This document shows positions 1 to 32,000 of a stretch of DNA of 32,000 bases, in pieces. Source of the DNA: Archaeoglobus fulgidus DSM 4304 (lineage in GTDB: Archaea > Halobacteriota > Archaeoglobi > Archaeoglobales > Archaeoglobaceae); the NCBI RefSeq assembly GCF_000008665.1, contig NC_000917.1:30001-62000 (forward strand), in the 5' to 3' direction. Each line of letters opens with the position of its first letter. The first letter of the stretch is position 1. Under the pieces are notes generated by a model. The model saw only the letters and a program-made list of their open reading frames with translations. It did not search any database and was not told where the DNA came from. The position numbers were made by a program, and so were the translations under genes.

Positions 1-25
1 AGTACCTCGGAAAGCTTGGACTGAC

Positions 26-33
26 AAAAAAAA
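26..33. repeat. A8 homopolymer at the frame junction of the TrmB-like gene
   Basis: Counted directly: c25 then a26-a33 then g34. Frame 3 upstream reads YLGKLGLTKKRV*. Frame 1 downstream reads ..KKESEIYVALLSSGPKTGMELSKLTG. Confidence 0.9.
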
Positions 34-81
34 GAGTCTGAAATTTATGTCGCCCTCCTCAGCTCCGGGCCAAAGACGGGG

Positions 82-732
82 ATGGAGCTGTCCAAATTAA
101 CCGGTGACCCTGCACCCTTCGTCTACAGAGTTTTGAAGAGGCTTGAGGGTAAGAAAGTGGTTTTCAGGATATCTGAGAGCCCAATGATATTCAAAGCCTA
201 TCCTCTCGACATCGTTTTATCTTCTCTGATCCACGAGAGGGAGAAAGAGCTAAAAATGCTGTCATCGACCAAAGATACTATTATCAAGCTCTATGAAACC
301 AGCCTGATGAGAAATCAGGGTGAGAAGGGGCTCGACTTCATTGTGGTAAACGGCATCACGGACACAATAAATCTGATTGGGGACATGATAGACAGGGCGG
401 AGTGGGAGGTCAAGAACATGGTCGGAGTTGAGGGGGTTGAGAGAATTAAGTACTGGCATATCATCGAGTACGAAAGGGCGATTTCGAGAGGTGTTAGCGT
501 GAAGCTGATAACATCCATGGACTCCGCAAGCATACCCTCTGAAATAACCGAGATTGCCGAGGTGAAGTACTTGAAGATACCGATGAACGCCCGCTTCGTC
601 ATTTCTGACGATAAAGAAATACTGATTATCACAACAGATGAGGAAAGAGACATGGTATCGATATACTCAAAAAACAGAGGTCTTGTGAAGACTCTCAACG
701 AAATTTACGAGTACATCTGGGCATCAATCTGA
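82..732 (+). CDS. TrmB-family transcriptional regulator (ORF-track part; the winged-HTH N-terminus continues upstream in another frame and off the window)
   Basis: DPAPFVYRVLKRLEGKKVV resembles the recognition helix and wing of TrmB-type wHTH proteins. The C-terminal half resembles a TrmB effector-like domain. Upstream sequence in frames 3 and 1 spells LGLTKK/ESEIYVALLSSGPKTG, the typical TrmB helices 1-2. Confidence 0.65.
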   Translation: MELSKLTGDPAPFVYRVLKRLEGKKVVFRISESPMIFKAYPLDIVLSSLIHEREKELKMLSSTKDTIIKLYETSLMRNQGEKGLDFIVVNGITDTINLIGDMIDRAEWEVKNMVGVEGVERIKYWHIIEYERAISRGVSVKLITSMDSASIPSEITEIAEVKYLKIPMNARFVISDDKEILIITTDEERDMVSIYSKNRGLVKTLNEIYEYIWASI

Positions 733-811
733 TTTTTCATAACTTCTCAGGGACTCTGCCGGGAATTCACAAAATTTATTAGGATAAATGTACACTACTT
801 GTGGTGAGAGC

Positions 812-2209
<1,398 letters not shown>

Positions 2210-2227
2210 TTAAGGCAGATGCAGAAC

Positions 2228-2235
2228 TTAAAAAA
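2228..2235 (-). promoter_or_regulatory. Putative TATA box (TTTTTTAA on the minus strand) for SepCysS
   Basis: Lies in the 31-nt gap between the Mth938-like stop and the SepCysS ATG (2206). Its proximal edge is 22 nt from the start codon. Confidence 0.3.
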
Positions 2236-2237
2236 GT

Positions 2238-2582
2238 TTAGCATGTCAGATGAGCTGCGAGAACAACTCTCCTACCGGCTTTGAGCAGTTTGTTGTAGCG
2301 CTTTACGGCTTCATCAGTTCTCTCCACTATAACCTCCGCTCCCAGATTTCTCAGCTTCTCTATCACCGCATCATCCACCACAACCCTCCCGCTGGCTCCC
2401 GTGCCGAAGACTACAACCTCCGGCCTGAGGTCAAAGACCTCTTCAATGTCTTCCAGAAAAACTCTGTGCCCCTCCTTTCTCCACCAGTTCGGCTTGAGAA
2501 AATCCGGCCCAACAATGACGTCGGAAGTGTAATCCCTGCCACCAATTCTGATACGGCCAAAGGAGTAGTGTTCAACCTCCAT
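2238..2582 (-). CDS. Mth938-domain (DUF498) protein
   Basis: 114 aa. FGRIRIGGRDYTSDVIV...VVVFGTGASGR...V matches the Mth938-like family pattern as I remember it. Co-directional with SepCysS. Confidence 0.6.
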   Translation of the reverse strand: MEVEHYSFGRIRIGGRDYTSDVIVGPDFLKPNWWRKEGHRVFLEDIEEVFDLRPEVVVFGTGASGRVVVDDAVIEKLRNLGAEVIVERTDEAVKRYNKLLKAGRRVVLAAHLTC

Positions 2583-2584
2583 GA

Positions 2585-3073
2585 GATAAGGTTTTCCGTT
2601 ACGGAATTTCTTCCTTACTCCTGATCTTTGCTGTCTGTTATACTGTTATTTTCGATGACGGAAGAGTAACATCCTACGATGCTCTGCAGATTCTCCAGTT
2701 TGCTGTTGGCGTCAAAGATCCACTTTTTGTTCAGATATACGCTGTTGTTCACGAGCTCAAAGTCGGAGATGTTCTCAAGGATGAAAGACTGAACTGGTAT
2801 ATACTGAAGGAGAGCGGAGAAACGCTAAGGGTTGGAGTTGAAATTGCCGACGGGAAAGTTAAGGATATTCGCAAAGGTGAGCTGATCAATCCATCAATGA
2901 ACGTTTATTCAGACGAGGGCACAGTGAGAGATTTGCTAAGCAAAAAGGACCCGAAGCTCCTGAAAGAATATATAGACAGTGGAAAAATCAGGATCGAAGG
3001 GGTGGGCATAGGCAACCAGATAAAAATAGCTCTTGCCAAGATTTTCGGAATTTTATCCGATTTCTATTTTTAA
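2585..3073 (+). CDS. SCP2-like small membrane-anchored protein with no canonical start codon (possible frameshifted gene)
   Basis: I translated frame 2 by hand. It is open for 162 codons from the TGA at 2582-2584 to the TAA at 3071-3073. It reads DKVFRYGISSLLLIFAVCYTVIFDDG...NPSMNVYSDEGTVRDLLSKKDPKLLKEYIDSGKIRIEGVGIGNQIKIALAKIF. The C-terminal part resembles the SCP2 sterol-carrier motif (GKLkieGd..a.kl). The first in-frame ATG/GTG/TTG is ATG 2897. Confidence 0.4.
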   Translation, partial: DKVFRYGISSLLLIFAVCYTVIFDDGRVTSYDALQILQFAVGVKDPLFVQIYAVVHELKVGDVLKDERLNWYILKESGETLRVGVEIADGKVKDIRKGELINPSMNVYSDEGTVRDLLSKKDPKLLKEYIDSGKIRIEGVGIGNQIKIALAKIFGILSDFYF

Positions 3074-3136
3074 GTTCACCAATATATAAAAGCCTTAAAA
3101 CGTTAAAGTTTACAAGTCCGCCAAGTACGTAAAGCA

Positions 3137-4156
3137 ATGCGCCTCAAGGATGTCTTCGTATCAGAGCTAGCAAGAAGAGGGGTCAGCAGAGTTGGGACGA
3201 GGCTCAAGAAGGTAATGTCTTCACCCGACCCCATCGCCAGAATGGCTCTCTACGTGGCTAACGGCAAGGCGGATGTTTGCAAAAGCGACGGTGGGCTGCA
3301 GCACTCCTTTACGCTCGATGGACAGTTCGTTGATTTGCCTCCGAACGCATACGTCGGGAAATGCCGCTCTGATATTTTGCTGACGAGGGATGAGCTTACG
3401 AAGCACCCCTTTCCCTACGTGGTGGTGGACTGCAGGTTTTTTGATGAGCACTCTGAAAAGGAAAGGTGGAAGATAGAGCTACAGGTGAAGCAGACTCTCG
3501 GCATTGTCAGGGAATACATGTGGGATGAGAAGCTGGTAGTGACCTACCGGAACGTTGGGTTTGGGAAATATTATCCCTCAACCGAGGAGTTTCTGAGGGA
3601 GAAGGGGATTGAGAGGGTCGTGCTGCTTGATCCAAACGGGGATGAGCTTTACAGAAGGACGGGGGCGGAGTGCTTCATTATCGGAGGGATAGTGGACAAG
3701 TCGGGGACGAAGAGGGGGTACACGAGCAGAATTGGGAGGGCGCTTGAGAGGGAGGGCGTGGAGGTTGATTACCGCAGAATTGAGCTCAGGGGGGATACCG
3801 TTGGCGTGCCTGACAGAATAAACCACATAGCGGAGATTCTGCTGAGGGTTGAACTGGATGGAGAGGACGTGGAAAGTGCGATAAAAGCTGTGCAGCCACC
3901 GCTCGTGGCGAAGTGGAGGCTTAGAAAAGAGCTGCACGAGAAGACGGTCAGGGTGTGTGTGGGAGAAAGGGTGGTCAGGGTTGTTGAAAAAGGCGCCTTC
4001 GATGAGTTCAGGGAGTGGCTCAACATAACCATGAGGGACTTTTACGATGTCTGCAGGGAGCAGAAGTTCTTTGTCGTGTCGGAGAAGGTTATGGGCAGGA
4101 TAAAGGCTTCGGAGTGGGATGAAAGAAGGAGGTGTTTCAGGCTAAACCATAACTAA
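3137..4156 (+). CDS. Trm10-family SPOUT tRNA (m1G9/m1A9) methyltransferase, putative
   Basis: 339 aa. ...VVLLDPNGDEL....CFIIGGIVDKSGTKRGYT....VPDRINHIAEILL parallels the Trm10 SPOUT core (yIIGGlVDh..KG.t...vltvNhVfEIL). The size matches archaeal Trm10 with extra N- and C-terminal domains. Confidence 0.55.
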   Translation: MRLKDVFVSELARRGVSRVGTRLKKVMSSPDPIARMALYVANGKADVCKSDGGLQHSFTLDGQFVDLPPNAYVGKCRSDILLTRDELTKHPFPYVVVDCRFFDEHSEKERWKIELQVKQTLGIVREYMWDEKLVVTYRNVGFGKYYPSTEEFLREKGIERVVLLDPNGDELYRRTGAECFIIGGIVDKSGTKRGYTSRIGRALEREGVEVDYRRIELRGDTVGVPDRINHIAEILLRVELDGEDVESAIKAVQPPLVAKWRLRKELHEKTVRVCVGERVVRVVEKGAFDEFREWLNITMRDFYDVCREQKFFVVSEKVMGRIKASEWDERRRCFRLNHN

Positions 4157-4695
4157 GAGAGACCGAGCTCATCCTTTACCTCCGTCAGCCCCCTTATTGC
4201 GACTTCGTACAGCTTTTCCAGTGGCATTCCGAGCTTTTCTATCATTCTGATTCTGTCCCTGTCGCATCCAGCAGCAAAGCTCTTCTCCTTGAACTTCTTC
4301 TTGACCGTTTTTGGCGTCACCTCTGTTATCTTTCCGCCCTTCACCAGAGCGCATGCTATAACCAAACCGGATACGCTGTCCGCTGCCTGCAGGGCTATCT
4401 CCACGGGCTTCTCGTAATCGCCAAAGAGCATGTGGTTGTGCCTTTTAACCACTTCAGCAATCTCCTCTTCCACACCTTCCTTCAGCAGAATCTCAGCCCC
4501 AACCAAACCGTGCTTCTCCATATCCCCCTGAGTCTGCTCGTAGTCGATGTCGTGGAGAATGCCGATTGTCCACCATTTCTCCTCATCCTCTCCAAGCTCC
4601 CTCGCAAGGGATTTCATGACCGCCGCCGTTGCGATGCAGTGCTTGATCAGCTTTTCATCCCTAACATACTTTTTTAGAAGTTCGAGGGGTTCCAT
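4153..4695 (-). CDS. HD-domain phosphohydrolase superfamily protein
   Basis: MEPLELLKKYV...HCIATAAVM...GILHDIDYE... carries the H...HD metal motif. The start is taken at the ATG at 4695-4693. The 61-codon upstream extension in the ORF track looks non-coding. Confidence 0.7.
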   Translation of the reverse strand: MEPLELLKKYVRDEKLIKHCIATAAVMKSLARELGEDEEKWWTIGILHDIDYEQTQGDMEKHGLVGAEILLKEGVEEEIAEVVKRHNHMLFGDYEKPVEIALQAADSVSGLVIACALVKGGKITEVTPKTVKKKFKEKSFAAGCDRDRIRMIEKLGMPLEKLYEVAIRGLTEVKDELGLS

Positions 4696-4926
4696 GCTTG
4701 TGATTTGAGGGTTGACTTTTTTGCTTTTTCCCCACTTTCGGGTGTTTGATGGATTAACCCAAATCAACGTTTGTCCCAGAAGTATTTTCGCGAATCGGTT
4801 ACAACTGAATTGCACCAAACATTGGCTATCATTCAAACGAGTTGAAACTAAACTCATCAATGCTATCAAAAAAGGCAAATCTTAAATAAAATCATGCTAA
4901 AAATGAAAAATAATGGAGGTGGTTGC

Positions 4927-6297
4927 TTGGCTTACATAAGCGATTGCAGCGTTTATCTGCCGGTATGGAAGCTCAAAAGGGATGAGATATCGAAGGAGAC
5001 GGGAATGCCCTCGATGGGGGGTGAAAGGGCGGTAGCGCACTGGGACGAGGATAGCATAACAATGGCGGTTGAAGCGGCAAGGAAGTTTGATGGGGCGTTT
5101 GATGCAGTCATATTCGCCTCCTCCTCTCCACCATTCAGAATCAAGCAGTGTGCGAGCTTCATCGCCTCAGCCCTCGATTTGCCCGATAGCACCTTCACGA
5201 TGGACATAACTGACACAATGAGGGCTGCAACCGATGCTCTTATCACAGCCAACGAGTTTGTTGATTCCGGAAGGTTCAGCAGAGTTCTGGTTGTTGCTGG
5301 CGATAAAATTCCTACAAAGCCCGGCACACTCTACGAGCAGCTTTACGGAGATGCTGCTGCAGCGGTTGTGGTTGAGAAGGAGGGCGGGGCGAAAATTCTG
5401 GGCTACAGCACCTCAACCAAACCCCTTCCAGGTTCGTGGATGCTTGCAGATGACGATACAGTCAGGGACTACGACATGAGGGTTGATGCGAGGTATGGCT
5501 ATGCAGCGAGCGTTCAGAAGGCTGCGATGCCCCTCTTTGCCAAACTTGGGTTAAGTCCAGCGGACATTGACAGGATTGTGGCTTCTGCTCCTGACCCAAA
5601 AAGCTATCAGGGATTGCTGAAGGCAGTTGGGGCAAGGCCTGAGGAATTCTACTTCGACAGCGTTGGAATTGCCGGCTCAGCTCACCCCTTACTTCTGCTG
5701 GCCACACAGCTTGAGAGGGAGGGAAGAATTCTGCTTGGGGGCTACGGAGAGGGAGCTGATGTCATAGCTGTAGAGATTGAGCAGGCGATGGACAGCAACA
5801 TGGGCAGGATGCTTGAAAGCAGGAAGGAAATCAGCTATGGAGATTATCTCTTCAACAGGGGGTTTGTTGGTGTAAGAGATGCTCCTGACCGCCCCTCGCT
5901 GACGAAGTTCTGGAGGGATGAGAAGTCCATTATCCGCTTTTACGGGATGAAGTGCAAAAGTTGCGGGACAGTTAGCTACCCCATCTCAAGATGCTGCATC
6001 GAGTGCGGGGCGAAGGATAACTATGAAGAAGTGAGGCTTGGAGAGAGGGGCAAAATCTACACCTTCACCATCGACTATCTCGTCATGCCCGGCAACTATG
6101 CGGGAGATGGAGTGCACCCCCACTTCATTGCGGTGGTTGACCTCGACGGAGGGGGGAGAGTGCTGTTTGAGCTCACCGACACGCTGAGGGATTTCAGCGG
6201 TGTTGAATGTGATGCAGAGGTGGAGAGAACCTTCAGACTGCTGTTTGAGAAGAACAGGTTCAGATACTACGGCTGGAAGGCCCGCCTGCCGAGGTGA
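4927..6297 (+). CDS. HMG-CoA-synthase-fold domain (catalytic triad apparently lost) fused to a DUF35 zinc-ribbon/OB-fold domain
   Basis: The N-terminal ~330 aa align by eye to archaeal HMGCS (DEDSITMAVEAARKF, YGDAAAAVVVE, GYGEGAD). The C-terminal part has CKSCGTVSYPISRCCIECG plus an OB-like region typical of DUF35. GGAGGTGG precedes TTG 4927. ATG 4894 or ATG 4903 are alternative starts. Confidence 0.75.
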   Translation: MAYISDCSVYLPVWKLKRDEISKETGMPSMGGERAVAHWDEDSITMAVEAARKFDGAFDAVIFASSSPPFRIKQCASFIASALDLPDSTFTMDITDTMRAATDALITANEFVDSGRFSRVLVVAGDKIPTKPGTLYEQLYGDAAAAVVVEKEGGAKILGYSTSTKPLPGSWMLADDDTVRDYDMRVDARYGYAASVQKAAMPLFAKLGLSPADIDRIVASAPDPKSYQGLLKAVGARPEEFYFDSVGIAGSAHPLLLLATQLEREGRILLGGYGEGADVIAVEIEQAMDSNMGRMLESRKEISYGDYLFNRGFVGVRDAPDRPSLTKFWRDEKSIIRFYGMKCKSCGTVSYPISRCCIECGAKDNYEEVRLGERGKIYTFTIDYLVMPGNYAGDGVHPHFIAVVDLDGGGRVLFELTDTLRDFSGVECDAEVERTFRLLFEKNRFRYYGWKARLPR

Positions 6298-6301
6298 TAT
6301 C

Positions 6302-7453
6302 ATGAGAGAGGTTGCGGTTATAGGTTGTGGTGTTACGAAGTTCGGGCACCACTGGGAGAAAGACCACGAGGATTTGCTGGTTGAGGCAACGTATGAGGCT
6401 ATAGCAGATGCAAATGTCGAGCTTAAGGATGTTGAGGCTGTTTGGTGCGGAACCTTCTACCCCTCAACCGGAATAAGCGGAAACGTCTTCAGCGACACGC
6501 TGAAGTTCTTCGGCAAGCCGATAAGCAGAGTTGAGAACTACTGCGCAACGGGAATGGACAACATCAGAAATGCCGCCTTTGCCGTTGCGAGCGGGGCTTA
6601 CGATTTGGTTATTGCTGCTGGGGTTGAGAAGCTGATGGATGCTGGAAGCAGGGGACTGCCGCCAATAGAGGGAATTTTCAGCGTTGCGATGCCCTACGTC
6701 AGCGCTCCGGCAATGTTCGCAATGGCGGCAAACAGGGCCTTCAAGGAGTGGGGATGGACAAGGGAAGATCTGGCAATGGTTGCGGTGAAGAACCACTACA
6801 ATGGAGCGAGGCATCCCAAGGCACACTTCAGAAGCGAGGTAACAGTGGAGAAGGTTCTGAAAGCCCCTATGGTTGCTTACCCGCTTGGCGTTTACGACTG
6901 CAGCGCTGTGAGCGATGGTGCTGCTGCCGTTGTCCTCACAAGGCCTGAGATAGCGAAGGAGATTGTTGGGGATGACTATGCTGTTATAAAGGCTGTGGGA
7001 ATGGCTGTGGAGACGATGCACCCTTGGCACCGCCCTTCGGAGAGCTTCCTGAGTTTTCCAGCGACGGTTAAGGCTGCGAAGATGGCTTACAAGATGGCGG
7101 GAATTGAGAATCCGAGAAAGGAGCTTGACTTCGGCATTGTCCACGACTGCTTCACAATAACGGAGCTAATCAACTATCAGGACATGCAGCTATGCAAGCC
7201 CGGAGAGGGGGCTGAGCTGATAAGAAACGGCGTTACGGCGATTGATGGCGACTTCCCCATCAACCCCGATGGGGGGCTCAAGTCCTTCGGCCACCCAATA
7301 GCTGCCAGCGGGGTGAGGATGGTTGCAGAGCTGACAAAGCAGGTTCTCGGCAAGGCTGAGGGGCTGCAGGTGAAGGATGCTGAGGCAGGCTTCGCCCACA
7401 ACCTCGGAGGGCCTTACTCAGTTGCCACCGTAGCGATAGTTTCGAGGCCCTAA
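6302..7453 (+). CDS. SCP-x-type thiolase (acetyl-CoA C-acyltransferase family)
   Basis: MREVAVIGCGVTKFG..., nucleophile context ENYCATG, and GHPIAASG near the C-terminus. GAGGTGA (6291-6297) lies 4 nt upstream of ATG 6302. The ORF-track start at 6200 overlaps the upstream gene and is unlikely. Confidence 0.85.
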   Translation: MREVAVIGCGVTKFGHHWEKDHEDLLVEATYEAIADANVELKDVEAVWCGTFYPSTGISGNVFSDTLKFFGKPISRVENYCATGMDNIRNAAFAVASGAYDLVIAAGVEKLMDAGSRGLPPIEGIFSVAMPYVSAPAMFAMAANRAFKEWGWTREDLAMVAVKNHYNGARHPKAHFRSEVTVEKVLKAPMVAYPLGVYDCSAVSDGAAAVVLTRPEIAKEIVGDDYAVIKAVGMAVETMHPWHRPSESFLSFPATVKAAKMAYKMAGIENPRKELDFGIVHDCFTITELINYQDMQLCKPGEGAELIRNGVTAIDGDFPINPDGGLKSFGHPIAASGVRMVAELTKQVLGKAEGLQVKDAEAGFAHNLGGPYSVATVAIVSRP

Positions 7454-8349
7454 ACCTTAAGGTATATTCTTACAATTTTTCCCCTTTCGCTTTCAACTGT
7501 AAAGGAGTCCGTTGAGGCTGGGACAAGGCAGGAGTAGCCGCGATGCAGGTCTGCAGTCTCCTTTCCCCTCAGGATGAAGTAGCCTTCAGCAGCATAAAGA
7601 ATGTTCATCACGCCCCCAGTCTTAATCTCCGCCGTACCTGTAACATCTACAACCTCCAGCCCGAAGTTCTCCGTCTCAGCCATCCCCTTCTTTCCCTTAA
7701 CCTCAAATTCCTCAACCTTTTTGGTGTTCAGAACCTTCTTGACCTTCTCCCAGTCGTTTTCGTTGAAAAAGTACGCAAGGGTGGAGTTTGATGAAACCTC
7801 AAGAACCCTCAGCCCCTCTCCAGCGTGGGGAATGCCGGGGCGGATGACGAAGGTGTCGTATGGTGTGGTTTCGAAGGTGTTCAGGAGCGTTTTGAAGTCA
7901 AAGTCCTCCTCTTTCAGCTTCTCCTCAAGCTCCTCAATTTTTACATCTTCCTTGAAGCCGGCGTAAGCTTTTCCCTTGTTGAAGACGAGCCATGCGGACT
8001 CTACTCCACCCTCCGCCTCTCCGAGACTCTCGGCTGCCTTGTCGGAGGGGTGAACGTGAACCTGAGTTGGGGAGGCAGCATCAATCAGCCTGACGAGGAT
8101 GGGGAACTTGCTGAACTTCTCAGCAGCCCTCCCCAGCAACTCATCCCTGTGTTTTGAGAAGAGCTCGATCATGCTCAGCTGCTGCCCCTTAACCAGAACC
8201 GTGGAGGGACGGGAAGTGTGGGCTGAAAACTCCCAAGATTCTCCAATGCCGCTCTGTCTGAAACCCTTAAGCAGCGCAATCCACTCCCCTCCCCACGGCC
8301 TCTCAACCAGATTCTCCTGAGCCTGAAAGATAAAACTCGGAAGCTCCAT
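7450..8349 (-). CDS. Type I phosphomannose isomerase-like cupin protein
   Basis: LVERPWGGEW...GESWEFSAH...ILVRLIDAASPTQVHVHPSD resembles the ManA/PMI type I signature. I recall a structural-genomics A. fulgidus protein of this type. Confidence 0.7.
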   Translation of the reverse strand: MELPSFIFQAQENLVERPWGGEWIALLKGFRQSGIGESWEFSAHTSRPSTVLVKGQQLSMIELFSKHRDELLGRAAEKFSKFPILVRLIDAASPTQVHVHPSDKAAESLGEAEGGVESAWLVFNKGKAYAGFKEDVKIEELEEKLKEEDFDFKTLLNTFETTPYDTFVIRPGIPHAGEGLRVLEVSSNSTLAYFFNENDWEKVKKVLNTKKVEEFEVKGKKGMAETENFGLEVVDVTGTAEIKTGGVMNILYAAEGYFILRGKETADLHRGYSCLVPASTDSFTVESERGKIVRIYLKV

Positions 8350-8368
8350 GAAGTCAGTTGTTAAAGGA

Positions 8369-8378
8369 ATATATAAAA
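8369..8378 (-). promoter_or_regulatory. Putative TATA box (TTTTATATAT on the minus strand) for the PMI-like gene
   Basis: Its proximal edge is 20 nt upstream of the ATG at 8349, which implies a leaderless mRNA. Confidence 0.4.
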
Positions 8379-8738
8379 CTTGTGGGATAAATACGCGTTC
8401 TCTCTCGGCCTTCTGTGAAAACAGGAGATTACCAGTGGGAATTTAGAAAAGAGAGTTGCTGAGATGATTAAAGTCCAAAGGGGGTATTGTTAACTCAAAA
8501 TCGGTGAGAGCAATCGTTCTTGGTATTGGCTAATATTTTGTCTTTCGATCCAGAATTTCCTCGATAAAAATTTCAAAAGAGAAAAATATTTTTCACTTCT
8601 GTTTCATCAAAATGACGTGAACTGACAAATCAGCATGCTTTATTTCTGTAAATTTTTATCTCACATCATTATTACCACAATAAGTATAACAACCATATGA
8701 TATAACACGATCGAAGATGCGAAGAGGGCTGAGAGGTT

Positions 8739-9389
8739 ATGGACTTCGATGAGAAAAGGAGGATCCTTGCAGAAAGGCTGAGGGACGAGCTAAACCTGAG
8801 CGAAAAAGTTTACAACGCAATAAAAAAAGTTCCGAGGCATCTCTTCGTTCCAGAACGCTATAGAACTATGGCTTACGTCGATACACCTTTGCCAATAGGC
8901 TATGGGCAGACGATAAGCGCTCCACACATGGTTGCGATCATGTGCGAACTCCTAGATCTGAGAGAAGGGGAAAGAGTTCTCGAAATTGGAACGGGTTGCG
9001 GTTATCATGCTGCTGTTACAGCTGAGATCGTTGGAAAAAGAGGACTCGTAGTTTCCGTGGAGAGAATTCCGGAGCTAGCGGAGATTGCGAAGAGGAATTT
9101 ATCCGCTCTTGGCTACGAGAACGTAGTAGTTATCGTTGGCGATGGCAGCCTGGGCTATGAACCGATGGCGCCATACGATAAGATATACGTCACAGCATCA
9201 GCGCCAGACATTCCGAAGCCGCTTTTAGAACAGCTCAAAATTGGTGGAAAAATGGTTATTCCAATCGGAGAAACTACTCAGTTTCTCTACGTTGTTGAAA
9301 GGGACAACGGGGTTCGAAAATGGAGCTGGGGGGCTGTTAGGTTCGTCCCGCTTTACGGAAAGTATGGCTTTAGACCTCTTGAGGAGTAG
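8739..9389 (+). CDS. pcm: Protein-L-isoaspartate O-methyltransferase
   Basis: VPRHLFVP...[10 protein letters not shown]...[14 protein letters not shown]...DKIYVTA are classic PIMT motifs. GAGAGGT lies upstream of the ATG. Confidence 0.9.
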
Positions 9390-10041
9390 TCTCGGGTTCC
9401 TGACGACGCTGCCAGTAAAAGGAGACGTAGACGTGCTCAGAAGGAACCTCTGGGTTTTTTCCTTCGTCGGGATTTTTATCGGATCTGTCATATCGATTCC
9501 GGCAGTTCTTGGTTTCTGGTTCCTCTGCGTTCTCCTCTACGTTGCGATCGAGGGTGTCAACCACATCGACGGACTCGCAGACTTTGGAGACGCGTTCTTC
9601 GCTCCAGAGGAAAGGAAGAAGGTTGCGATAAAGGACTTGAACCTCGGAACAGGCGGGGCTGTTTTCCTGTGCGTCTATTTTCTGATCCTCTTTTACTCCT
9701 TCCAGCGAGTCAGCGCTTTCTACATAATCTTCTCACAAGTTCTCGCGAAGTTCTCGATGCTCCTCTTGCTCACAACCTCGAAACCAGCTTGGCAGGGTAT
9801 GACGGGGTTCATGATGGAGTTCGCGAGGAAGAGAGATGTAGTCATCGGATCTCTGCCCTTGCTATTGGTCGTCCTTAAGCCTTTGGCAGTTTTTCCGCTT
9901 CTCTTCGCGATAACGATTTCACTGCTCGTGAAGAGATACGCGGAAGAGAAATTCGGCGGTGTGAGCGGCGACGTCGTTGGTGCGAGCAACTGCTTAGTTT
10001 TTGCTGGTTCTTTGCTCGTCTGCTACTTTCTGGCTGATTGA
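9364..10041 (+). CDS. cobS: CobS-family adenosylcobinamide-GDP ribazoletransferase (cobalamin-5'-phosphate synthase family), polytopic membrane protein
   Basis: [30 protein letters not shown] and [11 protein letters not shown] are CobS hallmarks. The start is taken at ATG 9364, which overlaps pcm by 26 nt. The ORF-track start at 9241 lies inside pcm. Confidence 0.8.
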
Positions 10042-10080
10042 TACTCGTTTCTGGGATTTAAAGTGCTTCCGAAGCAAAAG

Positions 10081-10088
10081 TTTTATTC
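10081..10088 (+). promoter_or_regulatory. Putative TATA box (TTTTATTC) upstream of the first GT4 gene
   Basis: It ends 23 nt upstream of ATG 10111. It is preceded by the small palindrome GCTTC-C-GAAGC (10065-10075). Confidence 0.3.
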
Positions 10089-10110
10089 ATGAAACTCGAA
10101 GTCTCCGAAA

Positions 10111-11196
10111 ATGGAAATAGTATTCGTTTACGACGCTGTTTACCCGTGGACAAAGGGAGGAGTTGAGAGGAGACTTCACGAAGTTGGGAGGAGATTGTCT
10201 AACGAGCACAACGTCAAATGGCTTTGCGTCGGATGGTGGGGAAAGGAGAAAAGAATTCAAGAAGGTGTGGAGTTGATTCCGGTTTGTAAGGCTCAGCAGT
10301 TGTATTCGAGGGGAAGAAGAACGATCAGAGAAGCTATGATCTTCGCAGCGAGTTTGCTTAAAAAATCAAGGATCAAAGCAGACGTTATAGACTGCCAGGT
10401 CTTTCCTTATCTTTCAGTCTTTCCATTTGCAACTAGAAAAGAGCTCGTCCTTACCTGGCACGAGTTCTGGGGGGATTACTGGTACGAGTACCTTGGCAAA
10501 GCCGGGTTTTTCGGAAAGGCTGTTGAAAGGATCGTTGCTAAGCTTAAGGCAAGAACTATCGCTGTCTCCGAGACTACGAGAAAGGCTTTGGAGAGCTTAG
10601 GAATAAGGGCTACGGTAATACCGAACGGCGTCGATTTTCCAAGGATTTCAGAAATCCCAGCCTCTTCCGAGGAGTGGGACGTGATCTTCGTAGGAAGGCT
10701 CATAAGGGAGAAAAACCTCGAACTCCTGTTCGATGCGATGAAACTCCTCCCAGAGCTCAATTGCCTCGTAGTTGGGGACGGTCCTGAGAGAGAAAGGCTT
10801 TCAAAGATCGCCCCAGCAAACGTCGATTTCGGAGGCTCTCTGGGCTACGAGGAGGTGATATCGATGATGAAGAGCTCAAAGGTCTTCGCGATTCCTTCGA
10901 GGAGAGAAGGTTTTGGCATCTCCGCTCTCGAGGCGAACGCCTGCGGATTGCCAGTGGTAACGATTAGACATCAAATGAACGCCGTTGTTGAAATCGCGGA
11001 GAAAACTGGGTTCGTCGCAGAGCCACATGCAAGGGACTTTGCAGAAAAGATAAGGCTCGCATTGGAGATGCGTAGAGAGATGAGGGAGAAATGTATAAAT
11101 TTCGCAAAGAACTTCGACTGGGAGGTGATAGCCAGAAGGCTGGAGGAATTTTATGAAGGTGTCCATAGTCCTCCCAACGAAGGACGAGCAGAATAG
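10111..11196 (+). CDS. GT4-family (GT-B, Glycos_transf_1) glycosyltransferase
   Basis: 361 aa. IFVGRL..EKN and the E-x7-E motif REGFGISALEANACGLPVV. Confidence 0.8.
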   Translation: MEIVFVYDAVYPWTKGGVERRLHEVGRRLSNEHNVKWLCVGWWGKEKRIQEGVELIPVCKAQQLYSRGRRTIREAMIFAASLLKKSRIKADVIDCQVFPYLSVFPFATRKELVLTWHEFWGDYWYEYLGKAGFFGKAVERIVAKLKARTIAVSETTRKALESLGIRATVIPNGVDFPRISEIPASSEEWDVIFVGRLIREKNLELLFDAMKLLPELNCLVVGDGPERERLSKIAPANVDFGGSLGYEEVISMMKSSKVFAIPSRREGFGISALEANACGLPVVTIRHQMNAVVEIAEKTGFVAEPHARDFAEKIRLALEMRREMREKCINFAKNFDWEVIARRLEEFYEGVHSPPNEGRAE

Positions 11197-12262
11197 CATT
11201 GAAAAAGTCGTGAGAGACTGTCTTTCTCTCGGATTTGAGAAGGAGATAATCGTTGTCGACGACTCCGCAGACAGAACTCCTGAGATAGCCGAGAAGCTTG
11301 GATGCAAGGTAATAAGAGGTGTAAAAGGGTACGGAAGAGCCTTTTTGGAGGGGTTTAGACATTCGAGCGGAGATATCATCGTGATGCTCGATGCTGACGG
11401 TAGCTACGATGCGCTGGAAATTCCAAGGCTGATCGAGCCGATTGTTAAAGGAGAAGCTGACCTCGTAATAGGGAGCAGGTTCAAGGGGAAGATAATGCCA
11501 AAGGCTATGCCGTGGCATCACAGATACGTGGGCAACCCAGTTCTGACGAAGCTTACGAATCTTCTATTCAAAACAAAGCTTAGCGATGTCCACAGCGGGA
11601 TGAGGGCTTTGAGGAAAGATGCACTTGCGAAGATCGATCCGGTTTGCCCAGGGATGGAATTCGCAACCGAGCTCGTTTTGAAAGCTGCAATTAAAGGTCT
11701 CAGGATCGTGGAGGTTCCAATCACTTACCATCCGAGAATCGGTTTCAGCAAGCTGAGGAGCTTCAGGGACGGGTGGAGACATCTTAGACTTGTCTTGGCA
11801 GCTTCGCCGATATACCTTTTTCTTTTACCCTCTATAATCCTAATCCTTTTGGGAATAGCAACGGCTCTATTTGTTATAGTTCTGCAACCAATAAGAACGC
11901 ACACTCTAATCTTTGGCTCAACTCTCCTCCTGCTTGGGATCCAGACCTTTTTCTTTGGAGTTTCTGGGAAGATATACCTGAGGCAGATAGGCTTCGGAGT
12001 CAGAGATTGGCTTACCGAAGCTTTCGGAAAATACTCCACAATGGAGAAACTCCTGTTTTTCGGACTCGCTCTCTTGATCCTCGGAACGTACTCTGGTTAC
12101 AGAGTCTTCGCCAGCTGGGTTGAGAGGGGATTCGGGTCGCTTGCCGAGTTCAACCAGGCTTTGGTCTCTTTGATCCTCATAGTCTCCGGATTCCAGATTG
12201 CGATCAGCAGCATTTTCCTCAGCATGTTTCTCCTGAAAGAAGAAAAAGATAATAATAAGTAA
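11153..12262 (+). CDS. GT2-family polyprenol/dolichol-phosphate hexosyltransferase (DPM1/AglJ/AglD-like) with a C-terminal transmembrane bundle
   Basis: MKVSIVLPTKDEQNSI, VVDDSADRT, LDADGSYD (DxD) and a GT-A fold pattern, followed by about 4 hydrophobic helices. GGAGGA (11142-11147) precedes the ATG. Overlaps the upstream GT4 by 44 nt. Confidence 0.8.
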   Translation: MKVSIVLPTKDEQNSIEKVVRDCLSLGFEKEIIVVDDSADRTPEIAEKLGCKVIRGVKGYGRAFLEGFRHSSGDIIVMLDADGSYDALEIPRLIEPIVKGEADLVIGSRFKGKIMPKAMPWHHRYVGNPVLTKLTNLLFKTKLSDVHSGMRALRKDALAKIDPVCPGMEFATELVLKAAIKGLRIVEVPITYHPRIGFSKLRSFRDGWRHLRLVLAASPIYLFLLPSIILILLGIATALFVIVLQPIRTHTLIFGSTLLLLGIQTFFFGVSGKIYLRQIGFGVRDWLTEAFGKYSTMEKLLFFGLALLILGTYSGYRVFASWVERGFGSLAEFNQALVSLILIVSGFQIAISSIFLSMFLLKEEKDNNK

Positions 12263-14044
12263 GTGACACCCGTAGGCATGGATAGGAAGTCGCTCTCTCT
12301 CCTAATTCTGATAGTTCTCCTCGGTCTCTGCATAAGGCTTCAGAACTTCGGAGAGATATTCGACTCGAGAATTTACTACTACGGATACGACCCCTACTAC
12401 CACATGAGGCTCGTGGAGGCGATCGTTCTGGAGGGCTACCGCCCCTCTTTTGATTACTACATAAACTATCCATACGGTCTCAGAATAGACTGGCTCCCCC
12501 TCTTCGACTACATTCTGGCTTTCCCTGGACTATTTCTCGGTTTCTGGGCATCGGAAATTTTCGCGGTCGTTTTTCCGGTGATCATAGGAGTCCTTTGTAT
12601 AGTCCTGGTCTACCTTATCTCCCTCGAAGTTCTCAGGAACGAGAAGTTCGCGCTGATTTCTGCCTTCATATTCTCAGTCTGCCCAGTGACAGTTTGGAAG
12701 AGCCTGCTCGGAAAAGCTGACCACCACATCTGGGTCGTCTTCCTTCTTCTGCTGTCGATCTGGTTGGTAACGAAGCCTGGACTTTTAAAGCTACTTTCCG
12801 GTATTCCGATGCTCCTTATGGCTCTTTCCTGGCTCGGGGCTCCGATATACGCAGCCCTGCTCGCAGTATCTTCGCTTTTTCAATTCAACGAGAAGGAGGT
12901 CAGAATCGTGGGTATCTCGAATCTGATTCCAGTACTTTCATCGATTCAGAATCTCTTCCTCGGATTCTCTTTTCTCGCGATAGCAGTATTTTTACTGGTC
13001 GGCAGCTTTGTAAAGAGGTTTGAGAGAAGGTTCAGGTATGCGATCGTTTACTACCTTTGCATCTGTTCGGTCGCTTTGCTCTCAGCCTACCTCATGCCCG
13101 TGGGTTGGCTGGGCTTCGTGAAGAGCGGAATCAGTTATGTGCTCGGCACAGACATTTATCTGCCGACAATTCGGGAAGCGAGGTCCTTCCAGATTCTCGG
13201 AGTTATCTCGAGCGCTGGATATCTTTTCTTCGTTCTCGCAATCCCTGCACTATTCATGCTCAGAAACGGATTCCTAAAGGTCTTCTTCGTTCTATCCTTT
13301 CTCATTTCGATTCTTCAGCTGAGATTTGTCGAGGTTCTTGCGTTTCCAGTAGCGATTCTTGCGTCTTATACGATTTGCCAGATTTTGGAAAGAGTTGATT
13401 ATCCTGTTTTCCGGAAAGAAGAAGAGGGGGAAAGTAAAAGAAGGGGAAGAAAAGAGAAAAAGAAAGCAGTTGAAATTAGGAAGAAAGATCACGCGACCGT
13501 GATTGCTTTTTTACTCTTTTTAGCCTTGCCTTGCTTCGCCAACTCCTTGGCTCCGGTGGAAATGACTATGGACTGGAAAGAGGCTCTGAACTGGATGAAA
13601 GAGAATCTGGAAGCACAGGATTATCTCAAAGCTTACGAAAAGCCAGATTACGCTGTGCTGAGCTGGTGGGATTATGGGAACTGGATTCTCTACGTTGCCA
13701 AAAAGGCTGTCGTCTGCAACAACTTCCAGGCTGGAGCTGATGATGCTGCGAAGTTCTTCACAGCACAGAGCGAAGAAGAGGCGATGAAGATCGTTGAGAA
13801 AAGAAAAGTTAGATACGTCGTTACTGTAGAGGAGCTGACTGTGAAGCCGGAAACTAACAAGACGAAATTCATCCCGATAATGCAGATCGCTGGCTACAGT
13901 CCAGAGTACATGAAAAATAAGGAAATAATTGATTTCTTCAACAAAACCATGCTTTACAAGCTCCACGTCGAGAACGCAACCAATTTGACGCACTTCAGGC
14001 TCCTGAAAAATTTCGGAACTGTGAAAATCTTTGAAGTTAAGTGA
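12263..14044 (+). CDS. aglB: Archaeal oligosaccharyltransferase AglB (STT3 family), short paralogue
   Basis: Polytopic N-terminal domain with YDPYYHMR (first acidic motif) and PTIREA (TIXE motif). The C-terminal domain has SWWDYGNW (WWDYG) and DDAAKF (DK motif). GTG 12263 directly follows the upstream TAA. ATG 12278 (MDRKSLSLLIL...) is an equally plausible start. Confidence 0.9.
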   Translation: MTPVGMDRKSLSLLILIVLLGLCIRLQNFGEIFDSRIYYYGYDPYYHMRLVEAIVLEGYRPSFDYYINYPYGLRIDWLPLFDYILAFPGLFLGFWASEIFAVVFPVIIGVLCIVLVYLISLEVLRNEKFALISAFIFSVCPVTVWKSLLGKADHHIWVVFLLLLSIWLVTKPGLLKLLSGIPMLLMALSWLGAPIYAALLAVSSLFQFNEKEVRIVGISNLIPVLSSIQNLFLGFSFLAIAVFLLVGSFVKRFERRFRYAIVYYLCICSVALLSAYLMPVGWLGFVKSGISYVLGTDIYLPTIREARSFQILGVISSAGYLFFVLAIPALFMLRNGFLKVFFVLSFLISILQLRFVEVLAFPVAILASYTICQILERVDYPVFRKEEEGESKRRGRKEKKKAVEIRKKDHATVIAFLLFLALPCFANSLAPVEMTMDWKEALNWMKENLEAQDYLKAYEKPDYAVLSWWDYGNWILYVAKKAVVCNNFQAGADDAAKFFTAQSEEEAMKIVEKRKVRYVVTVEELTVKPETNKTKFIPIMQIAGYSPEYMKNKEIIDFFNKTMLYKLHVENATNLTHFRLLKNFGTVKIFEVK

Positions 14045-14092
14045 TTCCTTGAAGTTCTCTCTTTAAATGCTCAACAGCCCTCTTTTGCGGTT

Positions 14093-14806
14093 TTAAAGAT
14101 AGCCCTCAAGTACTTTTCCAGGTTCACCTATAGCTTTTACAGTTCCAGCCTCGATCAACATGACTCTATCGCACAACTCCAGTAAAGTATTTGGAGAATG
14201 GGAAACGAGGACTATCGTGGTTCCATTCTGTTTTAACTCCCTAATTCTGCCTATACACTTTCTTTGGAAATAGATATCACCGACGGCTAGAACTTCGTCG
14301 ATCAGGAGAATTTCAGGCTCAGTTGCTACTGCTGTTGCGAATGCTAGCCTTGCATACATACCAGATGAGTAGTTCTTGAGCTTCATGTTTTTGAACTTTT
14401 CAAGTTCTGCAAACCTGAAGATTTCTTCAATCTTACTTCTTATTTCCTCCTTACTCATACCCATAATGACTCCGTAAAGGTAAACGTTCTCCTTAGCCGT
14501 TAACTCTGGATTGAAGCCCACACCGAGCTCAAGAATTGGTGTGACCTTTCCAGAAACACTTAAACTACCAGTGTCAGGATAAAGAATTCCGGCAATTATC
14601 TTGAGGATCGTGGATTTGCCCGAGCCATTTGGTCCGAAGATTCCGAATGTTTCGCCTTTTTTTACTCTGAAGCTTACATCCCTGAGTGCCCAGAACTCTA
14701 CGAAATCTCTTTTACCTTTAAAAAATGCTGAGAGCTCTTCAAATAACGTAAACCTTTTCTCGCTTGGTATTCTGAACTTCTTCGATATCCCCTCAGCCTC
14801 TATCAT
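14093..14806 (-). CDS. Polysaccharide-export ABC transporter ATPase (Wzt/TagH/KpsT/RfbB type), no C-terminal carbohydrate-binding extension
   Basis: Walker A GPNGSGKST, signature YSSGMYARLAFA (typical of this subfamily), Walker B ILLIDE and H-loop VSHS. 237 aa. Confidence 0.85.
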   Translation of the reverse strand: MIEAEGISKKFRIPSEKRFTLFEELSAFFKGKRDFVEFWALRDVSFRVKKGETFGIFGPNGSGKSTILKIIAGILYPDTGSLSVSGKVTPILELGVGFNPELTAKENVYLYGVIMGMSKEEIRSKIEEIFRFAELEKFKNMKLKNYSSGMYARLAFATAVATEPEILLIDEVLAVGDIYFQRKCIGRIRELKQNGTTIVLVSHSPNTLLELCDRVMLIEAGTVKAIGEPGKVLEGYL

Positions 14807-15567
14807 AGAACTTCACCAAATCTCTTCTGCATTCTTCTAAAAAACAACTGACCAGCAAAGGTGAGTGCAAGAGATATTAATAAAAAGTAAATAAATTTTT
14901 CCAGCAAAATTTGATTTTCCATCAAAATTCCACGGTAGATTTCAATGATGCAAGCAATTGGATTGAGCATGTACATTTCTCTGTAGCTTTCGGGGATCAT
15001 TGTGAGCGGATAGACTATTGGACTTGCAAAGAATATCACATTAGTTATGACCTCCCAGATCTGGTTTAAATCCCTGAAGTAAACCATCAGAGAGGAGAGA
15101 AATAAGTTTAGACCAAATATAAAAATTATGTAGACAAAATGAATAACTGGGAGGAAAAGGATCGTAAAACCGACATTTCCACCCAAAACGTGCACTATAG
15201 GGACGATTACGAGTATTTCAAGGAAGGAACTCATGCCGTAAGAAAGAGTCGTCGCGAGAGGTAAGAGTTCCCTATCGATGTTCGTTTTTGTAACTAGGTG
15301 AGACTTACCAACGATTGTGTGCATTCCAACAGACGTCGCCACCTGGAAAAATCTAAACACAAACACTCCTACCAAGACGTATGCGGCGAAATTCTCGACC
15401 CAAGAGAACATATTTCTGAAAACCAGAAACAAGACGAGTGCCAATAAAAAAGGAGCTAAGAGGCTCCAAATCAAACCTAGAGCCGTGCCTCGGTATCTCT
15501 GCTTAAACTCAAATTGAGTCATGGTGATTATGACATCTCTTTTTCTCAAATATCCGGACATACCCAT
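14803..15567 (-). CDS. ABC-2 type polysaccharide-export permease (Wzm/TagG/RfbA type)
   Basis: 254 aa with about 6 hydrophobic helices. FKQRYRGTALGLIWSLLAPFL is typical of the N-terminal ABC-2 motif. The ATGA overlap with the ATPase gene (14803-14806) suggests translational coupling. Confidence 0.85.
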   Translation of the reverse strand: MGMSGYLRKRDVIITMTQFEFKQRYRGTALGLIWSLLAPFLLALVLFLVFRNMFSWVENFAAYVLVGVFVFRFFQVATSVGMHTIVGKSHLVTKTNIDRELLPLATTLSYGMSSFLEILVIVPIVHVLGGNVGFTILFLPVIHFVYIIFIFGLNLFLSSLMVYFRDLNQIWEVITNVIFFASPIVYPLTMIPESYREMYMLNPIACIIEIYRGILMENQILLEKFIYFLLISLALTFAGQLFFRRMQKRFGEVL

Positions 15568-15601
15568 AGACTGAGCTCAATGTTTTTAAACTTAGAGCAA
15601 A

Positions 15602-15609
15602 ATTTTTAA
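15602..15609 (+). promoter_or_regulatory. Putative TATA box (ATTTTTAA) for the GT4/GMD-like/tri-GT4 operon
   Basis: It ends 22 nt upstream of GTG 15631, in the 63-nt divergent spacer shared with the permease gene. That spacer also holds TTTAAAAA on the minus strand at 15583-15590. Confidence 0.3.
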
Positions 15610-15630
15610 TCAGCTTCGCTAAGGCAGGCT

Positions 15631-16722
15631 GTGAAAATTTGCGTTTTTCACGACTACTTCGGAGCAATTGGAGGTGGGGAGAAGGTTGCGCTGACAATCT
15701 CGAAGCTCTTCAACGCAGACGTAATCACAACCGACGTCGATGCAGTTCCAGAGGAGTTCAGGAACAAAGTTATCAGCTTGGGTGAGACGATAAAGCTGCC
15801 ACCTTTAAAGCAGATAGACGCTTCCCTTAAGTTCTACTTTTCTGACTTTCCAGATTACGACTTCTACATACTTTCTGGAAACTGGGTAATGTTCGCCTCG
15901 AAGAGGCACATTCCTAATCTCTTATACTGTTACACTCCTCCAAGAGCTTTTTACGATCTCTACGGAGATTACCTAAAAAAGAGAAATATTTTGACGAAGC
16001 CCGCTTTTATATTATGGGTAAAGTTTCACAGGAAATGGGCTGAGAGGATGCTAAAACACATAGATAAAGTCGTTTGCATCTCGCAAAACATAAAAAGCAG
16101 ATGCAAAAATTTTTGGGGAATCGATGCCGAAGTCATCTATCCGCCTGTGGAAACTTCGAAGTTTAAGTTCAAGTGCTACGGAGACTTTTGGCTTTCTGTA
16201 AACAGAATTTATCCAGAAAAAAGGATAGAATTGCAGCTTGAAGTTTTTAAAAAGTTGCAAGATGAGAAGCTTTACATCGTTGGCTGGTTCTCAAAGGGGG
16301 ATCATGCGGAGAGGTACGCGAGAAAGATTATGAAAATAGCTCCAGACAACGTTAAGTTTTTGGGAAGTGTCAGTGAAGAAGAGTTGATCGATCTATATTC
16401 TCGATGCAAGGGTTTGCTATGCACAGCTAAGGATGAGGATTTTGGACTTACACCTATTGAGGCAATGGCTTCTGGAAAGCCTGTAATCGCCGTAAACGAG
16501 GGTGGTTTTAAGGAGACTGTTATAAACGAAAAAACAGGATATCTCGTCAATGCAGATGTTAATGAGATAATTGATGCAATGAAAAAAGTTTCGAAAAATC
16601 CTGATAAATTTAAGAAAGACTGTTTTAGAAGGGCAAAGGAGTTTGACATTAGTATATTTAAAAACAAGATAAAAGATGCGATAAGAATCGTAAAGAAAAA
16701 TTTTAAAAACAACACATGCTAA
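15631..16722 (+). CDS. GT4-family glycosyltransferase
   Basis: GTG start, [20 protein letters not shown]-x7-E motif [18 protein letters not shown]. Confidence 0.8.
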
Positions 16723-17969
16723 AAAACGGCATGAGGCTTGCTGAGGGTACAAGAGCTTTAATTACCGGCGTTACGGGGTTTGTCGGGTCTTACTTAGCTA
16801 AGCATTTAATAGAGTTAGGAGCAGAAGTTTATGGAATTGTGAGAAGAAGGGCGGATTGGTCCCCGCCCCAAAATCTCATAAACATGGGAATTCTTAATGA
16901 CCCTCATTTGCATTTGATTGAGGGGGACTTGTTGGATATTACCTGCCTTGCAAAAGCTTTGGATGTTGCCGAACCGGAAGTTATATTTCACCTCGGAGCG
17001 CAATCTTTTGTTCCCCAATCTTTCATAAATCCCGTGGAAACTATGCAGATAAACTGCATCGGCACGCTAAACTTACTCGAAACTGTTAGGATTAAGGATT
17101 CAGATGCGGTTATCGTTTTTGCAGGTTCGAGCGAGGAGTACGGGTTGGTTATTAGTTCTGAAAAGCAGTACGAGAGAATTAAGGCTTCCGGAAGAACAGT
17201 TTTTCCCGAACCCGAAAAAATTCCAGAATTGCCAATAAAAGAGACCAATCCACTCAGACCCATGTCTCCTTACGCCGTAAGCAAGGTCTATGGAGACCAC
17301 CTCTTCAGAAATTACTACCACAGCTACGGCCTAAAAACGATAGTTTCGAGGGCGTTTAACCACGAAGGTGCGGGAAGAGGGAAAATGTTTGTGACATCGA
17401 ACATAGCGCTACAAGTTATGAAATTAAAGTTCGGTGAAACTGACAAAATAAAAATAGGGAACGTCAACGCATTTAGAGACTAGAGCCACATCAACGATAT
17501 CGTCAAGGGCTACTGCCTCCTTGCGGAGAAGGGGAGGTACGGAGACGTTTACAACCAAGGTTCTACGAGAACGAACTCCGTTCTTAGCTACATTTTACTT
17601 GCACTCGAAATGGCGGGATACAGAATCGACAAAATAGAAACCTACAAAGGTGAGAAGGTTGTCAAGAACCCGAGCGAGATCGTCGAAGCTAAAATCTTCG
17701 GGGTTAAGTTCGAAGCAACAGTCGTTGACGAGCTGATGCTGAAAGACGAGCTGTCGTTTGAGCTGGAAGATAAAGGAATACTTGTCTTTACAGACAAAGG
17801 TAAGATTCCGGTAGAGTTCGACCCTAACAGATTCAGACCGGCAGAAGTTCCGATACTGCTCTCGGACACAACAAAAGCAAAGGAGATAGGCTTCAGGGTC
17901 AACCACAGCCTCAAGGACATAATCCGCGACCAGCTGAACTACTATTTAGATGCCAGAAGGAGAAAATGA
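16716..17969 (+). pseudogene. GDP-mannose 4,6-dehydratase-like extended SDR, one reading frame interrupted by a single in-frame TAG (17481-17483)
   Basis: ORFs 16716-17483 and 17610-17969 are in the same frame (frame 3), and the sequence between them is open. Motifs: ITGVTGFVGSYL (Rossmann), GSSEEYG, SPYAVSKVYGD (YxxxK). The text reads GNVNAFRD*SHINDIV, whereas E. coli GMD has LGN..RDWGHAKDYV. Confidence 0.75.
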
Positions 17970-20900
17970 AGATACTTATAGACCTTCAACCTGCTCAAGG
18001 TGAAAGCAGATTTCGCGGAATAGGGAGGTATTCGCTAAAAATTGCGGAAGAGATTGTTAAAATAAAGGGAGACGAAGTTTACATACTGCTTAACGACGCC
18101 TTTCCGAGAGAAGCTGTGAAGATTAAATACAGTCTGGGCTTGCCTGAAGGAAACTACCTTGTATTTTCTCCACTAAAAACAATTGCTTTTATCAATTCTC
18201 CAGAAAAATGGAGAGTCGAAGTATCCGAGCTTATTCGGGATCTGGCGATCGCAAGAGTTGAGCCAGATGTTGTTTTCGTTCCAAGCGTTTTTGAAGGCTT
18301 CGTCGACAATATACCGATTTCAATAAAAAAGTTTAGGAACGTGAATACAGCCGTGGTTCTCTACGACTTAATTCCCCTCATTTACCCCCATTTTTATCTC
18401 GCAGATAAAAAAATGAAGCATTGGTATTACTATAGGCTGAATCAGTTTAGAGCAGCTGATGCTTTCGTTGCAATTTCAGAGAGCTCAAAGAGGGAGGGGA
18501 TAGAATATCTGAACCTGAAAGAGGGAGACTTCTGCGTCGCTTATCCAGCACCGAGTGAGTCTTTTAGAGTTTTGGATGAACCCGATGAGCGTGTTCTTGA
18601 AAATTACGGCATCTCTAAAAGGTATTTGCTTTATGTGCCCGGTGGCTATGATTTCAGAAAAAACGTCGAAGCTTTGATATTGGCTTTCGGAAAGTTGCCG
18701 AAAGAAATTAAGGACAAATTACAGCTCGTGATAGCGAGTAAAATTGACGAATACAACGAGAGAAGGCTAAAAGAATTGGCGAGAAAAGTAGGAGCAAACG
18801 TCGTTTTGGCAGGTTATATTAGAGATGAAGACTTAAGCACCTTATACAATCTGTGCGAACTTTTTGTGCACCCCTCTCTACACGAGGGATTCGGATTGCC
18901 GGTTGTCGAAGCGATGGCTTGTGGGGCACCAGTTATAGGTTCAGACTCCTCAAGCATCGCAGAGATAATAAAAAGAAGTGATGCTTTATTTAATCCGAAA
19001 GACATTAATTCGATATCAAGTAAGATCTTGGAAGTTTTGGAGAACGATGAGTTTAGGGAGGAGCTGAGGAGATACGGGCTGAAGAGAGCGAAGGACTTTT
19101 CGTGGAGAGAAAGTGCGAAAAACATATTAAAATTCTTTAAAGAAAAATTCGGATACGGTAAATCTGTCGCTTATTTATTCAGAAAACCAAGAATGGCTTA
19201 TCTATCCCCGCTTCCCCCAGCTCAGAGCGGAATAAGCTATTACAGCTCCGAACTTTTGCCAGAGCTCTCCAAATACTACGAAGTAGAGCTAATCGTAAAC
19301 CAGAATGATGTCTCCGATGAGTATGTAAGAGCCAATTTTCCGATTAGGACGGTAGAATACTTCACCAAGAACTTCAGGAAATACGAGAGGGTTCTGTACC
19401 ATATGGGCAATTCCGAGTTTCATGCCCATATGTGGGAGCTTCTCGAATCATATCCTGGAGTAGTAGTCCTGCACGACTTCTTTTTAAGTAACTTTCTCTG
19501 GTGGGCTAGCCAAGGGAGGCGAGAGGTTTTAGAGAGAGAACTTTTCTTCTCACACGGCTTCAAGGGGCTGATCGATTTAAAGGAGAGTTTGGAAAAGGCT
19601 GTGTGGGAATATCCAATAAACCTCAGAATTCTGCAGAATGCTATCGGAATCATAGTCCATTCGGAACACAGCATAGAGTTAGCAAAAGAATTTTATGAGA
19701 CTGAGAAGGAAAAATTCAGCATAATTCCCCAGATGAGAAAGGTCGAAAAGATAAGAGATAAAAAGGTTGCAAAAAAAGAGTTCGGATACGAGGACGAGAC
19801 ATTTTTGATATGCAGTTTTGGGATAATAGTCAATACCAAAATGACAGAGCTAATTGTCGATGCTTTCTTGTCTTCTTCCTTGCCAGAGAAGGGCTGCGTT
19901 TTGGTCTTGGTTGGAAAGACTTTCGATGATGAATACGGAATTAGAGTCCTCGCGAAGGCGAAAAATAGCGGTGGAAAGGTCAAGGTTACTGGATGGGTTG
20001 ACGAAGAAACCTGGAAGAAATACCTAGAAGCTTGCGATTTAGCCGTTCAGCTCAGAACACTTTCGAGAGGTGAAGTATCGAGAGCGATTCTGGACTGCCT
20101 CGCATTCGGAATTCCGACAATAGCGAATGCTCACGGTTTTATCAAATATCTTCCAAACGAAGTAGTTTATAAGTTATCTGAGAATCCTTCCAAAGAAGAG
20201 TTAAGGGAAGCATTAGAGAGACTCCACGAAGATTCCTCGCTAAGGGATAGAATCTCAAAGAATGCACGGAAATACGTTGAAGAGAACTTAAATCCGAGAG
20301 AGATAGCTAAAAGATTCTATGAGGCGATTGAAAAGTTCTACAGCAGGGTGAACGATTCAGAAATCATTGAAAAGATCTCACAGATAGAGATACCCCGAAA
20401 TGAGAGGTTCTTTGATGAGATCTCAAAACATCTCGAGAAGACTTTTCCAGCATCGCCAAAACAAAGGAAAATTCTTGTCGACGTGAGCGAGATCGTTAAA
20501 GTAGATCGCCACACGGGTATTCAGAGAGTGGTAAAGTCGCTAATCAACGAGCTGTTGTCTATTGCGCCCAAAAAGATTAGGGTGGAACCAGTTTACTTCG
20601 ATGAAAATATTGGTATTTACCGATACGCGAGAAAGTGGGCTGGCAAAATTCTAAACCTTGATTACGAGTTTCTTGACGATGAGCTCGTTGACTTCAGAAA
20701 AGGAGACATTCTGTTATTGCTTGACTTTTACACCTATCAAAATCCCCACAAAAAAGGGATCTACTGGGAACTGAAAGCCTCCGGTGTAAAGATCGTTTCT
20801 GTGGTTTACGATATACTCCCTCTAAAGAGACCCAAATGGTTTATTGATGGTATGAATGAATGGTTCCGGGAATACATAGAGACCTTAGCGGAAATATCGG

Positions 20901-21607
20901 ATAAGATAATCTGTATATCTGAGTCTACAGCCAACGACCTTTCAGAATACTTAAAAAAGGAAAATTTGCTGAGAAGTAATTTAAAGATAACGAGTATTCA
21001 CTTGGGTGCGGAAATCGAAAAGTTCGGCACCAGAGGGCTGCCGGATAACTGGGGAGATCTCGTTAAACTGCTTCAGTCTAAACCAAGTTTTTTGATGGTA
21101 GGAACCATAGAACCGAGAAAGGGACACAGACAGACTTTAAGTGCCTTCGAAATTCTATGGAGGGATGGATACGATGTAAATCTCGTGATTGTTGGGAAGG
21201 AGGGATGGTTAACTCAGGATGTCATAGAGAGGATTAAAAACCATCCAGAGCTAAACAGGAGACTTTTCTGGATCAACAACGCTTCGGACGAATTTCTTGA
21301 CAAAATTTACAGAGCCTGCACAGCTCTGATTATGGCAAGCGAAGATGAAGGGTTTGGGTTACCCATCGTTGAAGCCGCTTACAGGGGATTGTCGATAATA
21401 GCGAGAGATATAAAGGTTTTCCGAGAGATAGCCCGAGACGGAGCGTATTACTTCAGCGGACTAAGACCGGAAGATTTGGCTGACGCCATAAAGTCTTGGA
21501 TGGAGCTGTACAGGAAAGGAGAACACCCGAAGCCTGAAAAAGTTGAGGTTTTGAGCTGGAGAGAGGTTGCAAAAAAGTATCTGAAAGAAATTCTTGAAGA
21601 TTCTTGA
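17966..21607 (+). CDS. Three-module GT4 glycosyltransferase (WbdA/MtfA-like polymerising mannosyltransferase type), 1213 aa
   Basis: Module 1 (aa 1-~400) has HEGFGLPVVEAMACGAPVI. Module 2 starts at about aa 410 (nt 19193) with MAYLSPLPPAQSGISYYS...VVVLHDFF and ends ...GEVSRAILDCLAFGIPTI. Module 3 starts at about aa 835 (nt ~20468) with ILVDVSEIVKVDRHTGIQRV...EDEGFGLPIVEAAYRGLSII. An ATGA overlap joins it to the upstream gene. Confidence 0.85.
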   Translation: MKILIDLQPAQGESRFRGIGRYSLKIAEEIVKIKGDEVYILLNDAFPREAVKIKYSLGLPEGNYLVFSPLKTIAFINSPEKWRVEVSELIRDLAIARVEPDVVFVPSVFEGFVDNIPISIKKFRNVNTAVVLYDLIPLIYPHFYLADKKMKHWYYYRLNQFRAADAFVAISESSKREGIEYLNLKEGDFCVAYPAPSESFRVLDEPDERVLENYGISKRYLLYVPGGYDFRKNVEALILAFGKLPKEIKDKLQLVIASKIDEYNERRLKELARKVGANVVLAGYIRDEDLSTLYNLCELFVHPSLHEGFGLPVVEAMACGAPVIGSDSSSIAEIIKRSDALFNPKDINSISSKILEVLENDEFREELRRYGLKRAKDFSWRESAKNILKFFKEKFGYGKSVAYLFRKPRMAYLSPLPPAQSGISYYSSELLPELSKYYEVELIVNQNDVSDEYVRANFPIRTVEYFTKNFRKYERVLYHMGNSEFHAHMWELLESYPGVVVLHDFFLSNFLWWASQGRREVLERELFFSHGFKGLIDLKESLEKAVWEYPINLRILQNAIGIIVHSEHSIELAKEFYETEKEKFSIIPQMRKVEKIRDKKVAKKEFGYEDETFLICSFGIIVNTKMTELIVDAFLSSSLPEKGCVLVLVGKTFDDEYGIRVLAKAKNSGGKVKVTGWVDEETWKKYLEACDLAVQLRTLSRGEVSRAILDCLAFGIPTIANAHGFIKYLPNEVVYKLSENPSKEELREALERLHEDSSLRDRISKNARKYVEENLNPREIAKRFYEAIEKFYSRVNDSEIIEKISQIEIPRNERFFDEISKHLEKTFPASPKQRKILVDVSEIVKVDRHTGIQRVVKSLINELLSIAPKKIRVEPVYFDENIGIYRYARKWAGKILNLDYEFLDDELVDFRKGDILLLLDFYTYQNPHKKGIYWELKASGVKIVSVVYDILPLKRPKWFIDGMNEWFREYIETLAEISDKIICISESTANDLSEYLKKENLLRSNLKITSIHLGAEIEKFGTRGLPDNWGDLVKLLQSKPSFLMVGTIEPRKGHRQTLSAFEILWRDGYDVNLVIVGKEGWLTQDVIERIKNHPELNRRLFWINNASDEFLDKIYRACTALIMASEDEGFGLPIVEAAYRGLSIIARDIKVFREIARDGAYYFSGLRPEDLADAIKSWMELYRKGEHPKPEKVEVLSWREVAKKYLKEILEDS

Positions 21608-21609
21608 AG

Positions 21610-23031
21610 TTATTTCTTGGCTATGATAGCATAATCCTGAGGACCAAATAATATCCTGTTTAACTTCTCGATATTTTCGTTGATAACTCTGATAACTTCC
21701 TCTGACACAGTGTTTGAATCAATTTTGGCAAGTTTAGTCAATTCTTCGCACTCTTCGAAGAATTCGATTTTTACGTCTCTAAACCCCAGGTATTCGAGAA
21801 TGAACTTAAGAGTCTCTGGATGTACTGGTTTTTTATGGGTGGGATCGATATAGAAGTTTATGAGAGAGTAGAGTGAAGTCGGGTTGGGGGACTCGATAAC
21901 AATGTAACTCGAGTATTTCATTTTCGAGTAACAGAGACTCAAAAGCTCAAAAAGTCGTTCGGGGTCGAGATGCTCCACAAAATGTGATATCATGACTCCG
22001 TCTAAGTATTTATCAGGAAGAGATTTTAGATATTCTATGGCGTCGGATTTTACCACGTTGAACTTGCCCTCGCAGAATTTTATCATGTCCTCATTGATAT
22101 CTACACCAATTGACTCTATTCCCTCTTCTTTACAAAGCTCTAGAAATTCTCCTCTTCCACATCCGATATCCAACACCCTTCTACAACCTTTAAAATAGGG
22201 AATATATCTTCTAAGTCGAGCTTTCACGAGCTCTCTACTTCCTCTGAATTTTTCCTCAAACAAAAAGTAGTAATCAGAAGTGTGAATGTCGGTCCCCGAA
22301 ATTTTCTCTTCAGCGGTGTCAATTTTTGCTTTAATTGATTCAACTGTGCTCGATAATTCCTCAAGGTTTTTTGTCAAACTATTTTTAAGCTCGTAAAAGT
22401 CCGTTTGGAGTTTATCGTGATTAATCATAATTTTATCTTTGAATTCTTTGAACTCATCTTTTCTTACGGTCCCCGAAATTTTCTCTTCAACGGTGTTCAA
22501 TTTACCCTCGATCGCGTCGTTTTTGCTTGATAGCACCCTTAGATCCTCTGTCGTTCTGTTGAGTATTCTCACAACACTTGCGTTGAACTCTCTCTGCAGA
22601 TGGAAGATTGGATCAACGTATCTCCTAACTTCGCCATGAACCAATCTCCTACCCCGAACAAGAAATGGCCCCAAAATTTTTCTGTGAGAAAAGATTTGAT
22701 ATCCTTCATTATTTACATTCCAACGTTGATTAATAATGGCCAAATCTTGATCCAAGTTTTCAGGAGGAAGTCCTCCATTGAAGCACGTCTTGATTTTTTT
22801 AAAAAACCGCCCAGAATTCTGAAAACTCGTTTCAGGTTCGAATACATTGCTTAAATTAGCTGCTGGAATTAAGAACTCTTTTGGAATTAAAAACTCTTTT
22901 ATTTTCTGAAGCTTAGGGCTACTGTCTAAAATTCTTTTTGCCAAATTATAAAGATACCTGTTCGAAACAGCAAATTCAAAGCAAGCTCTTTTTAATTTTT
23001 CTTTCATCTTCATAAACTGTCTCTTTTCCAT
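21610..23031 (-). CDS. Coiled-coil class I SAM-dependent methyltransferase (O-antigen chain-terminating methyltransferase-like)
   Basis: FEEKFRGSRELVKARLRRYIPYF followed by VLDIGCGRGEF (SAM motif I) and ISHFVEHL. It is preceded by about 100 aa of heptad-like sequence containing a duplicated EEKISGT motif. It is convergent with the tri-GT4 gene, with only 2 nt between the two stop codons. Confidence 0.8.
   Translation of the reverse strand: MEKRQFMKMKEKLKRACFEFAVSNRYLYNLAKRILDSSPKLQKIKEFLIPKEFLIPAANLSNVFEPETSFQNSGRFFKKIKTCFNGGLPPENLDQDLAIINQRWNVNNEGYQIFSHRKILGPFLVRGRRLVHGEVRRYVDPIFHLQREFNASVVRILNRTTEDLRVLSSKNDAIEGKLNTVEEKISGTVRKDEFKEFKDKIMINHDKLQTDFYELKNSLTKNLEELSSTVESIKAKIDTAEEKISGTDIHTSDYYFLFEEKFRGSRELVKARLRRYIPYFKGCRRVLDIGCGRGEFLELCKEEGIESIGVDINEDMIKFCEGKFNVVKSDAIEYLKSLPDKYLDGVMISHFVEHLDPERLFELLSLCYSKMKYSSYIVIESPNPTSLYSLINFYIDPTHKKPVHPETLKFILEYLGFRDVKIEFFEECEELTKLAKIDSNTVSEEVIRVINENIEKLNRILFGPQDYAIIAKK
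22291..22320. repeat. Copy A of a 30-nt intragenic direct repeat (28/30 identical to 22468-22497)
   Basis: ggtccccgaaattttctcttcagcggtgtc versus ggtccccgaaattttctcttcaacggtgtt. The offset is 177 nt, or 59 codons. Confidence 0.9.
22468..22497. repeat. Copy B of the 30-nt intragenic direct repeat
   Basis: See copy A. It encodes the second ..T(A/V)EEKISGT.. motif of the methyltransferase coiled coil. Confidence 0.9.
22864..22899. repeat. 18-bp tandem duplication (2 copies, 1 mismatch) inside the methyltransferase gene
   Basis: ggaattaagaactctttt followed by ggaattaaaaactctttt. It encodes KEFLIP-KEFLIP near the N-terminus. Confidence 0.9.
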
Positions 23032-23050
23032 CGGGATGATAAAGATTTCC

Positions 23051-23058
23051 TTTAAAAA
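23051..23058 (-). promoter_or_regulatory. Putative TATA box (TTTTTAAA on the minus strand) for the methyltransferase gene
   Basis: Its proximal edge is 20 nt upstream of the ATG at 23031. Confidence 0.35.
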
Positions 23059-23357
23059 GTCAAAAGCTCATTTAGCGTTCAACTGCATACTCTAAAAGAC
23101 AGCTGCTATCTAATATCCCGTGCATAGGATAAGTAAAGAAGATCAAAGCTCTTTTTAAGGCTTTTTCTGTGTTTAGAGGCTTTTAGCTTTTGGTTAATTG
23201 CAAAAATACACTCTTCAGGAATTTCATAATTTTTCGGAACTCGAGAAACGAATTTGTAGGACTCGGCACTTATTGCAAGACTGAATGTATTTTCAATCGA
23301 TTTCGCTGATTTCGATTTCTCAGCTTCATAGCTCCGAAGCTCAGACTTCAAAGGATC

Positions 23358-23792
23358 GTGCTTGAAAGAGAGACCCAAAGCCTCGAGTATCGAAAGGAAC
23401 AACTGGAGAACAAGGTCGCATGGCTCGAAAAAAGAGTCAAAGAAAAGGAAGAGTTTAAGAAAACGATTCATGCTGAGATAAAGTCGGGAGTAGAACCTGA
23501 GCTGAATAAGCTTAAAGCTAAAGCCGACACGATTTTTGAGGAAGCGAAGAGAGCTACAGAGCTTCGAGACAAGATAGTTGCAGAGATTAAGGAGATTGTC
23601 GAAGTTCTTTCAAAGCTTTTGGAAGCCTCAGAAAAGCTAGAAGGGGAAATAGAAGAAGAGAAAAAAGTTAAAGAGAAGCTGGAGAAAGAGACAGAGGAGC
23701 CGAAAATGGAGCTGTTCAAACCCAGAACGATTTCCCTGCTCGAGGCCATCAAGATCTGGGGATCTCAGACCGAGAAAACAGGAGAGAACTAA
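23358..23792 (+). CDS. Hypothetical Glu/Lys-rich coiled-coil protein
   Basis: GTG start, 144 aa, strongly heptad-like (LEYRKEQLENKVAWLEKRVKEKEE...). The antisense Ser-rich ORF looks like a shadow. No family recognised. Confidence 0.4.
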   Translation: MLERETQSLEYRKEQLENKVAWLEKRVKEKEEFKKTIHAEIKSGVEPELNKLKAKADTIFEEAKRATELRDKIVAEIKEIVEVLSKLLEASEKLEGEIEEEKKVKEKLEKETEEPKMELFKPRTISLLEAIKIWGSQTEKTGEN

Positions 23793-23903
23793 GAAATTTT
23801 GAGATTAGGATAAACTCTTTGAGGCTTTAAACGGAGAAATGAACTAACTAGGCTCAACTGTCCTCCTACAAAAACTCTCCACTCGGCTTCATGAAAACTT
23901 CAC

Positions 23904-24269
23904 TTATCTGCTCGACAGCTTTATCCAATCAAAAGCTACAGCTAATTCGCGTATGTCTTCGTTTATTCCGTATGCCTTCGGACGTTCGGCGTATTTGTAT
24001 CTGAACTCCAGATAATTGACACCTTTTTTCGTGAATTCTGCCGGTATTTGAACGCCATAATCTTTCCAGCCCTTTGTCAAATTTAAGCTCGCAACGAAGT
24101 TTCCGTTGAAGTAAATCCAGAGCTCTTGGTTCACGCTTTCGTTGAAAATGAACGGATGACAACGAAAGCTCAAATTCAGCGGTCTTTCCTCATCTAAGAC
24201 GACTAGAACGGAAGAATTGAGAGCGTTAGCCCAAACGAAGCTCAGGTTTCCAGAAATTTCGTCTCGGCT
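23904..24269 (-). CDS. Sequon-rich beta-sandwich-like domain ORF with no good start (gene fragment, or a frameshifted C-terminal domain of the C25-like peptidase)
   Basis: The frame is open from 24269. It reads SRDEISGNLSFVWANALNSSVLVVLDEERPLNLSFRCHPFIFNESVNQELWIYFNGNFVASLNLTKGWKDYGVQIPAEF..NEDIRELAVAFDWIKL. The only start is TTG at 24173. The ending (D.R.L.VAFD.I.L) resembles a domain I recall at the C-termini of some membrane glycosyltransferase-like or surface proteins. Confidence 0.4.
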   Translation of the reverse strand, partial: SRDEISGNLSFVWANALNSSVLVVLDEERPLNLSFRCHPFIFNESVNQELWIYFNGNFVASLNLTKGWKDYGVQIPAEFTKKGVNYLEFRYKYAERPKAYGINEDIRELAVAFDWIKLSSR

Positions 24270-25483
24270 TCAAGGTAAACCCTCAGCTTCCACTCCTCAA
24301 CTTCCGTCGATGGGTTTAGCTTTATGTTTTCCTCACTCTTAACTTCTTCCAGAGCTGCTTTAAAAGCATCTCCGAGCCTGTTTCCGGGGAGATTCTTGAG
24401 AGTCTTAATCAGGATGTTGTCAGCATGCTTCACACCCGCTACCTCCACGAAGCCATCGCTCTCGGAAAACTGGTAGTCGCTTCCCGTGGTGCCGGTAAAG
24501 CCTACAAACGCAATCCCTCCTGCGTCGTTCGTAAGAAGAAACTCGCTCCACAGTCCTGGTGCCCAGTTGGGGAGATAGATGTCCCTTATTTCCTCATCAA
24601 AGGCCGCAGCACTGCACCCGCTGCTCAGAACCACGGGGAGCAACGGACGCCTTTTGTCCAGCATGTTCATGTACCTCGTCGTGTACATACCCCCATCATC
24701 AGAGTCGAGAGCGTAGGGTATGCCGTGTCCGACGTGGAAAACAACTCCGTACCCACCTGAAAGGGCCTCATCGAAAGTCTGCTTTACGCTTGTCCACTCC
24801 TCGTCGCTCTGAAGAGCTATGGTTGTGTTGAAGGTTTCAGTGAAGCCGAGGTCCTCCAGAAGCTTTACCGCAGTTTCCCCCTGCCAAACCTCGTAATCGT
24901 CTATCGTCTCCCTCTCTATGGAGTAGGGGGCGGCGTAAATCCTCATGCCTATCAAAGCTGCGTTCACGTAGTTTCCGCTGCCGATGTCGGAGAGCCAATC
25001 GTTTATCTTTCCCAGCACCTTCTCAGCCTCATCCTCACTGCCTGCTGGTATTCTTCCCACAGCAAAGTCGGGCTTGAGGTCGTAGTCAGGGGAAGCGTAG
25101 AAGAAGTCTGTAGGAAAAGGCTCGTAGAAAATGAGCTTTGCGTAGTAGCTCGGCGGAACGATGTCGGCATCACCGAGAATTGTTACATAGCTCGCATTTA
25201 CTGTCCGAAGGAACGAGATTATTTTCAGGGCTAAGGTGTAGTTGTAGCTGTCGTAAACTTGCTCTGTGCTGTATCCGCTAACGAGAGGGTCCTCTACAGG
25301 GCTGTAGCTGTCCCAGATTTGTTCCACGGTAACGATATCCGACTGAATGCCCACTTTTTCGTGAATTTCCTGCAGCTGATATGCGGAGTTGATGAGTTTC
25401 TCCGATGTCAGTATTATCTCCTGCCCGCTTGAAGTTCCGACGACCACAAAGACTACCATCATTATTACAATTATTACTCTCAT
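24242..25483 (-). CDS. Secreted peptidase C25 (gingipain-like, clan CD) family protein
   Basis: N-terminal hydrophobic signal (MRVIIVIMMVVFVVVGTSSG). VTILGDADIVPPSYY and FYASPDYDLKPDFAVGRIPAGSEDEAEKVL are typical of C25. Candidate catalytic His in VFHVGHG and Cys in VLSSGCSAAAF. Confidence 0.7.
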   Translation of the reverse strand: MRVIIVIMMVVFVVVGTSSGQEIILTSEKLINSAYQLQEIHEKVGIQSDIVTVEQIWDSYSPVEDPLVSGYSTEQVYDSYNYTLALKIISFLRTVNASYVTILGDADIVPPSYYAKLIFYEPFPTDFFYASPDYDLKPDFAVGRIPAGSEDEAEKVLGKINDWLSDIGSGNYVNAALIGMRIYAAPYSIERETIDDYEVWQGETAVKLLEDLGFTETFNTTIALQSDEEWTSVKQTFDEALSGGYGVVFHVGHGIPYALDSDDGGMYTTRYMNMLDKRRPLLPVVLSSGCSAAAFDEEIRDIYLPNWAPGLWSEFLLTNDAGGIAFVGFTGTTGSDYQFSESDGFVEVAGVKHADNILIKTLKNLPGNRLGDAFKAALEEVKSEENIKLNPSTEVEEWKLRVYLEAETKFLET

Positions 25484-25505
25484 AATTATACTTGGATATT
25501 CTTCC

Positions 25506-25513
25506 TATTTAAA
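25506..25513 (-). promoter_or_regulatory. Putative TATA box (TTTAAATA on the minus strand) for the C25-like gene
   Basis: Its proximal edge is 23 nt upstream of the ATG at 25483, inside the 42-nt gap after the LarA-like gene. Confidence 0.35.
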
Positions 25514-25525
25514 CATTTTCAAAAA

Positions 25526-26764
25526 TTAAAAAGGCTTCTGAATGGTCGCATCAGGGAAAACAGCCACCTTCTTTTCCTCTTTCCCAACCTCTTCCACCAT
25601 CTCCTCCAGAGTTTTCACCCTCACGACTTCATCGTAAACCTCAAGCCACGGCTGCTTCTCCTGATACTTAGAAACGAAAATCACCTTTCCAGCCCTTTTG
25701 AGCGTGTCTGGAGGTGGGAGGTAAAGAAATCCTCCCTTCCTCCTCATTCCCCACCTTCCGTGGATGTAGTGGCTTATCTGCCCGGTTTTCGAGTTGCAAA
25801 CCACGACAAGAGTTCCTCCCTGCTTGAGGCAGAGGGAGGGCCACGTTGCTATGGCAGCTTCACTTGCCTTGCTGTAGGCGTTGGAAATAACAACGTCAAA
25901 CTCAAATCCAATCTGCGTTGCATAGTGCTTCCTCGCCTCCTCCACCCCTTTTCTCTGAGCCTCAACAATATCTCCCGCAAAAACGTGTGTGTTCTCCCTC
26001 CTCGTGTTAACGAGAGAGTTCACAATGAAGTCAAACTTCGCCATCCTCGCCGCCTCCTCCGCATCTCTTCGCATCACATTCTCCTCGTTCACTCTGCCGT
26101 AGGCCATCTGACAGGTTGGATGAAGCTCTCTCACAGCCATAGCGGCGCTCCACCCTCCTATGACGCCGTGATTGTAGGCTATGCTCCTCATTCCTGCAAT
26201 TCCAGGCAAAACAATCTTCGCTCCACCGCTGTAGCCAAACTGCGGATGGGGCAGAATGCACCCTAAGCCAATTTTGAGGGAGTAGCTCATAACCTCAGAG
26301 TTTATCTCCACCGGCGTACCTGCGGAGGTTTCGCCCAGATAGTCAAGGTTGCCGAGCGGGTTGTGGTTGAAGACGGGATAGCTCTCCACAATCTCCTCGC
26401 CGAGCTTCTTCGCAAAATCATCCCTGTCGTAGGTGCCGTGAGCACCATTGGCGCAGATGAAGGTGATGTTCTCATCCGAAACCCCTCCCCTCTTCAATTC
26501 CTCAATTACCGCTTTAGCAATCCCCTTAAGCTTCGTCGGCCTCGTCATGTCGTCGAAAACCACAACCGCCTCTCCCCTCTCCTCGGCAAGCTTTGAAAGT
26601 GCCTTCTGCCCGATTGGCTCCCTCAAAACCCTAAAAATCTCCTCTTTTTCGACCTCTCTGGCAGAATCCCCCGCCATCCTGAAAACGCTAACTTCCCAGC
26701 TTTCCGGCGGCTCAAAAAGTAAAGGTTTATCACCATACCATATGTCGCTCGGAAGTTCAATCAT
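25526..26764 (-). CDS. LarA-family (nickel-pincer-nucleotide dependent) 2-hydroxyacid racemase/epimerase homologue
   Basis: 412 aa. DDMTRPT, CANGAHGTY and LPHPQFGYSGGAKIVLPGIAG..AYNHG parallel the L. plantarum LarA motifs SDHTRP, ATGFHR and SHFFAGFSGGRKSVLPGIAS..ANHS. These include the cofactor-binding Lys and the His residues. Confidence 0.75.
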   Translation of the reverse strand: MIELPSDIWYGDKPLLFEPPESWEVSVFRMAGDSAREVEKEEIFRVLREPIGQKALSKLAEERGEAVVVFDDMTRPTKLKGIAKAVIEELKRGGVSDENITFICANGAHGTYDRDDFAKKLGEEIVESYPVFNHNPLGNLDYLGETSAGTPVEINSEVMSYSLKIGLGCILPHPQFGYSGGAKIVLPGIAGMRSIAYNHGVIGGWSAAMAVRELHPTCQMAYGRVNEENVMRRDAEEAARMAKFDFIVNSLVNTRRENTHVFAGDIVEAQRKGVEEARKHYATQIGFEFDVVISNAYSKASEAAIATWPSLCLKQGGTLVVVCNSKTGQISHYIHGRWGMRRKGGFLYLPPPDTLKRAGKVIFVSKYQEKQPWLEVYDEVVRVKTLEEMVEEVGKEEKKVAVFPDATIQKPF

Positions 26765-26783
26765 GCTTTAAAGTTAATTTTTA

Positions 26784-26791
26784 CTATAAAA
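26784..26791 (-). promoter_or_regulatory. Putative TATA box (TTTTATAG on the minus strand) for the LarA-like gene
   Basis: Its proximal edge is 20 nt upstream of the ATG at 26764. Confidence 0.35.
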
Positions 26792-26823
26792 CGGTTGTTG
26801 CTTTTTAATCCATTAACTGCAAA

Positions 26824-26831
26824 TTTTATAT
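26824..26831 (+). promoter_or_regulatory. Putative TATA box (TTTTATAT) for the SAM synthetase gene
   Basis: It ends 31 nt upstream of ATG 26863. AGGTGAG (26853-26859) lies between them and is a possible SD, so this gene may have a short leader. Confidence 0.3.
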
Positions 26832-26862
26832 TTCCTCCCATAAGCGGAGTTCAGGTGAGTCT

Positions 26863-28062
26863 ATGCCGAACATATTCGTTGAGGAACTGGTTCACACTCC
26901 TATAGAGAAACAGGTCATTGAAATAGTGGAAAGAAAGGGCATCGGTCATCCTGATAGCTTGGCTGACGGGATGGCTGAGGCTATGAGCAGAGAGCTGAGC
27001 AGAGAGTACATCAGAAGGTTTGGGGCGGTGCTGCATCACAACACTGACGAAACACAGATCGTTGCCGGCCGCTCAAACCCACAGTTCGGTGGTGGAGAGG
27101 TCATCGAGCCGATTTACGTCCTGCTGGTGGGAAGAGCGACGAAGTTCTTCAATGGTGAGTACATTCCCACAGACAAAATCGCCCTGAAGGCTGCGAGAGA
27201 CTACATAAGGCAGCACATGCAGAACCTCGACCCTGAGCTGGATGTGGTCTTCAACGTCAGGCTGGGTGAGGGGAGCACCGACCTGCAGGACGTTTTTAGG
27301 AGAAAGAGTGGAAACGTTGCCCTTGCCAACGACACGTCGTTCGGCATAGGTTTTGCTCCTCTCTCTGAAACTGAAAGGCTGGTTTTCAACGTTGAGAGGA
27401 GAATCTACGAGGAGTTCAGGAAGAAGAATCCTGCAATCGGAGAAGATGTTAAGGTAATGGGGCTGAGGGAGAAGGACAGAATTTCTCTCACAATCGCCGC
27501 AGCCTTCGTTGACAGGTATGTTGCCAACATTAAAGAGTATGACGCAATTAAAGAGGAGCTTGAGAACTTCGTTAAAGAAATTTCTTCCGAGTACACCGAG
27601 AGGGAGGTGGAAGTTTTCGTAAATACCGCCGACGACTACGAGACTGGCTGCGTATATCTGACAGTTACCGGCACCTCAGCGGAGAACGGAGACGACGGGA
27701 GCGTTGGAAGGGGCAACAGGTGCAACGGCCTCATCACCCCCGGCAGACCGATGAGCATGGAGGCGAGCAGTGGCAAAAACCCCATCAACCACGTAGGCAA
27801 GATTTACAACCTCCTTGCCAACCAGATCGCAGCAAGAATTGCTGAAGAGGTTGAAGGCGTTGAGGAAGTCTATGTCAGAATTCTAAGCCAGATTGGCAAG
27901 CCGATAAATGAGCCAAAAGCCCTGAGCGTTCAGGTTATCCCGAAAAGCGGCTACGACATTTCAAAGCTCGAAAGGCCCGCAAGGGACATTGCAGAGGAGA
28001 TGATTGCCAACGTTGGCAAGATAACTGACATGGTTATTGAGGGGAAGGTCAGAACCTTCTGA
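26863..28062 (+). CDS. mat: Archaeal-type S-adenosylmethionine synthetase (methionine adenosyltransferase)
   Basis: [45 protein letters not shown] and [10 protein letters not shown] are hallmarks of the archaeal MAT family. Confidence 0.9.
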
Positions 28063-29158
28063 CAATATTTTTGTAAATTTTTGCCGTTCTGTAAAGCTCC
28101 TCCACGTAAACGAACTCGTCCTCACCGTGCAAATTCCCCCCACCCGGACCCAAGTAGAATGCGGGAACTCCGTGCTTTCTGACGTGCCTCGTATCTCCAA
28201 CACCCAAGGAAAACACAGCCTTCGGCCTCAATCCCTCTTCCCTTATTGCCTCGCTCATAATTTTCAGCAGCCTTAAGTCATCCTCAAGCTTAACAGCATC
28301 GCAGCCAACACCGTAGGGCTGCAGAAAGCCCTCCACCCTGAACTCCATGTTCTCGGCGTAAAGCTCTCTTCTCACTTCTTCAACGCTTATCCACGGGGCG
28401 AATCTTACGTCGGCGTAAACCGTGCACTTCGGAGCAACAACATTCCTCTTAACCCCTCCCCTAATCATAGAAGGATTGAAGACCGCATGCCAGCTTTTAA
28501 CAGCAAAATCCATGCCGAGCTTGCTGAAAATTTCCCTATAGCTCCCAAAATCCCCCTCAAGCCCTCTGAAGGATTCAACTTTCTCAACGATGTACTCGGA
28601 GGCTCTGTATATCGCCCCCTCCTTAGCGTCGTGAGAGGCTGTGTGCCCCGAATTTCCCTTGAACTCTATATCCAACGCCAAAACGGCAGCTTGCAAAACT
28701 CCGATGCTCTCACTCCCCGTCGGCTCCCCTATTATGACTGCATCAGCCTTTTCCCTTTCAAAAACATATCCGAGCCCATTAACCCCTCCAACCTCTTCAT
28801 CTGAGGTGAAGGCCAGCTTCAGCCCGCACTCAGGCTCTATCTGCGAGGCTGAGCAAATTGCCGCAACACAGCCCTTCGCATCACAACTCCCCCTCCCGTA
28901 GAGCTTTCCGTCAACAATGACGGGGTTCAGAAGCTCGTCTCCAGCAGGAACGGTATCGAGGTGGGAGGTGAGCATGATTTCGGGTTTGCCCCTGCTGATG
29001 TAAACAACGAGATTCTCCTTACCCTCCTCCTTCGCGTAAATCCTTTGCTCGTAGGACGAGAAAAGCTGTGAAAGATACTCGACAGCCTCAGTAGTCACTC
29101 CGGGAGGGTTGCGGGTGTCTATTTTTATGAGGTCTTTGGTTATCTCAAGGGGGTCCAT
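28049..29158 (-). CDS. M20-family metallohydrolase (ArgE/DapE/LysK-like deacylase)
   Basis: [35 protein letters not shown] and GHTASH are typical M20 metal-binding and catalytic motifs. Overlaps the mat 3' end by 14 nt (convergent). Confidence 0.75.
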
Positions 29159-29217
29159 GAGTTGAGTGGGTAGGCATTGTTATAGCTGTTGCCCTTTATC
29201 CCTTTTGATTCCAAAAA

Positions 29218-29232
29218 CTATCATAATGATAG
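29218..29232. promoter_or_regulatory. Perfect 15-nt palindrome CTATCAT-A-ATGATAG in a divergent intergenic region
   Basis: Read directly. It lies between the M20 gene start (29158) and the hypothetical gene start (29291). Confidence 0.3.
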
Positions 29233-29290
29233 TGAATTACATGATTTTATGCGAAAGATTTATTAAATCAAAGTTTACACAAAATTTACA

Positions 29291-29767
29291 ATGGCAGTAT
29301 CAATCGAGGAGTTCTCGCGCATAATAATCGCAACTCTGGACCTCAATTTTCAGATACTGGAGAACTTCTTCACGCTGCTGGTAGTTTCAGCAACAAACTC
29401 CTCCCTCGTTTCTCAGGGAGCAAATCTCAACTTTTCCAACGTTTGGGGGCTGATTTACGGTGGGCTTGTGTCGAACTACTGGAACAGCTTCGCCATACAC
29501 GAAGTTTTAAACGCGACGCAGCACAACGTTTCAGCGATGAAAAACTTCTCTATTGCGATCAACTACCTCGGGAGCAACGCCACAACCGTGTTTGGCGATG
29601 CAGAGGGGACGAAGGGTGTGACGTACCTCCAAAAAGGAATTTACGATTACCTCAAGAGCAACCCGCAGGAAGCGGAGAACCTCGCAAGCAGCCTATCGAG
29701 GATGTTCAAGGCTGAGGTGGAGTTCCTGATAAAGCTCATGGGGGCTGTGAACACGACCTTCACGTGA
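29291..29767 (+). CDS. Hypothetical small protein, N-glycosylation sequon-rich
   Basis: 158 aa with no family recognised. It has seven N-x-S/T sequons (NSS, NFS, NAT, NVS, NFS, NAT, NTT). A hydrophobic stretch FFTLLVVSA lies near the N-terminus. Confidence 0.5.
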   Translation: MAVSIEEFSRIIIATLDLNFQILENFFTLLVVSATNSSLVSQGANLNFSNVWGLIYGGLVSNYWNSFAIHEVLNATQHNVSAMKNFSIAINYLGSNATTVFGDAEGTKGVTYLQKGIYDYLKSNPQEAENLASSLSRMFKAEVEFLIKLMGAVNTTFT

Positions 29768-30775
29768 CGTAGAAGGGGACGGGAGTAAAGCAGAGAAGAG
29801 CCAGAATGAAGGCGATAACACCGACTGCGTATCTTTTCAGGTCAAGCGGAGTTTCATCGTCAGCAGGCTTTGGGTGTCTTTGCATGGAGAAGAAGAGGGA
29901 GATAAACCCCCAGAAAAACCAGATTGTGTTTGGCTGGTTGAGCTGCATCATGAGAAAGAATCCGTAGGCAAACAGCAAAAAGGGAACAACTCTTGAAATT
30001 TTCTCGCTCGCCTCTCCAAGCATGGCCCTCAGCACATGACCGCCATCAAGCTGACCGACGGGAATCATGTTCAGGAACGTGACGAAGAACCCGACCCATC
30101 CGGCGAAGGCTACCGGATGGATGGCCTCTTTTTGGTAATTTGTTAGGTAGAGGATTGCATCGAAAATCGGCGGTGTGCCTATGTATATTGTCGGCTCGCT
30201 GGTGAGCTCGAACGGAAGCTGAAGACCGATCAAAACGACAATTACCGACGCAATAATCCCGGTGATAGGCCCGCTCACGCCGACATCAAAGAGCGCCTTT
30301 CTGCTTGGAATTACGCCCCTATGTCTGATCACAGCCCCAAGCGTTCCGATGATAGTTGGAAAGGGGATGAAGTACGGAAGTGAGGTCTTCATTTTCCACC
30401 TTCTTGCCGCGAAATAATGCCCCATCTCGTGGCTGCCGAGGACGAACATTATGGCGAGGGAGAACATCAAACCGCCTGCGAGGTTTATCTTCTCACCGTA
30501 GAAGGTTGAACCAACGGCTGTGGTGGTAATGAGGGTTGCATGAAGAGGATTATGTTGGTCAGGTAGCTCTCCTTCCTCTCAATCTCCTTCAGCTCAAGGA
30601 CCATCTCACCGTATTGATACCTCAGCCCCACCTCGTAGCTCTGAGAGAGAAGGTGAAGCAGCTTCCTGATTTCGCTTTCAGGCGAAAGGGGAACTACGTA
30701 GAATCTGACAGTCTTACCGATTTTCTCCTCGCCGTATATTCTGAAGTGCTTCTCTATCTCCTCTCTCACATTCAT
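29760..30775 (-). pseudogene. M50 site-2 protease family metalloprotease, split into two ORFs by a 1-nt frame discontinuity near 30536-30545
   Basis: The downstream ORF has HEMGHY (HExxH) and NMIPVGQLDGGH (NxxPxxxLDG). The upstream ORF (30485-30775) ends ..ESYLTNIILFMQPSLPP..*. The protease frame, read upstream of its TTG, gives ..HATLITTTAVGSTFYGEKINLAGGLMFSL. The total span of 1016 nt is not a multiple of 3. Confidence 0.7.
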
Positions 30776-31170
30776 TCTATCAGCTCTACATACCCCTCAT
30801 CCGCGTTAACAACTACACGGTCTCCTGTCTTCACCGCCTCAAAGAACTTCTCGTCTCTAACCTCCACAAGAGGTATCTCGGCCATAGCAGCACCCACGGC
30901 AATTATAGTCTCGGTTTTTTTGTTTATGATTGCTTTGGGAGCCACACCATTCTTCCTGAGGTTGAGCAAAACGTAGGAGCCAACGGTTGAGCCCTTCCCA
31001 CCGGGAAAAACGAGTATTCTTCCCGCGACACTTTCGCCTTTTATCTCGCAGTCCTCTTTCACAATGCCCGTTTCCTTGTCAATACCACCCAGAAAAGAGA
31101 TGTATTCCTTTGTTACCAAAGCCTCTCCTTCGGCCCTACCCCTGGTTATCGCTCTGCAGGCGAACTTCAC
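30772..31170 (-). CDS. Aconitase X swivel-domain protein (DUF126), AcnX small subunit; putative phosphomevalonate dehydratase small subunit
   Basis: 132 aa. GRAEGEALVT.EYISFLGG.D..TG, GRILVFPGGKGSTVGSYVL and GVAPKAII fit the DUF126 pattern. An ATGA overlap joins it to the downstream S2P N-terminal ORF. Confidence 0.65.
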   Translation of the reverse strand: MKFACRAITRGRAEGEALVTKEYISFLGGIDKETGIVKEDCEIKGESVAGRILVFPGGKGSTVGSYVLLNLRKNGVAPKAIINKKTETIIAVGAAMAEIPLVEVRDEKFFEAVKTGDRVVVNADEGYVELIE

Positions 31171-31190
31171 AAGTAAAATAGATTAATGTG

Positions 31191-31331
31191 TTATATGGCT
31201 TTTACCCTCTTCTTCTTTGCGAGGGGGCGGGGCTTTATGAGTATCCTTCCTCCGCAGTTCGTGCACTGAACGAGGCTTTTTTCAGTGTCTATATCTACTT
31301 CAGCCCCACATATGAGGCACACGTAGGACAT
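31191..31331 (-). CDS. rpoP: DNA-directed RNA polymerase subunit P (Rpo12/RpoP), zinc ribbon; not in the ORF track (46 aa)
   Basis: Hand translation of the minus strand gives MSYVCLICGAEVDIDTEKSLVQCTNCGGRILIKPRPLAKKKRVKAI*. It has CxxC...CxxC and the RILxK tail typical of RpoP. It starts 3 nt after the L37Ae stop. Confidence 0.8.
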   Translation of the reverse strand: MSYVCLICGAEVDIDTEKSLVQCTNCGGRILIKPRPLAKKKRVKAI

Positions 31332-31334
31332 TTT

Positions 31335-31586
31335 TTACCCCACTGACTTCTCAACAATTTTGCCTCCAGGCGTTACCGGCTGGTAGCATCCTCCAGCGAA
31401 CTTGTATCCGCAGTGCCTGCACTCCCAGATTCCCGTTCCTGATCTTTTCACTGCCTTCTTGCCGCATTTTTTGCAGACATACTTCTGCCTCTGAACCGCC
31501 TCGATTTCCAGCCAAGTTCTTCTGACTCTGAGGCCATATCTTGGTCCGAACCTGCCTGCTGACCTCACTTTCTTCGTTCTGCCCAT
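31335..31586 (-). CDS. rpl37ae: 50S ribosomal protein L37Ae (eL43)
   Basis: MGRTKKVRSAGRFGPRYG...CKKCGKKAVKRSGTGIWECRHCGYKFAGGCY is the canonical L37Ae zinc-ribbon sequence. Confidence 0.9.
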   Translation of the reverse strand: MGRTKKVRSAGRFGPRYGLRVRRTWLEIEAVQRQKYVCKKCGKKAVKRSGTGIWECRHCGYKFAGGCYQPVTPGGKIVEKSVG

Positions 31587-31608
31587 GCGATTAACGTGGT
31601 CTTATTGC

Positions 31609-31615
31609 ATTTAAA
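31609..31615 (-). promoter_or_regulatory. Putative TATA box (TTTAAAT on the minus strand) for rpl37ae
   Basis: Its proximal edge is 23 nt upstream of the ATG at 31586. Confidence 0.35.
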
Positions 31616-31624
31616 CGTTTTCCA

Positions 31625-32000
31625 CTAAAAGGAAAGGTAGGTTTTCTGATGCCTCAGGTACTCCCCCCTGTCAACCAGGTTCTCCACAAACACCTTATCT
31701 TCGGGAAGATTGCTCAGCTCGTCAGATGAATGCCTGCTTCTCCCTATTCCAAGAACGTCGTCGAATCTGTTGCAAACGAAAACAATTGAGTTTTCCCCGA
31801 ATTCAGAGGCTCTCTCAACTGAACCTGCGAAAATGTCCCTGCCGTAGAGGAACAGCATCTCCCCCCGTTCATTCACCCACACTCTGTTCCTGCTGTTTCT
31901 CAGAAGCCAGAACGTACCTTCAAGGGAGAACCTGAACCTTCTCCCCACCTCCCCAATTTTGACTCCTGCGTAGTGCGGATTAAGCTCTCCAATCACGCCG
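31625..32000 (-). CDS. PUA-domain protein, Nip7-like ribosome-biogenesis homologue (probably truncated by the window edge)
   Basis: The C-terminal ..VFVENLVDRGEYLR.. resembles the aDiGEYLR ending of Nip7/UPF0113 PUA domains. The ORF-track start is a GTG at 31996, 4 nt from the window end, so the true N-terminus may lie outside. Confidence 0.5.
   Translation of the reverse strand, partial: GVIGELNPHYAGVKIGEVGRRFRFSLEGTFWLLRNSRNRVWVNERGEMLFLYGRDIFAGSVERASEFGENSIVFVCNRFDDVLGIGRSRHSSDELSNLPEDKVFVENLVDRGEYLRHQKTYLSF

Follow-up and report, generated by a model that had tools for sequence, protein, structure and literature searches.

Assemblies that join a thiolase (ACAT), an HMG-CoA synthase-like (HMGCS- or HMGS-like) protein and a DUF35 protein occur in several functional settings. 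When the ACAT/HMGS-DUF35 complex of Pseudomonas fluorescens was assayed, acetoacetyl-CoA was cleaved and no HMG-CoA was made, and a His-to-Tyr mutation in the HDxF motif nearly abolished the cleavage (PMC12960953, Nat Commun 2026). The same study, which mined bacteria only, reported about 1,000 such "minimal" HMGS-ACAT-DUF35 loci, and its authors see in the minimal complex an intermediate of evolution that belongs to no pathway. The archaeal mevalonate complex combines the same three modules. In PhlACB (Pseudomonas protegens, 5M3K/5MG5) and MucABC (Streptococcus macacae, 9VBO), an HMGS-like subunit devoid of the catalytic Glu-Cys-His-Asn tetrad is associated with DUF35 and an SCP-x-like thiolase bearing the only active site, whereas the degradative BbsAB benzoylsuccinyl-CoA thiolase of Geobacter metallireducens (7PXP) consists of DUF35 and an SCP-x-type thiolase with HDxF, without an HMGCS-like module. 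Here, we describe a gene pair of Archaeoglobus fulgidus that is an archaeal instance of this already published kind and is most likely used in fatty-acid breakdown.

We analyzed a 32,000-nt stretch of the A. fulgidus DSM 4304 genome (the window; NC_000917.1, positions 30,001–62,000, forward strand), and all coordinates count from its first letter (Table 1). A preliminary description of this DNA had assigned the first gene to a 467-aa open reading frame on the forward strand (4894–6297); the frame is present as described, but its start had to be moved. The ATGs upstream of TTG 4927 are missing from the closest relatives, which have ATT there instead, while the arrangement of GGAGGTG (4915–4921) and TTG 4927 is conserved in them, and more distant Archaeoglobi have an ATG exactly at the position of this TTG. 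This indicates that the true start is TTG 4927, not ATG 4894, which shortens the protein to 456 aa and lowers residue numbers by 11 (S66, M98, S220 and I248 for the substituted positions discussed below). The AT-rich box ahead of the gene is a putative promoter, possibly common to the fusion gene and the divergent HDIG gene.

Table 1. Features of the fusion gene and the thiolase gene in the window
Feature	Position	Strand	Basis or remark
AT-rich TATA-like box cttaaataaaat, about 35 nt 5' of TTG	4881..4892	+	sequence; kept in closest relatives L009 and L010
Shine-Dalgarno-like GGAGGTG, 5 nt ahead of TTG	4915..4921	+	sequence; kept in L009 and L010
Gene of 456-aa fusion protein (HMGCS-like domain without tetrad + DUF35)	4927..6297	+	start TTG 4927, stop TGA 6295-6297
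HMGCS/KAS-III-fold domain, residues 1-317 of 456 aa	4927..5877	+	hhalign, Foldseek, NCBIfam
Substituted codons: Ser, Met, Ser, Ile	5122-5124, 5218-5220, 5584-5586, 5668-5670	+	
DUF35 rubredoxin-like zinc ribbon (CKSC...CIEC)	5932..6018	+	Pfam zf-ChsH2, E 6.4e-08
DUF35 OB-fold domain	6028..6237	+	Pfam OB_ChsH2_C, E 3.4e-12
GAGGTGA Shine-Dalgarno of thiolase gene, overlapping the stop codon of the fusion gene	6291..6297	+	sequence
SCP-x/archaeal-ACAT-type thiolase, 383 aa	6302..7453	+	NF004810, 585.5 bits (cut-off 403)
Thiolase catalytic codons: Cys81, His281 (HDxF), His331 (GHx)	6542-6544, 7142-7144, 7292-7294	+	

The N-terminal domain of the fusion protein has the HMGCS fold and none of the tetrad residues. 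In a MAFFT alignment with the canonical HMGCS of this genome, S77, M109 and S231 (467-aa numbering) stood opposite E80, C112 and H233, and a profile-profile comparison (hhalign) between the family alignment and one of canonical HMGCS agreed with these equivalences (probability 100%, E = 1.2e-57, 333 columns) and added Ile opposite N265. The Glu-to-Ser, Cys-to-Met and His-to-Ser changes that the preliminary description had read by eye are therefore borne out by both methods, and an Asn-to-Ile change joins them; profile and fold comparison place Ser66, Met98, Ser220 and Ile248 at the four tetrad positions. Pfam ACP_syn_III was matched at residues 103–176 (467-aa numbering), but the scores for the HMGCS equivalog models NF003274 (NCBIfam, 113.6 bits, cut-off 244) and TIGR00748 (68.6, cut-off 353.35) were far under the cut-offs, so that by score the fusion protein is not an HMGCS. 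In its AF2 model (pLDDT 91.6), the best Foldseek matches were PhlA (5mg5_A), archaeal HMGCS (6et9_I) and MucA (9vbo); their TM-scores by target were 0.81–0.84. Judged from these substitutions, the 456-aa protein should be unable to make HMG-CoA.

Loss of the tetrad extends through the family, which has archaeal and bacterial members in at least 565 species-representative genomes, including Pseudomonadota (L027, L030 and L057). Among 117 homologues, the nucleophilic Cys was found in none, its column being occupied by Leu (45), Phe (36), Thr (20), Met (9), Val (4) and Ile (3); the Glu column held mainly Thr (100), Val (11) and Ala (4), the His column Ser (50), Tyr (47) and Ala (9) with His in a single sequence, and the Asn column Ile (62) and Asn (32). 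Because the substitutions recur throughout the family, they are neither due to chance nor private to A. fulgidus. The domain is nevertheless strongly conserved, with 72 columns at 90% or more, several acidic residues among them, which could mean that it is not dead but now catalyses another reaction or processes a ligand through other residues; Ltp2 and Sal, Cys-less thiolase-fold proteins paired with DUF35, are aldolases (PMC12329534). We regard such a new activity as very unlikely: the old nucleophile site holds variable, hydrophobic residues, the nearest solved relatives PhlA and MucA are non-catalytic, and most of the conserved polar residues (DED, K84, D104, D137, E148 and W182) are shared with canonical HMGCS, so that their role is probably structural.

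Fusion of this domain to a C-terminal DUF35 zinc ribbon and OB fold, as first described, agrees with the Pfam matches (zf-ChsH2 at residues 347–375 and OB_ChsH2_C at 379–448, 467-aa numbering), PDB matches and the AF2 model, and the four zinc-ribbon cysteines (C343, C346, C357 and C360) are invariant across the family. The thiolase gene follows as initially reported, its ATG (6302) lying 4 nt beyond the TGA of the fusion gene, with its own GAGGTGA and the nucleophile context NYCATG (Cys81); the other catalytic motifs read VHDCF and FGHP, and Cys, HDxF and GHx are kept in 67–68 of 68 partner thiolases. Its matches in the PDB include 7yvy_A (2.6e-71) and the archaeal ACAT 6esq_A (2e-60), to which it is far nearer than to PhlC (1e-23). 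In a predicted complex of the two proteins, ipSAE was 0.80, while the best of three controls scored 0.00; solved complexes reached that mark in 58 of 80 cases and mismatched pairs in 2 of 110, although similar complexes are already solved and the score therefore shows likeness, not binding. Contact agreement between runs was at least 94%, partner pLDDT was at least 92, and the modelled interface involved only the DUF35 part (residues 321–449), placed on thiolase residues 117–148, 190–194 and 238–249; the model bears on this contact, not on those that the HMGCS-like domain may make in a higher oligomer. From this model, we infer that the fusion protein may bind the thiolase physically.

In described architecture, rather than by direct sequence alignment, the A. 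fulgidus pair resembles the P. fluorescens complex in that an HMGS-like domain without the E-C-H-N tetrad is fused N-terminally to DUF35, an adjoining ACAT has Cys, HDxF and GHx, and PKS and NRPS neighbours are absent; it differs in being archaeal and in belonging to a hyperthermophile that also has a canonical HMGCS operon. With the archaeal mevalonate complex it shares the three modules and their folds (TM-score by target 0.81), with matches to the thiolase (6esq_A, E value above), to DUF35 (6esq_E, matched by the OB-fold region at 1.6e-13) and to HMGCS (8e-13), whereas the HMGCS module here lacks every tetrad residue and is covalently fused to DUF35. BbsB and BbsA were matched at 1e-51 and 6e-07, respectively. 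The best match of the HMGCS-like domain in both sequence and fold is PhlA (1.5e-16; TM-score by target 0.83), as would be expected if the pair were a Friedel-Crafts C-acyltransferase of the PhlACB/MucABC type acting on a small-molecule acceptor. This is extremely improbable, because the A. fulgidus thiolase retains the HDxF His that PhlC and MucB have lost (PMC12960953) and matches PhlC so distantly, because PhlACB and MucABC consist of three separate subunits while DUF35 is fused here, and because those systems lie in PKS/NRPS clusters, whereas no PKS or NRPS genes were found among the window neighbours of the pair and its relatives show an acyl-CoA oxidation context.

The pairing itself is conserved: the thiolase gene adjoins on the same strand in 64 of the 70 loci with sufficient flanking DNA, although in one Blastocatellia subclade no thiolase gene adjoins that of the fusion. 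The neighbours in the A. fulgidus window encode a Trm10-like methyltransferase, an HDIG protein, ManA and PCMT, which give no functional link to the pair, and neither A. fulgidus nor its closest relative (L010) has β-oxidation genes beside it. An upstream open frame at 2585–3073, considered as "SCP2-like", had no Pfam match. A literature search on locus tags AF0032 to AF0035 returned unrelated papers only.

Elsewhere in the family, an acyl-CoA dehydrogenase, enoyl-CoA hydratase or 3-hydroxyacyl-CoA dehydrogenase gene lies within 6 kb of the pair in 25 of 72 loci, and some acyl-CoA enzyme is encoded near it in 39. The gene order is FadB-like, fusion, thiolase in L013 and L014, and FadB-like, acyl-CoA dehydrogenase, an unclassified opposite-strand ORF, AMP-ligase, fusion, thiolase in Archaeoglobus sp. 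L011. Thiolase reactions are reversible, and the direction of the reaction is thus unreadable from sequence. The commonest neighbours, acyl-CoA dehydrogenases and fusions of an NAD-type 3-hydroxyacyl-CoA dehydrogenase with an enoyl-CoA hydratase, are enzymes typical of degradation. Contrary to the view taken in PMC12960953, the neighbourhoods of the archaeal pair's relatives point to β-oxidation.

The reversibility also admits a biosynthetic complex, in which the thiolase would condense acyl-CoA and acetyl-CoA, in the manner of archaeal fatty-acid synthesis or of reverse β-oxidation, and the pseudo-HMGCS-DUF35 protein would be a scaffold recruiting reductase and dehydratase partners. A DUF35 protein of Sulfolobus acidocaldarius does mediate such a ketothiolase/reductase/dehydratase assembly (bioRxiv 10.1101/2024.07.05.601840), and 12 loci have SDR-type reductase genes in the vicinity of the pair. 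We consider biosynthesis unlikely, however, given the degradative character of the commonest neighbours, the absence of an enoyl-CoA reductase or MaoC dehydratase cluster among the conserved ones, and the failure of the P. fluorescens complex to form acetoacetyl-CoA from acetyl-CoA (PMC12960953).

Elsewhere in the genome, a separate operon for the mevalonate route (G000:C1:2157979-2160467) encodes a canonical HMGCS whose tetrad is intact, the existence of which the preliminary description had proposed to check. In the thiolase of this operon, Asp replaces the nucleophilic Cys: the motif reads VEAADASGG in 12 of 12 same-family genomes and in 120 of 120 nearest cluster representatives, while other orders have AACASG. 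Our literature search for this Asp thiolase found nothing relevant. If the operon thiolase is disabled by this replacement, the intact scaffolded thiolase of the pair would stand in for it in Archaeoglobus as the source of acetoacetyl-CoA, perhaps within mixed assemblies that include the real HMGCS, and the presence of the fusion operon in 10 of 10 same-genus genomes fits such a role. That role seems quite improbable, since the family, with many bacterial members, is linked to β-oxidation genes, five further thiolase/DUF35 pairs of the genome could do the same job, and the fusion was not found in two other same-family genera that have the Asp thiolase (genome completeness 99% and 81%). For the last reason, we rejected the idea that the fusion operon and the Cys-to-Asp thiolase represent a coupled reciprocal loss; the coupling is not obligatory.

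Taken together, the two genes probably constitute an operon that specifies a thiolase complex in which one active site is joined by a pseudo-enzyme partner, most likely serving 3-ketoacyl-CoA thiolysis in β-oxidation. The HMGCS-like domain would contribute no catalysis and the fused DUF35 would clamp onto the thiolase, keeping the architecture of the archaeal thiolase/HMGCS/DUF35 complex, probably with its inter-subunit CoA pocket. The putative role of the domain is that of a scaffold or of a contributor to this pocket. The chemistry would be done by the thiolase through Cys81, His281 and His331, and would most likely be CoA-dependent thiolytic cleavage of 3-ketoacyl-CoA, not HMG-CoA synthesis, in a fatty-acid or alkyl-chain β-oxidation pathway; we infer this direction, as well as the substrate range. 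Three proposals of the preliminary description thus gain support: that the synthase fold is non-catalytic appears right from the family-wide loss of the tetrad, with variable, mostly hydrophobic residues at the Cys site; that the thiolase holds the only active site is consistent with its conserved motifs beside a partner without tetrad; and a degradative rather than mevalonate role is suggested by the β-oxidation neighbours in relatives, the separate HMGCS operon and the P. fluorescens assay.

Instead of a mere relic of evolution, the pair could be a dedicated β-oxidation thiolase module, although we consider this proposal rather unlikely. Its hosts could be anaerobes that degrade fatty acids and alkanes (Archaeoglobi, Ca. 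Alkanophaga, Bathyarchaeia, Asgard archaea, Dehalococcoidia and Desulfobacterota), between whose domains the pair appears to have been exchanged, and the dead synthase would be retained because it supplies one half of the CoA pocket between the subunits. The Archaeoglobus pair would then mirror the mevalonate complex, with its live HMGCS beside a Cys-to-Asp thiolase, so that one genome would hold both reciprocal half-dead assemblies, and the intact thiolase might supply the acetoacetyl-CoA of the mevalonate complex. Our results extend the 2026 bacterial finding to archaea, and the gene neighbourhoods are suggestive of a genuine catabolic function in β-oxidation, not an idle evolutionary intermediate. 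With a Cys-less thiolase in its mevalonate operon, Archaeoglobus would also offer a natural pair of reciprocal pseudo-enzyme complexes, which raises the question of why the architecture outlives the loss of one active site.

The fusion protein had been described as an HMGCS-type fold joined to DUF35, with the triad Glu/Cys/His replaced by Ser/Met/Ser, and homologue and profile–profile alignments together with Pfam bore this out. Pfam placed ACP_syn_III (the KAS-III/HMGCS-type N-terminal domain) at residues 103–176 (467-aa numbering), the ChsH2/DUF35 zinc ribbon at 347–375, and the OB fold at 379–448. HMG-CoA synthase equivalogs of NCBIfam spanned the N-terminal 320 residues far under their cut-offs (113.6 vs. 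244 bits and 68.6 vs. 353 bits). In an alignment with 117 homologues, E80, C112, and H233 of the canonical HMGCS of the same genome (motifs GSESHP, EFACKAGT, and VFHMPN) corresponded to S77, M109, and S231 of the fusion protein (467-aa numbering). A profile–profile comparison setting 29 fusion members against 14 canonical HMGCS proteins of related archaea (probability 100%, E 1.2e-57, 333 columns) repeated these equivalences and paired N265 of the Glu-Cys-His-Asn (E-C-H-N) tetrad with Ile. The AlphaFold2 model was confident (pLDDT 91.6, pTM 0.92), and its top structural matches were PhlA of the PhlACB acyltransferase, the HMGCS of the archaeal thiolase/HMGCS/DUF35 complex, and MucA (TM-scores by target, 0.81–0.84). 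Neither alignment nor the fold comparison offered a shift that restored the triad, and the pair lacks the defining features of HMG-CoA synthase.

The 467-aa reading frame of the preliminary description exists, but its start shifts to a TTG and its residue numbers fall by 11 (see table). In the two closest relatives (89% identity), ATT and TTT stand in place of the upstream ATGs, with GGAGGTG and the TTG kept, and four more distant Archaeoglobi have ATG exactly at this position. Based on this comparison and the length of the homologues (451–457 aa), we assigned the start to the TTG. The thiolase gene reported 4 nt downstream, with its own GAGGTGA and NYCATG, was found as described.

Coordinates of the fusion gene, its partner, neighboring frames, and the mevalonate-operon genes (window positions unless prefixed; L001 is the canonical HMGCS region of the same genome, G000, contig C1)
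Feature	Position	Strand	Remark
Fusion ORF as first read	4894–6297	+	467 aa on translation
Fusion gene, corrected start	TTG 4927 to TGA 6295–6297	+	456 aa
Shine-Dalgarno GGAGGTG of fusion gene	4915–4921	+	
GAGGTGA before thiolase gene	6291–6297	+	spans fusion stop TGA 6295–6297
Thiolase ATG	6302	+	4-nt gap after fusion stop
Trm10-like gene	3137–4156	+	339 aa
Proposed SCP2-like frame	2585–3073	+	open frame without start codon
Canonical HMGCS	L001:1501–2530 = G000:C1:2157979–2159006		outside window; tetrad intact
Mevalonate-operon thiolase	L001:2528–3682 = G000:C1:2159006–2160157		outside window; Asp for nucleophilic Cys

Catalytic loss is a property of the family, because the same columns are substituted across the 117 homologues: the Cys column varies among L, F, T, M, V, and I without a single Cys (0/117), the Glu column holds mostly Thr, the His column mostly Ser or Tyr, and the Asn column has Ile in 62 homologues and still Asn in 32. 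That the HMGCS-like domain has gained another activity is a less likely explanation. The four zinc-ribbon cysteines were invariant across the family. Searching a single genome for each prokaryotic species returned at least 565 relatives, and lineages among the matches listed included Archaeoglobi, Ca. Alkanophaga, Bathyarchaeia, Asgard archaea, Methanomassiliicoccales, Chloroflexota, Thermodesulfobacteriota, Acidobacteriota, and others. A FastTree phylogeny with canonical HMGCS as the root placed the fusion proteins in one clade separate from real synthases (support 100); within it, archaea and bacteria were interleaved and Archaeoglobi were sister to Alkanophaga plus two Chloroflexota, details that are uncertain because the tree was built by a quick method and contains two long branches.

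Of 70 loci flanked by 1.2 kb or more, 64 had a same-strand thiolase gene directly adjoining the fusion gene; it lay downstream in 59 of these and upstream in the remaining 5, and the upstream group includes all four Bathyarchaeia. The nucleophilic Cys was present in 67 of 68 partner thiolases, as were the GHx Gly-His (67) and the His, Asp, and Phe of HDxF (67, 67, and 68, respectively). The window thiolase (383 aa) exceeded the NF004810 cut-off (585.5 vs. 403 bits) and was nearest to archaeal acetyl-CoA acetyltransferases (7yvy_A, 2.6e-71; 6esq_A, 2e-60); it matched BbsB at 1e-51 and PhlC far more weakly (1e-23). When fusion and thiolase were modeled with both family alignments, ipSAE was 0.80 (best of three controls, 0.00), a mark that 58 of 80 solved complexes and 2 of 110 mismatched pairs also attained; because similar complexes are in the PDB, this indicates likeness to them and not that the pair binds. 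Runs shared at least 94% of contacts with a partner pLDDT of at least 92, and the predicted interface set the DUF35 part (residues 321–449) on thiolase residues 117–148, 190–194, and 238–249.

In six loci, the 6 kb around the fusion gene contained no thiolase on the same strand: L029, L046, L048, and L071, from one subclade of Blastocatellia (Acidobacteriota), and the singletons L041 and L045, from other lineages. CoA-transferase III and SDR genes lay near the fusion in L029 and L048. Two tandem thiolase genes followed the fusion in Ca. Alkanophaga (L017:7071–9889) and one Promethearchaeota genome (L067:7446–9867).

The window pair stands alone, with a divergent HDIG protein on one side and a convergent mannose-6-phosphate isomerase on the other. 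Further upstream of the HDIG side, the Trm10-like protein matched Trm10 tRNA (G9/A9) methyltransferase models under their cut-offs (283 vs. 550 bits; NCBIfam) and had no Pfam match; the proposed SCP2-like frame had none at E up to 0.01. Among relatives, an acyl-CoA dehydrogenase, enoyl-CoA hydratase, or 3-hydroxyacyl-CoA dehydrogenase lay within 6 kb of the fusion at 25 of 72 loci, and some acyl-CoA enzyme near it at 39. The order at L011 (Archaeoglobus sp.) is FadB-like, acyl-CoA dehydrogenase, unclassified ORF, acyl-CoA ligase, fusion, and thiolase, with only the unclassified ORF on the opposite strand; L013 and L014 have FadB-like, fusion, and thiolase, and a Dehalococcoidales locus has eight such genes in a row. 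The alignments, the thiolase motifs, and this beta-oxidation context support the earlier interpretation of a non-catalytic HMGCS-DUF35 with a degradative thiolase. The pair is probably a thiolase complex with one active site, in which the pseudo-HMGCS-DUF35 would hold the thiolase and probably complete the inter-subunit CoA site known from the archaeal complex, while the thiolase would cleave 3-ketoacyl-CoA in beta-oxidation, a direction and chain length that we infer. Condensation by the thiolase for fatty-acid synthesis is less likely than such cleavage.

In this archaeal genome, a single contig of 2,178,400 bp with the window at G000:C1:30001–62000, all seven SCP-x-type thiolase genes have a DUF35 gene close by, and DUF35 matches total eleven; an HMGCS-type module accompanies only two of these pairs, the window pair and the canonical HMGCS-thiolase-DUF35 (mevalonate) operon at about 2.158–2.160 Mb. 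The canonical HMGCS that the preliminary description advised looking for is present with its tetrad intact, but this assembly carries a frameshift close to the C-terminus of the protein, leaving a 303-aa ORF and the conserved GSGAGSDAF tail in a different frame. Nine other Archaeoglobus genomes encode this HMGCS as an uninterrupted ORF of 343 aa, and the frameshift reflects either an error in sequencing or a lesion particular to the strain. The thiolase of this operon reads VEAADASGG vs. VEAACASGG in other orders: Asp replaces the nucleophilic Cys in 12/12 same-family genomes searched (this one included) and in 120/120 nearest cluster representatives, HDxF and GH are kept, and seven genomes from other families and orders retain Cys. 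That the window pair supplies acetoacetyl-CoA to the mevalonate route is less likely than a role in beta-oxidation. The Asp thiolase and the fusion are not obligatorily coupled, because the fusion was not found in two genera that have the Asp thiolase.

DUF35 fused to thiolase-superfamily domains was noted already in 2010 (PMC2954200). Recently, MucABC was solved and compared with PhlACB and the archaeal complex, and 1,030 bacterial HMGS/ACAT/DUF35 loci were mined, 1,001 of them without secondary-metabolism genes; one Pseudomonas fluorescens complex from the latter, whose fused HMGS-DUF35 lacks the E-C-H-N tetrad and whose ACAT carries Cys, HDxF, and GHx, was assayed and cleaved acetoacetyl-CoA but formed no HMG-CoA (PMC12960953, 2026). 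The window pair has every sequence-level feature of this P. fluorescens type and does not show the defining features of the PhlACB/MucABC acyltransferases; Friedel–Crafts acylation by the pair is accordingly a less likely role. The pair belongs, as an archaeal member, to a known kind that was assayed recently; it goes beyond the published picture only in its beta-oxidation context and in occurring alongside a reciprocal mevalonate thiolase that lacks the Cys.

Follow-up and report, generated by a model that had tools for sequence, protein, structure and literature searches.

The gene block described here, which by sequence identity is the AglB-S2 gene cluster of Archaeoglobus fulgidus (AF_0038-46), lies in a stretch of 32,000 nucleotides that was analysed as a whole (the window). 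The block may well be a two-module N-glycosylation locus encoding one pathway, in which a Wzm/Wzt transporter passes its product to AglB-S2; the probability of this reading is put at roughly 55%. According to the comparative evidence, an Asn-glycosylating enzyme may receive its lipid-linked sugar chain from a Wzm/Wzt ABC exporter of the bacterial type. If this is true, the exporter becomes a candidate, open to test, for the archaeal N-glycan flippase, which has long been missing and which a 2010 review still gave as unidentified.

The first-pass annotation had presented the block as a candidate new system, a designation that has to be withdrawn: the locus was already proposed by Burda and Aebi (1999), who, as cited by Lombard (2016), treated ORF39, ORF40 and ORF43 as a putative N-glycosylation pathway; it was reused by Lombard (2016), and crystal structures are available for AglB-S2 and for the methyltransferase domain. 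A literature search returned no experimental work on the cluster, no explicit Wzm/Wzt-to-AglB model and nothing on what AglB-S2 produces or catalyses; as of 2013, AglB-S1 and AglB-S2 had no known roles (PMC3703281). The novelty here is the comparative evidence, not the locus.

Gene Content of the Two Modules

Every open reading frame and domain named in the first-pass annotation was recovered, at the positions given there, by an ORF check and by Pfam/NCBIfam assignment of all nine genes, its own caveats (a Wzt without a CBM, a methyltransferase without a kinase, a GC step and a stop codon) were all correct, and its parts list fits an ABC-transporter-dependent polymerase/terminator line. The genes form four transcription units of differing orientations.

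Module A (GC 0.465-0.486) starts with GT4a (10111..11196, forward strand), a GT-B glycosyltransferase with Pfam matches to Glycos_transf_1 (134.6 bits) and Glyco_transf_4, which opens the AglB-S2 operon and is AF_0038 by inferred numbering. Its orthologues adjoin GT2-AglB in loci L008 and L009 (66% identity), L005 (50%) and L014 (50%), and L017 holds a 42% match. The AglJ/Dpm1-like GT2 ("Orf39"; 11153..12262, forward; Pfam GT2 110.5 bits) has three C-terminal TM segments (aa 225-243, 252-270 and 337-355) and AglJ as its top NCBIfam match, at 181.7 bits and under the cutoff of 325. This gene adjoins AglB in L001-L005, L008 and L009, and "A. fulgidus Orf39" is placed in the AglJ/AglK/Dpm clade in the analysis of Lombard (2016). 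Its stop codon directly abuts the start codon of AglB-S2 (AF_0040; 12263..14044, forward), a minimal STT3-type oligosaccharyltransferase of 593 aa with STT3 and AglB_core matches, described previously as the 593-residue AfAglB-S2 (PMC3703281). The C-terminal domain (aa 432-593) matches PDB 3VU0 at 100% identity, and all motifs for catalysis and sequon binding are preserved (DPYYH43, D153xH155, TIRE302, WWDYG468 and DDAAK493).

From Wzt through orf121 the GC content is 0.37-0.45. The exporter comprises a Wzt-type ABC ATPase of 237 aa (14093..14806, reverse strand; Pfam ABC_tran 86 bits) and a Wzm-type ABC-2 permease (14803..15567, reverse; Pfam ABC2_membrane 74.4 bits), the genes of which share 4 nt. 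Pfam found neither Wzt_C nor another carbohydrate-binding extension in this Wzt, the top NCBIfam matches of which, TagH (187 bits) and galactan Wzt (183 bits), are both under cutoff; its orthologues in the Archaeoglobaceae-type loci L005, L007-L009, L013 and L014 are 71-80% identical. Wzm contains about six to eight hydrophobic segments and has its closest relatives in Archaeoglobaceae (60-67% identity), named bacterial matches being about 25-30% identical. The divergent intergenic region of 63 nt between Wzm and GT4b (15568..15630) contains two A/T-rich TATA-like boxes, TTTTTAAAC and AATTTTTAATC, recognized by pattern only, and the same divergent layout is found in L007 and L016. GT4b ("ORF43"; 15631..16722, forward; Glycos_transf_1 107.9 bits), a GT-B glycosyltransferase identical to the "A. 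fulgidus N-gly-ORF43-GT" fragments of Lombard, travels with Wzm/Wzt and the methyltransferase (MT): its orthologues adjoin Wzm in L007 (72%), L017 (58%) and L011 (57%), and that in L010 (44%) sits inside a Wzm/Wzt cluster.

The tri-GT4 protein (17966..21607, forward; 1213 aa) gives three independent Glycos_transf_1 matches of 120.8, 57.1 and 96.7 bits, each above the threshold of 26.4, with the EX7E motif "EGFGLP[VI]VE" only in modules 1 and 3. Its family has 2,818 matches in bacteria and archaea, many of about 1,240 aa that align over 100% of the length at 40-45% identity; the Methanothrix orthologue (44%) adjoins an MT, and its locus also holds Wzm/Wzt(CBM), at a distance of about 7 kb.

The MT (21610..23031, reverse) carries a C-terminal class I SAM-MT domain (Methyltransf, aa 267-420), and its residues 244-473 are 100% identical to PDB 3DLI. 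A helical spacer of about 100 aa (141-245) precedes this domain; the AF2 model gives it two long helices (141-185, 192-245), and the stretch has heptad-like periodicity. In the family alignment A2 the N-block (aa ~100-150) is conserved and the middle is variable. Within the spacer lies a duplication (22290..22532, reverse) of two 66-nt copies (repeat family D1, 74% identity), 177 nt (59 codons) apart, which correspond to "...EEKISGT" peptides at aa ~174-188 and ~233-247. Several MT homologues are labelled "O-antigen chain-terminating methyltransferase" by JGI; sequence comparison detected no specific similarity to WbdD(O9a). The small protein orf121 (23106..23471, reverse), with a hydrophobic segment at aa 18-36 and no Pfam match, is where the low-GC island ends (GC 0.383 versus 0.51 in the next gene), and whether it belongs to the system is uncertain.

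The Rmd/GMD-family SDR between GT4b and the tri-GT4 gene (16716..17969, forward) is a single frame with one TAG at 17481-17483 and a likely ATG start at 16731. The earlier description "GMD-like" is right as to the SDR family, but the protein is slightly nearer Rmd than GMD, because its best solved match in the PDB is Rmd 2PK3 (175 bits, with "GSSEEYG" in common) and true GMDs score 157-163 bits. In the sister contig L016 (88.4% nt identity, colinear), the SDR is intact (412 aa, 84% aa identity) and has Trp where the window has a stop (TGG>TAG). The reported stop codon is therefore present but, against the intact L016 copy, represents a single strain-specific nonsense change and not general decay. 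To judge from this codon, the SDR is inactivated in the A. fulgidus strain sequenced, so that the glycan would lack deoxyhexose, or the pathway may be impaired, in this strain.

The nonsense codon, which suggests relaxed selection in this strain, the low GC and the silence of the literature on AglB-S2 could also point to a cryptic or decaying island, acquired horizontally and silent in normal growth, while AglB-L alone serves the glycoproteome. This explanation is somewhat doubtful, because the remaining ORFs are all intact and tightly packed with start/stop overlaps, the AglB-S2 motifs are preserved, and a single substitution could have arisen recently in the laboratory or in the strain, or be an error of sequencing. 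Moreover, the cassette is conserved and intact in the 88%-identical relative, where module B appears to be under selection (L016 being colinear with its SDR intact), and the explanation concerns activity in one strain, not the nature of the system.

Complementarity and Conserved Linkage of the Modules

The absence of a Wzx/MOP flippase and a Wzy polymerase, first noted for the block, extends to the whole window: profile searches across the 32 kb found no MOP/Wzx, Wzy, PNPT, Bac_transf or WaaL-type genes. Module A encodes the lone lipid-priming enzyme and the lone enzyme for transfer to an acceptor, module B the lone translocase, and the two modules complement each other. The PMI-like gene reported upstream is indeed a class I phosphomannose isomerase (7450..8349, reverse; TIGR00218 274.6 bits, cutoff 116.2) and could supply mannose precursors; it is not contiguous with the block, as unrelated PCMT and CobS genes intervene.

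A. profundus and two MAGs of Archaeoglobaceae share the core of GT4a-GT2-AglB-S and Wzm/Wzt, but in them a rhamnose-type cassette replaces the mannan-type one. L008 and L009 have the layout of the window, Wzm>Wzt> <AglB<GT2<GT4a (identities: AglB 61%, GT2 61-62%, GT4a 66%, Wzm 63%, Wzt 76%), and a cassette of RmlABCD, GT2s and an MT-GT fusion. In A. profundus the same core is all in one cluster, and L014 stops at GT4a-GT2. In Methanosarcina thermophila (L017, to which eight further places are similar), an AglB of 831 aa stands, divergently oriented, beside the GT4b-like gene (58%), Wzm and a Wzt with Wzt_C, and the block also holds a further GT4 and an MT of the same family (45%), flanked by Wzt(CBM) and a two-module GT4; this arrangement is an independent second lineage with a long AglB. 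Because the same core recurs with a different glycan cassette, the link between Wzm/Wzt and the oligosaccharyltransferase is probably not accidental. The GC step between the halves, which had been taken to mean that their adjacency might be secondary, is real and shows that module B was acquired or exchanged on its own; given the conserved linkage with swapped cassettes, it argues for cassette replacement rather than accidental juxtaposition.

Co-occurrence of Wzm/Wzt with aglB was thus found in Archaeoglobaceae and Methanosarcina but not in six other sampled archaeal loci (L007, the sequence of which ends 1.4 kb upstream of Wzm, L010-L013 and L015), where no STT3 lies within about 10 kb of Wzm/Wzt, so that the exporter is not obligatorily tied to an adjacent AglB. 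Such clusters, including those of Methanothrix and Methanocella, would be expected if the block were a "glycan island" of two independent systems, an AglB-S2 operon making a short N-glycan with an unlinked flippase and a Wzm/Wzt exporting a separate product. The separate product would be an exopolysaccharide, a capsule-like polymer, a biofilm matrix or a lipoglycan. The opposite orientation of the genes, their separate promoter-like regions and the GC discontinuity at the AglB/Wzt junction agree with this view, as does L013, in which a GT4a orthologue and Wzm/Wzt are accompanied by a non-STT3 multi-TM protein in AglB's stead. Independence is nevertheless unlikely: module B lacks its own initiating lipid-sugar transferase and module A a translocase, their adjacency outlasts a full change of cassette chemistry across Archaeoglobaceae and reappears in Methanosarcina with an unrelated long AglB, and a random gene has, by rough estimate, a chance of only a few per cent per genome of lying within 10 kb of an STT3.

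Proposed Pathway

In the single pathway favored here, of which the enzymatic steps and sugar identities are predictions from the gene content, module A, whose GC is typical of the genome and which Archaeoglobaceae conserve, would supply both ends. GT2 would be the initiating Dol-P-hexose synthase, priming dolichyl phosphate on the cytoplasmic face, GT4a would be the adaptor glycosyltransferase that lengthens the Dol-P-hexose primer, and AglB-S2 would move the finished glycan onto Asn of N-X-S/T sequons outside the cell. Module B (Wzm/Wzt, GT4b, SDR, tri-GT4 and MT), a presumably exchangeable low-GC cassette, would supply the middle. GT4b, as a putative WbdB/WbdC-like adaptor mannosyltransferase, would complete the adaptor, and tri-GT4 may polymerize a chain of mannose type, each module making one linkage, as those of WbdA(O8) do. 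The Rmd/GMD-like SDR would, in relatives with an intact copy, give a 6-deoxyhexose (the GDP-6-deoxyhexose branch). The MT, on its spacer, may cap the non-reducing end by O-methylation and so terminate growth, and the CBM-less Wzm/Wzt ABC-2 transporter would carry the Dol-P-linked glycan across the membrane and hand it to AglB-S2. To our knowledge, known Wzm/Wzt substrates are Und-PP-linked, not Dol-P-linked.

The earlier proposal of a methyl-capped polymer of regulated length stays conjectural: Wzt has no CBM, and hence cap-gated export is not expected, and the MT does not specifically resemble WbdD(O9a); a short oligosaccharide fits equally well. A CBM on Wzt is present in every terminated OPS example described in a paper from the Whitfield laboratory. 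An integrated route to a short, defined, methylated oligosaccharide, which the MT decorates and for which Wzm/Wzt is the LLO flippase, would agree with the small size of nearly all characterized archaeal N-glycans (e.g., the hexasaccharide of Methanothermus fervidus), with the lack of cap-gated export and with an MT spacer of only about 100 residues that consists of a 59-residue duplication and might double back into a hairpin, but is improbable, since tri-GT4 is 40-45% identical over its full length to a large family typical of ABC-dependent polysaccharide loci, the three-module WbdA(O8) is a polymerase, the spacer-bearing MT family is conserved and carries the chain-terminating label, and the Wzt of the Methanosarcina and Methanothrix versions has a Wzt_C CBM. 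Each tri-GT4 module would, for such a product, act once or a few times.

Comparison with Known Systems

The proposed polymer route differs from that of E. coli O8/O9a in that Wzt lacks a CBM, the MT has no detectable WbdD homology and a reversed domain order, priming is assigned to an AglJ-like GT2, and the route ends at an N-oligosaccharyltransferase. Tri-GT4 shares the three-module architecture of WbdA(O8), a documented polymerase. Two systems are counted as precedents for the proposed route: the N-glycan of M. fervidus, an oligomannose capped with 3-O-methyl-mannose (a hexasaccharide with two 3-O-methyl-mannoses; PMC2952790), and the S-layer O-glycan of G. stearothermophilus, which combines an adaptor, a polymerase, a methyl cap, Wzm/Wzt and an OTase (PMC2943079).

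Organization of the glycan block

The gene coordinates and domain content described for the block in the first-pass annotation were all reproduced by the ORF map, Pfam and NCBIfam, and when the HMM and structure assignment that it had proposed was carried out, Pfam and NCBIfam agreed with every gene label in the block. The forward strand begins with a GT4 (GT4a, 10111-11196; Pfam), an AglJ-like GT2 with three hydrophobic segments at its C-terminus (11153-12262) and an STT3/AglB protein (AglB-S2, 12263-14044; PF02516 and PF22627), whose genes overlap or abut. The reverse strand then carries a Wzt-type ATPase (14093-14806; PF00005, 86 bits) and the ABC-2 permease Wzm (14803-15567; PF01061, 74.4 bits), which overlap by 4 nt. 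A second GT4 (GT4b, 15631-16722; Pfam), an SDR (16716-17969) and a 1213-aa protein of three GT4 modules (tri-GT4, 17966-21607) follow as overlapping genes on the forward strand, and a 473-aa methyltransferase (MT, 21610-23031) is convergent on the reverse strand. The packing of the genes suggests four transcription units (GT4a-GT2-AglB, Wzm-Wzt, GT4b-SDR-tri-GT4 and MT), and an A/T-rich TATA-like element, a sequence pattern only, lies ahead of each putative unit.

The first-pass statement that the block has no Wzx flippase or Wzy polymerase holds in domain scans for the whole 32-kb window: no MOP/Wzx, Wzy, PNPT, Bac_transf or Wzy_C/O-antigen-ligase domain was found among the scanned window ORFs of at least 80 aa. 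The PMI-like gene reported upstream is indeed a class I PMI (7450-8349, reverse strand), but it is not contiguous with the block, as PCMT and CobS genes intervene. Farther upstream, the region 4894-7453 encodes an HMG-CoA-synthase-like protein (467 aa) with a fused C-terminal zinc-ribbon and OB-fold (ChsH2/DUF35-type), and the next ORF, a thiolase, is listed as overlapping it by about 98 nt; in other archaea, a separate protein usually serves as the DUF35 scaffold for the thiolase/HMGCS complex.

Per-gene GC splits the block into two modules, so that the initial caveat about a GC difference between the AglB half and the exporter/polymerase half was correct. Module A (GT4a-GT2-AglB) has a GC of 0.465-0.486, with flanks of 0.48-0.545, and module B (Wzt, Wzm, GT4b, SDR, tri-GT4, MT and orf121) forms an island of low GC (0.37-0.45) some 9.5 kb long. 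A classical integrated element was rejected for lack of any tRNA, Rfam match, flanking direct repeat or integrase in the window around the island, and homologous cassette replacement is a more likely origin than an integrated mobile element. At the distal edge of the island, the approximately 770 nt between orf121 and a C25 peptidase gene (23472-24241) are of intermediate GC and contain only short overlapping ORFs, and no tRNA, Rfam match or repeat was found there. The Peptidase_C25 (gingipain-family) protein just beyond (24242-25483, reverse strand) has an N-terminal hydrophobic signal-like segment and is possibly secreted, with no sign of a tie to the glycan system.

Oligosaccharyltransferase and putative priming GT2

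In its C-terminal domain, the AglB is 100% identical to PDB 3VU0, the protein of which is AfAglB-S2 (AF_0040, 593 residues), one of the two shortest oligosaccharyltransferases (OSTs) known, whose role was stated as open in 2013 (PMC3703281). AglB-S2 keeps D43, D153/H155, TIRE, WWDYG and a variant DK motif, the last described in the same paper (PMC3703281). Because these catalytic and sequon-pocket motifs are kept, AglB-S2 looks like a competent, sequon-recognizing N-OST. The GT2 matches AglJ as its best NCBIfam model (181.7 bits, under the cutoff of 325), and it was placed, as Orf39, in the AglJ/AglK/Dpm1 clade by Lombard 2016 (PMC4973528). Adjacency of GT2 and AglB was also seen in four short loci, too short to reach Wzm/Wzt, in a genome contig scan with a single AglB protein.

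Lombard 2016 lists a pathway of "putative N-glycosylation in A. fulgidus" with ORF43 and Orf39, citing Burda & Aebi 1999, and its alignment sequences "N-gly-ORF40-Stt3" and "N-gly-ORF43-GT" are the AglB and GT4b of the window (PMC4973528). On the strength of this cited source, the cluster has been a candidate N-glycosylation locus for more than 25 years, and the first-pass label of a candidate new system is overstated, because publications have dealt with the locus, and with the role suggested for it, since 1999. In that early work, Burda and Aebi are said to have indicated an rfb-type ABC transporter as a possible flippase. The full-text literature search found no experimental study of the A. 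fulgidus AglB-S2 locus, no report of AglB-S2 activity or product, and no paper that links Wzm/Wzt with AglB or gives a polymerase-terminator reading in archaea. The archaeal N-glycan flippase was listed as unknown, after failed candidate deletions, in a 2010 review (PMC2952790), and no archaeal translocase of lipid-linked oligosaccharides (LLOs) identified since then was found in the literature beyond MOP-type candidates.

Exporter, SDR, polymerase candidate and methyltransferase

The top NCBIfam matches of Wzm and Wzt are polysaccharide and teichoic-acid exporters, all under their equivalog cutoffs. The Wzt has 237 aa and no PF14524 match, as expected from the earlier remark that it has no carbohydrate-binding extension, and its Archaeoglobaceae orthologues (227-246 aa) likewise have no carbohydrate-binding module (CBM). 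The Wzt_C module is present in the Wzt of Methanothrix (399 aa) and Methanosarcina (416 aa). In the Methanosarcina and Methanothrix versions, export gated by the cap is plausible; in the A. fulgidus version it is not.

The SDR, first described as GMD-like, is of the same family, but among solved structures it matches Rmd best (2PK3, GDP-6-deoxy-D-lyxo-4-hexulose reductase; 175 bits), which outscores true GMDs (157-163 bits), and the safe label is Rmd/GMD-family. The active-site string GSSEEYG is identical in the SDR and Rmd 2PK3, and no partner enzyme for the SDR is encoded in the block. The stop codon reported in this gene is a single in-frame TAG (17481-17483), at an alignment position where GMD has the W of RDW and Rmd the F of RDF. 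The SDR of a close sister contig (L016) is intact (412 aa, 84% identical) and has Trp at the TAG codon, which makes the TAG one TGG>TAG change peculiar to this strain or sequence. It is not evidence for decay of the whole system.

The description of the 1213-aa protein as three GT4 modules was borne out, since it has three separate Glycos_transf_1 modules and each third exceeds the threshold by itself. Its family comprises 2,818 matches at E<=1e-20; many of the matches listed, from diverse bacteria and some archaea, measure about 1,240 aa and share 40-45% identity along the full length. The EX7E motif, EGFGLP[VI]VE, is found in modules 1 and 3 only. The protein is a putative polymerase, in which one module may serve each linkage.

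Over residues 244-473, the MT has 100% identity with PDB 3DLI, entitled "SAM dependent methyltransferase from Archaeoglobus fulgidus". In the proposal of a coiled-coil SAM methyltransferase as the cap enzyme, the methyltransferase domain and a helical region of about 100 aa stand, but no specific similarity to WbdD(O9a) was found. In the AF2 model (mean pLDDT 69.9), residues 141-185 and 192-245 are helical, with pLDDT of about 70-79. Both helices go back to an internal duplication of 59 codons: a 66-nt direct repeat (22290-22355 and 22467-22532, reverse strand; 177 nt, or 59 codons, apart; 74% identical) encodes repeated "...EEKISGT" peptides inside the helical spacer, which indicates that the spacer was lengthened by duplication. 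Family members also differ in spacer length (430-505 aa in most of them). Should the spacer serve as a molecular ruler, internal duplication would be a simple route to altered length.

In the family alignment, a strongly conserved N-terminal block (aa ~100-150) precedes the variable helical middle and the MT domain. This block (nt ~22580-22735) is conserved upstream of the spacer in 25 of 25 aligned members, has no Pfam family, contains the invariant residues N108, Y111, S115, H116, G121, R128, G133, E134, R137, Y138, D140 and Q146, and is modelled with low confidence by AlphaFold; it is a candidate docking site for membrane or polymerase. Several homologues of the MT are labelled "O-antigen chain-terminating methyltransferase" by JGI. 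Membership in the WbdD family was rejected because phmmer, Foldseek and a PDB search with the family profile showed no similarity beyond that generic to class I methyltransferases: the family profile matches WbdD(O9a) at E = 0.1-0.19 in the SAM motif only, and WbdD is not among the Foldseek top 50.

Linkage of Wzm/Wzt with AglB in other archaea

The linkage comparison covers 12 contigs, a small and phylogenetically related sample, in which the mixed contexts indicate that Wzm/Wzt beside aglB paralogues, the comparative check proposed at the outset, is frequent but not universal. By rough estimate, a random archaeal gene has an STT3 gene within 10 kb in a few per cent of cases, and the observed frequency is well above this value; glycan genes tend to cluster in any case. 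The best Wzm match in the protein-database search, in which the window proteins have no exact self-match, is 95% identical; the closest relatives are archaeal, at 60-67% identity in Archaeoglobaceae, other archaeal or unnamed sequences go down to about 41%, and named bacterial matches lie at about 25-30%.

Two Archaeoglobaceae MAGs (L008/L009) carry Wzm and Wzt convergent with an AglB (589 aa), GT2 and GT4a (Wzm>Wzt> <AglB<GT2<GT4a), the same junction as in the window, with identities to the window of 61% (AglB), 61-62% (GT2), 66% (GT4a), 63% (Wzm) and 76% (Wzt). The AglB of this type is about equidistant from AglB-S1 and AglB-S2 (253 vs 269 bits). The cassette of both MAGs is of the rhamnose/GT2 type, as in A. 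profundus (L005), where AglB (601 aa), GT2 and GT4a stand at one end of a cluster that continues with RmlA, an intein-containing RmlB, RmlD, RmlC, two GT2s, Wzm, Wzt, a 1164-aa MT-GT2-GT2 protein and a YfhO-family protein. The GC step is absent in L008 and L005 by per-gene GC. Another Archaeoglobaceae-type locus (L014) mirrors the A. profundus arrangement, and its contig stops at GT4a-GT2. The close sister contig (5.5 kb; 88.4% nt identity) is colinear with window positions 14083-19408 and has an intact mannan-type cassette.

The mannan-type cassette is not confined to Archaeoglobi. Methanosarcina thermophila (L017, the one listed among at least nine similar places) has a long-type AglB (831 aa) divergent from and adjoining a GT4b-like gene (58%), followed by Wzm, Wzt with Wzt_C, an MT (45% identical over aa 90-473), a GT4 of two modules (774 aa) and one further GT4. 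In Methanothrix thermoacetophila, an MT lies directly upstream of a 1261-aa tri-GT4 (44% full-length), with GT4b (57%), Wzm and the Wzt_C-bearing Wzt nearby, and no STT3 was found within 10 kb of this Wzm/Wzt locus. No STT3 was found within about 10 kb of Wzm/Wzt in L007 (contig ending about 1.4 kb upstream of Wzm), L010, L012, L013 and L015.

These loci have further features of their own. In L013, which has Wzm/Wzt, an MT-GT2 fusion, a GT4a orthologue and no STT3, a 614-aa membrane protein (17891-19735) whose N-terminus is multi-TM and whose C-terminal domain is soluble occupies the position expected for GT2-AglB; it was rejected as a divergent AglB, with no BLAST similarity to AglB and no Pfam match, and may be an alternative transferase. 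The RmlB-like dTDP-glucose 4,6-dehydratase of L005 (3633-6146, 837 aa) has an Intein_splicing domain between its two SDR halves, and the orthologues in L008 and L014 (329-333 aa) are without it. In two related loci, L005 (6179-6827) and L014 (4193-4841), the rhamnose-biosynthesis operon is split between RmlB and RmlD by a gene pair for a MazE-like antitoxin and a PIN-domain toxin. In the same two loci (L005 11499-17558; L014 9508-15534), Wzt is directly followed by the MT-GT2-GT2 fusion of about 1165 aa and then by the YfhO-family (GT-C-like) membrane protein of about 840 aa, which hints at an extracytoplasmic modification step in rhamnan-type archaeal clusters. Methanocella conradii (L010) has two Wzm/Wzt pairs less than 8 kb apart in one glycan cluster (10001-11568 and 17600-19132), the second followed by a Methyltransf_21/RfbT-like and GT4 fusion protein, which suggests two ABC-dependent glycans from one locus.

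Proposed pathway

Of the two modules, only A would supply a lipid-priming enzyme and a transferase to the final acceptor, and it has no translocase; only B would supply a translocase, and it has neither an initiator nor a ligase. The GT2 and GT4a would set the reducing end that the OST must recognize. Across the loci, GT2, GT4a, the OST and the exporter are kept together and what changes between mannan and rhamnan types is the chain-building cassette, and the arrangement recurs beside a non-orthologous long AglB in Methanosarcina. A single pathway is favored because the modules are complementary, the conserved core fits the biochemistry and the arrangement recurs; the proposal that the block works as one functional unit is supported by conserved synteny and module complementarity. 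The same conserved/variable organization, with low-GC variable parts, is found in O-antigen and S-layer glycan loci (PMC2943079).

In the fullest form of this proposal, to which we give slightly less than an even chance (about 0.45), Wzm/Wzt are the missing LLO translocases for one euryarchaeal branch (Archaeoglobi and Methanosarcinia) and deliver polymerase-built, methyl-capped, O-antigen-like Dol-P chains to AglB, resulting in serotype-like, cassette-swappable polysaccharides N-linked to the surface proteins of these archaea. The length-regulated, methyl-capped polymer proposed at first pass is partly upheld, by the three-module GT and the MT with its helical spacer, but the Wzt has no CBM and the MT no specific WbdD(O9a) match. 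A live alternative is that the product is a short methyl-capped oligomannose, as is the N-glycan of M. fervidus (PMC2952790).

What appears to be new is the explicit Wzm/Wzt-to-AglB polymerase/terminator reading, as do the recurrence across Archaeoglobaceae with cassette swapping and the near-complete O8/O9a-like set beside AglB in genetically tractable Methanosarcina. If Wzm/Wzt feeds AglB, a concrete flippase/exporter is named that is open to genetic testing, because the same linkage occurs in Methanosarcina, which has genetic tools. Bacterial polymerase-terminator-ABC logic would then be found in combination with an N-OST of the STT3 type and with a Dol-P primer, the OST substrate range would be widened to long polymers, with thermostable parts suggested for glycoengineering, and the minimal OSTs AglB-S1 and AglB-S2 would gain a role, explaining multiple archaeal AglB paralogues. 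A core that is conserved and a cassette that can be exchanged point to O-antigen-like variation of the archaeal surface, possibly relevant to evasion of viruses or predators, and archaeal surface N-glycans would, if the proposal is true, be the N-linked counterpart of bacterial O-antigens and S-layer O-glycans.

Comparison with known systems

PglK of Campylobacter is a half-transporter with fused TMD and NBD, of another ABC fold class than the ABC-2 Wzm/Wzt pair. The system proposed for the window shares with PglB/PglK an ATP-driven ABC transporter for LLO and a single-subunit STT3 homologue (PMC2952790), whereas the substrate of PglK is a fixed heptasaccharide on Und-PP. With the AglJ/G/I/E/D/B and AglR pathway of Haloferax volcanii and the Agl pathway of Methanococcus, the window has in common the AglB OST, an AglJ-like GT2 as putative Dol-P-hexose initiator, GT genes clustered with aglB and, as a candidate, a methyltransferase for the lipid-linked glycan. 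However, the characterized Agl pathways make short defined oligosaccharides, and their translocase is the MOP/Wzx-like candidate AglR or unidentified (PMC2952790); in those positions, the window has an ABC-2 exporter (Wzm/Wzt) and a multi-module GT of polymerase type.

The slg cluster of Geobacillus stearothermophilus NRS 2004/3a (WsaP, WsaC/D, WsaE/F, Wzm/Wzt and WsaB; PMC2943079) resembles the system proposed for the window in its lipid-linked polymer, adaptor, multi-domain polymerase, O-methyl cap, Wzm/Wzt and protein as en-bloc acceptor, and it is likewise a low-GC cluster; the A. profundus-type cassette, with Rml genes and the 1164-aa MT-GT2-GT2 protein, is WsaE-like in architecture. In slg, the linkage is O-glycosidic via a Wzy_C-type O-OTase (WsaB/WsfB) and starts in a WbaP-type manner on polyprenyl diphosphate, whereas the window has an STT3/AglB N-OST, putative Dol-P-hexose-type initiation and no Wzy_C or Bac_transf. 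The resemblance is probably functional and not one of membership.

Close parallels are in E. coli O8 and K. pneumoniae O5 (and O9a/O3), where WbdA(O8) is built of three GT modules, the cap from WbdD(O8) is a methyl group alone, and a coiled-coil ruler carries the terminators at its distal end. Like these systems, the window has single adaptor-type GT4s (cf. WbdC/WbdB), a three-module polymerase candidate with an architecture as in WbdA(O8), a kinase-less MT on a helical spacer, as for the methyl-only O8 cap, and paired, overlapping Wzm/Wzt genes with no Wzx/Wzy. Unlike O8/O9a, which use WecA on Und-P and end with WaaL and lipid A-core, the window would prime with an AglJ/Dpm1-like GT2 on Dol-P and end with an STT3-type N-OST. 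A Wzt CBM is present in every terminated O-polysaccharide example cited by a Whitfield-lab paper, and CBM-less O2a systems couple export to elongation; the window Wzt has no CBM for a terminal cap, and the order in its MT (candidate docking block, spacer, MT) is the reverse of that in WbdD. Given this reversed order, the weak WbdD match in the SAM motif only and the CBM-less Wzt, the A. fulgidus system probably works like the WbdD/Wzt-CBM quality-control design but is not a member of it.
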